Below, piece after piece: positions 1 to 64,000 of a stretch of DNA of 64,000 nucleotides. The stretch spans positions 1-64,000 of the forward strand of contig JBMFRC010000004.1 of the NCBI GenBank assembly GCA_049968235.1. The letters run 5' to 3'. The notes under the pieces are model-generated. The model was given only the letters and a program-made list of their open reading frames with translations, did no database searches and was not told the DNA's origin. The DNA is from Candidatus Hydrogenedens sp. Its GTDB lineage: Bacteria; Hydrogenedentota; Hydrogenedentia; Hydrogenedentales; Hydrogenedentaceae. Every line of letters begins with the position of its first letter. Positions within the stretch are counted from its first letter, which is position 1. Both the position numbers and the translations under genes were made by a program.

Positions 1-200
1 CTTGTAATAAATACATTTTCCCAGGGGCTATCATAAATTTTACCATTCCCCTCAACAGGTAAATACGAATATCATATACCTGTTTTTAATGCAAAATATT
101 TTTCGCTCCATTCATATGATTGTTGTTTTTTCATTTTGTATATGAGGACAAGCATGTCGGGGAAATTAAATTAAAAGGAAACATCAATAGTTATACTGTT

Positions 201-806
201 TTAACCATCCAGAGGTTTACGTCCTTCCAGTGCCTGTCGTAAAGTATAATCATCTGTTAATTCCAGACCTGCACCCATAGGAACTCCGTGAGCAATTCGA
301 GTAATTTTCACTCCTAATGGCTTAAGTTGGTGGGCTATGTATAAAGCAGTTGCCTCCCCTTCATTGGTAGCACTCGTAGCGATAATAACTTCTTTTACTC
401 TACGGGTTATCACCTTTTGAAATAATCGTGAAATCCCCAATTCCTCTGGACCAATTCCATCTAAAGGACTTAATAATCCATTCAAAACATAGTATTTCCC
501 CCGATACCCACCTGAACGCTCTATAGCCATAACGCCTGAAGGTTTTTCAACCACACAGAGCAAGTCTCCATCTCTCTCTAAAGAAGCACATATCGCACAA
601 GGTTCTATATCACTAAAGTCCTGGCATTCAGAACAACGTTTTATCTGTTTTCTAATCCGGGATACGGTTTCTACAAAGGTATCTACATCCTTTTCTGAGG
701 AAGATAGAATATGTAAGGCATATCGTTCTGCTGTTTTTTTCCCTACCCCTGGTAATGTTCGAAATGCATTTACTAAATTATCAAAAAGTTTATTGTTAAA
801 TAACAT
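201..806 (-). CDS. recR: Recombination protein RecR. It has a zinc-finger C4 motif and a Toprim domain.
   Basis: 201 aa. The N-terminal helix-hairpin-helix region reads LPGVGKKTAERYA. The zinc finger reads CSECQ...CAIC. A Toprim region with glycine-rich C-terminus follows. Confidence 0.9.
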   Translation of the reverse strand: MLFNNKLFDNLVNAFRTLPGVGKKTAERYALHILSSSEKDVDTFVETVSRIRKQIKRCSECQDFSDIEPCAICASLERDGDLLCVVEKPSGVMAIERSGGYRGKYYVLNGLLSPLDGIGPEELGISRLFQKVITRRVKEVIIATSATNEGEATALYIAHQLKPLGVKITRIAHGVPMGAGLELTDDYTLRQALEGRKPLDG

Positions 807-851
807 ATAAAAATAGTCGGCTGTATTGCTTTTGTCTGCTAATTTAGAAAA

Positions 852-1373
852 TTAACCTTGCTGTACTTCTGACAGCAGTTTTTTACGAATCTCAAACCAT
901 TCTTGATATTTTTCTTCACGGGTAATAATATCAATGTGGTCTAAAAATACAATTCCCTGTAAATGGTCATATTCGTGTTGAATAATACGTGCTAAGAAGT
1001 CTTCTGCTTCAAATTCTAATTTTTTACCACGAGGACTGTATGCCTTTACTTTTATACGCGATGCCCGGGGAACAACAGCATAAATTTTTGGTAAACTCAA
1101 GCATCCTTCTTCACCTTCGATTCGTTCTCCCTGAAGAATTAAGGTGGGATTTATAAGGCACAACGGTTTACTTTCGGGTTCGTGAATTACCATAATTTGT
1201 TTGGAAATACCAACCTGAGGACCCGCTAACCCCACTCCTTCATAGGCTATCATTGTTTCAAACATATCTTGAGCCAAATCCATCACATCGGATGTAATAC
1301 GGTCAAAGGGTTCTGCTACAGATGTTAAGGGGTCATCGGGATATAAAACTAAATCTAAAATCGCCATTATCAA
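852..1373 (-). CDS. def: Peptide deformylase.
   Basis: 173 aa. All three PDF motifs are present: GLAGPQVG, EGCLSLP and HEYDHLQG. Confidence 0.9.
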   Translation of the reverse strand: MIMAILDLVLYPDDPLTSVAEPFDRITSDVMDLAQDMFETMIAYEGVGLAGPQVGISKQIMVIHEPESKPLCLINPTLILQGERIEGEEGCLSLPKIYAVVPRASRIKVKAYSPRGKKLEFEAEDFLARIIQHEYDHLQGIVFLDHIDIITREEKYQEWFEIRKKLLSEVQQG

Positions 1374-1536
1374 ACCCTTCTAACTTAATTGTTTTAACTT
1401 CTAAAAACAAACCTTTATCTTAATGCATAAAAAATTGCTATATTATAGCATATTTATCTCTTTAAGTCAATAACTACTTGTATAATTAATTTTATTCCAT
1501 TTTTTCATGTTTTTTTAGCAATATTTTCTGAATTTA

Positions 1537-2916
1537 TTAAGCTTTTAATTTCTTTAATAACGATTCTACCATTCGATAGGTTTCAGTTTTCTTTTGTAGT
1601 TCTTGTTCTACTCGCTCACATGAATGTAACACAGTGGTATGGTCTTTCCCTCCGAATAATTCGCCAATATAACTCAGTGAAAGACTGGGTATTAATGAAC
1701 GACATAAATACATCCCTATTTGACGGGGTAAAACATATTGTTTTTTCCTACATCTTCCTTTCAAATCAACCAGACGCACATCAAACGTCTCAGCCACAGC
1801 ACGAAGTATCGCTTCGGGAGTAATCGTTGAAATCTGGTTTCGGTCTTCTATATCTCGGACCACCTGTTCCGCCTGTTCTAATGTAATTTTGCCATTCCCT
1901 CGAAGTTTCATCAAAGCAATGACCCCAGTTAATGCCCCTTCCAATTGACGGACATTAGAAGTAACTGAACGAGCAATATATTCTAAAATAGGGTCTTCTA
2001 ATTCATAGCCTTTTTGCATTAGTTTACTTTTTAATATGGCTACCCGGGTCTCAAAATCCGGTGGTTGTATATCTGTAACCAGTCCCCATTCAAAACGTGA
2101 AACGAGCCGACTTTCCACACCGCGTATTTCTTTAGGGCTCCGGTCGGATGAGAGAACTATCTGTTTGTGCTGGTCAAACAATTCATTAAAAGTATGGAAA
2201 AATTCAATCTGTGTGGCTTCTTTTTCAGCAATAAAATGAATATCATCAATAAGTAAAATATCTACTTTCCGATACTTTTCGCGAAAGCGGGATTGACTTC
2301 CTTCTGAAATACTCATGATTAATTCGTTGGTAAATTCTTCGGAGGTTACATACATTACTTTTTTTGAACTATCTCTGCGAAGTAATTGATGACCGATTCC
2401 CTGCATCAAATGAGTTTTTCCCAGCCCTGTCATACCATAGATAAACAGTGGATTATAATTTCTTCCCGGACTTTCTGAAACAGCCTTTGCTGCTGCATAC
2501 GCAAATTCATTTCCATGTCCTACAACAAAATTTTCAAAGGTGTAATTGGGATTTAATCTCAATCCATTGGAAGGCTTATGATTTTTTCTTGCTATGGGCT
2601 CCTCTGATAATTCTTTTACAGGTTTTACGATTTCTTTCCGAATTCCTGTTTTTGCCTCGTTTTCCGGTTGAATACAAAAATTAATGGAAATCTCTTTATG
2701 AAACACCTCGCGAATAGCGTTATCTAACACTTCACCATAGCGTTCCCGCAACCAGGAAAGAAAAAATTCATTGGGAACAGACAGAATCATACGCTCACCA
2801 TCAAATCCATTAAAAGACACATGAGAAAACCAATGTTCGCAAACTTGTGGCTCTAACATGTTTTCAAGACGATCTAACACTTGAACCCATAAAGATTCTT
2901 CTGTTTGAAAAGACAT
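1537..2916 (-). CDS. dnaA: Chromosomal replication initiator protein DnaA.
   Basis: 459 aa. Walker A reads GMTGLGKTHL. Walker B and sensor read LLIDDIHFIAEKEATQ. The C-terminal DnaA-box-binding HTH contains the CRKKQYVLPRQIGMYL-like signature. Confidence 0.92.
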   Translation of the reverse strand: MSFQTEESLWVQVLDRLENMLEPQVCEHWFSHVSFNGFDGERMILSVPNEFFLSWLRERYGEVLDNAIREVFHKEISINFCIQPENEAKTGIRKEIVKPVKELSEEPIARKNHKPSNGLRLNPNYTFENFVVGHGNEFAYAAAKAVSESPGRNYNPLFIYGMTGLGKTHLMQGIGHQLLRRDSSKKVMYVTSEEFTNELIMSISEGSQSRFREKYRKVDILLIDDIHFIAEKEATQIEFFHTFNELFDQHKQIVLSSDRSPKEIRGVESRLVSRFEWGLVTDIQPPDFETRVAILKSKLMQKGYELEDPILEYIARSVTSNVRQLEGALTGVIALMKLRGNGKITLEQAEQVVRDIEDRNQISTITPEAILRAVAETFDVRLVDLKGRCRKKQYVLPRQIGMYLCRSLIPSLSLSYIGELFGGKDHTTVLHSCERVEQELQKKTETYRMVESLLKKLKA

Positions 2917-3003
2917 ATTGCTTTCCTTATATTACTTAATTTTTTATTTATTAAAAATTTTTATTTCATTGATTTAATAATGTAACAAATACAGTTATTC
3001 CAC

Positions 3004-3405
3004 CTACTCCTCCTGCTTTACCCGTGTCCACAATGATTCTAAATATTCAATACGCTCTTCAGGAGACTCCGGAAGAACCGTTATCAAAGATTGAACCTTT
3101 TCCCAACGCCTTCGAAATGTTGTATAAGAAACAGAAAGACATTCCATAGGGTCTAATTTTAAGTACTGTGCCAGATGTAATGAAACTAAATATAAATCCC
3201 CTATTTCTTTCTTTAATTTTTCGGTATCCTGTGTGTGTATTTCTTTTTCAATCTCATCGATTTCTTCTCGAATTTTATTTAAGATACCTATGGAATCATT
3301 CCACTCAAATCCAAAATCACTTGCTTCTTTTTGTATTTCCAATGCTTTGCATAATAACATTGGAACAGAATTTATATCGTTTATCTTACCATGTAAATTC
3401 ATCAA
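3004..3405 (-). CDS. MazG-like nucleotide pyrophosphohydrolase, single domain.
   Basis: 133 aa. The EIDEIEKEI and E-x-GDL helical motifs (EIGDLYLVSLHLAQYL) are characteristic of the MazG/NTP-PPase fold. Confidence 0.6.
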   Translation of the reverse strand: MMNLHGKINDINSVPMLLCKALEIQKEASDFGFEWNDSIGILNKIREEIDEIEKEIHTQDTEKLKKEIGDLYLVSLHLAQYLKLDPMECLSVSYTTFRRRWEKVQSLITVLPESPEERIEYLESLWTRVKQEE

Positions 3406-3740
3406 AAATATCTTCCCGATCTAAAAATCGTTTTTTTTTAAATTTGTTCTATTCACACGGAAACTCCCCAGAGCCCAAAACTCTCTTTTCATTTTTAATA
3501 AAACTAAAAGATAAATATAGCATGTAAGAAATCAAAATTCAAGAAGTTTTTTTTAATTTTCTAACCATTTGTTTAGCAACAACTTAAAAAGGAGAAGTTC
3601 TGTATGTTTTTAAACAATTTAATATGAATAAGTAAATATATAAACAAACACAAAAAAATATTAATAAGTTTGTTAATATTTATTTATGTTTTAATAGATA
3701 CAAATAAATAATTATGAGATTCGGTATATACAGAAAATTC

Positions 3741-4919
3741 TTAGTGATTTGTAGATACATTCAAAGCAGATGCCCAGTGCATAAGAGAAAAACCGTAATG
3801 TGTTCTTAAAATATCTATACATCTTAAAACACGATGCATCTTTTCTTCTTGTGGAAAATAAAATAAGTTTTTTTGTTCTGTGAATACAACTAATCCGGAG
3901 AGAATAATTCCCACCAATCGTACCTGATATTTTCGTTCTTGAGCTTTTTTAATAAGAGGAGGTAATGCAGATATAAAATCATTGTCCAGTATCGTAGCAT
4001 AGGGGAAAGAATATGAAAATGTTTTTGTAATGAAATCTGAGTAACGGACCTTTAGAGTTATCCTTCGGGCTTTCATATTTTTTTGTCTTAATTCATAAGT
4101 ACATGCTTCTAATAGTTTCACGATTTGTGGAAGAATATCTTTCCAGTAGATTAAATCGTTATCAAAAGTAATTTCTCGCGAAATTATACGGGGGTTGTCT
4201 AAACAGATTATCTTCTCTACATCACGACCTCGTGACCATTGAAAGATATGAAAGCCATAATTCAGACCGAATATTTTTTCCAATTCTTCCATAGAAAGTC
4301 GCCAGATTTGACCTATCGTATATATACCCAAAGAATGAAAAGTTTGTTCGGCTTTAGGTCCCACACCCGGGATACATCGCACATGTAAGGAAGCCAAAAA
4401 CTCCAATTCTTTCCCTGAGGGAACTGATAAATATCCATCTGGCTTTGCTTGTTTTACTGCCATTTTTGAAATAATATAAGTGGATGCAATTCCGACAGTA
4501 CACTGCAGTCCCATTTTATCTTTTAATGTCCTTTTTAATTTTAAAGCCAACTTATCTTCCGAACCGAATAAATGAACAGAACCGGTAATATCCAGAAAAG
4601 ATTCATCAATGGAAGTTACCATTACTTCCGGTGCAAAATCGTAAAGGTGTTTTACTACCTGCTCTGAAATATATACATATTTTTCGTAATTTCCGGAAAT
4701 TAAAATGGCATGAGGACACTTTCTTCGAACTTCTCTTATGGGCATACCCGCTGAAACTCCGTATTCTCTGGCTTCGTATGAAGCAGAAGAAACAACTCCT
4801 CGCGGACCATCTATCCGGGTTACCACGACCAGAGGCTTCCTCTGAAATTCAGGGTGTTCTGCTTGTTCTACAGAAGCAAAGAAGGCATCCATATCCACAT
4901 GTAATATTCGTGATTTCAT
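3741..4919 (-). CDS. dinB: DNA polymerase IV, a Y-family translesion polymerase.
   Basis: 392 aa. The N-terminus reads ILHVDMDAFFASVE, which includes the catalytic Asp. The SIDE motif and the little-finger domain are present. Confidence 0.85.
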   Translation of the reverse strand: MKSRILHVDMDAFFASVEQAEHPEFQRKPLVVVTRIDGPRGVVSSASYEAREYGVSAGMPIREVRRKCPHAILISGNYEKYVYISEQVVKHLYDFAPEVMVTSIDESFLDITGSVHLFGSEDKLALKLKRTLKDKMGLQCTVGIASTYIISKMAVKQAKPDGYLSVPSGKELEFLASLHVRCIPGVGPKAEQTFHSLGIYTIGQIWRLSMEELEKIFGLNYGFHIFQWSRGRDVEKIICLDNPRIISREITFDNDLIYWKDILPQIVKLLEACTYELRQKNMKARRITLKVRYSDFITKTFSYSFPYATILDNDFISALPPLIKKAQERKYQVRLVGIILSGLVVFTEQKNLFYFPQEEKMHRVLRCIDILRTHYGFSLMHWASALNVSTNH

Positions 4920-5143
4920 TCATAAATCTCCTTTATTATATAGTGAAAATTTTTTCACTTTATAATTATAAGCTTTTCTCTTTCACTTCTCAAATCCTTT
5001 CTTATCCCCAAAAAATCTCCTGAAAAATAAAAAGGGTAATCTGGAGGTTGAAAATGACACTTCGATTGCGATATTCTTTTCGCTACTTTATGAAAAATTG
5101 AAAAAAGAAAAATAAAACAAACATCAGGAAAGAGTCTTTTTCT

Positions 5144-5509
5144 ATGCCAACTATTAAATACATTTGTCCTCAATGTGGGAAAAAATTTGTAGAATGGGGC
5201 GCTCAAAAGTTTGACTTTAAATGTCCTAATTGTCGTGATGTCCAATTACAACGGATTGGTATTAGTAGCGAACAGATAACATCCACACCCAAAATACGAA
5301 GGAAACCACGACTTGTTGAAGACGAAGGAGACATTGAGTTCCCAGAAGGGTATGCTCAGGAAGAAGAATTTGATGATTTTGGAGTTCCCGATGTTCCTAT
5401 TATAGAAGATGAAGAGATTCCTCTTGAAAATGATATTATTCCTTCGGAAGAAATTCCCCCCGAAGAAACTGAAATTGTAGAAGAAGACTTAGACACTGAA
5501 GAAGAATAA
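5144..5509 (+). CDS. Small zinc-ribbon protein with a highly acidic C-terminal tail.
   Basis: 121 aa. The zinc ribbon reads CPQCGKK...CPNC. A basic linker follows. The C-terminal half is more than 45% Asp/Glu. A Shine-Dalgarno-like AGGAAAGAG sits upstream. Confidence 0.6.
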   Translation: MPTIKYICPQCGKKFVEWGAQKFDFKCPNCRDVQLQRIGISSEQITSTPKIRRKPRLVEDEGDIEFPEGYAQEEEFDDFGVPDVPIIEDEEIPLENDIIPSEEIPPEETEIVEEDLDTEEE

Positions 5510-5673
5510 TTTGATAGGGCAGAATACTGTATTTGAAAAATTTTTAGGGGTTAATATCTTTTTAGTCTGTTCGGCGCTGGGTTTAATTAAAAATATTCCA
5601 ATTATATAATCTTATTCTCCGATAGTAAAAAGTATGATTACAATATATATTATAAAAATATAAACATAGGGTT

Positions 5674-6984
5674 TTATTCCTCTTTACTTCCCTGCAACTC
5701 GGGGTGTAAGTATAAGGTATACGAAGGGTCTAATCGCATTGACTTTTTCCGTTTCACCCAGCCAACAATCTGTATGGACAACCATTCCGCTCCGTATTTA
5801 AACCCAAAATTTTCCCAAACTTTTACTATACCATGCCAGAATACTAACACCAAAACAATAAAAGGAATGATATACAGTGGATTTTTGGGGAACTCCGTTG
5901 GAGAACCAATTACCCACAAATAAATTCGACCTAAACTTACGGCAACCGGCCCTTCTAATAAAAATATAGTCAAAGCGACCATACTAATCCTGCGTAGAAC
6001 TATCGTATGTTTCATCCACCATTTCCGTTCATCGATACCTGTATATTCCATAACCCCGATTAAATAAGCCACCAGCATAAGCATTAAACCGACATCCAGT
6101 ATCTGTATCTTAAAAGGAAGCGGAGATTGTGCGAATTCTATGGGCTTTAATCCATAAATCCACATTATACTTCCTGCCAACATTACGAAGGAAATCCCCA
6201 ATCCAAAGCCATAACCGCGTATCTTTGATAATTCAATTCGTTCGGATAAGGCAATTCCGAATACAGCTCCCAGGTAACCGTATGCCATATTCGGCAGTGG
6301 TCCCAGAACAAATTTTAATAACCATGCCAGTCCCCAGCGTTCTTCCTGTATTGCTTGATGAAAAACATTATCTAATGCATGATGTATCGTTGGGGAGATA
6401 AATAACAAAGTCAATGCAATACCTGTTAAAATACGGAAAGTATATCTACGGTCAAACAATTCTCCTGTCCGCCATAACGCATATAAAGTTATATGAAGGA
6501 AAAATAAACTTATACCGATATTCCCTAATGCGTCTGTATAAAAAAGAATATCTATCGAAAAATCCGGTGAACTGCCTTTCCAGATAAATCCTGTTATTAA
6601 AGTCTCATAAAAACGGCCGTTAAACGGCATACGATGATGGAAGAAGGTCATATTGATAAAAGAATAACAGATGAGAAGAAAGGAATTAACCAATCCACCT
6701 AAAAGCAACCGGTTTAATTCAGGGGTTATATGAGATGTATCTTTATATTTCAATAAATTCTGATGCATTGTATATGCATAGGCTGTACCGGATAACATAA
6801 CAAAAATAGGCGACCATGTTGCCAGAATAACCAGGGGCGCAAAAATAATAAATATCCACGGATTGGCATTTTCTATAGATTGGGGATTGTTGTTATATAC
6901 AACCGCATTAAACGCATGAAGCCATATAATATAAATAATAAAAAAGCCTCTTAGACAATCAACATATATCAACCTTTTTTTCAC
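5674..6984 (-). CDS. Polytopic membrane protein resembling the acyltransferase-3 / DUF1624-DUF418 families.
   Basis: 436 aa. About 10 to 12 predicted TM helices. The N-terminal YVDCLRGFFII resembles the conserved RG motif of the heparan-glucosaminide N-acetyltransferase-like family. Confidence 0.4.
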   Translation of the reverse strand: MKKRLIYVDCLRGFFIIYIIWLHAFNAVVYNNNPQSIENANPWIFIIFAPLVILATWSPIFVMLSGTAYAYTMHQNLLKYKDTSHITPELNRLLLGGLVNSFLLICYSFINMTFFHHRMPFNGRFYETLITGFIWKGSSPDFSIDILFYTDALGNIGISLFFLHITLYALWRTGELFDRRYTFRILTGIALTLLFISPTIHHALDNVFHQAIQEERWGLAWLLKFVLGPLPNMAYGYLGAVFGIALSERIELSKIRGYGFGLGISFVMLAGSIMWIYGLKPIEFAQSPLPFKIQILDVGLMLMLVAYLIGVMEYTGIDERKWWMKHTIVLRRISMVALTIFLLEGPVAVSLGRIYLWVIGSPTEFPKNPLYIIPFIVLVLVFWHGIVKVWENFGFKYGAEWLSIQIVGWVKRKKSMRLDPSYTLYLHPELQGSKEE

Positions 6985-7474
6985 TTCTTTGTCCCTTTCA
7001 CTTCGTAACTGTTATAACTGCAAACTTTGTTTATAAATACAAATAAGTTACGGTTTTATTACATAGTTTCTCTCATTTTAAGATTAAACCCAACAATTTA
7101 TTTCGTCTCATAAATAACAACACAAATCTTACACACAAAAATTCTTTTATCTGTGTTTTTGTTGATTCTTAAAAATGCCTCAAATACATTTCAGAGATAA
7201 TTTCACATTTAATTACAAAGCATGTCATTATCAGCATGAAACAATATGTGAAGGAATAAAACATGTTATGTTATATATGAGAAACAAGAAGGAAAAATGA
7301 ATACACGGAATTAAAAACCTCTCTCCCGCGACAAAAGAACAATATATTCGAATATAAGTCTTCTTTAAGATTTCTTATATTTTATAAAGAACTGGCTAAA
7401 AATGAAACTACATCCATTTATTAACAATTTAAGATAACCGAAATCAATCTTATGCCGTTCAAATACAATCTCAA

Positions 7475-8353
7475 TCAGAAAATGAGTGAAATAAGAACAC
7501 CTAATGGGTCTGCTGGGAATACACTGGGCCAACGAAGAAATTCTACATGTCCATCCATATACAGCACATTACCACCGCCCGGAACATGATTAAATGTTGA
7601 CGCTCCAGCATATACTGCTATCTCATCCCACATAACGGGTATCTCACTTGATGCTTTGGCACTTGCGGAAGGATTGTTAATATCCGTAATCAAAAACCGC
7701 TCTATACCCATTCTCAAACGGGGCAGAGACGCAAGGTCACTTAATTTACCTAAAATCCGCTGTTCTATGGGTAAACTATCATAGTAGAAAATCTCTAACA
7801 TCTTTGTAACAATATCATCTTTAATATACTGATACGCTAAATTAATTATGGTGCCTGCATCCGCATTTACATCAAGCCCAATTTCGGTTAAAGTTCTCGG
7901 AACCGTAATACCGGGGTCGAAAATTATAGAGGGATGTAAAGTCCAGCCAAGATAATAATAACTACCACGTGCTAATCTGCACGGCTCAACCGGTTTGGTA
8001 AGGTCACCATCTTGATGAAATGCTCGTCGAACTGATTCCGCATCGGAATCGGATGGGCAGACACAAATATTTACATCATTCAAATATTCAGGATAAACAG
8101 AAGGTCCATTAAAAGTTGCATCACGCGAAAAACCTCCATCACAGTTGTATAACTTTATAGGTGGGAACATTTCTCCCTTTGCCTCATTTGCATACATATT
8201 GAAAACCAGTCCCATCTGTTTCAGATTGTTCTGACAACTCGACCGTCTCGCAGCTTCTCGGGCTCTTGCCAGTGCAGGCAATAATATTGCCGCTAAAATC
8301 CCAATAATGGCAATAACGACCAATAACTCAATAAGCGTAAAACCTTTTTTCAT
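7475..8353 (-). CDS. Prepilin-type N-terminal cleavage/methylation protein with a DUF1559 H-X9-DG domain.
   Basis: 292 aa. The N-terminus [27 protein letters not shown] is a class III signal peptide. The C-terminal [17 protein letters not shown] is the H-X9-DG signature typical of Planctomycetes, Verrucomicrobia and Lentisphaerae. Confidence 0.85.
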
Positions 8354-8609
8354 GGAATAACTCCTTTTTTAAAGGTTTAACTTACCTTGTATCCTTTACC
8401 TATTTATAGTATAGAATTTTATTTATAGAAATTCAATATTTTCACATTAAAAATAAACTATATGTACAATATGAACAGGATGTAAGGTATGTTATAATGA
8501 GTATCTATGGGTCAGAGGTAGGAGAAAACAGATGATATTCGAAAAGCAAGAGGACTGATGATAAGAAGAGACTGTAGTTATTTAGAAAAGGTTCAAAATA
8601 AACAGGGGG

Positions 8610-11600
8610 TCAAAATATACAGGTAAGAAGCCAGTCGTCTTCTATTTTGTTGAGGTTGGGAGATAGGTAGATGAGATTTGATTGCTTATCCCATTTGTCA
8701 TATTCAGTGCTGTTGAGCAGGACCTGTTTGATAGGTTTATTGTAAGGGTGTCGGATTCTCAATATTACCTTGCGGAAATTTTTATCTTTCGTTAGATGTA
8801 TTGTTCCGATTATCTCATCATTATTTATATTTGACTGTAAACTATAACTTACTTTACCGAAGTAGGTATCTGCATTTTTAATTGTAATCTGCTTTCCTGC
8901 TTCGAGCCAGTAGGATGGAATAAATGGTGCTAACCAGAGGGTATCTTTATCTTCACGGAGGAACATTTTTCGTGTTTGAATGAGGAACCAGCCGGTTTCG
9001 TGTGTTTTGTTCCATGCTCCGATATTGTGGAAATGTTCCCAGAACGATAGGTTTTCTGTGTTCAGTAAAGAAGGAATGGCATTGAAATAGGAACGGATAA
9101 AGGGTTTTACTTCGTCTCGCAGGGCGTACGTTTCTGCTATTCGTGTATAATAGGGCTGTATCTTTGAAAATCCACCTAAATTGAATGGGTCTTGCTTGTT
9201 CCCTTCTTCCGGATAATCACCTTCCCCGCTAAAGGCGAACCAGTAATCGGAATGAAGGAACCAGTAATCTTCCATGTGCTGGACAATGTTTTCCGCATCG
9301 TTGCTGTATGGGTCCAGAATACCGAGAGGGATCAGATGATGCGGTCCCAATTCGACATCATACGCCCAACTTCTGCCGGCATCTTCTCCGGGAAACATTT
9401 CACCGGAGGTACCAAAGGTATATAAGTTGGGTGGGTAGGGTAATATCCATTTTCCGTTTGAAAGCGGTAATACGGGTGTTCTCTCCTTATTCCATTCAAA
9501 TGCCCTCAGAATAGATACGGTTAATTCCTTTGCTCCTCTGAGATATTTATCTGCTAATGGGTAGTTTATATCTTTCAATATGGAGCCTATCCCATGAAGT
9601 CCCGCACAAAAATGTCCCTGTATAGCGAACCTATATGCGAAACGATTCCAATCTGCACCGACGCCCGGTGGCATAAGTCCGTATTCCGGTATTCTCTCCC
9701 CATCGATATCCACCTTTTTTGTCTTCTCGCACTGTGCCATTATCCAATCACAAACACGGGAAAGTTTATCTGCATATCTTGATAGCCATTCTTTGTCTCT
9801 CGTAAGTTGGTAATGCTCGGCTAATGTCCATAAGTGCCAGCCTGTTCCCATCAGTGTATAACCCGTGGTCAGATACCCTGCACGGTTATATTTACTGATA
9901 AAATATTCCAATGATTTCCGTGAAAACTCATGCCAGCCCATAAGGTCCATTCCATATACAATCGAATGTGCTTCACTTTCTAATGGACCGTATGACATGG
10001 AGGCTATCCATGGTGCAATGAACTTTCCTTCAGAACGACCTGCTATCAAGCAGTGAACCTGAGATGCTTTGATAACATTATTCAGCAAGGGTTCGGGTAT
10101 GCTTATTTCTATTGAGTCTGCAAATAACTTTTTCCAGTATTCCACTGTTTTTTCCAGGAGTTGCTCTTCTTCTATGTGTTCGATTTCGTTTGTATTCATA
10201 TCCGTATCGGATGGGATGATAACACATAACTTGATAAAAGAACCTGAAGATACGGGATGATTTATGAAGATATTTTCTCCATTTATCTCAGCGATTGCAT
10301 TCTCTATTTTGCAAATACCTAATATCTTGTCATCCTCTTTTACAAATATAATCTGATTTTTCTTTTCTAATTCTGCTTTTATTCCCTCTCTTTTATGGGA
10401 GTAAAAAGAAAGAGAAAAATCGGAATGTTTCTCTTTCCCATCGTCATTTTTCATTTCGAATTGTGAGATACACAGTGATTTTTTCTCTTTATAGGGTGCA
10501 ACAAAGGTTCTTGACCAATAGGTAATACCATCGTCATTTTTTTCTATAACAGGCACCGGCATCCAATCTTGATAAAGAGTGCGTTTTAATTTGTCGCTAT
10601 TCCCCATACGAACCTTCATAAAAAAGTCGTTAAACTGGATAGAACCTTCTCTCTCCACGATGAATTTATTATTATCACATGCGAGGGACAACATTGTGGG
10701 ACCATTGTCTTGAACGGGATGATGAATTTTTTTCATTGCATTTGAAAAGGTTTGTTCCGGAAGTGAACGGACACTATCAAGAACACTTTGTTTGCCTTCT
10801 ATCGTCTTTTTGTATTCATTTATCGTAAGAGAGGAAGATTGCAAAACAGCAAAGACACCTACAGAAGGCACATACACACAGGGATGGGTTAATATATCTT
10901 CTATTGCAATACAAAGTTTTGTATCTGGCAGATGAATCCATAACAGGGTTCTATCCCCTTTATCACTTCGAGGGATGCTGTGAAGGAGATTAAGTGTAAG
11001 TGGCTCAGAAAGTTTCCATAATTGACACAACGAATTTGACGACTCTAAAAATGTTCCATTATAAATCTGGAGCGTTGCCTGAGTATTTGAATCGCCTTGT
11101 TCTTTTTCCAATCTTATAACAGTTTTGTCCCAGTATGAATTAGTATATGCATTCAAATTTTTAATATATAGTGGCTTATCACTTTCAAAAATCCACCTGA
11201 TTTTCTCGGTGCCTTTCCAGATAAAAAGATTATCCCGCCATGGGATATGTAAAGAACATTGGTTCCCTTTTACTTCGACCTTGCCTTCTACATTTTGCCA
11301 TTTCCCCTGCCATGGAGATTCGCCTGTCCATGCTTCCACTTTGATTTGTGATGGTATATTATTATCAGCAAATTCAACTGAAAGGTCTGTTAATTTTCGT
11401 CTTTCATACCATCGCAATCCTATACATTTTACTCCCTTATAATCCGGAACCTCATAGTTTCCTTCTTCCCGGGGCTGTAGTTTTGTCTCTAAAGATATAT
11501 CCTCTGCCGGGAACTCCTCTACTCTGGAACAATGAGCCCCTTCATACCGCTTTGGGTCGCATGTAATTACATCTGCAAACAAGGCAATGTCCAGATTATT

Positions 11601-12146
11601 GGTTATATTCTCCTGTCTCGCATTATCTTCTAAAACCAATTTTGCATTAGCCCAATTCGCACAATCACAGGTAATGCCATCATTCCCAGCTTTAACTACA
11701 AGACGCAGTACACGGGCGTTATTCAAGTCAATCTTAACCGGCACAGGAGAATCTAATTCGCGTATTACACCACTGTCCCAGCGTTTTTCACCATCCACAA
11801 ATATCTGGAAAACCACGCTACCTGTATTTGTCCCACTTTGCCTCTGAACTCCTGCCTCACACTCGAAATACTTATATTGACTGTTTAAATCAACTATAAT
11901 CTCCCCCGAAGCATGATGTCCTATACCTTTTTGATACTTCTTTTCTCCTATTTGCAACTCCATTGGAGTTTGCCCGGATGAATGTGCGGATACATCCCAG
12001 CCTGTCTCTCCCCAACCCTGCGTAATTGAAACAATACGCTCCGGTATATCACTCAAATATATTATCTTATCCGCATAACACGGTAAAATTATAATAAATA
12101 AGGGAACGATTATCAGTCCACACATTTTCAATACACTTCTTGTCAT
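8610..12146 (-). CDS. Large secreted carbohydrate-active protein. It has an N-terminal NPCBM-like carbohydrate-binding module and a C-terminal alpha/alpha-toroid glycosidase-like region.
   Basis: 1178 aa with a signal peptide. The NPCBM-like segment runs GIGHHASGEIIVDLNSQYKYFECEAGV ... DCANWANAKL. The C-terminal region is helix-rich and Trp/Tyr-rich, typical of six-hairpin glycosidases. The glycoside hydrolase family is not assignable by eye. Confidence 0.5.
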   Translation of the reverse strand: MTRSVLKMCGLIIVPLFIIILPCYADKIIYLSDIPERIVSITQGWGETGWDVSAHSSGQTPMELQIGEKKYQKGIGHHASGEIIVDLNSQYKYFECEAGVQRQSGTNTGSVVFQIFVDGEKRWDSGVIRELDSPVPVKIDLNNARVLRLVVKAGNDGITCDCANWANAKLVLEDNARQENITNNLDIALFADVITCDPKRYEGAHCSRVEEFPAEDISLETKLQPREEGNYEVPDYKGVKCIGLRWYERRKLTDLSVEFADNNIPSQIKVEAWTGESPWQGKWQNVEGKVEVKGNQCSLHIPWRDNLFIWKGTEKIRWIFESDKPLYIKNLNAYTNSYWDKTVIRLEKEQGDSNTQATLQIYNGTFLESSNSLCQLWKLSEPLTLNLLHSIPRSDKGDRTLLWIHLPDTKLCIAIEDILTHPCVYVPSVGVFAVLQSSSLTINEYKKTIEGKQSVLDSVRSLPEQTFSNAMKKIHHPVQDNGPTMLSLACDNNKFIVEREGSIQFNDFFMKVRMGNSDKLKRTLYQDWMPVPVIEKNDDGITYWSRTFVAPYKEKKSLCISQFEMKNDDGKEKHSDFSLSFYSHKREGIKAELEKKNQIIFVKEDDKILGICKIENAIAEINGENIFINHPVSSGSFIKLCVIIPSDTDMNTNEIEHIEEEQLLEKTVEYWKKLFADSIEISIPEPLLNNVIKASQVHCLIAGRSEGKFIAPWIASMSYGPLESEAHSIVYGMDLMGWHEFSRKSLEYFISKYNRAGYLTTGYTLMGTGWHLWTLAEHYQLTRDKEWLSRYADKLSRVCDWIMAQCEKTKKVDIDGERIPEYGLMPPGVGADWNRFAYRFAIQGHFCAGLHGIGSILKDINYPLADKYLRGAKELTVSILRAFEWNKERTPVLPLSNGKWILPYPPNLYTFGTSGEMFPGEDAGRSWAYDVELGPHHLIPLGILDPYSNDAENIVQHMEDYWFLHSDYWFAFSGEGDYPEEGNKQDPFNLGGFSKIQPYYTRIAETYALRDEVKPFIRSYFNAIPSLLNTENLSFWEHFHNIGAWNKTHETGWFLIQTRKMFLREDKDTLWLAPFIPSYWLEAGKQITIKNADTYFGKVSYSLQSNINNDEIIGTIHLTKDKNFRKVILRIRHPYNKPIKQVLLNSTEYDKWDKQSNLIYLSPNLNKIEDDWLLTCIF

Positions 12147-12258
12147 TCGATTATCTCCTTATAGTGAATCATCTAAATATCAGAACAGATTATGTTTTAA
12201 AGAGTCTTGTGTTTAGAAACTTCGTTAAACTAAAATTCCTCCATTCTAAAAAGGGTTT

Positions 12259-12669
12259 TTAATGAAATACAAACAGAAATATTGTTCCGCGATGAATTTT
12301 CATACACTTAATAAATTGGTAATAATTTTTATCAATTTGTCCTTCTCTTTCGTATCGCTTATAGCAATTAATAGAAATTAATAGAGCCAGTACTGTTAAA
12401 GCATTATCATTTATTTTCTTTTTACCTGTCTTGTGATAGAGATAATGGTTTTTATCTAAAAAATAAACGAACAAAAAAGAGGCAATTCTTTTATTACCAT
12501 CTACGAAAGGATGGTCCTTAATTATAAAATATAAGAGATGTGCGGATTTTTCTTCGAGTGATGGATACAAATCTTTACGGTCAAAACTCTGATATATATT
12601 GCCCAATATTGCCTTGAATTTTTCCCCAACTTCCTGACCAAAAAGTATGCCTGCTTCTTTTTTTGCCAT
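12259..12669 (-). CDS. Doc-type Fic domain (death-on-curing toxin family). Probably the C-terminal half of a split RhuM-Fic/Doc gene.
   Basis: 136 aa. HPFVDGNKRIASFLF matches the Doc active-site motif HxFx(D)GNKR. The reading frame stays open upstream to 12765 and overlaps the end of the preceding ORF. Confidence 0.7.
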   Translation of the reverse strand: MAKKEAGILFGQEVGEKFKAILGNIYQSFDRKDLYPSLEEKSAHLLYFIIKDHPFVDGNKRIASFLFVYFLDKNHYLYHKTGKKKINDNALTVLALLISINCYKRYEREGQIDKNYYQFIKCMKIHRGTIFLFVFH

Positions 12670-12746
12670 TAAATCTTTCTTAATTTCCTCTATAACTTTC
12701 CGTGCTCCCTCATAGCCTAAAATAAATTTCTCTTTTGCCGACTTTA

Positions 12747-13316
12747 CTATCTTAAGTTTTCTCTGTCATACTGTTCCAACAAAGTCAAAGTTTTAGCATA
12801 GTTAGCCAGTAAGTTTAAAATTTCCTGCTCTTGTCCAGCAAGTAATTCATGTTTTGCTTTTTCTTGTAAAAGTGATATTGCTCCGTGGAGTTCTTCAAAC
12901 TGCTTCTGTGATCGTAGAAGCCTTTCTTCATTTATCGTATAACCTTTAACCAGATGTTCTTTAAGCGTTTTAGTTGCCCAGATACGGAATTGAGTACCGC
13001 GTAAAGACTTAACTCTATAGCCTACAGAGATTATTACATCAAGGTTGTAAAAATCTATTTCTCTTTCTACCTGTCTTTTACCCTCTTTTTGAACTATTCG
13101 GAATTTCCGAATAGTTGAATTTTTATCAAGTTCTCTTTCTTTATATATATTTTTTATATGTTCATTGATAGTTGGTATCCCTTTATCAAAAAGTATTGAC
13201 ATCTGTTTTTGAGTGAGCCACACAGTTTCATCTTTAAGTCGAACTTCTAATTGAGGTCCTTCCTTTGAACTATAAATTACAATTTCACCTTTTTTGAAAT
13301 CGTCTTGTTGCTTCAT
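12747..13316 (-). CDS. RhuM-family domain protein. Probably the N-terminal half of a split RhuM-Fic/Doc gene.
   Basis: 189 aa. YNLDVIISVGYRVKSLRGTQFRIWATKTLKEHLVKGY is the conserved RhuM core. The ORF stops 77 nt before the Doc ORF start, in a different frame. Confidence 0.65.
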   Translation of the reverse strand: MKQQDDFKKGEIVIYSSKEGPQLEVRLKDETVWLTQKQMSILFDKGIPTINEHIKNIYKERELDKNSTIRKFRIVQKEGKRQVEREIDFYNLDVIISVGYRVKSLRGTQFRIWATKTLKEHLVKGYTINEERLLRSQKQFEELHGAISLLQEKAKHELLAGQEQEILNLLANYAKTLTLLEQYDRENLR

Positions 13317-13541
13317 TGGGAATATTCCTATTCACGCTTAATTAAATATCGGATTTAGGTAACCTTTCTATTTTGTCGTAATAGTTTGATGTTTTTTTTA
13401 TGGAACTGATGTAATCGTATCTACTTTTTATCTTAACATAGTAGTCCACTAATCATATACATAGGATGTGCGAGATAAACACACAGGTAAGAATGTTGAT
13501 AATACCTTTTTAATTACAAGTAGTTTGGCAGGCAAATAATG

Positions 13542-15350
13542 TTAGTACACATATAATTTTGTGGGGATGTTGCCATTCCAGCGGGACCATGTATCGTAAT
13601 TTCTATTAATTGTTTCACTGTTGATGGATTTAATCACCCAAATTCCCGCAGGTGCATTAACATCGTATTCGATTTTATTATCATCTAAAAACACGAAGGA
13701 TGAATATATTTTTTCTCTTGAAGGATTTTTGTTGATGAGTTCTGATAATAATTTGTCGGGTGAAAGGTTGTTTCTCTCGGGTAAATACAATAAGCCCAAT
13801 TTCTCATCATTATAGACACAAACATACAAACTGCCTGCACATTCAGGTGCAAAAACGAACCACGATTCCTTTTGAGCAAAGGGTGTATATTGGGATGGAA
13901 TATGTACGGGGGAATTTCCTACGGCAAATCTTTTGTAAACGCCTGTATTGTTCCAGCACCACCATTTACCCCTCCCTTTTATATGGAAACACTTATTAAT
14001 ATCTATTTCCCTATCATTCAATAATAAGGTCGTAGGTCTCGGAATAATCATGGCACGCAGACCTCTATATACTCCTCCTGCACTAATCAGATATTCTGGA
14101 CCTCCACTATATATTTCAGGAGTTCCGTTTTCCCCATAACCTATCTGAACAAAATAATCATAGGGCTTTTCAATTGCCCATTTCTTCACAATAGGAGGGA
14201 CTGTGTATGTAGATAAAACAGCAAAAAGTACTTGAGAAGAACGGGTCATTTCTTTGCCCGGTGCATCATCACTTTCAGGCAGACACCACCATCGCATTAA
14301 TGCCGTGTGTGGGTCAATCACCAATGATGTTGTATTTGCATATTCAAATCTACGACGGAAAGGGGCACATCTGCGAAACTGTGAACTGCCTAACGCGTAT
14401 TTCCAATTGATGCTGTCCAGAACCTTATGTGCTCTAACCTTCACCTCCGCCGAATCAGGAAATTCTTCCAGATTTAGTAATGCCTGAACCGCATATAACA
14501 AATAAGGAATGGAATTAAACTCATATTCGCCGTTCCAAAGCATTTCATCAAGATAAGTAACAAGCCATTTTTCCAAACCGTTGTTTTTGTTATCATGTTC
14601 AGGCTTGCCGGGAGTAGTTGTAGAATTCCCATATTTAAACAACCACTGATTTTTCAAGTATCTGCTACTTTCCGTCATCAATTGGTGATTTTCCGTGTCG
14701 CGAATCCAGCCCAATGACCTTGGCACCATCTCCCGTGGTTGCCCTCCTTCTTCTACCAAAAGGACTTTTAGTAAATGCTCTAAGGTCTCCGGATATATCA
14801 GGTCCTGATTATGTCCAAAAAGATATAGAATTTTGGTAAGCACTACCTCCGTAAAATCATAATCGCCTTTATATCCGAACCAGGAAGAACCACTGCCCGA
14901 CCACGGCTCCAACTGTTGTAGATATTCATTTACTTCCTTGATTTCCTCTCCACAAGCAAGTTTTGCTAAACATACATATGGGGAATGTCCTTTTCCATAC
15001 TTTTTCCAATCTAATATGGGTTTTCCTGCAATTGACTGGATATACTCCTTGATATAATTAGATTTGTAATCAATCTCATCCTTTCCATCTTCCACAAATA
15101 TATTTTCATCCCATTGTGGACCTGCTTCACCCCAGGATAATGGGGTAATTGATTCGCGTCCTGCACCTAATAATTCATCAACAAATAAAGGTAAAAGAAA
15201 TAAGGGAATTAAGAGGAAAGTAAGCCCTGAAAAAGTGTAAAAAATTAATCTACTTAGCAAGAAGAAAACTTTCATTTTCAATTTTATAGAATTACTTAGA
15301 AAAATCCATTTATACCTGCAAATATTATCAGGAATAAGCCTATAATCCAC
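13542..15350 (-). CDS. Signal-anchored secreted hypothetical protein, possibly a polysaccharide lyase or hydrolase accessory.
   Basis: 602 aa as in the ORF track. The start is more likely the internal MKVFFLLSRLIFYTF... near 15275. The hydrophobic N-terminus is followed by a Trp-rich soluble domain. No recognisable catalytic motif. Confidence 0.4.
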   Translation of the reverse strand: MDYRLIPDNICRYKWIFLSNSIKLKMKVFFLLSRLIFYTFSGLTFLLIPLFLLPLFVDELLGAGRESITPLSWGEAGPQWDENIFVEDGKDEIDYKSNYIKEYIQSIAGKPILDWKKYGKGHSPYVCLAKLACGEEIKEVNEYLQQLEPWSGSGSSWFGYKGDYDFTEVVLTKILYLFGHNQDLIYPETLEHLLKVLLVEEGGQPREMVPRSLGWIRDTENHQLMTESSRYLKNQWLFKYGNSTTTPGKPEHDNKNNGLEKWLVTYLDEMLWNGEYEFNSIPYLLYAVQALLNLEEFPDSAEVKVRAHKVLDSINWKYALGSSQFRRCAPFRRRFEYANTTSLVIDPHTALMRWWCLPESDDAPGKEMTRSSQVLFAVLSTYTVPPIVKKWAIEKPYDYFVQIGYGENGTPEIYSGGPEYLISAGGVYRGLRAMIIPRPTTLLLNDREIDINKCFHIKGRGKWWCWNNTGVYKRFAVGNSPVHIPSQYTPFAQKESWFVFAPECAGSLYVCVYNDEKLGLLYLPERNNLSPDKLLSELINKNPSREKIYSSFVFLDDNKIEYDVNAPAGIWVIKSINSETINRNYDTWSRWNGNIPTKLYVY

Positions 15351-15513
15351 ATGGCAATGGTTGTAGGGGTAATATAGATGTAATTTTCTTCATCACTACT
15401 GGTTTGCTTGAAAAATTCCTTCATATCTAACATAGATAATTTCCCTTTATTTATGGTTTATGTATTTTATGGATACCATATATTATATATATCCCCTCAG
15501 ATTTTTTTTCGTT

Positions 15514-17907
15514 CTATTGTTTTAACAACCACATTTCACAAATTCGAGAGTGTTGTCGCCAATTCTTTTTTAAATCGTCTATGGGAAGTGTCCATTTTAC
15601 AATAATTTCTCTATCCTGAATACTTTCTAATGGGATAATATAGTCTTTAAACTCGCCTAATTCAATTACTTTTTCATCGGAACTATTCATTTTTTTTCCA
15701 TCAATCATAATCTGCGGTTTTCCCAACCCTATGATACGAAGGATATATGTAGCACTGGGTTCTAATCCTTGATATTGTGCCTCACCGAATTCCAAAGAAC
15801 TCAACCAACTAATTCTTTTCCTTGTTTTTCCATTATCAAACCACCACAAAGTAGGTTCTTGCCATGCTTCTTCTGCAGGATTGGTATAATGAATTTCACA
15901 CCGCTTTATATGAGGTGATTTTCCTGTATTTCCTACATCATCATAAAAAGAACCGTATCCTGGTGTTTCCCAGTGGGCAATTATGTTTAATCGTTTTATT
16001 TTTTCTTTTTCCGAACTTAATTTTCGTATATACTGAAATTGGTCTTCCAACCACCAACGATTATTTAAGGGTATGTCAATATAATCTAATGATGCACCTC
16101 GTTCCCCTCCAATGGCTCCATATTTTTCCACACTGGATTGTAATCCGATACTTTTAAATAATGCGTCATATAAATCTGCAATTTTCTCTTTTAAATCCGT
16201 AGATATCGGTTCTGACATTGTTTTATTTAAAATGTTCATTGCCTTTTCCATCACTACTTCTGCACCCATTTTCTCCGCATTTTTTAATACCTGATATGCC
16301 CTTTGTTCCAGTCCTTGTTCGTAGATAACCTTTCTTCGTATATATACATCGTAATAAGCACGCACAAGGCACATTTGCCAGCGCCAATTGTTCTTTAATT
16401 GAGATGCTTTTTGTTCCAACTCCTGCCACAATTTTAGTGTTCCTTCAATGGCTCCATTATCAACAATACTTCCCCGCCAATTATTTTCTAAAGACAAGAT
16501 TCCTTCTGCTGATAATTCGGCAATTTCGCTACTAAAAAACACATTAGAATATTCAATTAAAACATCTCTAACTTTTTGTTCTGGATTCCAGCCCATTGCA
16601 CTCCATATTATTTTATTTACATCGTCATGAATACCATCTGAATAAGTAATAAAGCCATCACAATAAGGTTGAAACCAATTATGAATATATGCATACTGAA
16701 CAGGTCTCGGATTAATTCCTTCTCTTCCAATCACCGATGAGAAAGCAATGTCCCACCACGGTACTGGATATTGACAGAGTTTATTATGGGTTATATCGGG
16801 ATACATTCGAAGTTTATATTCCGATGGTAAATTTTGCCGTAAATATGCTATGGGTGGACTGGAAGGTCCCTCACAAAGTCCTCCCATCCATTGAGGTTTT
16901 TTATTCTTGATATAATCAAAGACAAATTCAGATTGAGCAGTAGTAAACCCCTGTAAAGATAACCATATTCTTGCTTCTGGATGTAGCGGAATTAGCAATT
17001 TTGACAGCTCTTCTAAAAAAGGCAGAACTAATTCTGGCGGATTATCTCCCGGGTCTCCTCCGGGGAAAAACACACCTGTTATAACCGGGCAATCTTTGTA
17101 TAATTCCTCATGTCTTTTTAACATATCCTCTCGTTTCTCTTTGTCGTTTAAATCAAAATCTGCAGGGGTCCATACCCAGTAATCTAATCCATATTTTTTA
17201 CATATCTCACTTATTGCCCGGTTCATTTCTCTTCGAGAAACAGGCATTAAAGGAGCAGGTCGGTCATCTTGAAAAGGGATATTTTCAATACTATTGACCC
17301 CAAAAAAAGTTAATTCCCTTATATACTGGTCATATTGTTCAATACTCCATGCATCATAAGAATTTGCCTGTGCCCGGTAACCCAATTGATGCCCCCGTAT
17401 GGGAGATATAGGTGATTCTATAATGTTCACTGGAATTTCTATCTTCAATGAATTCGGAGAATATTTCATTATCCTTAACAATTTTCCTACTCCGAATAAA
17501 ATCCCCCGATTGTCTTTTCCTATAATCCAGATTCTATTTTTCTCTTGCACTTTTTCATTAAATATTGCGAAACCTTCCGATTTAATCTGCTTTAACTTGT
17601 CTTTGGGAAAAGAAATTAAATGTTTTTTGTCAACAGGCGATAATGAATTAATATTTGCAAGTAATATATAGTCGCTATTGGGTAAAATTTCTGGAGTATT
17701 TTGTAATAAAATATGAGTCCGTTTCTCAATTTCTTCCGAGAGAACTCTAACAATATTTTGTAAGACATCATCTTTCTCATTACCAATAAGGCAAATTTTA
17801 AAATTATTTAAATCTAATATAGAGCCATTCGTTTCAGCATTTACATTTGTCCACAGAAGACATAAAACACACAGGATAAACATTTGTAAAAAGATAATTT
17901 TTTTCAT
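15514..17907 (-). CDS. Secreted glycoside-hydrolase-like protein. It has a TIM-barrel-like core and a C-terminal helical domain. The family is uncertain.
   Basis: 797 aa. The signal peptide reads MKKIIFLQMFILCVLCLLWTNVNA. An acidic cluster FFPGGDPGDNPPE sits in a beta/alpha region. It lies 49 nt from the neighbouring secreted-protein gene on the same strand. Confidence 0.4.
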   Translation of the reverse strand: MKKIIFLQMFILCVLCLLWTNVNAETNGSILDLNNFKICLIGNEKDDVLQNIVRVLSEEIEKRTHILLQNTPEILPNSDYILLANINSLSPVDKKHLISFPKDKLKQIKSEGFAIFNEKVQEKNRIWIIGKDNRGILFGVGKLLRIMKYSPNSLKIEIPVNIIESPISPIRGHQLGYRAQANSYDAWSIEQYDQYIRELTFFGVNSIENIPFQDDRPAPLMPVSRREMNRAISEICKKYGLDYWVWTPADFDLNDKEKREDMLKRHEELYKDCPVITGVFFPGGDPGDNPPELVLPFLEELSKLLIPLHPEARIWLSLQGFTTAQSEFVFDYIKNKKPQWMGGLCEGPSSPPIAYLRQNLPSEYKLRMYPDITHNKLCQYPVPWWDIAFSSVIGREGINPRPVQYAYIHNWFQPYCDGFITYSDGIHDDVNKIIWSAMGWNPEQKVRDVLIEYSNVFFSSEIAELSAEGILSLENNWRGSIVDNGAIEGTLKLWQELEQKASQLKNNWRWQMCLVRAYYDVYIRRKVIYEQGLEQRAYQVLKNAEKMGAEVVMEKAMNILNKTMSEPISTDLKEKIADLYDALFKSIGLQSSVEKYGAIGGERGASLDYIDIPLNNRWWLEDQFQYIRKLSSEKEKIKRLNIIAHWETPGYGSFYDDVGNTGKSPHIKRCEIHYTNPAEEAWQEPTLWWFDNGKTRKRISWLSSLEFGEAQYQGLEPSATYILRIIGLGKPQIMIDGKKMNSSDEKVIELGEFKDYIIPLESIQDREIIVKWTLPIDDLKKNWRQHSRICEMWLLKQ

Positions 17908-17956
17908 ATAGTAACCTTCATAGATAGGTCTATTGTTTCAGCAATTTTAGATATTC

Positions 17957-19903
17957 TTATCTATGATACACTTTACTTTTCCGCAAAACAAAAATAAGCA
18001 ATAAGGTGGGGAATATAAGCAGGAGGGAATTATTAGTAATGCTTAAACCATGCGAGACATGTAAATAGACTTTTGGAGTTTCCACTACATTCAAATCATC
18101 TGAAACATGACACCAATACCAGCCTGAATCTTCAACGGATAAATCTTCAATATAAAGTTCCTGCCCTGATACATACGGAATAATTGTTGGATTGGGACAA
18201 AGATAATCTTTGCAATAATACCACTCATAGCCTATATTCCCCTGTGCTCCTTCTACATGAATAGTAAAAAGTTGCGATTCTCCAACAATTTTATTAATAT
18301 ATGTTTCCCCTTCTATCCATGCTATTAATTCGCTATCACCCTCTAAATCCCCCTCTCCTTCAAATATTCCTTCGATACTCCCTTCAGGTTCTCCATCTAT
18401 AATTCCTTCACTTTCAGGGCTCCCTTCTGATTCTCCTTCTATAATCCCCTCGCCTTCAAAAATACCTTCCGCCTCTCCATCTATAATTCCTTCACCTTCT
18501 GTAGGAATTCCTTCTGGAATTCCCTCGCCTTCACCATATCCCTCATTTATCAAGGTAAAATATGCTACATAATTTTTGTTCTCAATTATATTTGTATCTT
18601 TCCTGTTGGGAGTTAATAAACCATCTGACCAATGGTCAAAAAGATATCCACTATCCGCTACTGCAATTACTTCAGTTCCATCATTACCACGCATGATATT
18701 TTGCGTTGCATTTCCCAAAATATTTCCTCCAATATCCGCAGTATAAGTTACTGTAAATATCGGTGGTCTTTTTAATTCTGTAATTTTATAACTTATTTTC
18801 CCTCCTGCATAATAAAAATCCCCACCCACATATAAATTCCCTTGAGAATCGAACACCAGAGATCTGATTTCTTTATTTGAGCCATTTACTCCTGATGTTA
18901 TGCTACGCCAGTTACCTGAATACCACCATGCTAACCCATTTGCACTTATATTACCACCTGCAATGGAAAAATTACCTCCAATAAAAATAGATTGTGATGA
19001 TTTGGGTAAAATTGAATAAACGATGCCATTTACCCCGCCATCTAAAGAAGTCCACGAAGAACCATCCCAAATAGATATATTACTCACATTCACCCCACCT
19101 GCTTGTGTAAAACTTCCACCTGCATACAATCTACCCGTTTCATCTACCGCAAGAGAGTACACAGGTCCGTTAATTCCAGTTCCAAGGGAATGCCAATTCG
19201 TTCCATCCCAGCGGGCTATATTATTTGCAGAAACATTACCTGCATACTGGAATTGTCCCCCTGCATATATATTTCCATTAGAATCCGATGTTAATGACAA
19301 AACATAAGGAGAAGTGCCACCGCTCACACCCAAATAAGGTTCTACCCATTGAGAACCATTCCAATATGCAATCCGATTAATAGGTGTAGAACCGGACTGA
19401 GTAAATTTGCCTCCTACAAAGACTGTCCCATTATTTGTAATAGTTACCGTATATACAGCATCATTAAAGCCACTTCCTACCGCTACCCAACTCGAACCAT
19501 TCCACTTTGCCACTCGATTTCGGAGATTTGAACCCGAATAGGTAAATGAACCCACTGCATAAATTTCACCCCCTGTGGATATACATATTTTTTCTACCGC
19601 ATTATTAAAACCCTGTCCCATGGCTTGCCAATTTATTCCATTCCACCTCGCTACTCGATTTGCACTTACGCCATTTATTGAAGTAAAAGTGCCTCCACAA
19701 TAAACAATATTGTTATTATCTATGCCAACAGAGGTTATTAATCCATCTGTCCAATTAGGACTTAAAGGTTGCCAATCTTCATCAAGATAATTTGGGATAT
19801 CTTCTGAATATATAAAGGTCGAAATAATTCCAATAAAAACGACTATACCCAATCGTAGAAAAAATAGCATTCGTATCCCTTTCCTTTCATTTTTTCTGTT
19901 CAA
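17957..19903 (-). CDS. Secreted multidomain protein with four parts. They are W-containing beta-propeller repeats, a Listeria/Bacteroides-type B-repeat, an EG-rich acidic spacer plus Ig-like domain, and a C-terminal hydrophobic-basic tail.
   Basis: 648 aa. About 6 repeats of the pattern I/VARWNG-W-LG-G-NG-VY-L--D--GN-Y-GG-F. The B-repeat element reads GYLFDHWSDG. The spacer reads GEGEGIPEGIPTEGEGIIDGEAEGIFEGEGIIEGESEG.... The Ig-like signature reads CKDYLC...EDSGWYWCHV. The C-terminus reads LLLIFPTLLLIFVLRKSKVYHR. Confidence 0.6.
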   Translation of the reverse strand: MNRKNERKGIRMLFFLRLGIVVFIGIISTFIYSEDIPNYLDEDWQPLSPNWTDGLITSVGIDNNNIVYCGGTFTSINGVSANRVARWNGINWQAMGQGFNNAVEKICISTGGEIYAVGSFTYSGSNLRNRVAKWNGSSWVAVGSGFNDAVYTVTITNNGTVFVGGKFTQSGSTPINRIAYWNGSQWVEPYLGVSGGTSPYVLSLTSDSNGNIYAGGQFQYAGNVSANNIARWDGTNWHSLGTGINGPVYSLAVDETGRLYAGGSFTQAGGVNVSNISIWDGSSWTSLDGGVNGIVYSILPKSSQSIFIGGNFSIAGGNISANGLAWWYSGNWRSITSGVNGSNKEIRSLVFDSQGNLYVGGDFYYAGGKISYKITELKRPPIFTVTYTADIGGNILGNATQNIMRGNDGTEVIAVADSGYLFDHWSDGLLTPNRKDTNIIENKNYVAYFTLINEGYGEGEGIPEGIPTEGEGIIDGEAEGIFEGEGIIEGESEGSPESEGIIDGEPEGSIEGIFEGEGDLEGDSELIAWIEGETYINKIVGESQLFTIHVEGAQGNIGYEWYYCKDYLCPNPTIIPYVSGQELYIEDLSVEDSGWYWCHVSDDLNVVETPKVYLHVSHGLSITNNSLLLIFPTLLLIFVLRKSKVYHR

Positions 19904-20260
19904 ATTTTGAGTATTTTACTACACTACTTGATTTCTCCTTCATCCAAAATAATTGTTCCGTCTTTGCTTGAATACATTCTTTTATTATCCGAATTAAATT
20001 CATATTTTACATCCAGAGATAATGATTCAATAGATAGAATTTTATAATACTTACATTTATTGGTTGCAAGTAATCAAGAGATTCTATATCCTTACTATCT
20101 TTTATTTTTGTATTTATTTCCTATTAATTTGATTTCTTAAAAATTAAAATTTTTTCTTTTTTCATTACATTGTATAAATCGAATATTACTTTATATTTTT
20201 TTCTAAACGAAATCCTATGTCTTCCATAAAATTAATAGTAAACTCTACTGTATCTATTTC

Positions 20261-21257
20261 CTATCCCGGATAAGTTGTATTACCAATATTGGGTTTGAGT
20301 ATTCTATACATTTCTAAATAGAATTTTTTCATATTCTCGTTATATAATTCCACCTTATCTTTTCCATTTCCCCTGACACCAATAAAATCATTTCCTATCT
20401 GAACAGTATCACATCCCAGGTCTTTAAGGGAATGAACTTCATTTTGCACATAATCAAGAGCAATAGAGTATGATGGCGATGTTACAATTCCATCTACTGA
20501 ATTATCTGGCAATTCTATTTTTCTTGCATCTCCTACTTTAATCTCTACATTGCCTAATTTCAGATTTAATTTTTCTTTTATTTCTATATAATCTTTGACG
20601 GATGCTATCATTAAATCAACATTTTTAATAGAAGAATTAATAAAGTTACGACCTCTATCTGAGTTATCACTAACAGATAATAATCTTGCTAATATATAAA
20701 AGTTTTGAGTTTTTTCGTTCTTTGTTAATTTACCGATATAATTGTAGTAATTATCATAACTATTAGAGTTCTGAAATAAAAGAGTTCCGGAAGTTGTAAT
20801 ATAAGAGACCACTTCATCTTTAATCTTTTTATTTCATCTAATACATTAATAGACTCGGTTTTAACCTTAGATTGAATAACGCATAAATGGGAGATATCTA
20901 TCCTATAAAATTTATCCCTAATAATTGTAATTCAATGGCTGTTGTCCCACTTCCCAAAAAAGGTTCAAAAAATATATCCTCCTTCTTTTAATCCGATAAT
21001 ATTTAACAATGCCCGAACCATTTGAGGGTGAAATTTCCCTTTATACGGATAGATCCAGTGTGTTAAATACTGATTAACAGAGTGCGTCCGATTTTTTCTA
21101 TTATTTGGAAATAATCTGTATATTTCCCAGATACAGTTTTAAAGTAAGACCCTTTTTTCCTAATCAGTTCTTTTTTTTCTTCAGTTGCCTCTAATATTCT
21201 GAACTCTCTTAATTCGTTTATCACTTCATAATCAATGCCTAATGCTTTTATTTCCAT
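20261..21257 (-). pseudogene. Fragmented N6/N4-type DNA methyltransferase remnant with multiple frameshifts. No cognate restriction gene is present.
   Basis: On the minus strand there are three pieces. ORF 21063-21257 comes first. It is followed in another frame by ...YPYKGKFHPQMVRALLNIIGLKEGGYIF. A +1 shift in a T7 run near 20965 then gives FEPFLGSGTTAIELQLLGINFIGIDIS (motif I). ORF 20261-20812 then carries LPDNSVDGIVTSPSY, a degenerate DPPY/SPPY motif IV. Confidence 0.6.
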
Positions 21258-21506
21258 TTCTGCTAATGACAGTTCATATATATTGGATATTATCTAATAA
21301 AACAATATCTCTATTGGAACCGTATTTATCTTCTTTTTCTATTCAGAGAGAATTTTCTGCTTTTCGTTTCATTACTTTACCTTTTGTTCCTGACTTTTCA
21401 TTTACATTTATTATTTATGTTTCAAATAATTCAAAATGAAATTTCATATTCAGAAGTATCAATCTACTTTTATAAGTATTAGTATATATAAACCTGTTCT
21501 CTATAT

Positions 21507-22481
21507 TCATTCTTTTAATGTTTGGATATTGCCTTCTTTCTTCTGCATTCTTTTTTCCCAATGAGCTTTTAACTTATCCCTTTTTTTCCATCGGCGATGA
21601 AACCAGAGCCACTGTTCGGGGTGTTTACGGATAATATCTTCGATAGCATTCTGGCATGTTTGTGTGTTTATTAATATATCTTCTTGAAGGCTTCCTGTAT
21701 TTACCATTTTAAGAGGAGGTAATATTTCAAGGAAAAAGGTTCCATCATTATTTCGAATTATATACACAGGATGAACAGGGGCTTTTGTTCGTGCATATAA
21801 GTAGGCGGGACCAATTGTTGCCCAACAGGGCTTACCAAAAAATTCTACAGGGGCTCCATTATCCCGCGGAGATTGGTCTATCAGAAGTCCCACAAACCAT
21901 CCTTCTTTTATTAACTTAATAATTTCATTTGCGGAATGGTCTTTAGGTATTGTTTTTATCTTTGCATGTGTTCGAATGTCATCAACAAACTTGTTTAAAT
22001 TGGGTTCATCAAACTCACGAACGATTTCCGCCACAGGATAGCCATGACTACACATTAAGGATGCCATCATCTCCCAATTTCCCAGATGAGCACTAATAAA
22101 TAAGGCACCCTGTTTGTTTCGTCGATATTCTTCTATATACTCTACACCTTTATAAGAAGCAATATTTTTGTATTTCTTTTCTGCCAAATCAGGTAAATGT
22201 GGGAACTCAAATGCTACAAGGAACATATTTCTTGTGGCATCCCATAGTATTTTCCTCTTTTCATATTTGGTAAGTGTGTCTCCAAAAGCGTATTCAATAT
22301 GTTTCCCACCATCTTTTTGGATTCTTGGATATAAATAATAGGATATGAAAGCAAAAAATATCGCTATCTTACGAGAAAGTGGAAGAGGTATTTTTTTTAA
22401 CAAATTTAGTAAAGAGATGGCTATAAATGAAATTATTTTTTGTTTGATTTTTTTTGTTTTTTTGCCCATATTAAATTTCAA
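21507..22481 (-). CDS. Lipid A biosynthesis lauroyl/myristoyl acyltransferase (LpxL/HtrB family).
   Basis: 324 aa with an N-terminal membrane anchor. ALFISAHLGNWEMMA matches the HX4D-type acyltransferase region of the LpxL family. It overlaps the upstream gene by 11 nt. Confidence 0.65.
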   Translation of the reverse strand: MKFNMGKKTKKIKQKIISFIAISLLNLLKKIPLPLSRKIAIFFAFISYYLYPRIQKDGGKHIEYAFGDTLTKYEKRKILWDATRNMFLVAFEFPHLPDLAEKKYKNIASYKGVEYIEEYRRNKQGALFISAHLGNWEMMASLMCSHGYPVAEIVREFDEPNLNKFVDDIRTHAKIKTIPKDHSANEIIKLIKEGWFVGLLIDQSPRDNGAPVEFFGKPCWATIGPAYLYARTKAPVHPVYIIRNNDGTFFLEILPPLKMVNTGSLQEDILINTQTCQNAIEDIIRKHPEQWLWFHRRWKKRDKLKAHWEKRMQKKEGNIQTLKE

Positions 22482-23847
22482 AGGTAAGTTTTATACCATT
22501 TTGAGGAATAAAGCAATTTGTTTTTGAATGAGTGTTTTCTTTCATCCATTCGAGTGCAGGGGGGTCTCCGTGAACAAAAACAACATTTTTAGGATTTAAT
22601 TCATCTATCATCTTTAACAGAGCGGTTCTATATGCGTGCCCACTGAAATGAAATCGTTTGATGTTTTTTAGTTTAACTTTTACGGGTTGTGCATCCAGTT
22701 GAAACTGCAACTCTTCTCCTGGCTTTGAGTTTAACAGTTTATATCCTAATGTATCGGGATCAACATAACCTACAAAAAAGATACCGTGGTGCCTGGTTTG
22801 AACCATTTCCTGAGCAATTAAAGCGGAGGGAGTATTTTCTATCATCATACCTGAAGTAGCAATAATAATTCCGGGAACAGATAATAATTGTTTCATTACT
22901 TCTGGTTGCCATATATTCCCTAATTTACGGAAATGATTTAAAGGTCTTAATCGACTGTTCTCATCTAAATATTCCCGAAATTGCTCATAAATATCATAAA
23001 TGGCTCTTCCCAATCCCGAAATATAAATGGGAACTTTTATTAATAATCCTTCTTCTTGTAGTCGTGCCAATATATTTGCCATCTCTTGCGTTCTTCCCAG
23101 TGCAAATGTCGGTATTAATACAGTCCCTTCTTGTTCTAATATTTGATTAATAGATTTAGCGAGACGCAAAGATTCTTCATCGTAAGAATTTACTTTGCTT
23201 TCATCAACTGCACCCTGAGTACTTTCTATGACCATCACATCTACTTCATCTAACCAATCCATAGGTTTATAAGGACCTAACAATTCCTGATTACTCGCAC
23301 TAATATCACCTGTATATAGTATCTTAAAATTGTCTAACTCTAATAAAATACTTCCACTTCCTAATACATGCCCTGCTGGGTTAAATAATGCTTTAAACAT
23401 ACTTTTAGCACTAACATCAAACAGGTCATTGTAAAGGTGTGCTCTTGTAACATCCATAAGATTTTCTACATCTTCATGCTGGTATAAAGGATAATCAAAG
23501 ATATTTCGTTCTTTGCGGATGGTGTTCATAACTACAACACTATTATGTAACATTCGCTCCATAACGCGAAGTGTAGGCAGAGTAGCATGAACTCTAAAAT
23601 GAGGGAAAAGTTTGGTTAAATAGGGTAAAGCACCACAATGGTCTACATGTCCATGAGTAATTAACACAGCATCAGGAAACGATTCCATTAAGTCAAATGA
23701 TGGTAGAGATTCGAAACCTTCCTTTTTAGGATGCACACCACAATCTAATAATACATGCTCGTGGGCATATGAAATTTCATAGCAATTGGCACCAATCTCT
23801 CCACCACCACCCAAAACTTTAAAATGAATACACCTTTCGTTGTCCAT
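22471..23847 (-). CDS. Beta-CASP family metallo-beta-lactamase-fold RNA-metabolising hydrolase.
   Basis: 458 aa. HGHVDHCGALPYL is the MBL motif HxHxDH. The C-terminal FHFSGHAYRTALLKMI carries the beta-CASP motif C His. Confidence 0.7.
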   Translation of the reverse strand: MDNERCIHFKVLGGGGEIGANCYEISYAHEHVLLDCGVHPKKEGFESLPSFDLMESFPDAVLITHGHVDHCGALPYLTKLFPHFRVHATLPTLRVMERMLHNSVVVMNTIRKERNIFDYPLYQHEDVENLMDVTRAHLYNDLFDVSAKSMFKALFNPAGHVLGSGSILLELDNFKILYTGDISASNQELLGPYKPMDWLDEVDVMVIESTQGAVDESKVNSYDEESLRLAKSINQILEQEGTVLIPTFALGRTQEMANILARLQEEGLLIKVPIYISGLGRAIYDIYEQFREYLDENSRLRPLNHFRKLGNIWQPEVMKQLLSVPGIIIATSGMMIENTPSALIAQEMVQTRHHGIFFVGYVDPDTLGYKLLNSKPGEELQFQLDAQPVKVKLKNIKRFHFSGHAYRTALLKMIDELNPKNVVFVHGDPPALEWMKENTHSKTNCFIPQNGIKLTFEI

Positions 23848-23966
23848 ATTTATATTTTACTTTCCATCTTTTATAAAAATATATCCAAGCAATTCATGTA
23901 GGTTATGTGTTTTAGTATAATAAAGTTAGCATTATTTTATCATTATTTAGTTAAAGGAATATATAT

Positions 23967-26618
23967 ATGGGTTTAGAAAAAAGCCGTGTCATGGAGATGA
24001 TAAAGAATAATGAGCTATGGCAGGAATGGGGACCTTATCTACCAGAACGGCAATGGGGAACCGTTCGTGAATGTTGGGCTCCGCCTGAAAAAGCGTGGGA
24101 ATACACAACATTTGAGACTGCTAAAAAATATAATTACCTTTGTGGAGATGATGGTATTTTTGGATGGAGCGATAGGAGTGGGAAACTCTGTTTTGCACTA
24201 AGTTTCTGGAATGGTTCTGACCCTTGCTTAAAAGAGCGTTTTTTTGGGTTAAATGCTCTCGAAGGAAATCATGCGGAAGATGTTAAAGAATATTATTATT
24301 ATCTGGATGCGGTACCAAGTTATGCATATGCAAAAGCACTATATCGTTATCCCTGTGAAAACTTTCCTTATGAAAAATTACTATCAGAAAATCAAAACCG
24401 AACTTGCTTTGATCCGGAATTTGAACTTTTAGACACCGGAATCCTGGATAATTCTCAATTTTTTGATATAGAAGTAGAATATGCGAAAGGAAGTCCAAAG
24501 GATATTGCCATTCGCATTACTGCGTGGAATAGAGATAGTAGCACTCGTTCCCTGCATATCATTCCTCAATTCTGGTTTCGGAATACATGGCAATGGTCAT
24601 CTTTACTTGGGAAAATAGAACGCAAACCTCAGATATATGGAGGGGGAGCGAGCCACATTGTTTTTATGGATACACATTTAGGTGAATACCGATTGGAAGT
24701 TGGTATGGGAGAGGGGAAAATATTACCTCAATTACTATTTACAGAGAATGATTCAAACATTGTGCCCTCTCAGTATAAGTACAATCCACTTTTACCTTCT
24801 TTTCGCGATGCTTTTACTCAACATATTATTTATAATAATTCGGAGTATATTTCAAAAGAGAATAAGGGGACTCGTGTTGGTGTCTGGTATTCATTCCAAA
24901 TTGAACCTCACTCCAAAGTCTCTTTTCAGTTGAGATTTTCTTCTATATCCGAGATACCACCAGAACCTGTCGGCGAAAGTTGTGATGCTCTTATTGAACA
25001 ACGGAAAAAAGAAGCGGATGAGTTTTATCAGGAACTTCTATTACCTACAATAAGTTCTTCTGAAAAGACCGTGATAAGACAGGCTTATGCGGGATTATTA
25101 TGGTCAAAAATTCACTACAAACTTTCCGTAAAAGAGTGGCTAAATGTAGCCAATAGTTTACAAAAACTTACAGCACATACAAGTTTTGATAACTGGAAGC
25201 ATTTATATGCAGATGATATCTTATCTATTCCTGATAAGTGGGAGTACCCATGGTTTGCATCCTGGGATATTCCATTTCATTTAATACCCATGTTTCGCAT
25301 TGACCCCATTTTTACTATTAAACAATTGAAGATTTTACTCTCTCCAGAATATCAAAATCCTACAGGTCAGATACCTTCTTCTGAATGGAATTTCTCGGCT
25401 ATCAATCCGCCTGTAATGGCATGGGGGGTAAATAAAATTATACAAAAGATAGAGCAGATGGATTTCGATATACCCCGGGAAAACTTTTACTCGATGTTTT
25501 TAATAGAATCTTTTTGCAGTTTGCATGCCAATTTAATATGGTGGGTAAACCTCAAAGATAAAGAAGGGAAAACCTTGTTTAATAAAGGATTAATCGGTTT
25601 AGATAACTTTTCTATTTTAGAAAAATCACACAATAATTTAACAAGAAATGAGGAATCTCAGGGTATTTTTTGGACCCCATTTTGTATTGGAAATCTTATT
25701 GAATTAGCCTGCAAGACATCCATTATGTTCCCGTATTTTGAAAAAATAGCAATACGACTTTTACATTACTTTGTTAAAGCAACGGAAATTTTACAGAATA
25801 ATGAGTTTCCCAGTCTGTGGCATGAAAGCGATTCGTTTTTTTATCCAATATTCAATATAGAAGGAGAAAAAACACAGTATCCTATTCGTTCTTTTTCGGG
25901 TCTTGTTCCTCTTTTTGGGACTGTGCGTTTGCCTGTATATGCTCTTCCGGAACTTTCAGCAGAAGTTGAAAAACTTATTAAATCTAAAATTCTTGCGGAT
26001 TCGTTTTATAGAAGATATATAGACTCACAAACAGGGAATAATTGTATATTTTTATCTTGTATTACAGAACAACAAAGAAATGCTTTAATTAACTATGCAT
26101 TGAACGAATCGGAGTTTTTATCTCCTTTTGGTCTTCGTTCTCTATCACGATACCATCGTGAAAAACCTATACATATCCATACATCAAGACAGCGGATTGA
26201 AATAAAATATTGTCCTGGTGAATTGGAATCCAAAATGTTTGGAGGAAATACCAATTGGTTCGGTCCTATCTGGTTTCCACTCAATTATCTATTTTTAGAT
26301 AGTATGGATAAATGGGGAGATGTTTATGGAGATTTAAAAATTCCAGTTCCATGTATGAAAAAGAGTTTTACTTTTAAAGAAATAGCCTACGAAATCCGAC
26401 AACGGCTGCGGAATTTATTTGTTCCCGATACACGGGGTGAAATCCCATCTTTAGGTTCGTTCGCATGTTTCAAAGACAATCCACTATGGAATAATTACTA
26501 TCTCTTCTTTGAATATTTCAATGGGGATACCGGCGAGGGAATTGGGGCGAGTCATCAAACAGGCTGGACTGTACTTATTGCGGAAATAATTCATGAATTA
26601 CACAAAGATGCCCAGTAA
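23967..26618 (+). CDS. GH63-like (alpha/alpha)6 glucosidase family protein of the MGH1 / mannosylglycerate-hydrolase-like bacterial clade.
   Basis: 883 aa. The N-terminal WQEWGPYLPERQWGTVRE is a signature seen at the start of bacterial GH63-like proteins. The C-terminal helical toroid is Trp-rich. Confidence 0.55.
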   Translation: MGLEKSRVMEMIKNNELWQEWGPYLPERQWGTVRECWAPPEKAWEYTTFETAKKYNYLCGDDGIFGWSDRSGKLCFALSFWNGSDPCLKERFFGLNALEGNHAEDVKEYYYYLDAVPSYAYAKALYRYPCENFPYEKLLSENQNRTCFDPEFELLDTGILDNSQFFDIEVEYAKGSPKDIAIRITAWNRDSSTRSLHIIPQFWFRNTWQWSSLLGKIERKPQIYGGGASHIVFMDTHLGEYRLEVGMGEGKILPQLLFTENDSNIVPSQYKYNPLLPSFRDAFTQHIIYNNSEYISKENKGTRVGVWYSFQIEPHSKVSFQLRFSSISEIPPEPVGESCDALIEQRKKEADEFYQELLLPTISSSEKTVIRQAYAGLLWSKIHYKLSVKEWLNVANSLQKLTAHTSFDNWKHLYADDILSIPDKWEYPWFASWDIPFHLIPMFRIDPIFTIKQLKILLSPEYQNPTGQIPSSEWNFSAINPPVMAWGVNKIIQKIEQMDFDIPRENFYSMFLIESFCSLHANLIWWVNLKDKEGKTLFNKGLIGLDNFSILEKSHNNLTRNEESQGIFWTPFCIGNLIELACKTSIMFPYFEKIAIRLLHYFVKATEILQNNEFPSLWHESDSFFYPIFNIEGEKTQYPIRSFSGLVPLFGTVRLPVYALPELSAEVEKLIKSKILADSFYRRYIDSQTGNNCIFLSCITEQQRNALINYALNESEFLSPFGLRSLSRYHREKPIHIHTSRQRIEIKYCPGELESKMFGGNTNWFGPIWFPLNYLFLDSMDKWGDVYGDLKIPVPCMKKSFTFKEIAYEIRQRLRNLFVPDTRGEIPSLGSFACFKDNPLWNNYYLFFEYFNGDTGEGIGASHQTGWTVLIAEIIHELHKDAQ

Positions 26619-26623
26619 TTTTC

Positions 26624-27676
26624 TTATGATGCAGATTCTTTCAATTCCGATGGATTTTTCATATTGGCAATAGCATCTTCATACGAGATAAGTCCCTGTA
26701 AATATAATTCTTTCAGACATCTGTCAAATGTTACCATACCTTCTTTAAAATTCGTTTCCAGCACACTGTATATCTGATAATTTTTCCCTTCACGAATTAG
26801 ATTAGATATAGCATTATTCGCCCGTAGAATTTCATAACTAAGGATACGACCCTCTCCATCTTTTCTGGGCAAAAGCCGTTGTGAGATAACTGCTAACAAA
26901 ACCATAGATAATTGAAAGCGAATTTGCTGTTGTTGTCCAGCAGGAAAGACATCAATAATACGGTCAATAGTCTGAATAGAATCATTGGTATGTAACGTTG
27001 CAAAAACAAGGTGTCCTGTTTCGGATGCTGTAAGTGCCGATTGAATGGTTTCGAGGTCTCTCATTTCACCGATAAGAATTACATCGGGAGCCTGTCGTAA
27101 CACATATTTTAAGGCACGGACAAAACTTATCGTATCTCCGCCAATTTCGCGTTGGTCTACAATGCTTTTTTTATGACTGTGAACATATTCAATAGGGTCC
27201 TCAATGGTAATTATATGGCATGCCCGTTGATTATTAATAATGTCAATAAGTGAGGCAAGAGTAGTCGTTTTTCCACTTCCTGTAGGTCCAGTTACCAGCA
27301 CAAGTCCCTGGCGTGCAAAAGCTAGTTCTTTAATACTATCAGGAAGTCCTAATTCGCTTAATGAAGGTATTTTTTCAGGAATAGGACGCAATGCGGCAGT
27401 TACACACTGCCTTTGATAATAAACATTGACACGGAATCGGTGTTTTCTGCCCACAGCCAGAGAAAAGTCGAGTTCCTTTTCCTGCTTAAATTGTTCTTTC
27501 TGTTCTTTCGTAAGAAAACTAAAAATCATCTTTTCGGTGGCTTCAGGAGTAAGGGTATCGGTTCGGGTTCGGTATAATTGCCCATTAATTCTCAATATTG
27601 GAGGGGCACCGGCACTTATAATAAGGTCAGAAGCCTTTTCTTGTATAACAAGGTCAAATAAATCCTGAATATTCAT
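26624..27676 (-). CDS. pilT: Type IV pilus retraction ATPase PilT.
   Basis: 350 aa. Walker A reads GPTGSGKTT. The Asp box and His box read GEMRDLETIQSALTASETGHLVFATLHT. AISNLIREGK is the PilT-specific motif. Confidence 0.85.
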   Translation of the reverse strand: MNIQDLFDLVIQEKASDLIISAGAPPILRINGQLYRTRTDTLTPEATEKMIFSFLTKEQKEQFKQEKELDFSLAVGRKHRFRVNVYYQRQCVTAALRPIPEKIPSLSELGLPDSIKELAFARQGLVLVTGPTGSGKTTTLASLIDIINNQRACHIITIEDPIEYVHSHKKSIVDQREIGGDTISFVRALKYVLRQAPDVILIGEMRDLETIQSALTASETGHLVFATLHTNDSIQTIDRIIDVFPAGQQQQIRFQLSMVLLAVISQRLLPRKDGEGRILSYEILRANNAISNLIREGKNYQIYSVLETNFKEGMVTFDRCLKELYLQGLISYEDAIANMKNPSELKESAS

Positions 27677-27880
27677 AATCTTATTCCCTTTGTTTAACTA
27701 ATTCACAAATAGATAATAAATTTACAGAATAATGTTCTTCAAATGACGAATCTTCCTGTTGTTTAATACAAGGTCATTTTTTTCCATTGATAGGAAACTT
27801 TTTTCCTATTTTTATTTTTTTATCAGAACAGTAGATACAAAAAGTCTTGGTAATTAAGTTATTTATTTTTTTGCCGATAA

Positions 27881-27897
27881 TTGGTATAAGAATTGCT
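27881..27897 (+). promoter_or_regulatory. Candidate sigma-54 (-24/-12) promoter upstream of flgK.
   Basis: TTGGTATAAGAATTGCT keeps the GG-N10-GC spacing of the TGGCAC-N5-TTGCW consensus. It lies about 48 nt upstream of the flgK GTG start. A sigma-54 activator is encoded in the window. Confidence 0.35.
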
Positions 27898-27944
27898 ATT
27901 TTTTAACCAAATAATTAGTAATTTGTTTTTATAAGGAGAAATCT

Positions 27945-29645
27945 GTGGGAACATTATTTAGTGCGTTGGATATAGCACGAGCAGGAATGTTAGTATCTCA
28001 GGTTCAACTGGATGTAACGGGACATAATATTGCCAATGTAAATAAAGAAGGTTATTCAAGGCAACGGGTAGAGGTAACAACTCGTTTACCGAATTACAAG
28101 CCCTATGGTGCTATTGGTCGTGGTCCCGCTATATCGGATATACGAAGAATTCGTGAAACATTTTTAGACTCAATTTTCCGGGAACAAAATCCTGCTCTTG
28201 GGAGAACCGAAACGGTTGCTAATTATTTTGTACGAATTCAAGATATTTTTCAGGAGCCAGGGGACACCGGGTTTAGTGCCCATTTATCGAGATTTTTTGA
28301 TTCCCTTCATGATTTCACTAATAATGTAGAAGAAACACCTGTTCGTGTTGCTTTGCTTCAGGAAGGAGAGTCTCTTGCACAATCTTTAAATGAAATTTCG
28401 CGACAGGTTTATTTATTAGAAAGCAATACAAACGAGGAGATCCGCAATACCATACCTGAAATTAATTCTCTGATTATGCGAATCGTGGAAATGAACAAAA
28501 CAATACGGGACACGGAGATAACCGGAAAATCTGCAAATGATTTGAGAGATGACAGAGACTTGCTTGTTGACCAACTTTCCAAAATTGTTTCCATCACTTC
28601 ACGAGAACGTGAAGATGGGCAAATTGATGTTTTGTTAGGAGGAGTGGAAATTATAGGTGGAACAAAATATCGAACTTTAAGCACAGTTGTGGACTCTTCA
28701 CTGGACTCCACTCGTCCCGATTTTCTCTCTGTTGTCTTTACAGATAATCAAGAGAAAGCCATAATATCTGATGGTTCTCTCGCAGGATTATTATATATTC
28801 GTGATACTGAATTAAGAAGGATAAAAGAACAACTTAATGAAATAGCAAGAGTCATTGCAGGTTCAATAAACAGCATTCACAGTCAGGGTCGAGGATTAGA
28901 ATTATATAGTGGGACAATCAATTCTACCATTTCTGTATCTGATGTCAATACTTCATTATCCAACAACAATCTCCCCTATTCTATTAATGACGGCTCTTTT
29001 CAATTACTTGCTTATGATAGCACCGGCAATCTTGCAACAACCCTTAATATTAATATTTCTTCTACCTCCACTACATTAACCGATATTGCCAATCAAATTA
29101 ATGCCAACCCCTTTTTCACTGCTTCTATTGATACGGATGGGTATTTAACAATAACACCTTCGAGCGGTTACTCTTTCCGATTTGCTAATGATACATCAGG
29201 AGTTCTCGTGGCTATAGGGATGAATCCCTTTTTTACAGGATATACTGCAAGTACGATTTCTGTTAATCAAGATTTACTCGATAACCCACGTTTTATTAGT
29301 TCTGGTTATAGTACAAACATAAATGAAACAGGAGATAATACTGCGGCTCTGGCAATGGCTAAACTGAGAACCCAACGCATACTTTCAGATAGCACTCAAA
29401 CAGCAGATGATTATTATCAATCCATGATTGTACAGATAGGTATAAATGCAAGAGCAAACTCCGATGTGTTAGAAATGGAACGCTCATTTATAAATGATTT
29501 TAACCGACGGAGGCAGGAAGTCTCCGGTGTAAATCTTGATGAAGAGGTAACAAATTTAATGCTATTTCAAAGGGCTTTTGAAGCATCTACAAGGATTATT
29601 ACCGTAACAGACCGAATGTTAGATGCATTAATAAATATTATTTAA
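27945..29645 (+). CDS. flgK: Flagellar hook-associated protein 1 (FlgK).
   Basis: 566 aa with a GTG start. The N-terminus reads FSALDIARAGMLVSQVQLDVTGHNIAN. The C-terminus reads NLMLFQRAFEASTRIITVTDRMLDALINI. These are the conserved FlgK terminal helices. Confidence 0.8.
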   Translation: MGTLFSALDIARAGMLVSQVQLDVTGHNIANVNKEGYSRQRVEVTTRLPNYKPYGAIGRGPAISDIRRIRETFLDSIFREQNPALGRTETVANYFVRIQDIFQEPGDTGFSAHLSRFFDSLHDFTNNVEETPVRVALLQEGESLAQSLNEISRQVYLLESNTNEEIRNTIPEINSLIMRIVEMNKTIRDTEITGKSANDLRDDRDLLVDQLSKIVSITSREREDGQIDVLLGGVEIIGGTKYRTLSTVVDSSLDSTRPDFLSVVFTDNQEKAIISDGSLAGLLYIRDTELRRIKEQLNEIARVIAGSINSIHSQGRGLELYSGTINSTISVSDVNTSLSNNNLPYSINDGSFQLLAYDSTGNLATTLNINISSTSTTLTDIANQINANPFFTASIDTDGYLTITPSSGYSFRFANDTSGVLVAIGMNPFFTGYTASTISVNQDLLDNPRFISSGYSTNINETGDNTAALAMAKLRTQRILSDSTQTADDYYQSMIVQIGINARANSDVLEMERSFINDFNRRRQEVSGVNLDEEVTNLMLFQRAFEASTRIITVTDRMLDALINII

Positions 29646-29658
29646 GTTTTAATCGCAT

Positions 29659-31893
29659 TTATATATTTTCAATAATTTTTTTCTCATCTACATATTTTGT
29701 ATATAAATAGGGACGGGTAGTGAGGTACTTTTGTATTTCTTTTTCACTATTTGAATTATATTTAAATTTGTTCTTTTCTATCATAGTTCTTAAATGAGAA
29801 ATACCTGAAAGTTTGTCAAAATGATTATTGAATTCAAAATGTTCCGGATGGTGAAGTTGAATTAAACGAATCAATTCTAAAGTTAACATAAAGGGTCTCG
29901 CTTGATTAAAATCTTTTACCTTCAGGGATAAACCGTTACAGAATTCATTTACATATTTGGGATTTGTTGCCTTACCGGGCATAGGTATGGGTTTAAAGGA
30001 ACATGCCTCTATATCAAAACCTCCCGTATAATCTTTCGAAAGCGATGATAATATTAACTCGGGATTTAACCACGGGGCACCAATTGTTTGAAATGGATAT
30101 TCCGTTCCTCGCCCTTCGCTAACATTCGTCCCCTCGAATAAACATGTCCCAACATAGCACAATGCCGATTCAAATGAAGGGATATTGGGAGAAGGGGGAA
30201 ACCATTGTAAATCCAGATGGGGATATTGCAAATCGTAAAACCAGCCATCCATCTTAATTACAGATAATTCTAATGATTTTAACTCTGCATTGGTCTTTTT
30301 AATATATAATGCGGATTCACCTATAGTAAGTCCATGTCGACTGGGAACATTTCCCCAGCACACTTCTCCCCAGTATCCTTTATCGGGCAAAAAACCTTCT
30401 ATGACTTCACCCCCTAATGGATTGGGTCGGTCTAATATTACTATTTTTTTTTGATATTTATTGCAGACTTTCATTAATTGTGATACTGAATAGATATAGG
30501 TATAGTATCTACTCCCAATATCCTGTATATCTATTACTACCCAATCTATATGTTTCAGTATTCTTCGCCAATCTATATTTTTTTGTTCGGCATATATAGC
30601 TATAATTTGTTTATTCTCCCATCGTCTCTGTTCATCTGATTTACCTGCTTCTTCAGTTAACAGCAATCCATGTTCAGCAGAAATAATGTACTGTAATTTT
30701 ATATTTTCTTCTTTTGAAAATATATCTAATGTAGTTTCCCCTACAATGTTTTTTGCCGATGTGTTGGTAAACAATGCAACATTTGAATTCTTTATCGGTT
30801 TAAAATCATCCCGAAGTAAGACATCAATTCCACAATGGACATTTATCTTCTCAGGGTCGATTAGTAATGCTACTGAATTATAAAAAGTCTTTCTCAGTTT
30901 TCGATTGTCTCGTGTCTTTCGGCTGGGATGACATGAATTACTTAGCAAAATGGCATAATATCCTGATTTTCTATCCCACCACATACAAGTTCCTGTAAAA
31001 CCTGTATGTCCCAAAGCAGAACGAAATGGCAATTGTCCTTCAATGCTTTCCCAAAATGGGTCTGTTTTCCAGCCTAATACTTGCCATGGATAATCAGGAA
31101 TTATTCGGCTTGTAGCCATTTCTTCAATCACATCTTTTTCGAGAATATGCCCATTCATTATCCCTCTACAAAATCGAGATAAATCTTCTGCGGTTGAGAA
31201 TAACCCAGCATGTCCTGCCACTCCACCTATAGCATATGCATGTTCATCATGAACTTCACCACGAATAATTTTATTTCGCCATGGACATTTTTCTGTAGGA
31301 GCGCATCTATTTTTATACTCTTCAGGAACATTAAAAAAAGTTGTATTCATATTTAATTTAGAAAAAATGTTCTTCTTACAAAATTGGTCGAAAGTCTCTC
31401 CATCGACCAACTCCACAATATGAGCAAGAAGCATAAATCCAAAATCAGAATACAGATGTTTTTTTCCGGGCTCAAACAACAATTGTGTTTTAGAAAGTTT
31501 GATTAATATATCTTCAAACGAAAAAATTTCTTTATACCATTCTTCATATCCAACCAAACCAGAACTATGAGTTAGTAAATGCCTTATTGAAAATTTATTA
31601 AAATTAGGAATAGAAATATATTTAGAAACAGGGTCATCCAAATGTATTTTTCCTTGTTGATAAAGAAGTAAAATCGAAGTTGTAGTGGCTATCACTTTTG
31701 TTAAAGAAGCAAGGTCAAAAATAGTATCTTTTTTCATTTCTTCTTCAGAAGGCAATATTGCACATTTTCCAACAGAATCAAAAAACAATACCTCATTATT
31801 TTTCCCTATGTAAGCGACAGACCCGGGAGCAGATTTTTTTATAGCGTTGTTCAAGCATTTTAATATTATTTCCCTCTCACGCTTACTAAACAT
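29659..31893 (-). CDS. Fusion protein. An AmiE-like beta-lactamase-family serine hydrolase (N-terminal) is joined to DUF1343 / NamZ-like exo-beta-N-acetylmuramidase (C-terminal).
   Basis: 744 aa. The SxxK motif reads SLTKVIATT. YSD and HTGFTG motifs are present in the N-terminal 330 aa. The C-terminal 380 aa are DUF1343-like. Confidence 0.6.
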   Translation of the reverse strand: MFSKREREIILKCLNNAIKKSAPGSVAYIGKNNEVLFFDSVGKCAILPSEEEMKKDTIFDLASLTKVIATTTSILLLYQQGKIHLDDPVSKYISIPNFNKFSIRHLLTHSSGLVGYEEWYKEIFSFEDILIKLSKTQLLFEPGKKHLYSDFGFMLLAHIVELVDGETFDQFCKKNIFSKLNMNTTFFNVPEEYKNRCAPTEKCPWRNKIIRGEVHDEHAYAIGGVAGHAGLFSTAEDLSRFCRGIMNGHILEKDVIEEMATSRIIPDYPWQVLGWKTDPFWESIEGQLPFRSALGHTGFTGTCMWWDRKSGYYAILLSNSCHPSRKTRDNRKLRKTFYNSVALLIDPEKINVHCGIDVLLRDDFKPIKNSNVALFTNTSAKNIVGETTLDIFSKEENIKLQYIISAEHGLLLTEEAGKSDEQRRWENKQIIAIYAEQKNIDWRRILKHIDWVVIDIQDIGSRYYTYIYSVSQLMKVCNKYQKKIVILDRPNPLGGEVIEGFLPDKGYWGEVCWGNVPSRHGLTIGESALYIKKTNAELKSLELSVIKMDGWFYDLQYPHLDLQWFPPSPNIPSFESALCYVGTCLFEGTNVSEGRGTEYPFQTIGAPWLNPELILSSLSKDYTGGFDIEACSFKPIPMPGKATNPKYVNEFCNGLSLKVKDFNQARPFMLTLELIRLIQLHHPEHFEFNNHFDKLSGISHLRTMIEKNKFKYNSNSEKEIQKYLTTRPYLYTKYVDEKKIIENI

Positions 31894-31998
31894 ACCGTAT
31901 TACTCCATTTTTCTATAAAAATAATCTGGCCTGCAATTAACATAATTGCAGGCCAGGAGAGAACTACTTTGTGATGTTTTACACATCACTTTTGTTTA

Positions 31999-32067
31999 CT
32001 ACTTTTTCTTTGCCGGGGCTTTCTTTGCCGGGGCTTTCTTTGCAGCGGGTTTCTTTGCAGCGGCCAT
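31999..32067 (-). CDS. Candidate 22-aa lysine/alanine/proline-rich peptide resembling a histone H1 or HU tail. It is not in the ORF track.
   Basis: Minus-strand translation gives MAAAKKPAAKKAPAKKAPAKKK*. The Shine-Dalgarno is cAGGAGatacaacATG. An in-frame stop lies 6 codons upstream. The sequence is encoded by a 15-nt tandem DNA repeat. Confidence 0.4.
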   Translation of the reverse strand: MAAAKKPAAKKAPAKKAPAKKK

Positions 32068-32307
32068 GTTGTATCTCCTGTTGTTTTATTTTAAGAGGAA
32101 AGTTTTTACAATGACTACAGGTCATTGCATTTTCCTCTTGTTATCTATTCAATTGTAATTATTTTGATAATGAACAAAATTATATTTAAAACGCAAATTT
32201 TTTTTTACTTTTTTGGGGACATTATTTTCAACCTCAATTTATGCGGGTTTTATATATATTATTTTTTAACACTTTTTATAAAAATAAAATTATTTTTGAA
32301 AATATTT

Positions 32308-32841
32308 TTATAAAACTTCAACTTTTATATTTTCATTTGTATATATACACACTTGAGAGGCGAGTTTTAGAGATTCTAAAGCAATCTCTTCTGCGGACAA
32401 ATTTGTATATTTCATTAGAGCCCTTCCCGCAGTTAAAGCAAATCCTGAGCCTGAACCAATAGCAAGAATATCATCATCGGGTTCTATAATTTCTCCTGTT
32501 CCGGACACCAATAATATTTCTTCTTTATTGCACACGATTAACATCGCATTGAGTTGTCTCAAATATTTATCGGTTCTCCACAGTTTCCCTAACTCTACAG
32601 CAGAACGGGTTAGATTTCCACGAAACTCTTCTAATTTCCCCTCAAATCGTTCAAACAAAGCAAAGGCATCAGAAACAGAGCCTGCGAATCCAGCAAGAAT
32701 TTTCCCTCCATATAATCTTCTTATTTTAACAGCAGTTCCTTTAACAATCGTATCACCTAAAGTAACCTGTCCATCTCCAGCCATAGCCACTGTTCCATTA
32801 CGACGAACCGCTATAATTGTTGTACCTCGAAATTCACTCAT
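32308..32841 (-). CDS. hslV: ATP-dependent protease subunit HslV (proteasome-like peptidase).
   Basis: 177 aa. [38 protein letters not shown] carries the N-terminal Thr nucleophile context. GSGxxxA-like motifs are present. Confidence 0.85.
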
Positions 32842-32856
32842 AAAGATATTCCTTAT

Positions 32857-34428
32857 TTATTGCATTTTTAATGAACGGCTTGTTCTTTGGGGTTTATAAT
32901 TTTTAGGGTCAATTCCAAGTTTTTGCACGCGTAAACCCATAATTCTTTCCGTAATGCCCAATTCCCTCGCCGCTTTGGCTTTGTTTCCTTTTGCATTTTT
33001 TAACGCTTCAATAATCATTTCTCGTTCAACGCGTTCCAATGTTTCTTCTAATTTCCCCTTCATTATTGTATTCGAAGCCTCAGCGGTTTGTAGAGTAGGA
33101 GGCAAATAATGTCCATGAATAACATCATCGGTAGTCAAAATAACAGCCCGCTCAATAATATTTTCTAACTCACGGACATTACCCGGCCAATGATAACTCA
33201 TAAGCATGTCAATTGCTGGAGTAGAAATCCGGCGAACATACTTATAATTTTCACGACTGTATTTTTCAACAAAGTAATTGGCTAATTCTAAAATATCTGT
33301 TTTTCTTTCTCTCAATGGAGGTAGAAAAATAGGGAATACATTTAATCGGTAATATAAATCTTCTCGAAACTTACCCTCCTGAACTAATTTTTCTAAATCA
33401 CGATTTGTTGCGGTAATAATACGAACATTCACTCGAATTGTCTCACTCCCCCCTACACGCTCAAAAGTTTTATCCTGTAATACACGAAGCAATTTTACCT
33501 GTGTGGAAAGAGACATATCTCCAATTTCATCTAAAAAAATAGTTCCCCCATGTGCCATTTCAAATCTTCCTTTTCTTTGCTGATATGCTCCTGTAAAGGC
33601 TCCTTTTTCATGTCCAAACAATTCACTTTCTACAACGGACTCTGGCAGAGCTGAACAGTTTACTTTAACAAAAGGTCCCGAGGCACGATAACTATTGAAA
33701 TGTATTGCATGAGCCACTAATTCCTTGCCTGTGCCACTCTCGCCACGAATCAGTACTGTTGCCTCTGTCATGCATACTTGCTGTATTAAATCGTAAACTT
33801 TTTGCATAGCCCCGGAACTACCAATCATATTGGAAGGATGAAATCTTTTTTTAAGTTCTTCTTGAAGTCGGGCATTCTCAAGAAGTAAAGCCTTCCTCTC
33901 CTGTTCATTTTTTAATCGTAAGCGAACTGCACGGGCAATCATGGAAGCAATAATTGTAAGAATGCGTAAGTCTTCATCTAATGAAATATCATCGGAATAA
34001 ATTCTATCGGCACTAAGTGTGCCTAAAACCAAATTCTCAATTTTTACCGGTACACAAATGTATGAAATTTCTTCCTTTTGCAAATTTTTTCTTGAACCTG
34101 TTTTGTTTAAGAACATAGGTTCTGCAGATATTTTAGGGATAACCATAGGTCTGCCCATTTGTGCAACTTTACCGATAATACCTTCCCCTACTTTATACAC
34201 CCCTCTTTTTAACTCCTCACCTGAAAGTCCATAAGCAGCCTCTATTCTTAATTCTCCTCTTTCTCTATCAAGTAAAGTTATAGTACCTCTTAACATTCCT
34301 GTATGATTTGATATAGCCCGCAATACAGGATATAGTTCCTCACGAAGGTCATAACTACGGTCTAATATTTCACTTATTTCGAGAAGAAGTGTTAATTCTT
34401 GAATAGCCCTATCTGTTTTTTCTTTCAT
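32857..34428 (-). CDS. Sigma-54-dependent transcriptional activator with GAF, AAA+ and HTH domains.
   Basis: 523 aa. An N-terminal GAF-like domain is followed by Walker A GESGTGKE and the GAFTGA sigma-54 contact loop. The Fis-type HTH reads AARELGITERIMGLRVQKLGI. Confidence 0.85.
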   Translation of the reverse strand: MKEKTDRAIQELTLLLEISEILDRSYDLREELYPVLRAISNHTGMLRGTITLLDRERGELRIEAAYGLSGEELKRGVYKVGEGIIGKVAQMGRPMVIPKISAEPMFLNKTGSRKNLQKEEISYICVPVKIENLVLGTLSADRIYSDDISLDEDLRILTIIASMIARAVRLRLKNEQERKALLLENARLQEELKKRFHPSNMIGSSGAMQKVYDLIQQVCMTEATVLIRGESGTGKELVAHAIHFNSYRASGPFVKVNCSALPESVVESELFGHEKGAFTGAYQQRKGRFEMAHGGTIFLDEIGDMSLSTQVKLLRVLQDKTFERVGGSETIRVNVRIITATNRDLEKLVQEGKFREDLYYRLNVFPIFLPPLRERKTDILELANYFVEKYSRENYKYVRRISTPAIDMLMSYHWPGNVRELENIIERAVILTTDDVIHGHYLPPTLQTAEASNTIMKGKLEETLERVEREMIIEALKNAKGNKAKAARELGITERIMGLRVQKLGIDPKNYKPQRTSRSLKMQ

Positions 34429-34686
34429 TTCTGTAATTTTAATACCTTATTTTTTCTGATAAATCATTTTCTTAAATCAAAAAAATACATACTTGTATAG
34501 CGGTAAATTATAACTTTAAAAGTTATACTTATTCAAAAGAATAGCCCATTTTTATGTTTATATCTTATTTAACTTCGTGTTTACTTATTTGAAATAAATG
34601 TATAAAAACATATATATATTTTATTTTTTTATTTTACAAAAAAATTGTAAAATATAAATAAAATTTTGAAATGAAAGGAGTAGTGT

Positions 34687-36429
34687 ATGGGCTATTTTTT
34701 ATTATTACTCACCGTTCCGTTTTTTTCATTTTCTACATTAAATAATGAGTTGAATTATTCTATACCTCCTAAAACAATTCTTTTTTCCGCCTCACCAGAA
34801 CAGATTATAAAAGATGCAGAATTATGGAAGGAGAATGGTGTAAATGCTTTCTTTCTTGACTTTATAGCCCGTGAGTGGAGCGATAATATCTGGGCGAATG
34901 ATAAAAAACCGTGGACTATTGGGAAGGATGATGACAATTTTAAGAAAGCGGCAGAAGCCAATAATATTTGTAAAAGAACAGGTTCAGAAACCTTTCTTAA
35001 AATTTCATTTGACCATTATTTAGATTGGTTTGATGATTTACAATGGGAAAATGTATTGCACAATTTCCGACAATTTGCTATATTTGCCAGAGAGACAGGT
35101 TGTACCGGTTTTGCTATTGATATTGAATACATTGGGGAACAATACCATTTAAATTGGGAAGGATATAAGTATGATACATACACCCGAAAGGACCTTATTA
35201 ATAAAGTAAAAGAAAGAAGTGCGGATTTAATTAACACGATATATAATGCATTTCCCAAAATGGTATTTTTGACTTTTCCGGAACAAGGTTTAAATCTCGG
35301 ATTAATTATCCATCTGACATGGATTGAAGAATTAGCAAAGAAAAATGCTCCGGGCGGACTTCATTATTGCATAGAACATACATATCGCATGAAAGACCCC
35401 GATGAAGTTCTCACATATATGGGGGGGATAGACCAAATCTTTCTTACCTATTTATCCCCTCGAGGTAAAAAATACTGGAAGGAAAAATGCTCTATCGCAC
35501 CGGGAATATGGCCCTTTGGTTATGATTATGATAAAGGTCATAAGGCGGGATTTACCACAGCAGAATTGAAACAATTATATGCTCTTCATATATCTGCATC
35601 GAAGAAATATCACTGGATTTACAGTCATAACTGTTATGAACAATTATTAGGTCGTCAGGCAGAATTGTTTGAAGATGAAGAACCTTTACAAAATTTTGTG
35701 GACATATTAAAACGGAAGGAATCTGTTTTAGATAGTTCTTTTAAGGAAAAAATTGATTTATTACAAAAAAGAGATTTCCAATTATTACAACAAAAAACAA
35801 ATTTTACTTACATTCCGTTTCCCGTAGGACCTGATGATAGTCCCCGTTTCCAGACCGCTCCGCTTCATAATTATGAATATGCCCATGATTATTTCTGGGA
35901 AATAGGAAAGAAATATCTGCAGGGAAAAGAAGTATCCTTCCGCAGTTTGTTTAATCCCATCACTCATTGGAAAATTGCAGGTCCTTTCCATGCGGAGAAT
36001 TTTAAGGAAACCCATGAAAAAGAATTCCCTCCCGAAACCGATATAAATACAGTGGATTGGAAATCTTTATCTATAGAGAACAATAAAATATCTATGGACC
36101 TTAATAAAATTTTTGGGAATCAGGAAGAAATCTGTGTTTACGCTTTGTGTACTATTGATGTTCTCCAACCCGTTTCCGCTCAAATACGATTTGGCTATAA
36201 TGACGCGATTAAGGTATGGTTGATAAATGGAAAGAAAAAAGACCTAATCTTTGAATATTTTGGCGAATCCTCTGTGGTACCGGATAAGACAGTAATTCCC
36301 GTATCCTTTGATAAAGGCACATATAATATCCTTATGAAAGTAACAAATAATAAACGATTTTGGGGGTATATACTACGAATAACTGACGCAAAAGGAAATG
36401 CATTACCTGCGAATATAATCAAATATTAA
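34687..36429 (+). CDS. Secreted TIM-barrel glycoside-hydrolase-like protein with a C-terminal beta-sandwich.
   Basis: 580 aa. The hydrophobic N-terminus is followed by an alternating beta/alpha pattern containing GFAIDIEYIG. No confident family assignment. Confidence 0.35.
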   Translation: MGYFLLLLTVPFFSFSTLNNELNYSIPPKTILFSASPEQIIKDAELWKENGVNAFFLDFIAREWSDNIWANDKKPWTIGKDDDNFKKAAEANNICKRTGSETFLKISFDHYLDWFDDLQWENVLHNFRQFAIFARETGCTGFAIDIEYIGEQYHLNWEGYKYDTYTRKDLINKVKERSADLINTIYNAFPKMVFLTFPEQGLNLGLIIHLTWIEELAKKNAPGGLHYCIEHTYRMKDPDEVLTYMGGIDQIFLTYLSPRGKKYWKEKCSIAPGIWPFGYDYDKGHKAGFTTAELKQLYALHISASKKYHWIYSHNCYEQLLGRQAELFEDEEPLQNFVDILKRKESVLDSSFKEKIDLLQKRDFQLLQQKTNFTYIPFPVGPDDSPRFQTAPLHNYEYAHDYFWEIGKKYLQGKEVSFRSLFNPITHWKIAGPFHAENFKETHEKEFPPETDINTVDWKSLSIENNKISMDLNKIFGNQEEICVYALCTIDVLQPVSAQIRFGYNDAIKVWLINGKKKDLIFEYFGESSVVPDKTVIPVSFDKGTYNILMKVTNNKRFWGYILRITDAKGNALPANIIKY

Positions 36430-36464
36430 TTTTGATTGAATTTAATAAATAAGGAAAACTGATT

Positions 36465-37937
36465 ATGCTGGATAAGATAAATTTGAATTCTCGTATGTCA
36501 AAAGAACAGTTTAAAGAGATAATGCATCAATGGGAATTATCTTTAGGCACATTTCAGAGGGAACTGCGACAAAAAGGTATTCCAACTATTATATTAATAG
36601 AAGGCTGGGATACATCCGGAAAAGGAACATTATTGAATCATCTATTATTAAATCTTGACCCCAGAGGATATTGGGTGCATAATATAACAAAGCCCACAAG
36701 AGAAGAACGATTGCATCCTTATCTCTGGCGTTTTTGGAACAAATTGCCGGGATATGGGGATATCGCCTTTTTCAATCATAGTTGGTACTGGCCTATTATT
36801 TTAGAAGCACAAAAAGAAGGTTGGAGCTCAAATAAAATTCGCTCGGAATTAGAAGAAATTTTAACCTTTGAACGACATCTCATAGAAGATGGCAATTTAC
36901 TCATTAAATTCTTTCTGCATATTTCTAAAAAAGAACAGAAAAAACGTTTTGAAAAACTTGAAAAGGACCCGGATTTTCAATGGAGAGCAAAAGGGAAAAA
37001 TAAAGAATTACTCAAAACCTATGAAGATTTATATAAAATTGCAAATATAGTATTAAATGAAACACATACAGACATAGCACCGTGGCACATTATTTCCGCT
37101 ATGGATGAAAGATATTGTATTGCAGAAGCAGGCAACATCCTTCTTTCAAATTGGGATAATACTATAAAGAATGGGTTAAATATTCCTACATACGCAATAG
37201 CACCGAGACAGACGAACCCATTAGAAAAAGTTGACTTATCGCAATCTGTTTCACGAGAACAATATGATGAAATTCTCCCCAAATTACAAAAAGAGTTACG
37301 AAGATTACAATCTATTTGTTTTAAAGAAAGAATACCTGTGGTAATCATGTTCGAGGGTTGGGATGCTGGAGGTAAAGGAGGAGCCATCAAAAGATTGGTA
37401 AATGAATTAGACCCGAGAGGTTATGAAGTAATCCCCATAGGAGCCCCTCAGGGTGAAGAGAAAAAACATCATCACTTATGGAGATTCTGGAGGGCATTGC
37501 CGAAAGCAGGACATTTTACAATTTATGACCGTTCTTGGTATGGAAGGGTATTGGTTGAACGAATAGAGGGTTTTGCTCAACCCAGGGATTGGATGCGTGG
37601 ATATAGTGAGATAAATGAATTTGAACTGCAATTAGCAAAATGGGGAGCAATTATTGTTAAATTCTGGTTACATATATCCCCGGAAGAACAATTAAAAAGG
37701 TTTGAAGAAAGGCAGTCTAATCCTTTCAAACAGTGGAAAATTACAGAAGAAGATTGGCGTAATAGGGCAAAATGGAAAGATTATGAAGAAGCAGTATCCG
37801 ATATGATAGACAGGACATCAACGGTATATGCACCATGGACCATTGTGGAGGGAAATAACAAACTCTTTGCAAGGATTAAAGTTTTATATACCGTTATTAA
37901 TTCTATAAAAAAATTTCTCAAAAATAAAAAATCTTAA
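36465..37937 (+). CDS. ppk2: Polyphosphate kinase 2, two-domain type (polyphosphate:nucleotide phosphotransferase).
   Basis: 490 aa. Two PPK2 modules each carry a Walker A: IILIEGWDTSGKGT and VVIMFEGWDAGGKGG. Lid motifs are present. Confidence 0.85.
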   Translation: MLDKINLNSRMSKEQFKEIMHQWELSLGTFQRELRQKGIPTIILIEGWDTSGKGTLLNHLLLNLDPRGYWVHNITKPTREERLHPYLWRFWNKLPGYGDIAFFNHSWYWPIILEAQKEGWSSNKIRSELEEILTFERHLIEDGNLLIKFFLHISKKEQKKRFEKLEKDPDFQWRAKGKNKELLKTYEDLYKIANIVLNETHTDIAPWHIISAMDERYCIAEAGNILLSNWDNTIKNGLNIPTYAIAPRQTNPLEKVDLSQSVSREQYDEILPKLQKELRRLQSICFKERIPVVIMFEGWDAGGKGGAIKRLVNELDPRGYEVIPIGAPQGEEKKHHHLWRFWRALPKAGHFTIYDRSWYGRVLVERIEGFAQPRDWMRGYSEINEFELQLAKWGAIIVKFWLHISPEEQLKRFEERQSNPFKQWKITEEDWRNRAKWKDYEEAVSDMIDRTSTVYAPWTIVEGNNKLFARIKVLYTVINSIKKFLKNKKS

Positions 37938-38230
37938 TTTGGTTTAACGCCATCTTTTATAGAAATTCTCTTCATTTTTTTTGCGTTTATTATATGTGCA
38001 TTAAACAAATACTTTATTTGTTATTTAAATAACAATTATTTTTGTGCTTATTTTTTATTTTTAAATAGAAAAATCAAATCACAATTATTCAATATTTTTA
38101 AAATATTTTTTTATTATCTATAAGTATTTATAATTCAGAAGTTTAAACAGGCATTAAATATATATAAACAAATTAATATATATAATTGATATTTGCATTT
38201 AATTTTTATATATGTTATACTATATATGTT

Positions 38231-38515
38231 GGTAGCAGATCTGTGAATGTGTTCCCTATGCTACTACTACTACACATCAAGGTCCAATTGAATCCAACAC
38301 ATAGCGAAGCACATAAAATAGCTGCCAGTGGTTGTCCTCCCATTACCACTGCAGTACATATCTCTCTCTCCGGAATAACTGATATCCCGGTTTACCCCGG
38401 CCGGGAATCCTCTCTTCCGCTTCTCCGCAGATCTGCTACCTCTTTTACTCTGACCCCCCTCAGAGTTAAAACTATAGAGGTGCCGGTTACCCCCTACCGG
38501 CACCTCATTTTTTTT
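38231..38515 (+). ncRNA. Candidate structured non-coding RNA of about 285 nt, class unknown, closed by a 13-bp long-range helix and ending in an intrinsic terminator.
   Basis: GGTAGCAGATCTG (38231-38243) pairs perfectly with CAGATCTGCTACC (38428-38440). There are several internal hairpins: UGAAUGUGU/ACACAUCA, CUGCCAGUGGU/ACCACUGCAG and CUCUGA-C6-UCAGAG. An AT-rich promoter-like region sits upstream. It ends in a GC-rich hairpin plus T8. No credible ORF. Confidence 0.4.
38477..38515. terminator. Rho-independent terminator, likely bidirectional.
   Basis: The stem is GAGGTGCCGG-(loop TTACCCCCTA)-CCGGCACCTC, followed by TTTTTTTT on the plus strand. It lies 30 nt downstream of the convergent minus-strand gene that ends at 38540. 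Confidence 0.7.
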
Positions 38516-38539
38516 AGAAATGGTATTAATCTCCTTTAC

Positions 38540-39670
38540 TCAAAGTATTTTTTGAGATATTATATTTATACTTCTTATTTCATTGAATAAGTCTTTTACC
38601 GTGCATATCACATTTACACCTGCTTGAGAATTTAACAGTTGCGTAATCTGGTCTGGATTCAAGGACTTAATATTCCATTCATTTATTTTTATAAGGGTTT
38701 CACCCCCTCTCAGATTCTCCAACCATGCAGAAGAGTTTTTTACGACGCCAATGACCCAACCCTCTTCATCGAGATAATCGAGCACGATACCTGTTCCTGT
38801 CCATTCCTTCACATCAGAAATATTCGTTTTTAAGAAACATATTTTTGATTCCTCATAGTTCATTTTGAGGACAAATTGTTTCCAGAAAGAAGTTCCTAAA
38901 GAAATTTCTTTTTCACCTGGAACTGAGATGGAAAGAAGATTCTGAAACTTTTGATTACCTAACCGTAATGTTTTTAATCGGAAATATTGAATTACCTTCT
39001 TATTACGGAAGTGAACAAATTTACTATCTCCTGTTATTAAAAACCTTTCATTTACAAAACTCATAGGAAAAATTACATATTCGTTCCTCACAAAATCAAT
39101 ATTAGCGACAACAACAATCTTATCATTGAGAGTAACTGGGATTTGTGGTATTGTACTTTCAGAAGAAAAAAATATTTTTTCACAGGCAATATCTTTTGTC
39201 TTAACTTTCTCTTCTATGGATATTAATTGCCATACAAGTTTCCCTTTCCCGAAATCTATATATATTTCAAAACCGGGATAATAAATAGGTAGTATTCCTT
39301 TTATAGGTACTCCAACTTTCCGTGATATATCTGATAAATCCGATAATATAATTTTTCCCTGATATTTGGGGATAAATGGTATATTACAATCAAATTCTTT
39401 TAAGGTGACATTTTTGTATTTCTGATATTTTTCTAAATTTGTATCATTTCTTTTTTCTAATATAGGGACAGAAATCCCCGCATCTAACAGATATAATGAT
39501 TGTGGATAATTATCGTTTGCATTGATAAGAATTGCCCCTCGCTGGATAGAAAAAGAGGCTTGAATTTGGTTGCCCTCCATAGAAAAGCAAGTAAAACATA
39601 ATAAAGTTCCAGTATAAATAAGAAAAGAGATTATGACTATATAGAGATATACCTTATTCCTAATCAGCAC
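38540..39670 (-). CDS. Membrane-anchored hypothetical protein with a C-terminal PDZ-like domain, possibly a retropepsin-like protease.
   Basis: 376 aa with an N-terminal TM. LLDAGISVPIL is a weak resemblance to a D(T/S)G aspartyl-protease motif. The C-terminal GWVIGVVKNSSAWLENLRGGETLIKINEW is PDZ-like. Confidence 0.35.
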   Translation of the reverse strand: MLIRNKVYLYIVIISFLIYTGTLLCFTCFSMEGNQIQASFSIQRGAILINANDNYPQSLYLLDAGISVPILEKRNDTNLEKYQKYKNVTLKEFDCNIPFIPKYQGKIILSDLSDISRKVGVPIKGILPIYYPGFEIYIDFGKGKLVWQLISIEEKVKTKDIACEKIFFSSESTIPQIPVTLNDKIVVVANIDFVRNEYVIFPMSFVNERFLITGDSKFVHFRNKKVIQYFRLKTLRLGNQKFQNLLSISVPGEKEISLGTSFWKQFVLKMNYEESKICFLKTNISDVKEWTGTGIVLDYLDEEGWVIGVVKNSSAWLENLRGGETLIKINEWNIKSLNPDQITQLLNSQAGVNVICTVKDLFNEIRSINIISQKIL

Positions 39671-39673
39671 AAA

Positions 39674-40411
39674 CTAATTTTTCCTTGTCATTATAGTTTC
39701 TATCCATAGTTTTATTTGTTCCTTTACATGGGCAAATGATTCTAATAAAATAAAATTCGTATCGTCTGTCGGATAGGTCCTCATCTCACAAAAGGAATGG
39801 TTTTTCTCGTATAACTGCAAGGAAAAATTATATGAGTTTTTATCATTTTCTCCCACAGATATAAATGTTGGGATATTGAGTAGATTGTTTTTTATTATAT
39901 CATAATTGTTGGGGTCACAATAGGGAGAAAGAAGAACAAGCCCTTCAATACAATCGGATTGTACTTCTTTGCACAGAGAGAAACATCCTAATTTGCCGGG
40001 TAAAAGAACAAATTTTTTGTCCTGAGGGAGGGCATTATTTAGAAAATTACAAATGGAATTTATATCACTGTTCGTATTGGGAGAACTTATATAACTATGA
40101 AATATAGATAGCCAATCTGCTACTAAAAATACAAGTTTATATTCATTGCTAACAAAGTCATTTAATACTGATTTTATTTTTTCAATATCTTCATCTTCTT
40201 CTACAAAGACAATAATAGCAATCTTTTTCTCTATTTCATTAGCAGAATTATGTGATATGTTTTGTAAGAAAACTGTATTTGAATTAATTGAAAAGGTATG
40301 TTCCGCAACGGGCGGAGGGATATTCTTTTTACACTGACAAAGAAACAACGGAAATACGATAAAAAGGGTTATAAAAAAGAGAACGATAGTTATTTTCTTT
40401 TTTAAGTTCAT
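39674..40411 (-). CDS. Lipoprotein-like hypothetical protein, possibly an alpha/beta-hydrolase fold.
   Basis: 245 aa. The signal sequence with Cys reads ...FPLFLCQC. It lies 3 nt upstream of the PDZ protein gene on the same strand, so likely co-transcribed. Confidence 0.35.
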   Translation of the reverse strand: MNLKKKITIVLFFITLFIVFPLFLCQCKKNIPPPVAEHTFSINSNTVFLQNISHNSANEIEKKIAIIVFVEEDEDIEKIKSVLNDFVSNEYKLVFLVADWLSIFHSYISSPNTNSDINSICNFLNNALPQDKKFVLLPGKLGCFSLCKEVQSDCIEGLVLLSPYCDPNNYDIIKNNLLNIPTFISVGENDKNSYNFSLQLYEKNHSFCEMRTYPTDDTNFILLESFAHVKEQIKLWIETIMTRKN

Positions 40412-40421
40412 AGAAAAGCGA

Positions 40422-40453
40422 GCAGGGAATACTTAACGGTAAGTATTCCCTGC
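40422..40453 (-). terminator. Hairpin downstream of the SCP2 gene, a possible intrinsic terminator or attenuator.
   Basis: GCAGGGAATACTT-(AACGGT)-AAGTATTCCCTGC is a 13-bp perfect stem. On the minus strand it is followed by UCGCUUUUCUA. Confidence 0.35.
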
Positions 40454-40462
40454 AAAATAAAA

Positions 40463-40786
40463 TTAACCCAGATTAAAGACAGACTGTAATTTCAACGCGA
40501 GTGTCATATCGCCCTGAATCTTGAGTTTGCCTGTCAGAAATGCAGTTTGACCGTTTAATTTTCCGGCAACCAGGTCAAGGAAATCACTGGCAGAAATTGT
40601 CAATGTAATATTGGATTTTTCTGCTTTTCCCTGGGTAACGGAAATTTGTTCATTAGCAACGGCAACTGCCCATTCTCCCCCATCATCCCCGGTGATGACG
40701 AACTGATAAGTTACATTCATCCCTTTAATTTTAGCGGGGTCAACTTTGGATGATAGTTGATTGAAGAATTCGGCTACTTGGGACAT
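40463..40786 (-). CDS. SCP2 sterol-carrier-like domain protein.
   Basis: 107 aa. FLTGKLKIQGDMTLALKLQSVF is the SCP-2 C-terminal signature. Confidence 0.7.
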   Translation of the reverse strand: MSQVAEFFNQLSSKVDPAKIKGMNVTYQFVITGDDGGEWAVAVANEQISVTQGKAEKSNITLTISASDFLDLVAGKLNGQTAFLTGKLKIQGDMTLALKLQSVFNLG

Positions 40787-40967
40787 ACGAATAACCTCCC
40801 TCGATAAAGGTTAATATTTCTCTGTAAGCCCATGCTTACAGAATTTCATTGTCTTTAATGTAAAACATATTCTTATTCAATTTCAAACTGGTATATTTTT
40901 CATTTTAACCTATGCTTTTGATAACATAGAATAATGTATAATTTTCTGATAATACAGGGTAAAGGAT

Positions 40968-43700
40968 ATGTCCATACAAATTGTTTCGTCAGAAGAAGAG
41001 ATACGACATCCTCTGGATGCTTTTTTTATGCCACGAGCAGTTGCCGTTATTGGAGCAACAGATAAGATAGATAGTGTCGGCAGAACGGTACTATGGAATT
41101 TAATGAGTAGTCCTTTTGGAGGTACCGTTTATGCTGTAAATCCAAATCGACATCAAGTTCTCGGAATGTTAGCCTATCCGAATATTAAGTCTATTCCGGA
41201 GCCAATTGACCTGGCGGTAATTATAACCCCTGCTCCGACAGTCCCTTACATTATTCAAGAATGTATCGATTCTTCAGTAAAAGGTTGTATTATCATATCT
41301 GCAGGATTTAGTGAAACAGGGGAAGCAGGTAAAGCCTTAGAAGAAGAGATAAAAAAACTTATTTATCCTAATAAAATACGGGTTGTTGGACCTAATAGTT
41401 TGGGAATTATGAATCCCATTGTTGGTTTAAATTCAGCATTTGCACCGCATATCGCCGAAAAAGGGACCGTAGGTTTTATTACTCAAAGTGGTGCTGTTGG
41501 AGCGGCTATTCTGGATTGGAGTTTTCATGTAAAGGTTGGATTTAGCAAATTTGTCTCTTTCGGAACGATGGTAGATGTAAATTGGGCAGATTTAATTTAT
41601 TATTTAGGAGACGACCCTTTCACAAAAAGTATCGTAATTTATATGCAGGCTTTAGGGGATGTTCGTTCTTTTTTATCTTCAGCAAGGGAGGTGGCGTTAC
41701 ATAAACCGATTATTTTATTAAAGGGAGGTAGAACGGAATTAGGAGCGAAATTAGCACGAAATACACCTTATTATATCGGTGGAGAGTTATGCAGTGATGA
41801 GGTATTTTCCGCTGCATTAAAGCGTTGCGGTGTGCTTCGTGTTGATAATATTCAGCAATTATTTGACATGGCTATTGTTTTAGGGAAACAACCACGTCCT
41901 AAGGGTAATCGTCTTGCAATAATTAGCAATGCAGCTGGACCCAGTATTCTTGCCACAGATGCACTTGTGGCAGAGGGAGGAATGATAGCCACTCTTAATT
42001 CGAAAACAATTAATGAACTCAATGAAATTTTACCTCCCTATTGGAACCATGATAACCCAGTAGATTTGTTAGCCAACGCAGACCCCAAAAGATATGCCCA
42101 ATCTGCGGAGGTCGTTCTAAAAGATGAAGGAACGGATGGTCTTCTTGTAATACTCACTCCTCAGGTAATGACGAAACCATTGGAAACGGCTGAAGAATTA
42201 ATAAAAGTAAAAAATCCTTACAAAAAACCTATCCTTGCGAGCTGGATGGGAGGTTATAAAGTGGAAGAGGGGCAACAATTGTTAAATAATTCGGGGATAC
42301 CTACATTAGATTATCCCGATATTGCAGCGCGGGTCTTTCAATCCATGTGGCACTATTCATATCAATTAAAGGGATTATATGAAACTCCCAGTGCCCACGA
42401 GGAAACCAGTGAATATTACTCTCAGAAGTTACTGGCTAAAACAACGATTGAATATGCTGTAAGACAGGGACAGGTAATGTTAACTCCTTCTGCTACAAAA
42501 GATGTTTTATCCGCTTACGGTATTAATCTCATAGAAACGCACATTGCTCATGATGAAACTGAGGCGGTGCATATAGCTAAAAATATTGGGTATCCTGTTG
42601 TTCTCCGTCGTGTCCTTTTAAGTGGGAAAATATCTGCAGACCCTGGAGGTGTTCTATTAAATCTCCATGATGAAAGTGCTGTTCGAAAAGCATACCGCGC
42701 TTTACTTGATTTTGTAACAGAAGGAACTAATGCCTGTGCCTTTCCGGGTATTGCTGTTCAGCCTTTAGTTCCGCGTGATGGAATTGAGATTTGTATTGGA
42801 AGCAATATAGACCCCTTATTTGGACCGTATATATATTTTGGCTCTGGGGGAAAGATGTCATATATCTTTGAGGACCGTGCAACCGGATTACCCCCATTAA
42901 ATACGACATTAGCCCGTAGAATGATTGAGGATACTGATATTTATAAAGCACTCAAAGCAGGCAAAATATGCAAAGGATTTAATGTTGAGGAATTGGAACA
43001 TTTGCTTGTTCAGATAAGTTATATGATATGTGAACAACGATTAATTCAGGGATTGGAAATAAATCCCATTGTAATATCTCCAAAAAGAATTGTAGCGTTA
43101 AACGCCTCCATTTTACTTTACCCATTGGAAACACCTATGGAGGCATTTCCCAAATTAGCCATTCGTCCCTATCCCAATGAATATACATATAATTGGATAT
43201 CGAAAAAAGGGAATGAAATCATTCTTAGACCTATTCGTCCTGAGGATGAAAGTCTAATGATTCGTTTTCATGAAACTTTAAGCGATAACACTGTTTATTT
43301 CCGCTATTTTCAATTGCAACCTTTACATGTACGGACCCAACATGAACGATTAACAGAAATTTGCTTTGTAGATTACGACCGTAGTATTGCTCTTGTAGCG
43401 ATAGAGAAGAATAAAACAACAGGAGAAAGTTCTATTTTAGGTGTGGGTAGGATTGTAAAAATACATGGCACGCAGGATGCTGAATTTGCGTTAATGATAA
43501 GTGACCTTTATCAAGGACATGGATTGGGAACGGAAATGTTACGACGTCTCATACAAATCTCCAAAACAGAAGGTGTAAAAAGACTTTATGGCACAATATT
43601 ACCTGAAAATAGATCCATGCTACGAGTATGTGCCAAATTGGGTTTTGCGTTAAAGAAACCTTCCGGGCAGGAAGTAATCGCTGAACTTTTTCTGAATTAA
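40968..43700 (+). CDS. Pat/PatZ-like protein lysine acetyltransferase. It is a fusion of NDP-forming acyl-CoA synthetase-like domains with a C-terminal GNAT domain.
   Basis: 910 aa. The CoA-binding N-terminus reads [11 protein letters not shown]. The succinyl-CoA-synthetase-like and ATP-grasp parts read [14 protein letters not shown]. The C-terminal 170 aa are GNAT ([16 protein letters not shown]). Confidence 0.75.
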
Positions 43701-43729
43701 TTGGAATTTAATTCTTCCTTTATATTCCC

Positions 43730-44548
43730 CTATTTTTTCTTTTGCAGAAATCTTTTAAATTCTATAGTAAAAGTAAAACTATCAAAATCTTCTCGAAGTC
43801 TTGCAAATTTTGAATATCCAAGAGAAACTACAAATTCATCTTTTTTATTGATAGGTATTTCAAAACCGATATTAGTATCCAGACTGACTGTATTCCACTC
43901 GTCAGACAGATTTAAATCTACAAGATATAAAAGGGGAAGAAATTTCACTTTTACCTTTGCATCGTAGGTAGCATAGGTATAGGTGGCAGATGCAGAGAGA
44001 TATGGACGGGTCGCTTTTATTCGTTCTTTCCAACTTTCAAAATCCTTATGGATTGGGCTACCCCACGGAGAGAAATGGATTCCTATCCCAAAATAAAAAG
44101 CCATTCGCTTTATCTCAAAATCTGTGTGCAAAGGCATTAAGAGGATAGAGGGATGGGTTTGTTTTGTCCTAATTTTTCCGCCTTCTCCTCCTCCCTGTGC
44201 AGTAATAGACCATTTTGAATTAATCTGGTATCCAATTCCTGCGTGAGGAGCCCAAATTAAATGGTTATCCCGGAAATCGCTGACTGTTTTTACGGGTTCC
44301 TGGTCGGGAGCCAAAAAAACCATAATGGGGTCAAACAATTCCTTAACGGGTTTCTCACTTTCCATTTTGGGATATGGATTTACAAGACTGATAAACCAGA
44401 ACCATTTACTGTTTTCATTTTCACATGGTTCCAACGATATTGCTTTTGAGTTTTCTTGGACGCCGGATGTGTTATTTTTTAATAAATCCGCCTGAGATAC
44501 AAAAGAAATTATCATTCCTGCACATATAAGAAAGAAATTTATCCTCAT
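43730..44548 (-). CDS. Putative outer-membrane beta-barrel protein.
   Basis: 272 aa. The signal peptide reads MRINFFLICAGMIISFVSQA. Amphipathic beta-strands alternate along the sequence. Aromatic residues are present near the C-terminus. Confidence 0.4.
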   Translation of the reverse strand: MRINFFLICAGMIISFVSQADLLKNNTSGVQENSKAISLEPCENENSKWFWFISLVNPYPKMESEKPVKELFDPIMVFLAPDQEPVKTVSDFRDNHLIWAPHAGIGYQINSKWSITAQGGGEGGKIRTKQTHPSILLMPLHTDFEIKRMAFYFGIGIHFSPWGSPIHKDFESWKERIKATRPYLSASATYTYATYDAKVKVKFLPLLYLVDLNLSDEWNTVSLDTNIGFEIPINKKDEFVVSLGYSKFARLREDFDSFTFTIEFKRFLQKKK

Positions 44549-44563
44549 TATTGATACTACTTC

Positions 44564-46618
44564 TTAGAAAGTTGGGGGGGGTTCCTTTATAATTTGTATT
44601 TTTTCACTATCAAGTTCAGAAACAAGTTGAGGTATATCATACCATTTCAGTACTCCGTGTACAGCATTGGTTATCTGCCCTTGAATACGGGGATTTTCTA
44701 TTATATCACCCCATGAAATCAAACCTTTTAGATGTAATTCAATTTTTTGTGGTAACAATAAAAACGCTGTATGTAAAGCGGGTATACAAAGGATACCTTC
44801 CGCATCTATTGCTATATCCACATTATCCCCATATTTATTTTTTAAATACTTAATCACAGAAAAATAATCATATACTCTCATTCCTACAAAAGACTTACCT
44901 ATTAAATAAGCACGAAAATAATCTTCCCAGCCTGGACCTACCGTGTTTGTAATATCATTTTTACTGGAGAGAGGTAATGTTTCTCCTGTTCCTCTTATAT
45001 CTACTACACATACTGAAATATTATTCTTCAAATAATCCTTAATCACATGAATATCTTTATTTTTATCATCGGGATGGGTATATACAACCACTTTTGGAAC
45101 TGATTCTTTGGCTTCAAATAAATAACCGGGGAGGAAAATACCACCTTCCGGATTTATAACAATAGAGGTAATAGATTTCGCTTCGGGGTAAGATTTTGCG
45201 TCTATTTGTTCCAACTGACTAACTTTTGGTTCGGAAACATTTTCCCAACTATCAACATTGATAAGTTCTCTAACTTTTGATTGTTTTTGTTCTAAAGTTA
45301 ACGAAGCCCATGTAGTATCTCGTTTTTGGGCTAAAACCTTTGCTTTATCACGATTTATATCAATAATAGTTTTTGAACCGGGAATTTCTTTAATATTTCC
45401 CCCATTGCATACTTGATATTCTTCTTTAGTTAGTAATTCACTCTCATCAATCTGCTCTTCAATCTCTTTTGTTAGCCCATTTAGCCATAAGAGCATTCTT
45501 TCCACAATTTCTTCTCGTAATGATTTTCCCAGTCCATGTTGAGTATCCACCTCAATCAAATCACACATGTGATTCACTCCTAATTTTGCATACAGCCTTT
45601 TCGCTAAACGGAAAGTAGCCCATGTGCCTGTAATATCGAAAAAATCTTTTGTAGCGGAACAGATTAAAACAGGATTGGGAGCATGCATAAAAAGATATTC
45701 CGAATGGTCATATCCATGTTTTATTTGAGAGAAGATATTCTGTTCTGCATCCTGAGGTCCGATAGTGTTCAATAATCTTTCCCATGAAGTTAAATAACAG
45801 GAAGGAGCAGAAGCATAAATTCGTGGTTCTAATGCCATCAAATATGCCGTTTGTGTGCCTCCCCCCGAATTTCCGGAACAACCTATTTTATCTTTTTGAA
45901 TTTCTTCTCGGGTTTCAATATAATCAATTGCTCTTATTCCATCCCATATTTCATATTGGGCATAATTTTCACCTAATAAGATACAACCTAACCCCAATAT
46001 AGTATGTTCCGCAGTTCCCCAGACATCCGGAGAACCGTCTTCTTTTAAAAAGGTAATTCGTTCTCCCTGCCCGGGTGGGTCGTATATAAGCGATGCAATA
46101 CCATTCTTTGATAATAAAATACATAGTTTTTGATATTCCGAATAGCCTTTGGCTTGCTGGGAATGACCACAGGGCACAATTACACAAGGATATGGGGGTT
46201 GAGATAAAGGCAAAAATAAAACAGCAGACACATAAAAATTGGGCTGACTCTCAAAATATAATACTTCATATTTATACGCAGATTTAGTTCCTTTACGAAC
46301 AATGACGGGATTTAATGGAGTAGAATTGGGTTTACCACCTAATAATGACCAGTATAATTCTCTTCTCTCATTTTTATATGTCTCTATATTTTCTTTTTCT
46401 GGAAATCTATTTGGATTTTCTTCAAATGACTTTAAGTATGCTACTGCATGTGTATTCAAATATTCCCTCATCATATCCTGAACTTTGAGGGGAAGATTTG
46501 CTTTCTGTAGTATGTTTTCATCAAATAAATCTGCAACGGATAAATTTCCTATTATAACAAGAAGTAGCAATAATATGCCTCGAGATCTTATATTTTTCAT
46601 TTTACCTTCCTCGAACAT
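44564..46618 (-). CDS. Secreted alpha/beta-hydrolase of the acetyl-xylan-esterase / dienelactone-hydrolase type.
   Basis: 684 aa with a signal peptide. The nucleophile elbow reads GCSGNSGGG (GxSxG). A second hydrolase-like C-terminal half is present. Confidence 0.55.
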   Translation of the reverse strand: MFEEGKMKNIRSRGILLLLLVIIGNLSVADLFDENILQKANLPLKVQDMMREYLNTHAVAYLKSFEENPNRFPEKENIETYKNERRELYWSLLGGKPNSTPLNPVIVRKGTKSAYKYEVLYFESQPNFYVSAVLFLPLSQPPYPCVIVPCGHSQQAKGYSEYQKLCILLSKNGIASLIYDPPGQGERITFLKEDGSPDVWGTAEHTILGLGCILLGENYAQYEIWDGIRAIDYIETREEIQKDKIGCSGNSGGGTQTAYLMALEPRIYASAPSCYLTSWERLLNTIGPQDAEQNIFSQIKHGYDHSEYLFMHAPNPVLICSATKDFFDITGTWATFRLAKRLYAKLGVNHMCDLIEVDTQHGLGKSLREEIVERMLLWLNGLTKEIEEQIDESELLTKEEYQVCNGGNIKEIPGSKTIIDINRDKAKVLAQKRDTTWASLTLEQKQSKVRELINVDSWENVSEPKVSQLEQIDAKSYPEAKSITSIVINPEGGIFLPGYLFEAKESVPKVVVYTHPDDKNKDIHVIKDYLKNNISVCVVDIRGTGETLPLSSKNDITNTVGPGWEDYFRAYLIGKSFVGMRVYDYFSVIKYLKNKYGDNVDIAIDAEGILCIPALHTAFLLLPQKIELHLKGLISWGDIIENPRIQGQITNAVHGVLKWYDIPQLVSELDSEKIQIIKEPPPTF

Positions 46619-46710
46619 GATTAAATTAATACATTAAAAATACATTAAAATTTTGTGAATTAAATATAATATATAAACATAAAAAAAAACAAAAGAAAAG
46701 GTATATATCG

Positions 46711-47235
46711 ATGCCTATTCATTTTTTTGAACCGTTTCCGTGGCGATTTTGTGCCATTTGTGGAGAAACACTTATTCTTGAAAATGACGGTGAAAAATCG
46801 CGTCCATTTTGCAAAAATTGCCAGAGATATTATTATCATAATCCAACACCTGCAACCTGCTGTTTTGTAACAAATACAGGTAAGGACCTTTTATTAACCC
46901 GTAGGGCTATTCACCCTGCTTTTGGAGAATGGACACTCCCCGGAGGGTATATGGAATTAGGTGAAACAACAGAAGAATCGGCGGCAAGGGAATTATGGGA
47001 GGAGACTGGCATCGTGGCTGAGCAGTTAAAATTGTTAGGCATATCCGCACAACCCAGTAAATTAACAGGAACTATTTTAGTTTTGGGTTTCATTGTAGAG
47101 AAATGGAATGGGATAATTCAGGCAGGTAGTGATGTCTCTGAGGCAGAATTTTTTCAGTATGACCATCTTCCTCCCCTTGCATTTACAGCACATAAAGAAC
47201 TGCTTCGTCTATACTTCCAGAAAATCAATGGATAA
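46711..47235 (+). CDS. NUDIX hydrolase with an N-terminal zinc ribbon.
   Basis: 174 aa. The zinc ribbon reads CAICGE...CKNCQ. The Nudix box reads GGYMELGETTEESAARELWEETG. Confidence 0.8.
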   Translation: MPIHFFEPFPWRFCAICGETLILENDGEKSRPFCKNCQRYYYHNPTPATCCFVTNTGKDLLLTRRAIHPAFGEWTLPGGYMELGETTEESAARELWEETGIVAEQLKLLGISAQPSKLTGTILVLGFIVEKWNGIIQAGSDVSEAEFFQYDHLPPLAFTAHKELLRLYFQKING

Positions 47236-47240
47236 TTATA

Positions 47241-48662
47241 ATGAAAGAAAAGGAACTTTTACAGATAGGTTATAGTTCAAAAGAATTGCGAGAAACAGCA
47301 ATTCAGGTTTTTAATAAAGCAATAAAAACAGGCTTCTCTAAAAAGGAAGCCAAACGGATGCTCCGGGTGATTATTCGCAATCCTGTTGCTTTTTTGCAAG
47401 ACGATTTATGGAAAGAATTGGCACAAAAACTTGATACCGGAACTTATAATAAGAAATCGTCTATCTATCCGGAAGATTTTGGCGAAAAAGATCATTCAAT
47501 AAAGGCACCTTACAAAATTTGGGGAACAGATATTGACCCGGAATCAATCCAGCAAATGCAAAATGCCTGCTCCTTGCCTGTTTCTATCCGCGGAGCGCTT
47601 ATGCCCGATGCCCATGTTGGATATGGCTTACCTATTGGTGGAGTTCTGGCAACGAACAACGCGGTAATACCTTTTGCGGTAGGGGTTGATATTGCATGCC
47701 GTGTTAAAATCAGTGTTTTTGATTTACCAATTGAAATTATTGATGAGAACCCAACAAGATTAAAGAAAGCCATTGAGCAAGAAACACGATTTGGTGTCGG
47801 TGCAACATTCAAACCCCGACGACAACATCCTGTTATGGATTTGAACTGGAATGTTTCCCCTATTACAAAAGAAAATAAAGACAAAGCATGGGACCAGTTA
47901 GGAACCAGTGGTAGCGGTAATCATTTTGTTGAATTTGGAGTTTTAGAAATAATTACAGATGAACTACCGCTATCTCGAGGTTTTTATCTTGCCTTACTAA
48001 CGCACAGTGGCAGTCGGGGTACTGGAGCATTGGTATGCGAATATTACAGTAAAATTGCACGACAGAAACTTCGGAATCTTCCTCATCAATTACAACATCT
48101 TGCCTGGCTATCCTTAGAAGAACATGCCGGACAGGAATATTGGGAAGCAATGCAATTGATGGGCAAATATGCTCAGGCAAATCATGAGTGTATACATCTG
48201 CATATAGGCAAAAATTTAGGTGTTCCTATTATCTGGACTATAGAAAATCATCATAATTTTGCATGGAAAGAAATTCACGATGGACAAGAGGTTATTGTTC
48301 ATCGTAAAGGAGCGACACCGGCAGAAATAGGACAACTGGGGATTATACCTGGCTCTATGGCAAGTCCTGCATTTATAGTTAAGGGTTTAGGAAATGAGGA
48401 ATCGCTTCGTTCTGCAGCGCATGGAGCAGGAAGGCTTATGAGTAGGTCTCAAGCAAAAAAAACTTTATCATGGAAAAAGGTCGAATACCTTCTTAAAGAA
48501 CGCAAAATAAATGTTATAAGCGCAGGAGTAGATGAGGTGCCCCTTGTATATAAAGATATATATAAAGTTATGCAAGAACAAAAGGACCTTGTTACTCCTT
48601 TAGCGGTATTTCATCCACGCATAGTAAAAATGGCGCCAGCAGGTGAAAAACCTGAAGATTAA
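47241..48662 (+). CDS. rtcB: RNA-splicing ligase RtcB.
   Basis: 473 aa. Metal and GMP-His region motifs are DIACRV, SGSRGTG and NHHNFA. It starts 6 nt after the Nudix stop. Confidence 0.85.
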   Translation: MKEKELLQIGYSSKELRETAIQVFNKAIKTGFSKKEAKRMLRVIIRNPVAFLQDDLWKELAQKLDTGTYNKKSSIYPEDFGEKDHSIKAPYKIWGTDIDPESIQQMQNACSLPVSIRGALMPDAHVGYGLPIGGVLATNNAVIPFAVGVDIACRVKISVFDLPIEIIDENPTRLKKAIEQETRFGVGATFKPRRQHPVMDLNWNVSPITKENKDKAWDQLGTSGSGNHFVEFGVLEIITDELPLSRGFYLALLTHSGSRGTGALVCEYYSKIARQKLRNLPHQLQHLAWLSLEEHAGQEYWEAMQLMGKYAQANHECIHLHIGKNLGVPIIWTIENHHNFAWKEIHDGQEVIVHRKGATPAEIGQLGIIPGSMASPAFIVKGLGNEESLRSAAHGAGRLMSRSQAKKTLSWKKVEYLLKERKINVISAGVDEVPLVYKDIYKVMQEQKDLVTPLAVFHPRIVKMAPAGEKPED

Positions 48663-48756
48663 TTTTACATGTCATTTTATTTTAAAGTAAGAACCACTCA
48701 TTGATACAATTTATCAAATATATATTTCTATACCAGAATATAAAAAGGTGATAAAC

Positions 48757-50364
48757 ATGGCGAGTGACTCCACGGATATAAAAGCAGGCACGATTTTATT
48801 TAATGAAAAAATCATAAAGGATTTAATTCATCTTTTAGCCCAACAAATTGTTAATGATAATGATGTTGAAGAATTGGCTTTCATTGGAATACTGCGGAGA
48901 GGTTATCCTTTGGCAAAACGAATTGCAGAAGAAATTTTTAAGATTTGCAAAGTACTCCCGCCAGTAGGGGCGGTCTCAACAACACTTTTCCGAGACGACC
49001 TGAGAATAGGTCGTGGGGTTGTTCAATCTCATGGGACAACACATTTTTCCTTTGATATTAATCAAAGGACAATTATCCTTGTAGATGATGTTTTAGCAGC
49101 GGGGCGAACAATAAGAGCGGCAATGGACGAAATCATGTATTATGGCAGACCTAAAAAAGTACTGCTGGCATGTTTAATAGACCGTGGCGGAAGAGAAATT
49201 CCCATTCAACCCTCTTATTGTGCATGGAAACCAACCCTTGAAGCAATACCTCAAAACTTATGGATTTCTGTCTTGCTTAAAGAGACCGACGGAAAAGATA
49301 TGGTAATCATAGAAGAACAAAAAAGTAAGGCAGAAACTCCATTGCAAGAAGTTTCCACAAAGGAACCGGTGTTTAGTGCGGACCATCCTGTATTGAAGAT
49401 ATGGAAGCACAAAGACTTATTAGGTTTGCAATTTTTATCTAAAGATGAAATTGTCTCTATACTGGATATGGTTCCACCTTTTCTTGAAGTCATGGCACGC
49501 AGTACAGGTATAAAAAAAGTGCCTTTATTACAAGGGAGAGTAGTTGTTCACTGGTTTCATGAACCGAGCACAAGGACCTTCGCCTCTTTTGACTTAGCAG
49601 CGAAAAGATTAAGTGCAGATACCCTTTCCATATCAGCAGCAAGCTCCAGTGAGAAAAAAGGAGAAACACTTCACGATACTTTGTATAACATTGAAGCAAT
49701 GAAAACGGATATTCTTGTGGTAAGACATCGCTACTCAGGTGTGCCAAAACTTTTAGCAGATAGTCATCCTTCTCATGTAATAAATGCAGGAGACGGGCAA
49801 CACGAGCATCCTACACAAGGACTATTAGATGTTTTTACGATGAGGCAGTTCTATCGAAATCATAAAAGGGATATGAACATAGGACTGGAAGGGGCTAAAG
49901 TTTCGATTATTGGAGATATAACTCATAGTCGGGTGGCAAGGAGTAATATCTGGGCATTATTAAAATTAGGTGCTCAAATTACTCTTTGCGGACCTCAGAC
50001 TTTATTACCAAAATCCTTTGAAAAATTAGGTGTAAGGATTACAACGCACCTGAAAGAGGCACTTCTGGATGCGGATATAATTTATTCTTTACGGATTCAG
50101 ATGGAAAGGCAAACCAAAGGTTTGTTCCCAAGTATTCGGGAATATGTCCGTTTGTATCGTATAGACCGCGATACCATTCGATATGCACCGGAACATGCAA
50201 TTGTTATGCATCCGGGACCTATTAATCGGGACATAGAATTAGCAACGGAAATTGCAGATAGCCCAAGGAGTCGAATATTACAACAGGTTAGTCATGGTGT
50301 CGCTGTTCGCATGGCGGTTATGCATCTATTAGCCAATAGTCAATACAACCAGAATGGAGTATAG
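48757..50364 (+). CDS. In-frame fusion of the PyrR regulator / uracil phosphoribosyltransferase domain with aspartate carbamoyltransferase catalytic chain (PyrB).
   Basis: The PRTase motif is IILVDDVLAAGRTIRAA within the first 180 aa. It is followed by the ATCase motifs STRTFASFDLAAKRLSAD and HPTQGLLDVFTM. The start is more likely ATG 48757, which has an AGGTGA Shine-Dalgarno, than the track's GTG at 48748. Confidence 0.75.
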   Translation: MASDSTDIKAGTILFNEKIIKDLIHLLAQQIVNDNDVEELAFIGILRRGYPLAKRIAEEIFKICKVLPPVGAVSTTLFRDDLRIGRGVVQSHGTTHFSFDINQRTIILVDDVLAAGRTIRAAMDEIMYYGRPKKVLLACLIDRGGREIPIQPSYCAWKPTLEAIPQNLWISVLLKETDGKDMVIIEEQKSKAETPLQEVSTKEPVFSADHPVLKIWKHKDLLGLQFLSKDEIVSILDMVPPFLEVMARSTGIKKVPLLQGRVVVHWFHEPSTRTFASFDLAAKRLSADTLSISAASSSEKKGETLHDTLYNIEAMKTDILVVRHRYSGVPKLLADSHPSHVINAGDGQHEHPTQGLLDVFTMRQFYRNHKRDMNIGLEGAKVSIIGDITHSRVARSNIWALLKLGAQITLCGPQTLLPKSFEKLGVRITTHLKEALLDADIIYSLRIQMERQTKGLFPSIREYVRLYRIDRDTIRYAPEHAIVMHPGPINRDIELATEIADSPRSRILQQVSHGVAVRMAVMHLLANSQYNQNGV

Positions 50365-50367
50365 GTT

Positions 50368-51702
50368 ATGAAAATAGTCATAAAAAACGGTTGGGTCATT
50401 GAGCCTTCATCCTGTTTCTCAGGGAAAACCGATATTGGAATAGAAAACGGGGTAGTTTCGGCGGTGGGGTCTAATTTAAAGGGTGATATTTATATAGATG
50501 CAGAGGGTATGGTAGTTGCACCGGGGTTCGTAGATATTCATGTTCATTTTCGGGAACCCGGTTTCGAGTCGAAAGAGACTATTGCCACCGGAGCAAGAGC
50601 ATCGGCTCATGGGGGTGTTACTTCTGTTATTACGATGCCCAATACAATGCCCCCGATTGATAATGCAGGAATGGTAGAATTAGTAGTGAGACGAGCACAG
50701 GATTTGGATGGCATCCACATATACCCTGCGGCTTGTGCAACAAAAGGAAGGGAAGGAAAAGAATTAACCGAAATGGCAGATTTACTTCAATCCGGTGCTG
50801 TGGCAGTAACAGATGATGGTAATGATATAGAATCTTCATCGGTATTACGCCATGTTCTGGAATATGCGGGGATGGTGGGTATCCCCTACCTTGCTCATTG
50901 TGAGGATGAAGCACTAAGTGAGGGAGGGGCTATGAATGAAGGGATTGTGTCCGCACTTTTAGGAATACCAGGTATTCCACGTGAAGCAGAGGAAACACGA
51001 ATTGAGCGAAATATTCGACTTGCTAAATTAGCGAATGCTCCTATTCATATTCAACATGTTACTACAAAACGAGGAGTAGAAATTATCCGACAGGCAAAGA
51101 AGGAAGGAATTTCTGTAACCGCAGAAACCTGTCCCCATTATTGGATGCTAATAGACAGTCAAATTGAAAATTACAATTCAAATATGAAGATGAATCCGCC
51201 ATTACGCGAAAAAGAGGATGTTGACGCAATAATTGCAGGACTTCAAGATGGAACTATTGACTGTATAGCGACAGACCACGCTCCTCACACACGGACAGAA
51301 AAAAATGTCCCATTTCAAGAAGCACCTTTTGGGATTGTCGGTTTAGAAACATTATTGGGGTGTGTAATTAAAGGACTGGTAAAACCTGGGCACCTCAGTA
51401 TTGAAAAGGCAATTCAACTTTTAACAAAAAATCCTGCCAATATCATTAAAATCAATGCAGGAACTCTTCAAATAGGTGTTCCTGCGGATATTACAATTTT
51501 AAATCCTGATGAGGAATGGGTTGTTACAGAAGATTTTTTCTATTCTAAAAGTTCCAACTCGCCATTTATCGGAACAAAATTATATGGTAAAGTAAAAATT
51601 ACTATATGTTGTGGGAAAGTACTGTACGCTGACAAAGACATAACCTTGCCCGATGGATTATCTATATCCCCTACTTTTTTATGTAATAAACTTTTAATTT
51701 AA
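50368..51702 (+). CDS. pyrC: Dihydroorotase.
   Basis: 444 aa. DIHVHFREPG carries the metal-binding HxH. A carboxylated-Lys region and DHAPH are present. It starts 4 nt after pyrR-pyrB. Confidence 0.85.
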   Translation: MKIVIKNGWVIEPSSCFSGKTDIGIENGVVSAVGSNLKGDIYIDAEGMVVAPGFVDIHVHFREPGFESKETIATGARASAHGGVTSVITMPNTMPPIDNAGMVELVVRRAQDLDGIHIYPAACATKGREGKELTEMADLLQSGAVAVTDDGNDIESSSVLRHVLEYAGMVGIPYLAHCEDEALSEGGAMNEGIVSALLGIPGIPREAEETRIERNIRLAKLANAPIHIQHVTTKRGVEIIRQAKKEGISVTAETCPHYWMLIDSQIENYNSNMKMNPPLREKEDVDAIIAGLQDGTIDCIATDHAPHTRTEKNVPFQEAPFGIVGLETLLGCVIKGLVKPGHLSIEKAIQLLTKNPANIIKINAGTLQIGVPADITILNPDEEWVVTEDFFYSKSSNSPFIGTKLYGKVKITICCGKVLYADKDITLPDGLSISPTFLCNKLLI

Positions 51703-51716
51703 AAATATAAAAACAC

Positions 51717-51755
51717 AGGAGCCTATTATTCGCAATGAATAATAGGCTCTTTTAG
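51717..51755. terminator. Rho-independent terminator after pyrC, bidirectional with the convergent oxidoreductase gene.
   Basis: GAGCCTATTATT-(CGCAATG)-AATAATAGGCTC, followed by TTTTAG. Confidence 0.6.
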
Positions 51756-51771
51756 AATAAATTGTTTTTCT

Positions 51772-53169
51772 TTATGCCTTTTGTTTACGGTCGTAAGGAG
51801 GTTCTAAACTCCAACCATTTAGATAGGGACGATATGCCCAGGCATTTCCTTTCTTTGTTGCTTCATCATCACCGATAAACCGTTCATTCGCAGGGTCCCA
51901 TAACAATCTTGCACCTGCTACATAAGCACAAGTTCCCATATGACATACACGGGTTGTATTATGAAGAGTCTCAACCGTAACTATAGGGTCCTTATTCTCA
52001 CGGATAGCATCTACGAAGTTTTGCCAGTGTGGCTCATTTAATTGAGAAGGACCTGATTTCTTGGGTTCGCAACCGTCATTATTTGGTACAGGAATAACTT
52101 CATACCCACCACGGTCCACGCGAAGTGTTCCTAATGTGCCATGGAACAGGATGCCATGGTCTGAGTATCCCTTCGGCAGATACATATTATAAACTCTATT
52201 TGTGAAGGTTAAAATGTAATCATCAAACTCCCAGACTGCCTCAAGAGTATCCGGTGTTGTTCTGTTATCTGTGAGTATATACTTCCCTCCAACTGCTGTT
52301 ACAGATTTGGGCTGTTTTTCCTCACCCATTCCCCAGAGAGCAATATCAATAAGGTGCGCACCCCAATCTGTGATTTTCCCTCCGGAGTATTCAAGGAACC
52401 ATCGGAAATGATAAATCCACCGATTGGTATTAAAGGGGCGATGTTCTACCCAACCTTGATGGAAATCCCAATCCAACCCTTCTTTTTCCCACTTTGCCTG
52501 GTCATTATCTCCCAGACCAATACCCTCAATAGATTTATCTTCATGGTTAAAAGTTTCGACATGGGCAACTTTACCGATATAACCACTTTTGACCAATTCA
52601 ATGGCTTCTTGAAAATGTTGTCCACTTCTTTGCATGGTGCCACCTTGGAAAATAACTTTATTCCGACGCACTGCTTCTACCATCTTTCGCCCTTCCGCAA
52701 TTGTTGTGGAAAGGGGCTTCTCACAATAAATATTTTTCTTAGCATCTGCGGCATATAATACACAAAGGCAATGCCAGTGGTCAGGAGTTGCAATTACAAC
52801 CGCATCAACATCTTTGTTGTCTATAATTTCACGAAAATCATGGTGCATGGTAAAATCAGAATATTTCTGTTTAACCATCTGGGCTCCGCGTTCAAGATTC
52901 TTACGATACAAATCACATAAGGCAATCGGTTGAATATCATCTCTTTTTAGAACAAAACCGAGATTGGAGCGTCCCATACCTCCCGTACCAATATGTCCCG
53001 TCCTGATTTTTTCATTGGCACCTAATATTTTGGAAGGGAGAATTGATTTATAAACCTGTGCCTGTGAAGTGCGAGTTAACGCCGAACCTACTGCAAGCCC
53101 TGCAGTAATCTTTGCCGTTTTCTCAATAAAACTTCTACGGCTTACTTTCTTATTTGGTTTCTCTTGCAT
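51772..53169 (-). CDS. Gfo/Idh/MocA-family oxidoreductase with a twin-arginine signal.
   Basis: 465 aa. The Tat motif is SRRSFIEK with the cleavage region ...SQA. The Rossmann fold reads IGTGGMG. It resembles the GH109-like family. Confidence 0.75.
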   Translation of the reverse strand: MQEKPNKKVSRRSFIEKTAKITAGLAVGSALTRTSQAQVYKSILPSKILGANEKIRTGHIGTGGMGRSNLGFVLKRDDIQPIALCDLYRKNLERGAQMVKQKYSDFTMHHDFREIIDNKDVDAVVIATPDHWHCLCVLYAADAKKNIYCEKPLSTTIAEGRKMVEAVRRNKVIFQGGTMQRSGQHFQEAIELVKSGYIGKVAHVETFNHEDKSIEGIGLGDNDQAKWEKEGLDWDFHQGWVEHRPFNTNRWIYHFRWFLEYSGGKITDWGAHLIDIALWGMGEEKQPKSVTAVGGKYILTDNRTTPDTLEAVWEFDDYILTFTNRVYNMYLPKGYSDHGILFHGTLGTLRVDRGGYEVIPVPNNDGCEPKKSGPSQLNEPHWQNFVDAIRENKDPIVTVETLHNTTRVCHMGTCAYVAGARLLWDPANERFIGDDEATKKGNAWAYRPYLNGWSLEPPYDRKQKA

Positions 53170-53329
53170 ATTAATAAACTCCTTATATAATGGATTTGTT
53201 TGTTTTATTTGAAATTCAAAATTCTTATGTAATTTAGAAAAAATACACTTATCTAAAAATATTAGTTATATTAAACAAGATTATTAGTATAATATATAAA
53301 AGGAATCTATTTCTAAAAGGAAATTACAT

Positions 53330-56302
53330 ATGAAACAGTTTATAGCAAAAATAATTATTGGACTTCCCCTTATACTATTAATAATTGTTTCTTTCTCATG
53401 TCCCAAAAATCCTTCTGATATTCCTTCTGAGTCGGGTAATACCCAATATATTGAAGGTAATTTAGATGAAGGAGAAACCGAAGGTATTTTTGAAGGGGAA
53501 GTAAAATTTACAAGTGCTGGAGTCCTGAACAACCGTAATTGGGAATATACTCCTACGACTACAACTGATGTCTCTGAAGGGAATGAAGGGGGAGAAAACA
53601 CAAGGGAATTGGTTGAACCGGATGTCTATCGTAGACTAAACAATATCCTTTTTGTACTAAATCAATATCGCGGTTTAACACTTGTTGATTTAGATAATAA
53701 ATCAGTTATTTCTAATGTCCCTATATATGGTTATCCACGAGATTTATATGTGGTAGATAATAGAGCCTATGTTCTGATTGGTTATACTGTTCGACACACT
53801 ATCGAGGATGGGATTATAAAAAAGACCACAGGGTCCCAATTGTATATTGTTGATATTGGGAATCCGGAGGTCCCTAAAATAATATCTGCACTAACATTAC
53901 CTGGAGATTTTATTGATAGCCGAATGCTCGGCGATGTTTTATATGCTGTAACTTCAGATTATCAATATTCATATATTGAAGATGCGACAGAAGGTGGAAA
54001 CATTTCTTCAAGTGCCACATGGACAAAAGAAGCAGGGAGCAAATGCTGGATAACCAGTGTCAATATAAAACAAGAGGAAAATCCTTCAATAACCGACCAG
54101 GTTGAATTTCCAGGTTATGGAACGGTTATTCAAGCATCAACTTCTTCAATATATGTATGTGCTTCCGATTGGAATAACAACTCTACTCAACTAACTTATA
54201 TAGATATAACAAACCCTTCCGGTAAAATTGAATCCTATTCTCTGGGAACTGTTCCAGGGTATGTAGCAGACCGTTTTAAGTTAGATGAATGGGATGAAAC
54301 ATTACGCGTGGTTTCAAACACATGGTGGTCTGAACGGCATACTTATTTAACTATTTTTGATGTTTCAAATCCTTCACAAGGATTTCCGCAACTTTCTCAA
54401 ATAACAATTCCTGATGCTCAAGGTGAGACATTATATGCAACTCGGTTTGCAGGACCATTAGCCTATTTAGTTACTTATTTAACCATAGACCCATTATTTG
54501 TTCTCGATTTAACTGACCCCTCAAAACCCGAAGTCAAGGGACAATTAAAGGTTCCTGGATGGTCTGTCCATATAGAACCTATTGCAAATAATCAACTTAT
54601 TGCATTAGGCATTGATGACACGGAAAATCAACGCCGTGTTAAAGTAAGTTGGTTTGATGTTTCAGCCCCGAATAATCCCGAAGAAAAGTCGGTCGTTTCT
54701 TTAGGAGAAGGCTGGACATGGTCTTCCGCATTCAGTGATGTAAAATCATTTGCAATTCTGGGGAATCTTGTTATTGTTCCATTTAGCGGATGGAATGGGA
54801 ATGAATACAAAGAACAATTGCAATTTATTGTGTTAAATATGGAGAACCAGCAACTTATGTCCCTTGGTTCTGTAGATATGAAAGGGCAGGTATCACGAAC
54901 AATTAAATATAACGACCTTTTCTATGCTATTACTTCAGAATATATTCATGAAATTCAATGTGATGGAGTAAATCCTCCTGATTTAACAAATAACAGTATT
55001 CTCCTCGTTGAAAATGTGGCCGATGTTATGGAATTGAGTGCAAGTGGTGTAGTTATGGAAATCATAAACCAAACGGAGCAAAAAAATATAGGAATTCGGT
55101 TAACCGAAGGCAACACTATCTTCAGTTCTATTTCTATTGAAACAAATGGCTGGCTGATGGATACAATAAAAGTCTCTAATAATGCAGTGGCCCTGGTTAT
55201 TAACGAGTGGTCGCAAGAGCATTCCTATGAATCTTATTATAGGGTGGTTTTTGTAACTATAGATGAAAATTTTATGCCTTCGATATTTAAAGATATTAAA
55301 CTTCCATTAGCACCGTATTATTCTTATTGGGGATGGTGCCGGGGATGTGATTATATGCCTGTACCAATGCCCGAGAGACTTACCAATAATATAGGTTCTG
55401 TTGCTTTATCTGAAGGTATATCTTCTGATTCTCAAAAAGTGATTGCACCCTATTATTGGTGGTATCCCATAACGAATACGAAACCTTCTATGGTTTGCGG
55501 TAATTATCTCGTTTTAAGAGGTTGGGGGAACTCGTATGAGTATATAATTGGCAATCAGACTACCCCTTATGATGGCTTTGCAATTCTAAATCTGGATAAT
55601 CCTGAAGATATTAGAACTGTTGGACTGGGGTATAACAATATCGTTTCGCTTTTAGAAGCCAGTGGAAAATTATTCCTTACCTTACAAAAAAATGTGAGTT
55701 CCGAAAATGATTATTATCCCCTTGTTGCTTATTATTTGGGCGAAATAGATTTAATTTCTTTAGAGGAACCTGACTTTGCTAATATTCCGGGAATATTACA
55801 GTCTTCTAATGAGCAAGGAAACATACTTTTCTTGAAAGATTGGCAATATAGTTCGACAGGGAATTACTATGACTTTGAACAATGGATACACAGTATTCAA
55901 TGGGAAAAGAATAAACCCGTAAAAATAATTGATTCTTACAAGTTACCGACAACATGGGGAAATGTCAGGATTAATTTGCCTTATCTTTTAGTACTAACGG
56001 GATATGACAATCTCGTTCTTGAAAAGATAGATATTACTACAGATGGCAGATTCGTCAGCCCTTGCAAAACAAAGATCGGAAATGTATGGGGGGATATTTT
56101 GGGAATGACTACAAATCATTTATATCTTTCTCTTGATGGAGCATCTGTATTGTTAATGAATTTAGGTTATGGAGAAAACCCAGTAATGAATAATATCTAC
56201 CCCATACCTAATTACCCTCAAAAATTCAGAGTGGGAAAACTTGGTATATATATTGTATCTGGTTACTCTGGATATATATTCTTACCCTTTCAAATTTTAT
56301 AA
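53330..56302 (+). CDS. Large secreted, possibly lipidated, beta-propeller-domain protein.
   Basis: 990 aa. The signal peptide ends VSFSC, a weak lipobox. An N-terminal acidic EGNLDEGETEGIFEGE segment follows. Long beta-rich repeats are consistent with the Beta_propel-type family. Confidence 0.5.
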   Translation: MKQFIAKIIIGLPLILLIIVSFSCPKNPSDIPSESGNTQYIEGNLDEGETEGIFEGEVKFTSAGVLNNRNWEYTPTTTTDVSEGNEGGENTRELVEPDVYRRLNNILFVLNQYRGLTLVDLDNKSVISNVPIYGYPRDLYVVDNRAYVLIGYTVRHTIEDGIIKKTTGSQLYIVDIGNPEVPKIISALTLPGDFIDSRMLGDVLYAVTSDYQYSYIEDATEGGNISSSATWTKEAGSKCWITSVNIKQEENPSITDQVEFPGYGTVIQASTSSIYVCASDWNNNSTQLTYIDITNPSGKIESYSLGTVPGYVADRFKLDEWDETLRVVSNTWWSERHTYLTIFDVSNPSQGFPQLSQITIPDAQGETLYATRFAGPLAYLVTYLTIDPLFVLDLTDPSKPEVKGQLKVPGWSVHIEPIANNQLIALGIDDTENQRRVKVSWFDVSAPNNPEEKSVVSLGEGWTWSSAFSDVKSFAILGNLVIVPFSGWNGNEYKEQLQFIVLNMENQQLMSLGSVDMKGQVSRTIKYNDLFYAITSEYIHEIQCDGVNPPDLTNNSILLVENVADVMELSASGVVMEIINQTEQKNIGIRLTEGNTIFSSISIETNGWLMDTIKVSNNAVALVINEWSQEHSYESYYRVVFVTIDENFMPSIFKDIKLPLAPYYSYWGWCRGCDYMPVPMPERLTNNIGSVALSEGISSDSQKVIAPYYWWYPITNTKPSMVCGNYLVLRGWGNSYEYIIGNQTTPYDGFAILNLDNPEDIRTVGLGYNNIVSLLEASGKLFLTLQKNVSSENDYYPLVAYYLGEIDLISLEEPDFANIPGILQSSNEQGNILFLKDWQYSSTGNYYDFEQWIHSIQWEKNKPVKIIDSYKLPTTWGNVRINLPYLLVLTGYDNLVLEKIDITTDGRFVSPCKTKIGNVWGDILGMTTNHLYLSLDGASVLLMNLGYGENPVMNNIYPIPNYPQKFRVGKLGIYIVSGYSGYIFLPFQIL

Positions 56303-56308
56303 AAAGTC

Positions 56309-56557
56309 TTGAATTCGTCTATGGCATTTGTATTAAAGTCAAAAACAATAAAGTGTCCAAATTGTTTCTATGAGGGAAAAGCAAAAGTTGAAGAGACAGG
56401 TTGTGGGTTGTGGTTACTTTTGTTAGTCGTTTTGATAGTATCTTTTAGTTTCCCACCATTGTTTATTGTAATCCCTCTGATGTTTTTATGGTTATTGCTA
56501 AAACCCGCTAAACAGATATGTCCTCGTTGTAAATATCCTTACCCTATATTTAAATAA
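56309..56557 (+). CDS. LITAF-like membrane-inserted zinc-ribbon protein.
   Basis: 82 aa. CPNC and CPRC knuckles flank a hydrophobic stretch of about 40 aa, which is the LITAF/SIMPLE-like architecture. It starts 7 nt after the beta-propeller gene. Confidence 0.5.
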   Translation: MNSSMAFVLKSKTIKCPNCFYEGKAKVEETGCGLWLLLLVVLIVSFSFPPLFIVIPLMFLWLLLKPAKQICPRCKYPYPIFK

Positions 56558-56577
56558 GTAGAAACCTCATCTAAATC

Positions 56578-57729
56578 TCAGGCGGGCATGGAGTTTAATG
56601 CGGTAGATTTGCTTTGCTCTTTTCTTTTGTCCTTGTATTCATCCATCAATTTTGTAAATCTTTTGAAGAGATACCTGCTATCATGGGGACCCGGAGATGC
56701 TTCTGGATGATATTGAACGCTAAAAACGGGTAATTCTTTGTGACATAATCCCGAACAGGTCATATCATTAAGATGAACATGAGAAATTTCGACTTTTTCT
56801 AAATCCAACGACTTAGGGTCAACGGCAAAACCATGATTTTGAGAAGTAATCTCTACTTTTCGTGTTTCCATATGCATTACTGGCTGATTCGCACCCCGAT
56901 GTCCAAATTTTAGTTTATATGTTCTTCCACCGAGAGCATGTCCAATAATCTGATGCCCCAAACAAATTCCTAAAATAGGAATATTATTTTTAATAATTTC
57001 TTGGACTATAGGATAGATGTAAGTCAGGGCAGATGGGTCTCCAGGACCATTTGATAAAACAACCCCATCAGGATTATATGATAGAATCTGTTTGGCAGGC
57101 GTAGTTGATGGAACGACTACTACTGAACAATTATGCTCTTTTAACAATCGTAAGATATTATATTTTACCCCGAAATCCATAACTACGACACGATATTTAG
57201 TCCTTTCAGGAAGTTCCCATTCATAAGGTTGGGATATGGTGGCTTCTTTAACAAAATCACTTCCTGCCATATCCGGTGCAGATTTTGCTTTGTTAAGAAG
57301 GGATTGGGGATTTGAATCCACTGTGCTAATAATTGCTTTCTGGTTCCCTTTTGTTCTTAAAATACGCGTAATTTTTCTTGTATCTACCTGGTCTATCGCT
57401 ACCACATTATATTTTTTGAGAAATTCTGGAAGTGACATTGTTGCACGCCATGAACTGGGCTGAAAACAACATTCCCGCATTACAAAGCCACGGGCAAAGA
57501 CCGAACGGGATTCCACATCCTCTGGATTACATCCATAGTTGCCAATATGGGGATATGTCATTGTAATAATCTGACCTGCATAAGAAGGGTCGGTAAGAAT
57601 CTCTTGATAACCCGTCATACTCGTGTTAAAAACCAATTCTCCGACTGCTTCTCCTTCGGCGCCAACGGACCTCCCCAAAAATACTGTTCCATCCTCTATT
57701 ACCAGAAGGGCTTGTTTCTCCTCTTGCAT
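56578..57729 (-). CDS. carA: Carbamoyl-phosphate synthase small (glutaminase) subunit.
   Basis: 383 aa. GICLGHQ carries the catalytic Cys. A type-1 GATase His/Glu region is present. The N-terminal CPSase small-chain domain is present. Confidence 0.85.
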   Translation of the reverse strand: MQEEKQALLVIEDGTVFLGRSVGAEGEAVGELVFNTSMTGYQEILTDPSYAGQIITMTYPHIGNYGCNPEDVESRSVFARGFVMRECCFQPSSWRATMSLPEFLKKYNVVAIDQVDTRKITRILRTKGNQKAIISTVDSNPQSLLNKAKSAPDMAGSDFVKEATISQPYEWELPERTKYRVVVMDFGVKYNILRLLKEHNCSVVVVPSTTPAKQILSYNPDGVVLSNGPGDPSALTYIYPIVQEIIKNNIPILGICLGHQIIGHALGGRTYKLKFGHRGANQPVMHMETRKVEITSQNHGFAVDPKSLDLEKVEISHVHLNDMTCSGLCHKELPVFSVQYHPEASPGPHDSRYLFKRFTKLMDEYKDKRKEQSKSTALNSMPA

Positions 57730-57917
57730 GTTTTTTCCTTTGTGTGATTTTTAGTTATAATACATTCTATAATATTAGCATTGTATTATATAAAATAAAC
57801 ATTTTTTAAGTCGAATTTATTTAACAGAAGATTTTGCGGGTTCTTGGAATTATTTTTTTTATAACTGTGTTTTGTATACTGTGATTAAAAGAACAAATTG
57901 GAGTAAATAAAAAATCT

Positions 57918-58667
57918 ATGAGTCAAACAGAAAAAAAACTAAAAAAGTCGGATTTGACCTTAGAACTACTTGGAGTTCCAAGAACTATATTCAAAAAGAT
58001 TAAAGAATGTTCCTCTATAGCAAAATCACCTCCAAAAGATATATCGTATATATGGATAAAAGTATCCGGACAAGACATAAATAAAAACACGAAGGAACAA
58101 TGTAATCGATTAAATCTTGATGACTGGTTAAATATTGTTGATGAGGCAGTTTCTGAGGGAGCCAATTGGCTTGTGCTAACCGTTCATGTTCCTATAGACC
58201 AAATGAAAGAGGTTATCGAAATATGTCAATGGTCTCAAAATACCTATAATATGAAAGTAGGTTTATTTTTATGTAGAGAAAAAATTTCTACAAATGAAAT
58301 AAAAATTCTTAGCAGTCTAAAAAAAGAATTAACACAGATTTTTGTTAAAAAGAAGGCTCTTGAACAATTTAAAAAATTACGAGAAATGGGATTGTTTTTA
58401 GGTATTGCAGACCCTCAAAAATATGGAGACAAACCTAATTGTGAGGGAGCGTCAAAGTTACTCTATGTTGACAATGACGGTTCTATTTATACCTGCGGTC
58501 TTGTATCAGGAATGAAAAATTACAAATTGGGAAATATATACGAAAAAAAATTTCAGGAAATAGTAAAAGACCCATCATTACCCCATAGCGTAGAAGAAAA
58601 AATTCATAAAGTAAATGAAGGCTGTGATGGCTGTCCCTCTCTGTTAATGAAATACCTCAAAAAATAA
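57918..58667 (+). CDS. SPASM/twitch-domain protein lacking the radical-SAM CxxxCxxC triad.
   Basis: 249 aa. The C-terminal C-x17-(DGSIYTC)...LGNIYEKKFQEIV...CDGC matches the SPASM/twitch pattern. The N-terminal 170 aa contain no CX3CX2C. Confidence 0.45.
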   Translation: MSQTEKKLKKSDLTLELLGVPRTIFKKIKECSSIAKSPPKDISYIWIKVSGQDINKNTKEQCNRLNLDDWLNIVDEAVSEGANWLVLTVHVPIDQMKEVIEICQWSQNTYNMKVGLFLCREKISTNEIKILSSLKKELTQIFVKKKALEQFKKLREMGLFLGIADPQKYGDKPNCEGASKLLYVDNDGSIYTCGLVSGMKNYKLGNIYEKKFQEIVKDPSLPHSVEEKIHKVNEGCDGCPSLLMKYLKK

Positions 58668-58688
58668 GACCCCCATAATCCACTTGGG

Positions 58689-60248
58689 TTATCCTAATGC
58701 TTTTACAACTTCTCTTAAATCAAGTCCGAGATATTGTATGCTTTTCTCCCTTATCTTTAATGCTTCACGGATAACTTCATCCCGAATGGATTGCTCTCCC
58801 GGTAAACCTGCTATTGAAGAAATAAAAAGGATATGTGCCAGGTCTTTAGATTTTCCCGGGGCTTTATAGGGTTCTAAATAATGGCATAAAGCATGAACAA
58901 CTACTTCCGGGAATTTCCATCTGCTCGCTAATAGAGATGCCGTAACTGCATGATTGATAGTAAAATATTCCGTTTCTTTTCTCAATCGTATTTCTGGAAG
59001 AGAATCTTTCATAATCTTTTTATATTCTTCCTGACCCACCATATATAGTACAATAGCCCCTATTTGATGTATCAAGGCGGTAGTATACGCAAGAGAAGGG
59101 CTTACTCTCTTTGAATTTTGCGCTAATTTTTCTGCAAGTTTTGCAGAAAGTTTTGACCTTCCGCTTATGGGCAGGACAGGATATTCTGAAATAGGCAAAT
59201 GACTTTCTTTAATGTGATTCATCATTACCTGTATTCCATTGGGACCGAGAAGAGTAAGGGCAGACCATATACTACCTATCCTCTTCTCCTCTGATACAAT
59301 GGATGTATTAGCCCAACGAAGTAATGCAGTTGCTAACGAAGGTTCGTCTGTAAAGATGGAACTTAAATCTTCTATATTGGGAGAACTGTCATCTAAAACC
59401 ATACTTAAAGCGAGTTCGGCTGTGGGGGGAATAGGAAGATATTCTAATTCGTCAATTAACAGTTCAACATTTTTCCTTTCCCTTTCATAAGTTTCCTCCG
59501 GAAATTGAACAACAGAATCGGCATGTTGTCCTACTACCCCGGGTTTTGTTTTTATGATTCTACTTTCTGGCGTTGGGACAGATGAAGTAGTAGAAATAGA
59601 AGGAGTATGGTAAATTCCTGTATCTCCCGTTTTCCCCTTGTGATATTTATTTATTGTCTCCTCAATTTCTGTAATTCGGGCAAGAGTGGGCTTTACCCTC
59701 AATTGTGTAAATTGTTCAACAAGAAAAACTGTTTCTTTATCAATAGGACATGCCATTGCTAAAGTCAGATTTCTTCCTAATTTATCAACAGGAAACACAA
59801 ACCTTTCATCACATAATTTCTTCGGGACTAATTCAACAATTTCTTTATCTATATACAGACGATTAATATCAATCTTAGGGAAACCTGAATTTCTTGAAAG
59901 AATATCAAACAATTTTTCTGCAGGTAATTTTTCATTATGATACAGTATTTTTAAAAGGTATCCCCCTTGTTTCTTTTGTATTTCTATTGCCTCTTCCAAA
60001 TCTTGACTTGTTATTAAGCCTGATGTAATAAGCCATTGAGCCAGAGTACCTGTAAAATTAGCACCTGATGCAGAAGTATCTACTCCGCCAATTTGTCCAC
60101 CTACAGAAGTTTCCGGAGAGGAAGGAATATAACGAATAATATTACCACAACGGACACATTTAAATGTCTTCCCCTCTGCTGAGGTCGGCACTTTCATTCT
60201 TTGACCACATTTGGCACAACTAATTATTTCGTATTCTTGTTCACTCAC
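58689..60248 (-). CDS. Zinc-ribbon, GspE-N/MshEN-like and HDOD three-domain protein.
   Basis: 519 aa. The N-terminal ribbon reads CAKCGQ...CVRCG. Residues about 60 to 200 resemble the T2SS-E N-terminal (MshEN) domain. The C-terminal 200 aa are an HDOD-like helical bundle. Confidence 0.5.
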   Translation of the reverse strand: MSEQEYEIISCAKCGQRMKVPTSAEGKTFKCVRCGNIIRYIPSSPETSVGGQIGGVDTSASGANFTGTLAQWLITSGLITSQDLEEAIEIQKKQGGYLLKILYHNEKLPAEKLFDILSRNSGFPKIDINRLYIDKEIVELVPKKLCDERFVFPVDKLGRNLTLAMACPIDKETVFLVEQFTQLRVKPTLARITEIEETINKYHKGKTGDTGIYHTPSISTTSSVPTPESRIIKTKPGVVGQHADSVVQFPEETYERERKNVELLIDELEYLPIPPTAELALSMVLDDSSPNIEDLSSIFTDEPSLATALLRWANTSIVSEEKRIGSIWSALTLLGPNGIQVMMNHIKESHLPISEYPVLPISGRSKLSAKLAEKLAQNSKRVSPSLAYTTALIHQIGAIVLYMVGQEEYKKIMKDSLPEIRLRKETEYFTINHAVTASLLASRWKFPEVVVHALCHYLEPYKAPGKSKDLAHILFISSIAGLPGEQSIRDEVIREALKIREKSIQYLGLDLREVVKALG

Positions 60249-60458
60249 ACATTTATTCCCAGTGATTTCACTGATTTTTTATCGTATATTATATTTTATC
60301 ATAAAATATTTATTAAGAAATACAAATTTTTTGTTTATTTTCTATTTCTAATATGATAAACTATTGGTATGAAAAAAACAAGTTTTTAAGGTATTTTATT
60401 GACAAAAATTTTTATTAATAATAATTGTGATTTTTAATGTTATTAGAAGGAAAAATAA

Positions 60459-63400
60459 ATGCTACTTGAAGAGTTAGATGATATATTTAAAAAAACACAT
60501 GAATTATTTTTCCGTCGTAATTTTATTGGAGCAAATAAGAATTTAAACACACTTCCCGTGGATTTTAACAATTTTATAAACTATTTATTTTTAAAGGCTG
60601 ATTTATTTACAGTTTTAGAAGATTGGAATGAATTATTGAATCTTGTCCCAATAATTGAAAAACAAATTAGTGAATTAGAAGAAAGGATTTCATGGTTTAC
60701 TATACACTTCGATGAAGAAGAGAAAGATTACCTGAGAGAGATAGTATCTAATTATCATTACCGATTAGAACAAATAAAGGAAGAACTTAATAGACAAACA
60801 CAAAAAATAGAGGAGAAAACGGAAGAAAAAATAATCTATGAAGAGCAAATCCGTGAATTGAAAAGTCAGCTTATTCACATGAAAGAGAAAAAAGAGGAAG
60901 AAGAAGCTATTCGTAAGGCTTTATCTGTTGAATTAGAAGAACTCAAGAAACAGGAAAAAAGGAAAAATGAAGAATTATTACGGGCACAGGAGGAATTGAG
61001 ACACTTAAAAGATTCTCTGGATGAAAAAGAGCAGGAAGTCCAGACCGCAGCATTGGAGCGTGCCCAACGAGAAAAAACAATCGCTCTCATGGAAGCGGAA
61101 TTAAATTCCCTTCAAGAAAAAGCAGAAGAGACAGCCCAATCTCAGGCAAGTTTAATCGAGGAATTAAAGCAATTAAAAGAACTGAGTAAAACAAAAGAAG
61201 AGGCTTTGCAACAGGCTCAACATCAACTTCAAGAATTACAACAAACATTAAAATCGCGTGAAGCGGAAATTACTGTATTAGAAAATGAAAAGAAAGAACG
61301 CGAGAAACAGGTTCAATATTTAGAACAGGAATTAGGAAAACTAAATGAGCAAGCACGAGATGCTGAAAAATCTCAAGAAGATTTGCAAAAGCAAATAGAA
61401 GAGCTGCGAAGGGTTGAGGAACAGAAATCGAAAGAATTGGATGAAACTCGGGATGCTTTACAGCAACTACAACAGCAACTTAAAGAAAAAGAGCAATTAA
61501 TACAATCATTAGAAAGACAGTCATCAGAAAGCCAAAAAGAGGTTGAACGGCTTCGGGAGGAAATGAAAGCCACACAATCTCAAGCCAAACATGCTCAGGA
61601 AGCAGAACAACAGTTACAAAAGGAAATAGAGCAACTTCGAAAAGCCACACAATCCAAAGAAATGGCTCTTGATAACACTCGGGGTGAATTAGAAAAAGTT
61701 CAGCAAATGCTGGCAGAACGGGAGGCTCTACTTCAAAATGCCGAAAAACGAAGTATGATGACTGTCGAAAATCTTCAGCAAATACAGAGAGAATATGAAC
61801 AATTAAAGAATCAAGCGGAACAATATATTAAAACTGAACAAACAATGGTTCAAGAACTGGAACTGTTAAGGAAAGGAGAACAGGAGAAGGCAAATGCTCT
61901 TGAGGAAGCACAGCATAAGGTTAAAGAATTACAAGAAGAACTGAAAGCACGCGAAATAGCATTTCAAGAGTCCCAAAAGGCACAGGAACAGTATATCCTG
62001 CAAATACAAAGATTACAAGAGGAATTAAATTCTGTTCGTGAAAAAGCCCATGAAGCAACTCATTCTGAAAGCCAAATTGAAGAGGAATTAACTGTTTTCC
62101 GTAAGAAACTTACTTCTAAAGAGCAAGAATTTATTGAATTACAAAATAAATTAGACCAATTATCCGCTTCTCTGCTTGAAAAAGAAACTGCTATTCGAGA
62201 AGAGATTAAAAAACGGACGGAAAAAGAAGAACTTTTAGCCAAACTACAGGAAGAATTGGTCTTATTACACCAACGAACCCATTCTACACAAACACACCAA
62301 GAAATACTTGAACAGGAAATTCAATCTTTAAAACATCGCGAAACAGAAAAAAATACAGAATTAGATAAAGCACGAGAACAACTCAATTCTTTACAACAGA
62401 CATTATCCCAGAGAGAACAAGAAATCGCTAAGATTAATGAAGAAAAGGTTCGAAAAGAAAAACAGTTGGAAGACCTTATGAGTGAAATGGAGGCTTTACG
62501 GTCTCAAACATCTATGTTATTAAGTTCTCGTCAACAACTCAGGCAGGAATTGGAGCAATTAAAGCAAAAACAAATGTTCTCTAAATCTGAACCTGAAAAA
62601 GAGACTTCAACCGCAACAAAGCAAACCTCTTCTGTTAGTCTGTTTGAAGAAATTCCTGAAGCAATACTGGCTTCTGCAAGCATTAGTGTTGCTAAAGGGA
62701 ATAATAAATTTACAATGTTAGTAACTGTAATTGGAATTATTGTGGTTTTATGTGCTGGAATAGGTATTGGTTATTATTTTTCACGGGGTAAAATAGGACC
62801 TCAAAATCAAGTTGCTCAACAAAATGTTGAACAGAAAGATATTGTTAACAAACCAGAACCAACTCAGATAACATCACAAGTTGATGAAAAATCCGCCATA
62901 CCTGCAACACCCGCCATAATTGAAACAACAAAGGAAAATACGGAACAGACTTCCACCCCTCCTCAACAGGCAACGGAACCAGAAAAGAAAAGTGTAATAC
63001 TTTCATTCCCGGAAAATATATCTTTAGGTTCCTTATTCTATCAGGACAAACAGGTATCTGACAGTAATAATTGGACACAGTTACAGGAGGCGAAAGGGAG
63101 TGTAGAAGTCAATCCAGAGTGGAAAATTCAATTAAGGACAAACTTGGGACTATTGCCCCGAATTATGAATTTAAATTCGGGAATATTGGGAAAAATTTCG
63201 GTTCTGACATTGGACTCTATACCTCAGGAAGAAAGTGTCTTAAAATGGTTATCTCAGGTGAATTTTGGAACAATCTATATTGATAATGATGTATCTGAGA
63301 GGATACTAAATGAAATTAAGTCTAATTATTCAAATTTGAATATCATCTGTAAAAATGTAATTTCAGATATTATAGAAGATAAACCCCTTCCTGAAAGGAC

Positions 63401-63989
63401 CATCGTATTTCCTGAAAACAAATCTTTAGGGAAAATCCTTACTCGAGCATGGGGAGAACCATTACAAACGGAATGGAAACCTTTTACAGATGCAAAGGGA
63501 ACAATATATATTCCCAGAAATACAGAAGTAAAGTTACAAATGGAAATTGAAGGAGCCCGCGAAATGTCCTGGCTTATGAATTTACAACCGAATGATATTC
63601 AAGCGTTAGGCATGGTAGGCTACGGAGTTAATGACGAAAAAATAGGTTACATCAGCCATTTAACAGGACTAAAGAGTTTGCAGTTAGTTCAGACCGGTGT
63701 TTCAGATGCGGGAATCTTAAAGTTAAAAAATTTGCGAAATTTAAGAGAAGTAAAGTTATACACAATTAATATTACGGATAGAGGATTTGAAGTATTTGAT
63801 TCTTTTCCGCTTTTAGAAGAGTTATGGATACAACAGGCAAAAATAACAAATGCAAGTGTAGGGAAAATTTGCAAAATGAAGAACCTAAAGCGGTTACATT
63901 TAGCAAATACAGGAATTTCTCCTGAGGGACTTTTGCAAATACAATCTTCTTTAACTCAATGTGTTATAACTCCACGTGGGACAAGTTAA
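60459..63989 (+). CDS. Giant coiled-coil, TM and LRR protein.
   Basis: 1176 aa. About 700 aa of E/K/Q-rich heptad coiled coil are followed by a single TM, VTVIGIIVVLCAGIGIGYYF. The C-terminal approximately 430 aa end in RNI-type leucine-rich repeats (LTGLKSLQL...LKNLRNLREVKL...LKRLHLANTGI). Confidence 0.6.
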   Translation: MLLEELDDIFKKTHELFFRRNFIGANKNLNTLPVDFNNFINYLFLKADLFTVLEDWNELLNLVPIIEKQISELEERISWFTIHFDEEEKDYLREIVSNYHYRLEQIKEELNRQTQKIEEKTEEKIIYEEQIRELKSQLIHMKEKKEEEEAIRKALSVELEELKKQEKRKNEELLRAQEELRHLKDSLDEKEQEVQTAALERAQREKTIALMEAELNSLQEKAEETAQSQASLIEELKQLKELSKTKEEALQQAQHQLQELQQTLKSREAEITVLENEKKEREKQVQYLEQELGKLNEQARDAEKSQEDLQKQIEELRRVEEQKSKELDETRDALQQLQQQLKEKEQLIQSLERQSSESQKEVERLREEMKATQSQAKHAQEAEQQLQKEIEQLRKATQSKEMALDNTRGELEKVQQMLAEREALLQNAEKRSMMTVENLQQIQREYEQLKNQAEQYIKTEQTMVQELELLRKGEQEKANALEEAQHKVKELQEELKAREIAFQESQKAQEQYILQIQRLQEELNSVREKAHEATHSESQIEEELTVFRKKLTSKEQEFIELQNKLDQLSASLLEKETAIREEIKKRTEKEELLAKLQEELVLLHQRTHSTQTHQEILEQEIQSLKHRETEKNTELDKAREQLNSLQQTLSQREQEIAKINEEKVRKEKQLEDLMSEMEALRSQTSMLLSSRQQLRQELEQLKQKQMFSKSEPEKETSTATKQTSSVSLFEEIPEAILASASISVAKGNNKFTMLVTVIGIIVVLCAGIGIGYYFSRGKIGPQNQVAQQNVEQKDIVNKPEPTQITSQVDEKSAIPATPAIIETTKENTEQTSTPPQQATEPEKKSVILSFPENISLGSLFYQDKQVSDSNNWTQLQEAKGSVEVNPEWKIQLRTNLGLLPRIMNLNSGILGKISVLTLDSIPQEESVLKWLSQVNFGTIYIDNDVSERILNEIKSNYSNLNIICKNVISDIIEDKPLPERTIVFPENKSLGKILTRAWGEPLQTEWKPFTDAKGTIYIPRNTEVKLQMEIEGAREMSWLMNLQPNDIQALGMVGYGVNDEKIGYISHLTGLKSLQLVQTGVSDAGILKLKNLRNLREVKLYTINITDRGFEVFDSFPLLEELWIQQAKITNASVGKICKMKNLKRLHLANTGISPEGLLQIQSSLTQCVITPRGTS

Positions 63990-64000
63990 TCTTCTTTTGT

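What the first reader, a model, noticed from the sequence alone, without database searches (positions are those of the whole stretch)
12259..13316. RhuM and Doc-type Fic domains lie on two adjacent ORFs that one frameshift would fuse
Bacterial RhuM-Fic/Doc proteins are typically single polypeptides of about 330 aa. Here the RhuM core (12747-13316) and the Doc active-site domain (12259-12669, motif HPFVDGNKRIA) sit on the same strand and are offset by one frame. The Doc frame is open back to 12765, so it overlaps the RhuM stop at 12747. A single indel would therefore recreate the full gene. Three readings remain open. It may be a decaying toxin gene, a sequencing indel, or a natural two-part arrangement in which the N-terminal domain is made separately.
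Basis: partly seen in the sequence, partly recalled or inferred. Interest (0 to 1): 0.5.

Follow-up and report, generated by a model that had tools for sequence, protein, structure and literature searches.

The report
Broken RhuM–Doc gene: a pseudogene
The two neighbouring ORFs are the pieces of one ordinary RhuM–Fic/Doc gene that has been broken twice (a 1-base deletion and a 10-base duplication) and is decaying in this Candidatus Hydrogenedens lineage, so it is a dead gene, not a new two-part toxin system.

Summary
Window 12300-13316 (minus strand) is a single RhuM/Fic/DOC gene (PADLOC candidate PDC-S23) with two frame-breaking lesions. One is a 1-nt deletion in an A-run (12757-12760; intact homologues read GAA AAA CTN). 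The other is a perfect 10-bp tandem duplication (12366-12385) inside the Doc domain. Undoing both gives a 335-aa ORF that aligns without gaps, at 79% identity, to 334-aa intact proteins. Undoing only the first gives 352 aa with a nonsense tail and no last conserved helix. Both lesions recur, base for base, in a second MAG of the same species, whose RhuM part also carries a stop codon. At the same chromosomal site, a sister Hydrogenedens lineage holds a more decayed relic with two stops, a frameshift and a ~750-bp deletion that removes the Doc part. All 80 homologous loci examined from other species are uninterrupted. Verdict: a young pseudogene, ordinary and of low interest. One side observation is unexplained. 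Inside the RhuM ORF (13092-13116) lies a perfect 12+1+12 palindrome. Its pairing, but not its sequence or encoded peptide, is conserved across rhuM genes of many phyla (94.6% of cells paired; 54% in shuffles).

The parts
12300..13316 (-). Whole relic of one RhuM-Fic/Doc gene (1017 bp). After adding 1 nt and removing 10 nt it reads as a 335-aa ORF ending in TGA at 12300-12302.
   Evidence: The repaired protein is 79% identical over 99-100% of its length to 334-aa proteins and matches PADLOC PDC-S23 at E 5e-126.
12747..13316 (-). ORF 1, 189 aa: the RhuM N-terminal core plus a helical linker, ending prematurely at TAG after the frameshift.
   Evidence: PF13310, E 2e-29. In the second MAG this ORF is cut to 108 aa by a TAA stop.
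12757..12760 (-). Lesion 1: an A4 run where intact homologues have A5 (GAA AAA CTN, ...E-K-L...). This is a 1-nt deletion that moves the rest of the gene into the -1 frame.
   Evidence: L083, L085 and L086 all read GAA AAA at this codon pair.
12259..12669 (-). ORF 2, 136 aa: the middle of the Doc-type Fic domain (residues 218-314 of the intact protein) followed by 38 out-of-frame residues. The frame is open upstream to 12765.
   Evidence: Its ATG corresponds to a variable I/V/M/T position in homologues, not to a conserved start.
12487..12513 (-). Fic/Doc active-site motif HPFVDGNKR, of the Doc type HxFx(D/N)(A/G)NKR.
   Evidence: H269-R277 invariant in alignment A1. The motif type is from established knowledge of P1 Doc.
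12366..12385 (-). Lesion 2: a perfect tandem duplication of TCTATTAATT (10 bp), a +1 frameshift after residue 314 (LALLI|A).
   Evidence: the only non-low-complexity 10-bp perfect tandem duplication in the 64-kb window. (homologues carry a single copy: CTT TTA ATT GCT).
12300..12365 (-). Stranded true C-terminus (AISDTKEKDKLIKIITNLLSV*). It encodes the last conserved helix and is now out of frame with ORF 2.
12973..13087 (-). A 115-bp mosaic tract holding 31 of the 33 differences between the window and the second MAG. The other MAG's version carries a TAA stop that is shared with the sister lineage.
13092..13116 (.). Perfect 12+1+12 palindrome AACTATTCGGAA-A-TTCCGAATAGTT inside the RhuM coding sequence (codons ~67-75). 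Its pairing is conserved across the rhuM family.
   Evidence: (I2).

Best explanation
This is a recently inactivated copy, a pseudogene, of a single-polypeptide RhuM-Fic/Doc gene in a Candidatus Hydrogenedens genome. Intact family members combine three parts: an N-terminal RhuM core (predicted winged-helix-like), a long helical linker, and a C-terminal Doc-type Fic domain. By analogy with P1 Doc, that domain is inferred to be a phosphotransferase toxin. The family is an untested candidate single-gene anti-phage or toxin module, often nested in restriction-modification operons. Here the gene stands alone between glycan-related genes and has been hit at least twice. A 1-nt deletion in an A5 run splits RhuM from Doc. 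A 10-bp replication-slippage duplication cuts off the last helix of the Doc fold. Neither ORF is expected to give the family's activity. ORF 1 lacks the effector domain. ORF 2 lacks the first and last helices of the Doc fold and has no conserved start. Shown here: the lesions, their reproducibility, the intact state of homologues, and the further decay in relatives. Inferred: loss of function, and the biochemical role of the intact family.
For: (1) There are two independent frame-breaking lesions, and repairing both restores a gapless 335-aa match to intact 334-aa proteins. (2) A second MAG (GCA_049971155.1, L001) aligns to window 8673-15727 with 0 gaps, so both lesions are real. That MAG also has an in-frame TAA in the RhuM part. 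(3) In six assemblies carrying the identical neighbour protein P0123, and in a seventh (L096) carrying the related P0127, a sister Hydrogenedens lineage shows a RhuM relic at the same site, between the same two genes. The relic has TGG->TGA at W33, a 9-bp and a 1-bp deletion, the same TAA stop, and a ~750-bp deletion (window 12164-12913 absent) that removes the linker and Doc. (4) All 80 homologous loci from other species are uninterrupted, and the 120 best database proteins are full length. (5) No intact copy closer than 79% identity exists among 5.8 billion protein clusters. The 136-aa ORF forms a cluster of one. (6) The repaired protein shows no excess of changes at conserved positions (rank 23-25 of 116), so the lesions are young. 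(7) The 64-kb window otherwise holds long intact ORFs of up to 1178 aa.
Against: No reads, transcripts or proteins were available, so residual expression of either fragment cannot be excluded. Stand-alone RhuM-core proteins of about 150-210 aa exist as separate PADLOC PDC-S05 models, so the 189-aa fragment could in principle keep some activity. The coding sequence is otherwise well preserved, which also fits very recent or conditionally tolerated disruption.
Confidence: 0.9

Rival explanations
1. Sequencing or assembly artefact: the real genome carries an intact gene and the indels are errors.
For: Lesion 1 lies in a homopolymer (A4 versus A5), a typical error site. The source is a metagenome-assembled genome.
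Against: Both lesions are identical in a separately assembled MAG that aligns with 0 gaps over 7 kb. Lesion 2 is a 10-bp tandem duplication, not a usual error type, and is unique in the window. Neighbouring 2-3.5-kb ORFs are intact. The sister lineage shows real, more advanced decay at the same site in seven assemblies from NCBI, JGI and ENA.
Confidence: 0.04
2. Functional natural split: the RhuM fragment and the Doc fragment are made separately and work together, for example as regulator plus toxin.
For: Lesion 1 falls in a predicted non-helical stretch (residues ~184-200) between the linker helices and the Doc domain (low-confidence model). Short stand-alone RhuM-core families exist (PDC-S05). 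NCBI annotates the 136-aa ORF as a death-on-curing toxin. The sequence is otherwise well conserved.
Against: The Doc ORF starts at residue 218, after the first predicted Fic helix (201-217), and loses the last helix (318-333) to lesion 2. TIGR01550 scores 37.2, below its cut-off of 38.65, and aligns only model positions 35-98 of 122. The upstream sequence AAGAAAGATTTAATG lacks a GGAG-type ribosome-binding site like the AAGGAG before the neighbouring NPCBM gene. The RhuM ORF carries a stop codon in the second MAG. No homologue shares the layout.
Confidence: 0.05
3. Programmed recoding: ribosomes shift -1 near 12757 and +1 near 12375 to make the full-length protein.
For: The two shifts cancel (net +9 nt), so the C-terminus returns to the original frame.
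Against: There is no X XXY YYZ slippery heptamer at AGA GAA AAC TTA. The second shift would have to occur within about 12 nt that hold no slippery motif. Homologues have no frameshift at either place. Given two frameshifts of +/-1, they cancel by chance about half the time (inference).
Confidence: 0.01

Closest known systems
RhuM/Fic/DOC fusion proteins (NCBI name 'virulence protein RhuM/Fic/DOC family protein'; PADLOC phage-defence candidate PDC-S23)
   Same: Same domain order and length once the two lesions are repaired. The repaired protein is 79% identical to the best hits and matches the PDC-S23 model at E 5e-126 over positions 4-324 of 327. The RhuM-DOC fusion and its placement in R-M neighbourhoods were described by Anantharaman et al. 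2013 (PMC3710099). The PDC systems are untested 'guilt-by-embedding' candidates (bioRxiv 10.1101/2024.01.29.577857).
   Different: Here the reading frame is broken twice, and the gene is not embedded in any R-M or defence operon. The three closest intact homologues examined (P0005, P0036, P0053) sit next to a PF01555 N6/N4 DNA methyltransferase gene within an operon that also encodes a ResIII helicase. In P0005 and P0053 the res gene overlaps the RhuM-Fic gene by 4 bp.
P1 Doc toxin of the Phd-Doc type II toxin-antitoxin system
   Same: It has the Doc-type Fic motif HxFx(D/N)(A/G)NKR. The best structural match of the homologue model is P1 Doc (3k33_A, TM 0.63 normalised to Doc). There is a weak sequence match to a solved death-on-curing protein (9vzc, E 1e-4).
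   Different: No Phd antitoxin gene is present. In this family the Doc domain is the C-terminal part of a 335-aa protein. TIGR01550 scores below its cut-off. The local 136-aa ORF is truncated at both ends of the fold.
BifA of Streptococcus equi subsp. zooepidemicus (RhuM + Fic protein)
   Same: It has an N-terminal RhuM domain plus a C-terminal Fic domain, and sits on a low-GC, horizontally acquired island (PMC6529018). The relic here also has lower GC (0.28-0.36) than its neighbours (0.36-0.45).
   Different: BifA is described as a virulence effector acting on host moesin. That has no bearing on an environmental Hydrogenedens genome, and no direct sequence comparison was made here.

Membership tests
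RhuM/Fic/DOC fusion family (PDC-S23) | N-terminal RhuM core (start of PF13310) | tested here: met
   E 2e-29, residues 67-143 of ORF 1.
RhuM/Fic/DOC fusion family (PDC-S23) | C-terminal Fic/Doc domain with the HxFx(D/N)(A/G)NKR motif | tested here: met
   PF02661 E 1e-11; HPFVDGNKR at 12487-12513.
RhuM/Fic/DOC fusion family (PDC-S23) | One uninterrupted polypeptide of about 330 aa | tested here: not met
   two frame disruptions. It is a member by descent but not an intact member.
RhuM/Fic/DOC fusion family (PDC-S23) | Full-length colinearity with the family profile | tested here: met
   (PDC-S23 positions 4-324 of 327, after in-silico repair). (gapless alignment).
RhuM/Fic/DOC fusion family (PDC-S23) | Embedded in, or adjacent to, R-M or other defence genes | tested here: not met
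   the neighbours are NPCBM, GH67-like, beta-propeller and unknown proteins, and the window has no Mod/Res hits. Among 80 distant homologues this context also holds only for a minority.
RhuM/Fic/DOC fusion family (PDC-S23) | Anti-phage or toxic activity | not testable with these tools
   The PDC systems are themselves untested candidates (bioRxiv 10.1101/2024.01.29.577857).
Phd-Doc type II toxin-antitoxin system | Stand-alone Doc toxin of about 125 aa with a complete fold | tested here: not met
   TIGR01550 scores 37.2 against a cut-off of 38.65 and aligns only model positions 35-98 of 122. ORF 2 lacks the helices at both ends.
Phd-Doc type II toxin-antitoxin system | Upstream small Phd-type antitoxin gene | tested here: not met
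   the only upstream ORF is the RhuM fragment.
Programmed ribosomal frameshift gene | Slippery site at the junction, and a frameshift conserved in homologues | tested here: not met
   no slippery heptamer, and 80 of 80 homologous loci are in one frame.
Pseudogene (decaying relic) | Frame-breaking lesions relative to intact homologues, reproducible across assemblies, with further decay in relatives | tested here: met

The most novel reading that the evidence does not exclude
The relic still carries a perfect 25-nt palindrome (13092-13116) that turns out to be a family-wide feature of rhuM genes. At the same codons, genes from many phyla keep a 10-14-bp perfectly complementary inverted repeat, while both its sequence and the encoded peptide change freely. 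The most novel reading is that this is a selected nucleic-acid element inside rhuM coding sequences, not described in the papers or Rfam searched here. The lack of G-U tolerance points to DNA-level pairing, either a hairpin/cruciform or a symmetric site. It might act in recombination or gene conversion between rhuM alleles, or in regulation. The 115-bp mosaic tract that begins 5 nt downstream in this locus could be its footprint. A non-selective alternative is that template-switch 'quasipalindrome correction' keeps the two arms identical.
Probability: 0.4. Interest if true: 0.65.

Novelty: already known. Interest (0 to 1): 0.15.

Why it matters
For annotation, the 136-aa ORF is deposited as a 'type II toxin-antitoxin system death-on-curing family toxin'. 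It should instead be merged with the RhuM ORF and flagged as one pseudogene, and it should not be counted as a toxin-antitoxin or defence system. Biologically it is a small, clean example of an orphaned defence or toxin cassette being lost along different routes in two related Hydrogenedens lineages. The only element of wider interest is the family-wide intragenic palindrome seen in passing. If selected, it would be an unrecognised structural feature of a very widespread gene family associated with restriction-modification systems.

Tried and rejected
- An exact look-up of the 189-aa ORF product found nothing on record.
- A scan of JGI metagenome contigs, with a pattern that would match either the duplicated or the unduplicated allele, found nothing.
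- The genome-contig scan did not return the window's own species.
- The AlphaFold model of homologue P0001 is of low confidence (pLDDT 59.7, pTM 0.34). I used it only for rough helix boundaries. The Foldseek hits are weak (best E 0.04).
- A profile search of PDB sequences gave only one weak Doc hit.
- tblastn with Mod/Res proteins from close homologues found them next to only 3 of 80 distant homologues and nowhere in the window. The idea that the relic is the remnant of a type III R-M operon therefore has no support.
- A test for recombination breakpoints at the palindrome across homologues was uninformative, because only 11 sequences were gaplessly alignable.
- Rfam gave no family at the palindrome, and literature searches for RhuM with palindrome, hairpin or inverted repeat found no description.
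- An antisense-terminator reading of the palindrome was rejected as a general explanation, because GC-rich homologues lack the flanking A/T run.

Full report
**The observation**

On the minus strand, ORF 12747-13316 (189 aa) matches Pfam Virulence_RhuM (E 2e-29). ORF 12259-12669 (136 aa) matches Fic/DOC (E 1e-11) and contains HPFVDGNKR. The Doc frame is open upstream to 12765, one codon after a TGA, so it overlaps the RhuM stop at 12747-12749.

Translating all three frames shows that the RhuM frame re-opens near the 3' end. There it reads ...LLIAISDTKEKDKLIKIITNLLSV*, which is the conserved C-terminus of the family. Two lesions are present.

- Lesion 1 is at 12757-12760. The sequence reads GAC AGA GAA AAC TTA AGA TAG, whereas intact homologues read GAx xxx GAA AAA CTA/TTA (Y-D-x-E-K-L). 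This is a 1-nt deletion in an A5 run.
- Lesion 2 is at 12366-12385. TCTATTAATT is present twice in tandem, whereas homologues have CTT TTA ATT GCT once. It is the only perfect, non-low-complexity 10-bp tandem duplication in the 64-kb window.

Adding one A and removing one 10-mer gives a 335-aa ORF ending at TGA 12300-12302. Repairing lesion 1 alone gives 352 aa with a nonsense tail. So 'one frameshift would fuse them' is incorrect.

**Family**

The repaired protein finds thousands of relatives. The 120 best hits are 307-345 aa, all carry PF13310 plus PF02661, and identity reaches 79% over 99-100% of the length. The alignment is gapless. PADLOC's PDC-S23 model matches end to end (E 5e-126), and PDC-S05 models match the N-terminal part. 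NCBIfam gives only a sub-threshold DOC_P1 hit.

A low-confidence AlphaFold model of homologue P0001 (pLDDT 59.7) suggests the following layout:
- a small beta/winged-helix-like N-terminal region;
- long helices at 104-183;
- a non-helical stretch at 184-200;
- a helical Doc domain at 201-333.

Its best PDB match is P1 Doc (3k33_A, TM 0.63 on the Doc length, E 0.04). Lesion 1 (residue ~187) falls in the linker. The ATG of ORF 2 is residue 218, after the first Doc helix. Lesion 2 (after residue 314) removes the last helix.

**Are the lesions real?**

The exact 136-aa product is encoded on a second assembly (GCA_049971155.1, contig JBMFLO010000127.1). That contig aligns to window 8673-15727 with 33 mismatches and no gaps, so both indels are reproduced. 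The source names identify the organism as Candidatus Hydrogenedens sp. The ORF is deposited as a death-on-curing toxin. The window otherwise contains many long intact ORFs.

No intact near-identical allele exists in the 5.8-billion-cluster protein collection. A JGI metagenome scan for either allele found nothing.

**Comparative evidence for decay**

The neighbouring 602-aa gene has homologues at 90% identity or more in other Hydrogenedens assemblies. In seven such contigs, from NCBI, JGI and ENA, the same two flanking genes are separated by 636 bp instead of 1395 bp. That spacer is a RhuM relic starting at the same ATG offset. It carries four kinds of damage:
- TGG->TGA at W33;
- a 9-bp and a 1-bp deletion;
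- a TAA stop in GTQ->VT*;
- a ~750-bp deletion (window 12164-12913 absent) that joins RhuM codon ~134 directly to the ribosome-binding site of the NPCBM gene.

The second MAG of the window's own species carries the same TAA stop, within a 115-bp tract (12973-13087) that holds 31 of its 33 differences from the window. The gene is thus dispensable and is being lost along different routes in related lineages.

The repaired window protein shows no excess of changes at conserved positions (rank 23-25 of 116). The two indels are therefore young.

**Context**

The three closest intact homologues whose contigs I examined lie within R-M operons. Each is adjacent to a PF01555 DNA methyltransferase gene, and the operon also encodes a ResIII/YagJ helicase. 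In two of the three the res gene overlaps the RhuM-Fic gene by 4 bp. This fits two published accounts. Anantharaman et al. 2013 note that RhuM-like domains are often fused to DOC and sit in R-M neighbourhoods (PMC3710099). The PADLOC candidates have a 'guilt-by-embedding' origin (bioRxiv 10.1101/2024.01.29.577857).

Among 80 more distant homologues from species-representative genomes, R-M parts are neighbours only in a minority, and most copies are solitary. All 80 are uninterrupted, with the caveat that these are the best-scoring 80 of 593.

In the window the relic is flanked by NPCBM, GH67-like and beta-propeller genes. No Mod/Res homologue occurs anywhere in the 64 kb. Its GC content (0.28-0.36) is lower than that of its neighbours.

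**Mechanism and verdict**

The intact family is most likely a single-polypeptide toxin or abortive-infection-type module. In it a RhuM sensor or DNA-binding part would control a Doc-type Fic phosphotransferase. This is inferred from domain homology and published context and is untested.

This locus is a pseudogene of that family (confidence 0.9). The rivals have little support: assembly error (0.04), a functional split pair (0.05) and programmed frameshifting (0.01). It is an ordinary finding. Its practical consequence is an annotation correction.

**Side observation: a conserved palindrome**

Inside the RhuM ORF, 13092-13116 is a perfect 12+1+12 palindrome. At the same codons, the 87 homologous loci almost always have a perfect 10-14-bp inverted repeat with a 1-5-nt A/T centre. 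Yet the DNA and the peptide differ widely, for example STIRKFRIVQ, SVCSILEHTA, ATTEESSVVQ, SNVQKMHIAN and TSVEIFDRSE.

I tested this on an ungapped alignment of 81 distinct sequences. Three sequences were left out: two were mis-centred and one has no palindrome. The results were:

| Measure | Observed | Control |
|---|---|---|
| Cells forming standard pairs | 94.6% | 54% in shuffles (0 of 500 reach it); 21-44% with slid partners |
| Pairs with changes on both sides | 11 of 11 | |
| Covariation score | 1.03 | 0.27 in shuffles |

G-U pairs (7 of 891 cells) are no commoner than other mismatches. That points to DNA-level complementarity rather than a typical RNA stem.

The palindrome also occurs in RhuM paralogues, detected by their N-terminal RhuM region, elsewhere in these loci. 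It is present as well in eight finished plasmids from eight genera, Bacteroides to Pseudonocardia, though imperfect in two of them. Neither Rfam nor the paper library describes it. I cannot explain it. Candidate explanations are a recombination or regulatory element, or arms kept identical by template-switch correction.

Noticed in passing
window 13092-13116 (also L003-L089 and L097-L104 at the equivalent codons): There is a perfect 12+1+12 palindrome inside the RhuM coding sequence. Across rhuM genes of many phyla the pairing is conserved (94.6% of cells paired against 54% in shuffles; all 11 pairs covary), while the sequence and the encoded peptide change. There is no G-U preference, no Rfam family and no paper found. 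It remains unexplained.
   Followed up: yes
window 12973-13087 versus L001 2641-2755: 31 of the 33 differences between the window and a near-identical second MAG sit in one 115-bp tract that starts 5 nt after the palindrome. The other MAG's version carries a TAA stop shared with the sister lineage. The sister agrees with L001 at 13 of the differing sites and with the window at 7. This is either a gene-conversion or recombination tract, or a metagenome-assembly chimera in the most conserved RhuM segment. It was not resolved.
   Followed up: partly
L090-L096 (sister Hydrogenedens contigs), about 8789-9424 in L090; corresponds to window 12147-13541: An orthologous RhuM relic lies at the same site with two stops, a frameshift and a ~750-bp deletion ending just before the AAGGAG ribosome-binding site of the NPCBM gene. 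Identity to the window is mosaic: 84% in the upstream spacer, 61% over RhuM codons 1-76, and 98% over window 12914-12970.
   Followed up: yes
L083-L089 (contigs of the closest intact homologues): The intact RhuM-Fic genes lie within R-M operons. Each is adjacent to a PF01555 N6/N4 methyltransferase gene, and the operon also encodes a ResIII/YagJ helicase. In L083 and L086-L089 the res gene overlaps the RhuM-Fic gene by 4 bp. In some contigs Peptidase_M78/DUF4411, GmrSD or patatin genes lie nearby.
   Followed up: partly
window 8610-19903: The relic sits in a run of same-strand genes for large secreted or glycan-related proteins: NPCBM-domain (1178 aa), an unknown 602 aa, GH67-N-like (797 aa) and beta-propeller/Ig (648 aa). 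A DUF1559/N-methyl prepilin-like gene lies at 7475-8353. None of these is related to defence.
   Followed up: no
window 12259-12669: The public annotation names this truncated 136-aa ORF 'type II toxin-antitoxin system death-on-curing family toxin' (MGC8737772.1 / MGC9053451.1). It should be annotated as part of a pseudogene.
   Followed up: yes

What the first reader, a model, noticed from the sequence alone, without database searches (positions are those of the whole stretch)
13542..19903. Three-gene secreted locus ending in a eukaryote-like beta-propeller and Ig protein with an unusual C-terminal tail
Three large secreted proteins lie on one strand with short gaps, which suggests a surface or polysaccharide-handling operon. 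The last one (17957-19903) combines several parts. It has W-containing propeller blades, a Listeria/Bacteroides B-repeat and a GEGE/IPEG acidic spacer. It also has an Ig-like domain carrying the classic Cys...DSGWYWC signature. It ends in a hydrophobic helix plus an RKSK basic tail, LLLIFPTLLLIFVLRKSKVYHR. That tail resembles a C-terminal sorting signal but carries no PEP or LPXTG motif. The signal may be uncharacterised, and a cognate processing enzyme may exist elsewhere.
Basis: partly seen in the sequence, partly recalled or inferred. Interest (0 to 1): 0.5.

Follow-up and report, generated by a model that had tools for sequence, protein, structure and literature searches.

The report
Membrane-anchored glycan-binding propeller in glycosidase operon
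A Candidatus Hydrogenedens gene cluster encodes a sugar-binding propeller protein held in the membrane by one C-terminal helix, next to a probable glycosidase; the helix is most likely a plain anchor, not a new sorting signal, although related bacteria carry a real, uncatalogued sorting-type tail in the same position.

Summary
The described features are real, with corrections. All genes are on the minus strand, so the propeller/Ig protein (A, 17957-19903) is first, not last. The conserved core is A, a GH115/GH67-like glycosidase (B) and an overlooked 45-aa membrane ORF. The Ig-like domain lacks the canonical B-strand cysteine. Nothing is specifically eukaryote-like.

A's tail matches no curated sorting-signal model. 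It fails most published criteria for a tripartite sorting signal:
- It occurs only in orthologues of A (14 distinct tails, all from 36-39% GC loci).
- No paralogue with another architecture was found.
- The end is variable (7-13 residues, net charge -2 to +4).
- No sortase-type gene lies in the window or beside A in related loci.

A's terminal Ig module is homologous (hhalign 99.2%) to the last module of multi-Ig proteins, mostly from Hydrogenedentota. Those end in G-x-P-[VLA]-[AG]-G, a helix and RR[RK][KR], a convincing tripartite tail without a curated model. A has Ser for the invariant Pro, Asn for the near-invariant Gly, and no Arg cluster.

Best reading (0.55): a stop-transfer anchor tethering a glycan-binding propeller beside its glycosidase. 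Rival (0.27): a diverged form of that uncatalogued signal.

The parts
17957..19903 (-). Gene A, 648 aa: signal peptide, beta-propeller, InlB B-repeat, acidic linker, Ig-like domain, C-terminal helix, short basic end. First gene of the cluster.
   Evidence: ORF. It is 100% identical to the NCBI MAG protein 'InlB B-repeat-containing protein [Candidatus Hydrogenedens sp.]'. Domains, model.
19805..19903 (-). N-terminal signal peptide region of A (residues 1-33; likely cleavage after ...FIYS).
   Evidence: Read directly from the sequence. The model shows a helix at residues 2-15 of the M12-start version. Orthologues have S-x-S or V-F-A sites at the same place.
18773..19774 (-). Beta-propeller of A (about residues 44-377), with blades carrying the repeated [AI]-x-W-[ND]-G-x-x-W motif.
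   Evidence: Pfam Rax2, DUF5122 and Reg_prop all above cutoff. pLDDT is mostly above 90. Top PDB fold matches are Bacteroides hybrid two-component sensor ectodomains BT4663, BT4673 and BT3049.
18548..18754 (-). InlB B-repeat (Flg_new_2) domain of A, residues 384-452.
   Evidence: Pfam PF18998, 31.3 bits against a cutoff of 23.6.
18332..18547 (-). Acidic Glu/Gly/Ile-rich disordered linker of A, 72 residues.
   Evidence: pLDDT below 50 for model residues 442-513. Composition E21 G20 I11. Tandem repeat of 42 nt x 3.1 copies at 18369-18499.
18053..18325 (-). Ig-like beta-sandwich of A (about residues 527-617) with C-strand W and F-strand DSGWYWC but no B-strand Cys.
   Evidence: Sub-threshold Ig_3 and V-set matches. 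Strands mapped. hhalign 99.2%, E 1.6e-19 to the terminal Ig module of the multi-Ig proteins.
17960..18052 (-). The tail of A (residues 618-648): junction HGLSITNN, hydrophobic helix SLLLIFPTLLLIFVL, end RKSKVYHR.
   Evidence: Helix at model residues 614-636. No curated sorting model matches. It scores -0.8 bits against the tail HMM built from the canonical tails. The junction aligns to G-x-P-V-A-G of those tails.
15514..17907 (-). Gene B, 797 aa: secreted glycoside-hydrolase-like enzyme with an N-terminal GH20b/GH67N-type domain, a (beta/alpha)8 barrel, a helical domain and a beta-sandwich.
   Evidence: Pfam GH67N 28.5 bits. PDB profile hits to GH84 NagJ and GH67. Model pLDDT 85.7, pTM 0.85. 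Foldseek top hits are GH115, GH67, GH84 and GH20 at E 1e-17 to 1e-10. About 50% identity across phyla. Follows A in all 11 related loci.
15296..15433 (-). Small conserved ORF s45, 45 aa, with one hydrophobic helix (…YIYITPTTIAMWIIGLFLIIFAGINGFF).
   Evidence: Found. Orthologues at 49-89% identity lie right after B in all 11 related loci. Annotated as hypothetical protein in the NCBI MAG. No family match.
13542..15275 (-). Gene C, 577 aa from the internal ATG (the longer GTG start is at 15350): exported or membrane-anchored protein of unknown fold.
   Evidence: ORF. The start is revised because s45 overlaps the long form and the orthologue is 577 aa. No Pfam, NCBIfam or PDB match. Present after s45 only in the closest relatives.
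8610..12146 (-). NPCBM-domain protein, 1178 aa, with a weak GH95-like/(alpha/alpha)6 match. It directly follows C in close relatives and is separated from it here by an inserted RhuM-Fic pair.
   Evidence: Pfam NPCBM 123 bits. PDB NPCBM-type matches down to E 2.9e-30. Synteny.

Best explanation
Protein A is a bitopic (type I) envelope protein. A cleavable N-terminal signal peptide exports it. The C-terminal hydrophobic helix acts as a stop-transfer anchor in the cytoplasmic membrane, and the few Lys/Arg residues after it are the ordinary positive-inside flank. The helix is not removed by a dedicated sorting enzyme. The membrane-proximal Ig-like domain and the 72-residue acidic disordered stalk hold a B-repeat and a beta-propeller away from the membrane. 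The propeller binds a glycan or oligosaccharide and keeps it near B, the secreted GH115/GH67-like glycosidase translated from the next gene. s45, C and the NPCBM protein act as further components of this polysaccharide-degrading cluster.

Shown here: the domain anatomy, the operon-like conserved order A-B-s45, the glycosidase fold of B, and the absence of any known sorting-signal match.

Inferred: glycan binding by the propeller, membrane retention of the helix, co-transcription, and any physical association of A, B and s45.
For: - The tail occurs only in orthologues of A. These comprise 8 full-length relatives in a 5.8-billion-protein search, and all 10 loci from the metagenome scan, which have the same architecture and 36-39% GC. 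In the top 150 of the exhaustive profile search, only A orthologues match through the tail.
- Across 14 distinct orthologue tails the helix sequence is free to vary. The end is 7-13 residues with net charge -2 to +4 and 0-2 Arg. One example is YKHNGEGENHDA. That fits a positive-inside flank better than a conserved Arg cluster.
- The only conserved residues, [HY]-G-L-S, resemble the ordinary boundary between successive Ig domains in tandem-Ig relatives. For example LDVYEHLSITSHP compares with A's LHVSHGLSITNN.
- The tail scores -0.8 bits against an HMM of the canonical Hydrogenedentota tails, and the orthologues score -1 to -3.
- No sortase-type enzyme was detected among the window ORFs scanned or called next to A in related loci.
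- The best fold matches are Bacteroides glycan-sensing ectodomains, although TM-scores are only about 0.35. From my own knowledge of those structures, not tested here, they are also propellers followed by an Ig-like domain and a membrane helix.
- A-B-s45 order is conserved in 11 of 11 loci.
- B has a glycosidase fold.
- GH5, GH39-like and NPCBM genes lie in related loci.
Against: - In diderm bacteria (my own knowledge), a signal peptide plus one C-terminal helix plus a very short basic end is the usual look of cleaved sorting signals. Plain type I anchors with tiny cytoplasmic ends are less common.
- A's terminal module is homologous to modules that carry a convincing tripartite tail, and the junction aligns in register.
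- Homologous propellers in other lineages carry surface-sorting devices such as T9SS C-terminal domains. This meets one published criterion for a sorting signal.
- Several orthologues have a Pro early in the helix, a feature that I recall favours intramembrane cleavage.
- A whole-proteome count of A-type tails in this genome was not possible.
- The top-150 display limit could hide single-Ig paralogues.
- Glycan binding by the propeller is inferred from fold and context only.
Confidence: 0.55

Rival explanations
1. The tail is a diverged, low-GC form of an uncatalogued tripartite sorting signal found mainly in Hydrogenedentota: G-x-P-[VLA]-[AG]-G, then a helix, then RR[RK][KR]. After Sec export, an unidentified membrane enzyme elsewhere in the genome (exosortase-like, rhombosortase-like or CPBP-type) would cleave near HGLS. 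It would hand the protein to a surface anchor, so the propeller is displayed outside the cell to capture polysaccharide.
For: - 19 of the top 150 profile hits are otherwise different multi-Ig proteins ending in this tail at the exact C-terminus. P is invariant, and G and RR are nearly invariant.
- Named members are seven Hydrogenedentes/Hydrogenedentota entries, plus two labelled Nitrospiraceae.
- None of the ten tails scanned (nine canonical plus P0234) reaches an NCBIfam cutoff. Only one of the nine scanned against Pfam passes IPTL-CTERM, at 25.4 against 20.8.
- hhalign between the A module and these modules gives 99.2% and aligns A's G-L-S-I-T-N onto G-x-P-V-A-G.
- Intermediates exist. P0234 reads SGLSVGGLAGL...LRKFFHMI. 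P0243/P0283, from Ca. Hydrogenedens at 41% GC, reads KGIPAYNY...SKKRGVLKG. This suggests drift with falling GC.
- P0234 sits in an EPS-type locus with a sigma-54 response regulator. PEP-CTERM/EpsH systems are associated with exopolysaccharide loci (title of PMC1569441, listed; the sigma-54 detail is from my own knowledge).
- Propeller homologues elsewhere carry other surface-sorting signals.
Against: - A has Ser at the invariant Pro, Asn at the near-invariant Gly and no Arg cluster.
- The tail HMM gives -0.8 bits.
- The hhalign alignment stops at the junction and does not cover the helix or the end.
- The terminal residues of the orthologues vary in length and even become acidic.
- The A-type tail is confined to one orthologous family.
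- No candidate enzyme lies in the window or next to A.
- For the canonical class itself, multiple copies per genome and independence from the Ig domain were not shown. All but one example follow an Ig domain, a bias of the query.
Confidence: 0.27
2. The tail is a member of an already known sorting system (PEP-CTERM/exosortase, LPXTG/sortase, GlyGly-CTERM/rhombosortase, IPTL-CTERM, MYXO-CTERM or a T9SS C-terminal domain) that is simply too diverged to notice by eye.
For: - The overall layout is signal peptide, helix and basic end.
- The related canonical tails give weak sub-threshold hits to IPTL-CTERM, PVV-CTERM, MYXO-CTERM and LPXTG models.
- One of them passes Pfam IPTL-CTERM.
Against: - A's whole protein and its isolated tail give no hit at all to any NCBIfam or Pfam sorting model, even at E<=10.
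- There is no PEP, LPXTG, GG, IPTL or Cys-containing motif before the helix (read directly).
- There is no T9SS beta-sandwich C-terminal domain. The protein ends 8 residues after a helix.
Confidence: 0.03
3. A is a sensor, not a binding or presenting protein. Like the propeller ectodomains of Bacteroides hybrid two-component systems, it would detect an oligosaccharide. It would pass the signal through its membrane helix to a partner membrane protein, possibly s45 or an unlinked kinase, to regulate the cluster.
For: - The top fold matches are exactly such sensor ectodomains.
- A is encoded first, and with a conserved small membrane protein.
Against: - A has only 8 cytoplasmic residues and no output domain.
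- The cytoplasmic end is not conserved.
- No kinase, anti-sigma or regulator gene is conserved next to it.
- TM-scores to the sensors are low, about 0.35, and are driven by generic propeller similarity.
Confidence: 0.1

Closest known systems
Periplasmic sensor ectodomains of Bacteroides hybrid two-component systems (BT4663, BT4673, BT3049; Reg_prop propellers followed by an Ig-like Y_Y_Y domain and a membrane helix)
   Same: They are the best structural matches. Reg_prop repeats are detected in A. The genomic setting is glycan degradation. The shared order of propeller, Ig-like domain and single membrane helix is from my own knowledge of those structures, not tested here.
   Different: A has one propeller, an added InlB B-repeat and a long acidic stalk. 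It has no cytoplasmic kinase, receiver or AraC output, only 8 residues. Sequence identity is about 10% and TM-score about 0.35.
Surface glycan-binding proteins of polysaccharide utilisation loci (SusE/F-type SGBPs), from my own knowledge
   Same: A non-catalytic, envelope-tethered, multi-domain beta-rich protein encoded beside glycosidases. It is proposed to hold the substrate near the enzymes.
   Different: SGBPs are N-terminally lipidated outer-membrane lipoproteins in Bacteroidota and come with SusC/D. A has no lipobox, is anchored by a C-terminal helix, and no SusC/D-like genes are present.
Tripartite C-terminal sorting signals (PEP-CTERM/exosortase, LPXTG/sortase, GlyGly-CTERM/rhombosortase, IPTL-CTERM, MYXO-CTERM/myxosortase)
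   Same: Location at the extreme C-terminus, an N-terminal signal peptide, a hydrophobic helix and some basic residues at the end. Homologous ectodomains carry other sorting signals elsewhere. These are criteria 1, 4, 6 and 8 of bioRxiv 10.1101/2023.06.07.544157.
   Different: There is no match to any curated model. There is no set of three invariant signature residues beyond what looks like an Ig-domain boundary. The basic end is not conserved. The tail is confined to one orthologous family. No cognate enzyme was found.
The uncatalogued G-x-P-[VLA]-[AG]-G / helix / RR[RK][KR] tail of Hydrogenedentota multi-Ig proteins
   Same: The preceding Ig domain is homologous, and the junction aligns in register. 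Same phylum. Same position at the end of the protein.
   Different: A has Ser for the invariant Pro, Asn for the Gly, Lys/Arg mixed with other residues instead of RRRK, and an Ile/Leu/Phe-rich helix instead of an Ala/Gly/Leu-rich one. The tail HMM score is -0.8 bits.
GH115 and GH67 alpha-glucuronidases, GH84 O-GlcNAcases and GH20 hexosaminidases (for gene B)
   Same: B shares the N-terminal alpha/beta domain, the (beta/alpha)8 barrel and the helical domain. Foldseek E-values run from 2.6e-17 to 1e-10. Pfam GH67N/GH20b and a PDB profile hit to GH84 NagJ support this.
   Different: Identity is only 10-14% and TM-scores 0.4-0.5. No catalytic-domain family model matches. Catalytic residues and substrate were not identified. 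B probably belongs to a separate family.

Membership tests
Tripartite C-terminal protein-sorting signal (criteria of Haft and co-workers, bioRxiv 10.1101/2023.06.07.544157, section 5) | [quoted passage not shown] | tested here: met
   The helix ends 8 residues before the stop codon.
Tripartite C-terminal protein-sorting signal (criteria of Haft and co-workers, bioRxiv 10.1101/2023.06.07.544157, section 5) | 2. [quoted passage not shown] | tested here: inconclusive
   Only 1 of 37 non-overlapping ORFs of at least 100 aa in the 64-kb window has such an end. There are none in the neighbouring genes of related loci. The whole proteome of the MAG could not be read with these tools.
Tripartite C-terminal protein-sorting signal (criteria of Haft and co-workers, bioRxiv 10.1101/2023.06.07.544157, section 5) | 3. 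[quoted passage not shown] | tested here: inconclusive
   [HY]-G-L-S is nearly invariant in the closer orthologues but lost in the distant ones (EKLI, KGLI, EGLN). It resembles the ordinary inter-Ig boundary E-H-L-S-I-T. Conservation among orthologues alone does not show a signature motif.
Tripartite C-terminal protein-sorting signal (criteria of Haft and co-workers, bioRxiv 10.1101/2023.06.07.544157, section 5) | 4. Strongly hydrophobic segment consistent with a transmembrane helix | tested here: met
   Kyte-Doolittle mean 2.82 over 15 residues. Predicted helix at model residues 614-636.
Tripartite C-terminal protein-sorting signal (criteria of Haft and co-workers, bioRxiv 10.1101/2023.06.07.544157, section 5) | 5. 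Cluster of two to five basic residues, mostly Arg, at the end | tested here: not met
   The window protein has RKSK, but across 14 orthologue tails the end is 7-13 residues, net charge -2 to +4, with 0-2 Arg. One example is KHNGEGENHDA.
Tripartite C-terminal protein-sorting signal (criteria of Haft and co-workers, bioRxiv 10.1101/2023.06.07.544157, section 5) | 6. N-terminal signal peptide | tested here: met
   Hydrophobic N-terminus with small residues before ED, conserved in orthologues. Read by eye, no predictor available.
Tripartite C-terminal protein-sorting signal (criteria of Haft and co-workers, bioRxiv 10.1101/2023.06.07.544157, section 5) | 7. Carriers include many pairs with no similarity other than the signal | tested here: not met
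   Every protein found with the A-type tail is a full-length orthologue of A.
Tripartite C-terminal protein-sorting signal (criteria of Haft and co-workers, bioRxiv 10.1101/2023.06.07.544157, section 5) | 8. Homologues in other lineages lack the signal or carry a different one | tested here: met
   Propeller homologues carry T9SS C-terminal domains (PF18962) in Bacteroidota, and a different WIGAG...LFLSRRS end in another group.
Tripartite C-terminal protein-sorting signal (criteria of Haft and co-workers, bioRxiv 10.1101/2023.06.07.544157, section 5) | Alternative for dedicated systems: sorting enzyme encoded next to its single target | tested here: not met
   The conserved neighbours are a glycosidase-like protein and a 45-aa single-helix ORF. 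No polytopic protease or exosortase-type gene lies in 11 loci.
Known curated sorting domains (PEP-CTERM, LPXTG, GlyGly-CTERM, IPTL-CTERM, MYXO-CTERM, PGF-CTERM, T9SS CTD and the others in NCBIfam 20 and Pfam) | Score at or above the model's curated cutoff | tested here: not met
   No hit for the whole protein or for the isolated 43- and 57-residue tails at E<=10.
Hydrogenedentota G-x-P-x-[AG]-G / helix / RRRK tail (defined here from 19 sequences) | Invariant Pro two residues after the Gly that ends the Ig domain | tested here: not met
   In the hhalign register, A has Ser at this position.
Hydrogenedentota G-x-P-x-[AG]-G / helix / RRRK tail (defined here from 19 sequences) | Nearly invariant Gly three residues after the Pro, and RR at the end | tested here: not met
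   A has Asn at the Gly position and RKSKVYHR at the end. The tail HMM gives -0.8 bits.
Hydrogenedentota G-x-P-x-[AG]-G / helix / RRRK tail (defined here from 19 sequences) | Homologous Ig domain immediately upstream, same phylum | tested here: met
   hhalign 99.2%, E 1.6e-19. Named members are Hydrogenedentes/Hydrogenedentota.
Immunoglobulin superfamily domain (Pfam Ig_3 / I-set type) | Beta-sandwich with C-strand Trp, F-strand D-x-G-x-Y-x-C and a B-strand Cys forming the core disulfide | tested here: inconclusive
   The Trp and the D-S-G-W-Y-W-C motif are present. The B strand TIHVE has no Cys. Pfam scores are below cutoff. The model is a beta-sandwich at pLDDT about 60.
Glycoside hydrolase of the GH115/GH67/GH84/GH20 structural class (gene B) | N-terminal alpha/beta domain plus (beta/alpha)8 catalytic barrel | tested here: met
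   Model pLDDT 85.7. Foldseek E 2.6e-17 to GH115, then GH67, GH84 and GH20.
Glycoside hydrolase of the GH115/GH67/GH84/GH20 structural class (gene B) | Family-specific catalytic residues and sequence membership in one CAZy family | not tested
   No dbCAN or CAZy models were available. Only the N-terminal domain matches Pfam models. Catalytic residues were not mapped.

The most novel reading that the evidence does not exclude
Hydrogenedentota use a so far uncatalogued C-terminal sorting system whose signal is G-x-P-[VLA]-[AG]-G, a helix and RR[RK][KR]. It is placed after a terminal Ig domain of large surface proteins. The tail of protein A would be its low-GC derivative ([HY]-G-L-S, an Ile/Leu/Phe helix and a Lys/Arg end), still cleaved by an unidentified sorting enzyme. 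The glycan-binding propeller would then be displayed on the cell surface instead of being held in the inner membrane.
Probability: 0.25. Interest if true: 0.6.

Novelty: new member of a known kind. Interest (0 to 1): 0.35.

Why it matters
Hydrogenedentota are uncultured, and their envelope biology and polysaccharide degradation are known only from genomes.

If the best reading holds, the locus shows a simple way of tethering a glycan-binding propeller next to a glycosidase, by a C-terminal helix on a long acidic stalk and without the SusC/D machinery. It also flags two uncharacterised families worth biochemical work. One is the widely conserved ~800-aa GH115/67-like enzyme. The other is the 45-aa membrane partner.

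The more valuable by-product is the clearly tripartite G-x-P-x-A-G / helix / RRRK tail on large multi-Ig proteins, mostly from Hydrogenedentota. It has no curated model and no known enzyme. Defining it would improve annotation of surface proteins in that phylum and give a handle for finding a new sorting enzyme.

Tried and rejected
- A word-indexed search with the 128-aa Ig+tail module returned nothing, not even the protein itself. I treated it as uninformative and replaced it with the exhaustive profile search.
- A tail-only HMM built from 19 canonical tails did not detect A or any other ORF in the window or the loci then held. It did give 17 bits to an LPXTG-type control, so it is only partly specific.
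- The genome scan for the exact core GVP[VL]AGLAGL gave 92 hits. 87 were chance matches in high-GC genomes or wrong frames. Only 5 were real tails. The pattern was too narrow to count copies per genome.
- The 469-aa neighbour in L001 ending ...FVLRKFLF looked similar but has several hydrophobic segments and is unrelated.
- I looked for an A-like gene with a canonical tail upstream of B homologues in higher-GC Hydrogenedentes and in a planctomycete. There was none.
- The promoter and terminator scan was at chance level and uninformative.
- C gave no match by sequence or profile to Pfam, NCBIfam or PDB.
- The P0234 locus could not be read because no DNA is held, so its unannotated 452-aa neighbour could not be examined.
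- Literature search found no paper linking Hydrogenedentes to exosortase or PEP-CTERM.

Full report
**Source and anatomy**

The window is a 36% GC chromosome stretch of a Candidatus Hydrogenedens MAG. Protein A is 100% identical to an NCBI MAG protein named 'InlB B-repeat-containing protein', on a 254-kb contig.

The three ORFs of the finding exist at the stated coordinates, but all lie on the minus strand. The order of transcription is therefore A (17957-19903, 648 aa), B (15514-17907, 797 aa), C (13542-15350). A is the first gene, not the last.

A fourth, overlooked gene lies between B and C. It is a 45-aa ORF with one hydrophobic helix (15296-15433), here called s45. It overlaps the long GTG start of C, so C more likely begins at 15275. 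That gives 577 aa, the length of its orthologue.

Downstream of C come a RhuM-like gene, a Fic/Doc gene and then an NPCBM-domain protein of 1178 aa.

**Protein A in detail**

- Pfam finds Rax2, DUF5122 and Reg_prop propeller repeats and a Flg_new_2 InlB B-repeat, all above their cutoffs. Ig_3 and V-set are below cutoff.
- An AlphaFold2 model built from eight orthologues gives these parts:
  - a confident propeller, pLDDT mostly above 90;
  - a B-repeat;
  - a 72-residue disordered linker (21 Glu, 20 Gly, 11 Ile);
  - a beta-sandwich at pLDDT about 60;
  - one C-terminal helix, followed by RKSKVYHR.
- The linker is made of about three 14-residue repeats.
- The Ig-like domain has the C-strand Trp and the F-strand DSGWYWC. 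Its B strand, TIHVE, has no cysteine. The CKDYLC pair is missing in the two most distant of the eight aligned orthologues. The 'classic' disulfide signature is therefore only half there.
- 'Eukaryote-like' is not warranted:
  - The propeller search gave 3267 hits, and every source name among the 120 listed is bacterial.
  - The Ig+tail profile gave 7715 hits, and every member whose source name was looked up is bacterial.

**Is the tail a known signal?**

No. Neither the whole protein nor the isolated tail hits any NCBIfam or Pfam sorting model, even at E<=10.

**Is the tail shared?**

Full-length relatives of A are few, and all come from 36-39% GC contigs:
- eight in the 5.8-billion-protein search;
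- one more (P0237) in the exhaustive search;
- ten loci in the metagenome scan, all with the same architecture.

No paralogue with another N-terminal architecture carried the A-type Ig+tail.

Across 14 distinct tails:
- the junction [HY]-G-L-S is nearly invariant in the closer orthologues, but it becomes KGLI, EGLN or EKLI in the distant ones;
- the helix varies freely;
- the end is 7-13 residues long with net charge from -2 to +4 and 0-2 Arg.

In tandem-Ig relatives the boundary between two Ig domains reads L-x-V-x-E-H-L-S-I-T-x-x-P, very like A's LHVSHGLSITNN. The conserved 'GLS' is therefore probably a domain boundary, not a cleavage signature.

Set against the eight published criteria for tripartite sorting signals (bioRxiv 10.1101/2023.06.07.544157), the tail scores as follows:
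- it meets 1, 4, 6 and 8;
- it fails 5 and 7;
- it is inconclusive on 2 and 3.

It also fails the alternative test for dedicated systems, because no enzyme gene is adjacent.

**A related, convincing tail elsewhere**

The exhaustive profile search with the Ig+tail module was dominated by giant tandem-Ig proteins.
- Nineteen of the 150 best hits end, right after their last Ig domain, in G-[VTAILM]-P-[VLA]-[AG]-G-x-x-G-L, an Ala/Gly/Leu-rich helix and RR[RK][KR] at the very C-terminus.
- In their alignment the Pro is invariant. The Gly three residues later and the Arg pair are nearly invariant.
- Named members are seven Hydrogenedentes/Hydrogenedentota entries, two labelled Nitrospiraceae and one 'bacterium'.
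- None of the ten tails scanned (nine canonical plus P0234) reaches an NCBIfam cutoff. The best is IPTL-CTERM at 18.2 against 20.5.
- One of the nine scanned against Pfam passes IPTL-CTERM, at 25.4 against 20.8.
- One carrier, P0234, lies in an exopolysaccharide-type locus with a sigma-54 regulator, next to a second multi-Ig protein.

This class looks like a real sorting signal without a curated model. However, multiple copies per genome and independence from the Ig domain were not demonstrated.

**How A relates to that class**

- Profile-profile comparison of the two terminal modules gives 99.2% probability (E 1.6e-19). It aligns A's G-L-S-I-T-N on G-x-P-V-A-G, and the alignment stops there.
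- A thus has Ser at the invariant Pro and Asn at the near-invariant Gly. It lacks the Arg cluster.
- An HMM of the canonical tails scores A at -0.8 bits and its orthologues at -1 to -3.
- Intermediates exist: P0234 reads SGLSVGGLAGL...LRKFFHMI. P0243/P0283, from Ca. Hydrogenedens at 41% GC, reads KGIPAYNY...SKKRGVLKG.
- The canonical tails whose loci were fetched come from 61-65% GC genomes. Drift with base composition is therefore possible.
- Synteny gives no help. B homologues in higher-GC Hydrogenedentes and in a planctomycete are not preceded by an A-like gene.

**The rest of the locus**

- B belongs to a large family of about 800 aa, about 50% identical across Hydrogenedentes, Planctomycetes and Acidobacteria. 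Only the N-terminal GH20b/GH67N-type domain is recognised in it.
- Its model is confident (pLDDT 85.7, pTM 0.85). It matches GH115 and GH67 alpha-glucuronidases, GH84 O-GlcNAcases and GH20 hexosaminidases at 10-14% identity.
- A-B-s45 order is conserved in all 11 related loci. C and the NPCBM protein follow only in the closest ones. More distant loci have GH5 and GH39-like genes upstream.
- The best fold matches of A are the glycan-sensing ectodomains of Bacteroides hybrid two-component systems, although TM-scores are only about 0.35.
- No sortase-type enzyme was detected among the window ORFs scanned.
- A lipid A acyltransferase (161.8 bits) and a weak, sub-cutoff OMP beta-barrel match suggest a diderm envelope.

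**Verdict**

The tail is most likely (0.55) a stop-transfer anchor. It would tether a glycan-binding propeller, on an Ig domain and an acidic stalk, next to a secreted GH115/67-like glycosidase.

The sorting-signal reading survives as a rival (0.27). The reasons are the homology to a genuine-looking Hydrogenedentota tail, and the fact that a proteome-wide count could not be made.

The finding itself is a new member of known kinds. The uncatalogued tail class noticed along the way is the more interesting lead.

Noticed in passing
window 15296-15433 (-): Conserved 45-aa single-helix ORF (s45) between B and C. It lies right after B in all 11 A-family loci at 49-89% identity. It matches no family and is annotated only as a hypothetical protein.
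   Followed up: partly
P0129, P0146, P0147, P0150, P0186, P0198, P0208, P0214, P0226, P0256, P0267 and others; loci L007 15870-15979, L010, L015, L030: Large multi-Ig proteins, mostly from Hydrogenedentota, end in G-x-P-[VLA]-[AG]-G + helix + RR[RK][KR]. This is a tripartite sorting-type tail with no NCBIfam model above cutoff; only one of the nine scanned against Pfam passes IPTL-CTERM. No cognate enzyme was identified.
   Followed up: partly
P0234 context (no DNA held): A multi-Ig protein with an intermediate tail (SGLSVGGLAGL...LRKFFHMI) lies in an EPS-type locus (Bac_transf, Wzy_C, flippase, GT2, sigma-54 response regulator). Beside it are a second 1648-aa multi-Ig protein and an unannotated 452-aa protein that could not be read.
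   Followed up: no
window 12259-13316 (-): A RhuM-family gene and a Fic/Doc gene sit between C and the NPCBM gene. In the closest relatives (L001, L103, L104) C is followed directly by the NPCBM gene, so this pair is an insertion.
   Followed up: partly
window 19904-21506: A 1.6-kb low-GC stretch (0.295 for 20001-22000) upstream of A holds a 183-aa methyltransferase-like ORF (20261-20812; weak Methyltransf_11 match, reads like a truncated fragment). In L103 the LpxL-like acyltransferase gene abuts A directly. Other relatives have a DUF772 (transposase-type, from my own knowledge) ORF here. The region upstream of A is a variable insertion site.
   Followed up: partly
window 15514-17907 (-) and P0288-P0407: B represents a large ~800-aa family (2465 hits; about 50% identity across Hydrogenedentes, Planctomycetes and Acidobacteria). 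It has a GH115/GH67/GH84/GH20-like fold but only its N-terminal domain is covered by family models. It is probably an uncharacterised glycosidase family.
   Followed up: partly
P0126, P0127, P0135, P0143, P0199, P0202, P0239, P0247, P0249 (C-termini): Other multi-Ig proteins, some with EGEG linkers like A's, end in a recurrent ~45-residue module: H-[ST]-[AS]-D-Y-x-P-Q-D-W-x-I-S-L-S-E-L-L-R-x-I-Q-F-Y-N-x-G-G-Y-x-x-C...E-D-G-F-C. It gives only weak, sub-threshold EF-hand hits.
   Followed up: partly
P0028, P0043, P0050-P0052, P0062, P0089, P0095, P0103, P0116 (C-termini): Propeller homologues of A from another lineage share a different C-terminal end: a Pro/Thr-rich stretch, W-I-G-A-G-[VI]-[IL]-L...L-F-L-S-R-R-S. 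This is possibly another lineage-specific anchor or sorting tail.
   Followed up: no
window 13542-15275 (-): C (577 aa) has a long hydrophobic N-terminus and no detectable relative in Pfam, NCBIfam or PDB, even with a profile. The protein at the same position in L006 is only 22% identical.
   Followed up: partly
window 5674-6984 (-); L007 18475-19401; L113 12468-13628: Polytopic acyltransferase-3/HGSNAT-like membrane proteins recur near these glycan loci: in the window, near P0146 and near a B homologue. This hints at acetylated or hexosamine-containing substrates.
   Followed up: no

Follow-up and report, generated by a model that had tools for sequence, protein, structure and literature searches.

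A decayed locus of Candidatus Hydrogenedens, placed between a lipid A acyltransferase gene and a gene for a 648-aa surface protein, is very likely what is left of a type II restriction-modification (R-M) cassette that no longer functions and once had two genes, a methyltransferase gene (M) followed by the gene for an MjaV-family endonuclease (R) of the PD-(D/E)XK type. The locus was studied within a stretch of 64,000 nucleotides, hereafter the window. Judged from their lesions, neither the methylase nor the endonuclease gene can now yield active enzyme. A first-pass annotation, made from the letters of the window, had offered two readings of the methyltransferase sequence, namely a relic of an R-M system or an orphan methyltransferase. 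The former is upheld by an intact syntenic M+R pair in a related contig (L001) and by an R remnant in the window, while the latter falls since a partner existed and was mostly deleted.

The methyltransferase pseudogene is one gene of a ~430-aa DNA methyltransferase family and runs on the minus strand over 21372..20124; the span of 20261-21257 first given for it was too small. A tblastn search of the window with P0001, the intact protein encoded by L001, covered residues 1-422, and thus the whole methyltransferase gene is there. Three-frame translation of 21330..20150 showed methyltransferase-like sequence distributed across all three minus-strand frames as a chain of fragments, beginning with MEIKALGIDYEV, continuing with NRTHSVNQYLTHWIYPYKGKFHPQMVRALLNIIGLKEGGYIF and FEPFLGSGTTAIELQLLGINFIG, both ended by a stop, and then IDISHLCVIQSKVKTESINVLDEIKRLK; the last fragment is a 183-aa ORF containing VDGIVTSPSYSIALDYV. 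In NCBI MAGs, two minus-strand parts of the pseudogene are entered as hypothetical proteins: 20261-20812 (183 aa, ACP5UA_03915) and 21063-21257 (64 aa, ACP5UA_03920).

Methyltransferase homology, proposed before any search was run, is confirmed by the stitched translation, which scored 41.6 bits against Pfam N6_N4_Mtase (PF01555), above the gathering cut-off of 26.7, and also matched UPF0020 (PF01170). Intact P0001 reached 62.3 bits for PF01555. A protein search with the stitched sequence retrieved 2645 relatives from the ~430-aa family (E = 1.5e-168), the best 120 of which are 65-75% identical to the query and are spread over archaea and many bacterial phyla. Two of the three motifs noted earlier, motif I (FLGSGTT) and a degenerate SPSY, are present as described, whereas the third, 'HPxxxP', is not literal: the sequence is FHPQMVRAL, an FHPQM block at 21033..21007 on the minus strand. 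The SPPY motif, from which SPSY departs, is typical of N4-cytosine methylases. The window has no unbroken ORF for a methyltransferase carrying both FxGxG (motif I) and SPPY (motif IV), and a search for a second methylase copy within it found none. Rfam and tRNA scans of the window gave no matches, so no RNA element is involved at the methylase locus.

The 41.9-kb contig L001, which encodes P0001, shares ~21 kb of collinear sequence with the window (~77% nucleotide identity). Its intact 424-aa methylase gene (L001 10001-11275) is collinear with the pseudogene at 77.5% nucleotide identity, and the repaired pseudogene translation is 72.7% identical to the L001 methylase. Nucleotide alignment of the two genes, on which the lesions in Table 1 are based, revealed six frameshifting indels (-2, -1, +1, -1, -1, -4), two premature stops and one 18-bp in-frame deletion. 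The earlier count of at least three frames was therefore correct for the frames and incomplete for the damage. The -1 deletion at codon 93, together with the -2 deletion at codon 31, restores the original frame. The +1 insertion at codons 132-137, which accounts for the stop following GGYIF, lies either in a T6 run (A6 on the plus strand, 20967-20972) or ~15 nt upstream near 20980, where GGGGAT became GGAGGAT; MAFFT chooses the upstream position, by which the conserved family 'EGD' is regained. A frameshift at this point had been placed exactly in a T7 homopolymer, but the run has 6 bases and the exact placement is insecure, the upstream position being equally possible. The C-terminal KVIFDLYNVMKKEKILIFKKSN comes after the 4-bp deletion at codon 401 and hence in another frame. 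Even with the frameshifts repaired, the two stops, the six-codon deletion and SPSY remain, and the corrected sequence is still not one intact ORF.

Table 1. Features of the decayed R-M locus, in window coordinates
Feature	Position	Strand	Remarks
Whole methyltransferase pseudogene	20124..21372	-	ATG 21372-21370 to conserved stop TAA 20126-20124
Premature stop 1, codon 10, TGG (L001) to TGA	21343..21345	-	Trp nearly invariant in family
2-bp deletion, codon 31, CAATTTATATAT to CAA--TATATAT; first frameshift	21280..21284 (~21282)	-	Alignment to L001
1-bp deletion, codon 93, within coding-strand A-run (T6 on plus strand)	21092..21097	-	Alignment to L001
1-bp (+1) insertion, codons 132-137	20967..20982	-	Placement ambiguous
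SAM-binding motif I, FLGSGTT	20940..20960	-	Family invariant is FSGSGTT
1-bp deletion, codon 157, between ...NFIG and IDIS...	20903..20907 (~20905)	-	Alignment to L001
1-bp deletion, codon 187, between ...EIKRLK and DEVV...	20815..20819 (~20817)	-	Alignment to L001
Catalytic motif IV, degraded, TSPSYS	20465..20482	-	Family invariant is TSPPYS; P302S
18-bp in-frame deletion, six codons lost (KYAVII, codons 364-369)	20285..20289 (~20287)	-	Alignment to L001
Premature stop 2, codon 377, CAA (Gln, L001) to TAG	20261..20263	-	Alignment to L001
4-bp deletion, codon 401; last frameshift	20190..20194 (~20192)	-	Alignment to L001
Degenerate sequence, probably 5' endonuclease remnant and M-R spacer	20061..20112	-	..SKDIESLDYLQP vs ..TKRLENIIKQMLQP; start codon lost, frame differs from 3' remnant
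3' remnant of restriction endonuclease gene	19924..20058	-	44 in-frame codons (KCKYYKILSIESLSLDVKYEFNSDNKRMYSSKDGTIILDEGEIK) and stop TAG 19926-19924

Window 27601-18378 was compared with an NCBI assembly independent of its own (L006, GCA_049969095.1): the 9224 bp aligned are 99.9% identical and contain 0 gaps, with the caveat that the two assemblies may derive from one study and one population. Inside the pseudogene they differ by one substitution, and all indels and tract lengths are identical. Because L006 reproduces every indel, the indels are neither sequencing errors nor phase variation. It is thus exceedingly improbable that the gene is in truth intact and that its interruptions stem from faulty sequencing or assembly, for instance miscalled homopolymers in a MAG. 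The genome is indeed a MAG, the region is AT-rich (29.5% GC), and some of the indels touch homopolymers. But the zero-gap agreement with L006 speaks against such errors, as do the neighbouring genes, the rest of the window being dense with ORFs that are intact and reach 1178 aa; moreover, nonsense substitutions, deletions of 18 bp and ~480-580 bp and changes at 25 invariant residues are not homopolymer errors. The first-pass annotation had also raised a phase-variable methyltransferase (phasevarion), turned on and off by homopolymer slippage. Two indels do fall in or next to 6-base homopolymers (21092-21097 and 20967-20972), yet six bases make a short tract, four of the six frameshifts lie outside long runs, and the gene also carries the two nonsense codons, the 18-bp deletion and the SPPY to SPSY change. 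With nine independent disabling lesions besides the catalytic substitution, the ORF could not be regained through a change in any one tract, and comparison of the two assemblies, with zero gaps across the locus, gave no repeat tract of varying length in an otherwise intact ORF. The chance of a phasevarion is therefore virtually nil.

The two assemblies do differ in the neighbouring 648-aa putative surface-protein gene (17957-19903, minus strand), where an acidic GEGEGI/EGE low-complexity repeat at window 18378-18499 is not the same in L006. Seven mismatches are clustered at 18386-18412, and the overlap between BLAST segments measures 122 nt in the window vs 80 nt in L006, which implies an in-frame 42-bp difference in repeat copy number.

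Decay of the methylase gene is also seen in its substitutions. The pseudogene is altered at 25 of 196 family-invariant positions (invariance set by 22 diverse relatives), whereas 98 intact controls are altered at 10 such positions at most (median 1), and it is more distant than P0001 from all 119 other members (mean p-distance 0.311 vs 0.246). On this sequence comparison, the changes at invariant positions and the larger distances are indicative of relaxed constraint. The dN/dS of the pseudogene vs L001 is 0.089, similar to that of the functional flanking genes, and so the period of methylase inactivity was short relative to the lineage split. Dating is limited by the saturation of synonymous sites (pS ~0.65 for all genes, and likewise between phyla), due to which vertical and horizontal origin are not separable by dS.

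The claim that no endonuclease is adjacent was right for an intact gene and missed a remnant directly downstream of the methylase. The 44 codons at 20058..19927 match residues 180-223 of the intact 223-aa endonuclease, with 82% identity to the L001 R (tblastn, E = 2e-23) and 89% to the L003 R (E = 1e-25). An MjaV-family endonuclease gene thus adjoins the methylase in the window as a remnant only. About 578 bp of L001 (11286-11863) are without counterpart in the window, and endonuclease residues ~21-179 are deleted there, including the YPD...ECK segment (residues ~113-130 of the L001 R). This segment fits the PD-(D/E)XK pattern and its role in catalysis is predicted; the MjaV family stands in the PD-(D/E)XK block of Table 1 in PMC2441816. 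No intact endonuclease ORF with a PD...(D/E)XK catalytic region is present in the window. The sequence at 20061..20112 aligns locally and weakly to L001 and L008, an alignment that is statistically insecure, and is probably what remains of the 5' end of the endonuclease gene and the M-R spacer.

The intact form of the cassette is found in L001, where the 424-aa M is followed, after 51 bp, by a 223-aa R with Pfam PF27324 (MjaV), the flanking genes being the same as in the window. Both share the order T2SSE ATPase, GH63-like hydrolase, MBL/beta-CASP hydrolase, lipid A acyltransferase and methylase, with the 648/675-aa and 797-aa genes further along. PADLOC classified M as MTase_II (1.3e-31) and R as REase_II (2.9e-36); the assignment of R to PF27324 is based on precomputed Pfam hits, along with PADLOC. 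The L001 and window cassettes share both site and orientation, and P0001 was the nearest relative of the pseudogene in 98.8% of nearest-neighbour bootstraps.

Linkage between the two genes extends to the whole family. The methylase family is present in 322 species-representative genomes. Among the 80 best loci, 69 had at least 750 bp downstream of the methylase. An endonuclease homolog was found downstream on the same strand in 56 of the 69, mostly 4-30 bp away, and went undetected in the other 13. PF27324 is present in each of the 120 proteins that match the endonuclease best. At least nine other genomes (L017, L018, L034, L040, L042, L049, L050, L068 and L082) have an intact methylase beside an endonuclease that is shortened or split over two frames, with the caveat that frameshifts in MAGs can be assembly artefacts; these loci may be further cases of endonuclease-first decay in other phyla. 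Because of these loci, and of the 13 without a detectable R, loss of R first appears to be recurrent.

Variants of the layout were seen in a hydrothermal/thermophilic subgroup (L038, L059 and L077, from Archaeoglobaceae, Aminicenantes and Atrimonadaceae), whose endonuclease is ~25% identical to that of L001. L038 and L059 have a cysteine-containing ORF of ~156 aa between methylase and endonuclease (~7250-7730), which could code for a controller protein; L077 has the same M-R gap of ~490 bp, but no such ORF of at least 90 aa is listed there. The Mb-scale contig of L003/L004 (16293-17293), with intact M and R, also encodes a 940-aa MmeI/Eco57I-type (type IIG/IIL) restriction-methylase fusion. 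This gene is ~7 kb from the M+R pair, and hence defence genes cluster in that genome.

In the pseudogene, motif I is ahead of motif IV by ~155 residues. Such an order is unusual among the beta-class enzymes that typify PF01555, and it had suggested two tandem methyltransferase gene fragments side by side rather than one gene. However, all 120 top relatives are single intact proteins of 393-463 aa (most 418-444), collinear end to end with the window, and motif I (residues ~139-145) precedes motif IV (~300-303) in every intact relative examined (n=120), an order of the Trm11/UPF0020 type. Motif I before motif IV is thus normal for this family, which leaves the tandem-fragment explanation with next to no chance.

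The same order, together with weak structural matches to Trm11, explains why some members of the family bear the name of a tRNA methylase. Names given to intact members vary among 'tRNA G10 N-methylase Trm11', 'TRM11 family SAM-dependent methyltransferase' and 'DNA modification methylase'. The best PDB matches are archaeal Trm11 and are weak (profile E = 6e-11; Foldseek TM 0.32-0.42 at 15% identity); the Foldseek search of the PDB otherwise gave weak matches to generic methyltransferases. The AlphaFold model, with a pLDDT of 69.7, has a helical insertion of ~100 aa between motifs II and III. Scores of 53-63 bits for TIGR01177 (cut-off 316.55) and 23-33 bits for Trm14_Arch (cut-off 280) were obtained, and Pfam found no THUMP domain in the stitched translation or in the intact protein. 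By the TIGR01177 and NF040721 cut-offs and the N-terminal THUMP domain, then, the family is not a Trm11/Trm14-type tRNA guanine-N2 methyltransferase. Like archaeal Trm11/UPF0020 tRNA m2G10 methyltransferases, it consists of Rossmann-fold SAM methyltransferases with motif I before motif IV; unlike archaeal Trm11, it has no detected THUMP domain, carries the ~100-aa helical insertion and lies in an operon with an endonuclease. This operon linkage speaks for the family members being DNA rather than tRNA methylases.

We consider it very unlikely that the pseudogene derives from a methylase with no past in a restriction system, be it a Trm11-like tRNA/rRNA guanine-N2 methyltransferase or a solitary DNA methylase. 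The 'Trm11' names in some sources, the PF01170 match, the archaeal Trm11 as best PDB fold and the 13 of 69 loci without detectable R are in its favour, but they are outweighed by the R remnant directly downstream, the syntenic intact M+R pair in L001 and the linkage to R in 56 of 69 loci. A TIGR01177 score of 53 bits against 316, the absence of THUMP by Pfam, a fold match of only TM 0.32-0.42, the SPPY family motif and the MTase_II call of PADLOC argue against it as well.

The nearest known system is that of MjaV. R.MjaV (MJ1500 of Methanocaldococcus jannaschii) is an active enzyme; MjaV acts on GTAC, where M.MjaV makes m4C (PMC2615612, PMC11033074, PMC2588503). From the Pfam family name of the partner and the SPPY motif, the methylase family studied here may have GTAC/m4C specificity. 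As in the MjaV system, the layout is that of a two-gene type II system and the partner endonuclease carries PF27324 in every relative examined; the link to MjaV is made through this partner endonuclease family, and the intact methylases here carry S-P-P-Y. Unlike the MjaV system, the window copy is dead, with R cut to 44 codons and M bearing nine disabling lesions.

GTAC occurs 58 times in the window vs 133 expected, a moderate depletion (O/E 0.44; 0.57 in L001), and six other 4-bp palindromes are more depleted. By Markov expectation over window 1-64000, CTAG has 1 site vs 83.5 expected (O/E 0.01), followed by GATC (0.09), GGCC (0.15), ACGT (0.18), AGCT (0.18) and GCGC (0.32), and the palindromes rank alike in L001. 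This depletion suggests long exposure of the lineage to many 4-cutter restriction systems.

The decay itself resembles that of HpyAXII (GTAC) and other Helicobacter pylori R-M systems, in which R is inactivated or lost and M lasts longer, and in which inactivation occurs by deletions and frameshifts and varies among related strains (PMC2588503). M.HpyAXII is however an unrelated m6A enzyme with 12.7% identity to M.MjaV (PMC2588503), and in H. pylori the methylase usually stays active, whereas here the methylase has decayed too.

At the site of the cassette, other Hydrogenedens loci are empty. In L090-L092 as in L093-L095, the next gene after the acyltransferase lies within ~80-100 bp and encodes 662-674 aa, and a search of these loci for remnants of M or R found none. 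In L088/L089, synteny stops after the acyltransferase. Comparison with the empty sites gave a 12-nt upstream match (AAATGAAAAGTC) and a ~59% match between the L093 spacer and the R 3' end, both too weak to interpret; against both L090 and L093, the downstream end of the cassette coincides exactly with the stop codon of R. By identity of flanking genes, the window is nearest to L093 (83-88%) and L001 is nearest to L090. The presence of the cassette does not follow this flanking-gene tree, because L001 and the window have it and their nearest relatives, L090 and L093, do not. In the favoured history, the cassette was gained once by an ancestor, has since been lost completely twice and is being lost a third time. 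A rather unlikely alternative is that the ~2-kb M+R cassette moves as a unit, without carrying a mobility gene, into and out of one fixed intergenic site by homologous recombination between Hydrogenedens lineages. If so, the site would show, as a natural series, how a selfish R-M element is gained, decays and is excised in a phylum without cultivated members.

Elsewhere in the collinear region, ~3.2 kb of the window (12104-15295) are absent from L001, which has ~206 bp there between the 796-aa gene and a 1179-aa NPCBM-domain gene. ORFs on the minus strand of this segment are 12259-12669, 12747-13316 and 13542-15350, and L090 and L093 have a 571-577-aa gene at the matching position, so that L001 may have lost it.

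Homology, synteny, lesions and their reproducibility in a second assembly are directly observed at the R-M locus. The order of events, with R lost first and then M, is not visible in the window sequence, and we infer it from R-M logic and from the other loci. While the favoured R-M cassette was intact, its methylase would have modified the recognition sites in the DNA of the host, and the endonuclease would have cut incoming DNA that lacked the modification. Loss of M while R is active is lethal. In this lineage a deletion of ~480-580 bp took most of the endonuclease gene, including the predicted PD...ECK motif region, after which the methylase, no longer needed to protect the chromosome, would have gathered its frameshifts, nonsense codons, deletion and substitutions at invariant positions.

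The practical gain is chiefly one of annotation: the two deposited hypothetical proteins become one methyltransferase pseudogene accompanied by an endonuclease remnant, and the intact family, to which automatic pipelines often give the name 'Trm11 tRNA methylase', becomes the DNA methylase of an MjaV-type restriction system. No new mechanism is revealed, R-M decay being an ordinary and well-understood fate. Rather, the locus supports the expected order of decay, in which the endonuclease is lost first, and illustrates how R-M systems come and go in the uncultivated phylum Hydrogenedentota, the same site being intact in L001, decayed in the window and empty in other relatives.

Follow-up and report, generated by a model that had tools for sequence, protein, structure and literature searches.

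A putative structured small RNA gene with C/U-rich loops beside ppk2 in Candidatus Hydrogenedens and close relatives

Genomic setting of the locus

The DNA considered here, hereafter the window, is a stretch of 64,000 nucleotides from Candidatus Hydrogenedens sp. (GCA_049968235.1, JBMFRC010000004.1:1-64000), and all positions are counted from its first letter. The locus lies between ppk2 (36465-37937), which encodes a protein with two PPK2 domains, and the convergent gene p376. An earlier interpretation made from the bare sequence (the sequence-only reading) held that the gap between these two genes is not empty, and this is borne out: a putative RNA gene of about 285 nt, flanked by ppk2, occupies positions 38229-38515 on the plus strand, as indicated by full-length nhmmer and covariance-model matches at 18 other loci, a fold z-score of -8.9, and the sequence identity of its core. 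The same reading had named the convergent gene a PDZ protein, a label that is dropped here because the PDZ match is only sub-threshold (E = 0.056). The neighborhood of the element consists of ppk2, three proteins without an above-threshold domain match, SCP2, and an acyl-CoA synthetase/GNAT protein.

The Ppk2 protein of the window is 93% identical to that of Candidatus Hydrogenedens terephthalaticus, and its next relatives are encoded by metagenome-assembled genomes (MAGs) of Hydrogenedentota, some records of which are labelled 'Nitrospirales'. Since the closest relatives of Ppk2 are from Hydrogenedentota, the genome is assigned to Hydrogenedentota and its previous placement among the PVC bacteria is wrong. 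The whole window is AT-rich and the element forms an island of 44-55% GC, with a spacer directly upstream of only 11-20% GC. On the plus strand of the element, C is clearly more abundant than G, and this bias is found in all copies of the RNA (29-35% C and 17-22% G).

Homologs and their distribution

Copies of the element were collected from three sources. Searches with nhmmer and blastn downstream of ppk2 returned three loci (L001 on contig AWNW01000033, L004 on CAZJTZ010000001.1, and L002 on CAZZMK010000154.1); a synteny-independent scan of metagenome contigs for the invariant motifs TCCTCCCATT and GGTTTACCCCGG, separated by 25-55 nt, returned nine contigs with one copy each; and contigs encoding Ppk2 homologs of 66-87% identity contributed six more loci. 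The total is 19 copies, representing 16 distinct sequences, in Hydrogenedens-like genomes and metagenomes. The search of related genomes that the sequence-only reading had proposed has yielded both homologs and, as described below, compensatory changes in the 13-bp helix. Clade A, which resembles the window, comprises 12 sequences, and clade B comprises L002, L090, L092, and the truncated L091. The gene order is the same at every copy, namely orf580, ppk2, the RNA, the convergent p376-p245-SCP2 genes, and a CoA-ligase/GNAT gene, and a single copy per contig was found at all 19 loci.

No copy was found in L093, the nearest outgroup, which encodes a Ppk2 that is 57% identical and has a GC-rich spacer and broken synteny. 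Further, neither nhmmer --max nor R1, a covariance model built from the element for this analysis, detected a copy at the other ppk2 loci examined, which include about 12 other loci of Hydrogenedentota. Across the ppk2 loci examined, the element appears limited to a clade with Ppk2 at least 66% identical to that of the window; among these loci, this is a narrow distribution corresponding to one genus- or family-level clade.

The homologs also bear on whether the element codes for protein. The sequence-only reading saw no convincing open reading frame (ORF), and the two ORFs that overlap the element (134 codons on the plus strand and 77 codons on the minus strand) are kept in no homolog. Both are broken by indels of 1-2 nt, and the longest open frames of the homologs are in other frames. 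A mini-ORF of 14 codons at 38247 was also considered; it lacks a Shine-Dalgarno sequence, its frame shifts in L004, and it has 7 codons in clade B.

Predicted promoter and terminator

What had been described as an AT-rich promoter-like stretch upstream of the element corresponds to a predicted plus-strand promoter. It consists of a predicted -35 box, TTGCAT (38193-38198; TTGAAA, TTGTAT, or TTGACA in homologs), and, after 17 nt, a predicted extended -10 box, TGtTATACT (38213-38221), both identified in a promoter scan, the former with conserved register and the latter marking the position at which sequence conservation starts. Transcription is predicted to start at about 38228-38231, which is 7-9 nt 3' of the -10 box. 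When upstream sequences were lined up gap-free on the 5' end of the RNA, the distance from the -35 box to that end was constant in 14 of 14 sequences, amid unconserved spacer. Upstream conservation is limited to the -35 box, the TGnTATAAT-like extended -10 located 17-18 nt past it, and the 2 nt that immediately precede the RNA, and sequence farther upstream than the promoter boxes cannot be aligned among homologs.

At the 3' end, the GC-rich terminator with T8 that the sequence-only reading had noted is also recognized here, as a predicted intrinsic terminator on the plus strand (38477-38515) identified by a terminator scan and by covariation. It consists of an 11-bp, G+C-rich stem with 8 G-C pairs (38477-38506), the loop UUACCCCCUA, and U8 (T8 at 38508-38515 in the DNA). 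The stem has compensatory changes at 4 pairs, the CCCCUA loop is mostly kept, and conservation ends at the U-run. The terminator is 25 nt from the stop codon of the convergent p376. In the window, the minus-strand side of the terminator hairpin has a partly U-rich tract that is unconserved in clade B. Both the promoter and the U-run indicate the plus strand.

Predicted secondary structure

One structural feature is a perfect 13-bp helix, P1. As the sequence-only reading had stated, GGTAGCAGATCTG (38231-38243) is the perfect reverse complement of CAGATCTGCTACC (38428-38440); in the RNA, the 5' arm GGUAGCAGAUCUG (38231-38243, plus strand) pairs with the 3' arm CAGAUCUGCUACC (38428-38440, plus strand) in every copy having both arms. 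When the window is shuffled with its composition preserved, perfect 13-bp inverted repeats that contain 6 or more G/C and lie within 300 nt are expected 0.02 times per shuffle. The actual sequence contains eleven 13-mer inverted-repeat matches of any composition; these overlap, and most are short-loop or AT-only, with P1 the sole long-range, GC-balanced member. The plus strand of 38225-38520 is predicted to fold at -103.7 kcal/mol, compared with -60.3 +/- 4.9 kcal/mol for dinucleotide shuffles (z = -8.9), and fold z-scores across three lineages range from -8 to -10.

The interior of the RNA is modeled here with a consensus fold of both clades, with which independent minimum free energy (MFE) folds of two clade-B copies agree. 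In this model, a core of about 210 nt would be closed by the 13-bp P1 and would contain a 5' domain, P2, and a second domain bearing the invariant hairpins P3 and P4, followed by a 3' module of two hairpins, P5 and the terminator. The predicted P2 domain (38248-38296, plus strand) is formed by pairing of UGUGUUC (38248-38254) with GAAUCCA (38290-38296), between which lie a variable (CUA)n loop (38261-38272) and the invariant CAAUUGAAU. In a predicted long-range helix, GAAGC (38306-38310, plus strand) forms the 5' arm and pairs with GCUUC (38419-38423), so that P3 and P4 lie inside it in the predicted fold; both this helix and P2 are present in the consensus fold and in the clade-B MFE folds. 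The pairs of P2 never vary, and covariation therefore speaks neither for nor against it, while those of the GAAGC/GCUUC helix are invariant bar one C-G to U-G change. Both helices, as modeled, are compatible with the data. It should be noted that the 3' block has CUUC twice, such that a second register of the GAAGC helix is possible.

P3 (38321-38355, plus strand) is an 11-bp hairpin with an invariant 12-nt loop, UGUCCUCCCAUU (38333-38344), and is indicated by a conserved block and by covariation of its basal pair. The loop (UUGUCCUCCCAUUA) includes CCUCC, the complement of the GGAGG Shine-Dalgarno core. The 34-nt block of P3 is identical in 15 complete copies, and in L091 as far as that truncated copy reads, with the exception of the first base in L083. 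P4 (38385-38406, plus strand) is composed of UCCCGGUU, a UACCCC loop, and GGCCGGGA and is again indicated by a conserved block and basal-pair covariation; its 20-nt block CCCGGUUUACCCCGGCCGGG is identical in 15 of 15 complete copies. Between these hairpins is a CU-repeat linker, UCUCUCUCUCC (38361-38371, plus strand), which is predicted to be single-stranded, changes length in 2-nt steps in the alignment, and is replaced by UUCCCUCA in clade B. An invariant CU-rich block, CUUCCGCUUCUC (38414-38425, plus strand), also identical in 15 of 15 complete copies, holds the 3' arm of the long-range helix. The tract at 38409-38427 outside GCUUC (38419-38423) is the second CU-rich stretch predicted to be single-stranded, and much of the core is, by prediction, single-stranded CU-rich linker. 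The C6-loop hairpin of the sequence-only reading is present at 38447-38466 as P5 (ACUCUGA, CCCCCC loop, UCAGAGU; plus strand), the stem of which covaries. The C-run of the P5 loop is kept in most copies and lost in L095, and L083 lacks the P5 hairpin. The C-rich motifs of at least 4 nt in the loops UGUCCUCCCAUU, UACCCC, CCCCCC, and UUACCCCCUA are unpaired in the consensus and single-sequence predictions of structure.

The sequence-only reading had placed at least three further hairpins within P1. Two of these (38321-38355 and 38385-38406) are kept in all homologs, whereas the pairing of 38247-38253 with 38308-38314 and that of CCGGA with UUCCG break in the distant clade. More generally, the inner helices of the window MFE fold, AUGUGUU/GAAGCACAU, CCUAUG/CAUAG, CCGGA/UUCCG, and GAU/AUC, are disrupted in every clade-B sequence without compensatory change, and the consensus model was used in their place. 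A candidate GUUCCC/GGGAAU pseudoknot was also rejected, as clade B has GGGCAC or GGGUAC at that position, uncompensated. No pseudoknot or tertiary covariation was seen.

Conservation, covariation, and strand

Comparison of clade A sequences with the window reveals a core, from P1 arm to P1 arm, that is 90-96% identical; in the same comparisons, third-codon positions of ppk2 are 50-69% identical, the spacer between ppk2 and the RNA 55-73%, and p376 DNA 61-83%. The clade-B core is 68-72% identical to that of the window, with the identity concentrated in fully identical blocks. Those that are 100% identical through clade B are GCUGCCAGUGGUUGUCCUCCCAUUACCACUGCAG, CCCGGUUUACCCCGGCCGGG, CUUCCGCUUCUC, GUGUUCCC, and CAAUUGAAU. 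Invariant blocks of 34, 20, and 12 nt are thus shared across clades whose ppk2 third-codon identity is only 42-45%. Ppk2 proteins are only 66-70% identical between the clades, and the P3 and P4 hairpins are unchanged, stems included.

Across the consensus structure of 16 sequences, 99.2% of 962 cells are standard pairs. A total of 13 pairs are changed on both sides, compared with 5.2 +/- 1.5 in column shuffles, none of 500 of which reached 13, and controls in which the partner was slid by 1-3 columns gave 0-5 such pairs. P1 is paired with no mismatch in every copy with both arms (14 or 15 copies, depending on the pair) and includes three compensatory pairs (U-A/G-C; G-C/U-A; C-G/U-A/U-G) plus one change from A-U to G-U. 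Among copies, the basal pair of P3 is G-U, G-C, or C-G and that of P4 is U-A, G-C, or G-U. The P5 stem also covaries, with A-U changed to G-C in 7 copies and several G-U pairs. Of the 962 paired cells, about 102 (approximately 10%) are G-U; because these would be A-C on the other strand, selection is indicated to act on the plus-strand RNA.

The locus is very probably a genuine non-coding RNA gene under selection. The proposal of the sequence-only reading, an unclassified structured small RNA closed by a helix and ended by a terminator, agrees with the homologs, their compensatory changes, a promoter and terminator in register, and the lack of both a conserved ORF and an Rfam match.

Comparison with known RNA families

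Rfam 15 comprises 4227 models, with membership defined by a score at or above the gathering threshold of the family. At these thresholds the whole 64-kb window has no match. When the search was relaxed to E <= 10 over 37900-38600, only sub-threshold chance hits were returned, the best being RUF2 (25.7 bits; threshold 90) and LhrC (22 bits; threshold 110), and the clade-B copy L090 likewise gave only chance hits at E <= 10. ARAGORN found no tRNA or tmRNA, and no description of a regulatory or other non-coding RNA was found in the literature on Hydrogenedentota. Judged by sequence comparison, the element represents a new RNA family, restricted to a narrow lineage, of a kind that fits the bacterial stand-alone small RNAs (sRNAs) with C-rich loops.

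Among these, the 6C sRNA of Actinobacteria (RF01066; B11/6C in M. tuberculosis) is likewise stand-alone and has C-runs in its hairpin loops; the present RNA is also rich in C in its P3, P4, P5, and terminator loops. 6C is a short RNA of few hairpins, whereas the present RNA is about 285 nt with a predicted helix-closed, multi-branch core. [quoted passage not shown] The present RNA differs from 6C in having no sequence or covariance-model similarity to it, in belonging to another phylum, and in residing in an AT-rich rather than a GC-rich genome.

LhrC and RsaE/RoxS of Firmicutes offer a second comparison. These RNAs carry several CU- or C-rich motifs (UCCC, CCCC) that pair with Shine-Dalgarno regions and that are distributed over single-stranded stretches and loops, including the terminator loop. 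The 3' module described here (38431-38513) aligns weakly with LhrC (RF00616) via C-rich loops and the terminator, and its 22 bits against a gathering threshold of 110 do not make it a member. Unlike LhrC and RsaE, the present RNA lacks sibling copies and has an additional conserved core of about 210 nt upstream of the 3' module; it is about three times larger than 6C, LhrC, or RsaE.

A third comparison is with the RNAs of the 6S/Ms1 type that bind RNA polymerase, which the element resembles in being stand-alone, in its similar size, in having its 5' and 3' regions in a long closing helix, and in its high conservation within clades. However, the interior of the present RNA is predicted to be multi-branched with CU-rich single strands rather than a rod with a central bubble, and its 3' half contains too many pyrimidines for pairing with the 5' half. 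The 6S model has no match at E <= 10 to either the window element or the clade-B copy.

Proposed mode of action and alternatives

The explanation placed first, to which a little short of an even chance is given, is that the locus is a stand-alone non-coding RNA gene of about 285 nt with C/U-rich sites that pair to mRNAs. In this scheme, the RNA would be transcribed from a sigma-70-type promoter of its own, starting at about 38229 and ending at the intrinsic terminator (38477-38515). Folding would leave C/U-rich sequence exposed in the two linkers, in the loops of P3, P4, and the terminator, and, for most copies, also in the P5 loop. These sites would pair with G-rich mRNA sequence, chiefly ribosome-binding sites, with CCUCC in the P3 loop matching the GGAGG Shine-Dalgarno core by complementarity, and the pairing would block translation or alter the stability of target mRNAs. 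The mechanism itself, in which an sRNA acting in trans would recognize G-rich or Shine-Dalgarno sites by base pairing in the manner of 6C, LhrC, and RsaE, is offered by analogy and more tentatively still; it is favored because the C-rich-loop design is shared with 6C, LhrC, and RsaE/RoxS. Shine-Dalgarno sequences of the AGGA/GGAG type precede 17 of 37 long ORFs in the window, compared with a background of 7.8%.

Several observations weigh against this mechanism. At about 285 nt and with a helix-closed core, the RNA greatly exceeds 6C, LhrC, and RsaE in both size and complexity. No target emerged from the 64-kb window, where sequences complementary to the CU block and to the four hairpin loops (P3, P4, P5, and terminator) occur at chance levels or are due to purine-rich coding repeats, and where no loop complement is convincingly at a start codon. 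The loss of the C-run from the P5 loop of L095 and the lack of P5 in L083 point the same way. Moreover, the stems of established C-rich-loop sRNAs are free to covary. The wholly invariant P3 and P4, stems included, thus fit recognition by a protein or within a tertiary fold at least as well as they fit seed pairing.

A possible though less probable reading is that the element is a protein-binding RNA, whether sequestering or scaffolding, in which P3, P4, and the CU-rich linkers would be bound by a protein or ribonucleoprotein (RNP) partner, such as a protein with affinity for C/U-rich RNA. CsrB/RsmZ, 6S, and Ms1 are RNAs that titrate or scaffold protein partners. In complete copies, P3 and P4 have stems that are 100% identical, unlike P1, P5, and the terminator, which covary freely; this pattern suggests sequence-specific recognition of whole hairpins, and the several repeated C/U-rich sites, the size of the RNA with its helix-closed core, and the lack of a convincing mRNA target in the window are likewise consistent with a protein partner. 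Against this, no partner candidate is adjacent, the neighbors being ppk2 and uncharacterized proteins in which no RNA-binding domain was detected; the fold is not rod-like and no 6S match is found at E <= 10; and GGA motifs of the CsrA type are unconserved between clades.

A related and unlikely proposal would set the element apart from ordinary seed-pairing sRNAs as a structured RNA specific to its lineage, in which the invariant P3 and P4, together with the CU-rich strands, would build a defined RNP or tertiary fold. Such an RNA could, for example, be a global regulator, titrating a protein with affinity for C/U-rich RNA, or an anti-Shine-Dalgarno mimic, competing with 16S rRNA at many ribosome-binding sites.

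It is improbable that the element is a large structured RNA that functions by itself (as a ribozyme, a ligand-binding RNA, or another tertiary-folded RNA) and whose invariant blocks make tertiary contacts or form an active site. The blocks of 34, 20, and 12 nt that are invariant across diverged clades, the multi-branch core closed by a covarying helix, and the fold z-scores of -8 to -10 in three lineages are as expected of such an RNA, but its distribution is narrow, with no copy at the other Hydrogenedentota loci examined, and it matches no ribozyme or riboswitch family. Nor is there a downstream gene on the same strand to regulate, while a large part of the core is, by prediction, unpaired linker rich in C and U, and no pseudoknot or tertiary covariation is visible. 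The 'ribozyme-sized' label of the sequence-only reading is pure speculation.

Readings in which the element acts in cis (as a 3'-UTR or terminator of ppk2 or p376, or as a riboswitch or leader), is a small coding gene, or is a retron msr-msd are together very improbable. The location between convergent genes, with a terminator 25 nt from the stop codon of p376 and a partly U-rich minus-strand tract after the terminator hairpin of the window, would suit a cis element; however, a promoter conserved in register lies directly upstream, an unconserved spacer of 190-750 nt separates the element from ppk2, and clade B does not keep the minus-strand U-tract. A riboswitch or leader would be followed by a gene on the same strand, and the downstream gene is convergent at all loci. 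As to a small protein, the candidate ORFs are interrupted by indels of 1-2 nt and the mini-ORF changes frame or length. A retron msr-msd has flanking a1/a2 repeats and a reverse-transcriptase gene immediately downstream on the same strand. The flanking repeats here are superficially like a1/a2, but the adjacent genes include no reverse transcriptase, and the element is followed by a terminator and a convergent gene that does not encode one.

The hallmarks of small non-autonomous inverted-repeat mobile elements (MITEs) are many dispersed copies, terminal inverted repeats at the ends, and target-site duplications. Such an element, with the 13-bp arms as its terminal repeats, was the fallback of the sequence-only reading and is refuted on that reading's own terms: its sole support is the perfect 13-bp inverted repeat around about 185 nt in the window, whereas the element is single-copy per contig at the same syntenic site in 19 loci (nine of them found without dependence on synteny), has no second copy in the 64-kb window and no match among viral contigs, plasmids, or phages, shows arm substitutions that are compensatory or G-U and so preserve pairing of one RNA strand, extends as conserved sequence about 75 nt past the 3' arm to include its terminator, has a conserved promoter upstream of the 5' arm, and lacks target-site duplications beside the arms.

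Implications for Hydrogenedentota and the upstream palindrome

Hydrogenedentota are an uncultured candidate phylum common in anaerobic digesters. The locus is a well-bounded, covariation-backed RNA gene with a predicted promoter, a predicted terminator, and invariant loops, and it lends itself to a direct check in public metatranscriptomes from digesters and to submission as a new RNA family. If its C-rich loops act on ribosome-binding sites, the mode of action of 6C, LhrC, and RsaE would extend to a distant, AT-rich lineage; if its invariant hairpins bind protein, the RNA would mark a new RNP. The discovery is solid but modest; its range is narrow, at one genus- or family-level clade, and its function is putative.

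An additional conserved feature is an AT palindrome, TTGTTATTTAAATAACAA (38018-38035, with no strand assigned), 211 nt upstream of the start of the RNA. It may be an operator, an upstream site, or the end of the ppk2 transcript, and we infer that it belongs with the RNA gene; were the RNA a structured RNP or an anti-Shine-Dalgarno mimic, the palindrome would be a dedicated control site. It precedes the RNA start by 189-213 nt at 11 loci, with both clades represented. In L004 and L087 the palindrome has decayed, and in L095 its spacing is kept though the ppk2 stop codon is about 790 nt from the RNA.

Sequences flanking the predicted RNA gene

An all-AT palindrome of 18 bp (TTGTTATTTAAATAACAA; window 38018-38035) is conserved upstream of the start of the predicted non-coding RNA (38229-38515, plus strand), and in clade B, which comprises the more distant copies, it takes the form TTGTAATTTAAATTACAA. 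The distance from the palindrome to the RNA start is 189-213 nt in the window and in the homologous ppk2-region loci L001, L081, L084, L086, L088, L095, L002, L090, L091, and L092, while the spacer around it is only 55-73% identical. In L095, where ~790 nt (3974-4766) separate ppk2 from the RNA versus ~290 nt in other loci, the palindrome holds its distance to the RNA although the ppk2 stop codon lies so far away. It is degraded in L004 and L087. The palindrome might bind a transcription factor or act as a weak terminator. Like L095, L092 contains additional non-coding DNA, but on the other side of the RNA, where ~650 nt (2198-2844) devoid of called genes separate the RNA terminator from the p376 homolog.

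The conserved neighbors of the RNA include orf580 (580 aa; 34687-36429, plus strand), p376 (376 aa; 38540-39670, minus strand), and p245 (245 aa; 39674-40411, minus strand), and all three genes diverge much faster than the RNA does, with protein identities for p376 of 32-79% across the clade. None of the three proteins had an above-threshold Pfam match, the sole Pfam signal for p376 being a weak C-terminal PDZ match (E = 0.056).

Repeats within the RNA and elsewhere in the window

Two repeats within the RNA differ in copy number by lineage: (CUA)n in the loop of the predicted 5' hairpin P2 (38261-38272), in steps of 3 nt, and (CU)n in the linker (38361-38371), in steps of 2 nt. This variation looks like slippage at positions where the RNA tolerates changed length.

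Elsewhere, imperfect direct repeats with a unit of 42 nt (14 codons), CU-rich on the plus strand, stand in series at 18338-18533 within a long minus-strand ORF (19870-17957) and probably encode a repetitive Glu/Gly-rich protein segment. These repeats caused a spurious excess of GAGAAG-type matches when the window was scanned for complements of the C/U-rich loops and CU block of the RNA as candidate targets. At three more sites (31926-31956, 40422-40453, and 51719-51749), perfect inverted repeats of 13-14 bp with short loops look like intergenic intrinsic-terminator hairpins; the one at 40422-40453 falls where a short gap separates the SCP2 gene from p245, both on the minus strand.

Taxonomic labels of related records

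Four MAG records titled 'uncultured Nitrospirales' (L002, L004, L008, and L009) carry ppk2 and neighboring genes, and two of them, L002 and L004, also carry the RNA. Since all four cluster with Candidatus Hydrogenedens and Hydrogenedentota, their 'Nitrospirales' labels are probably wrong.
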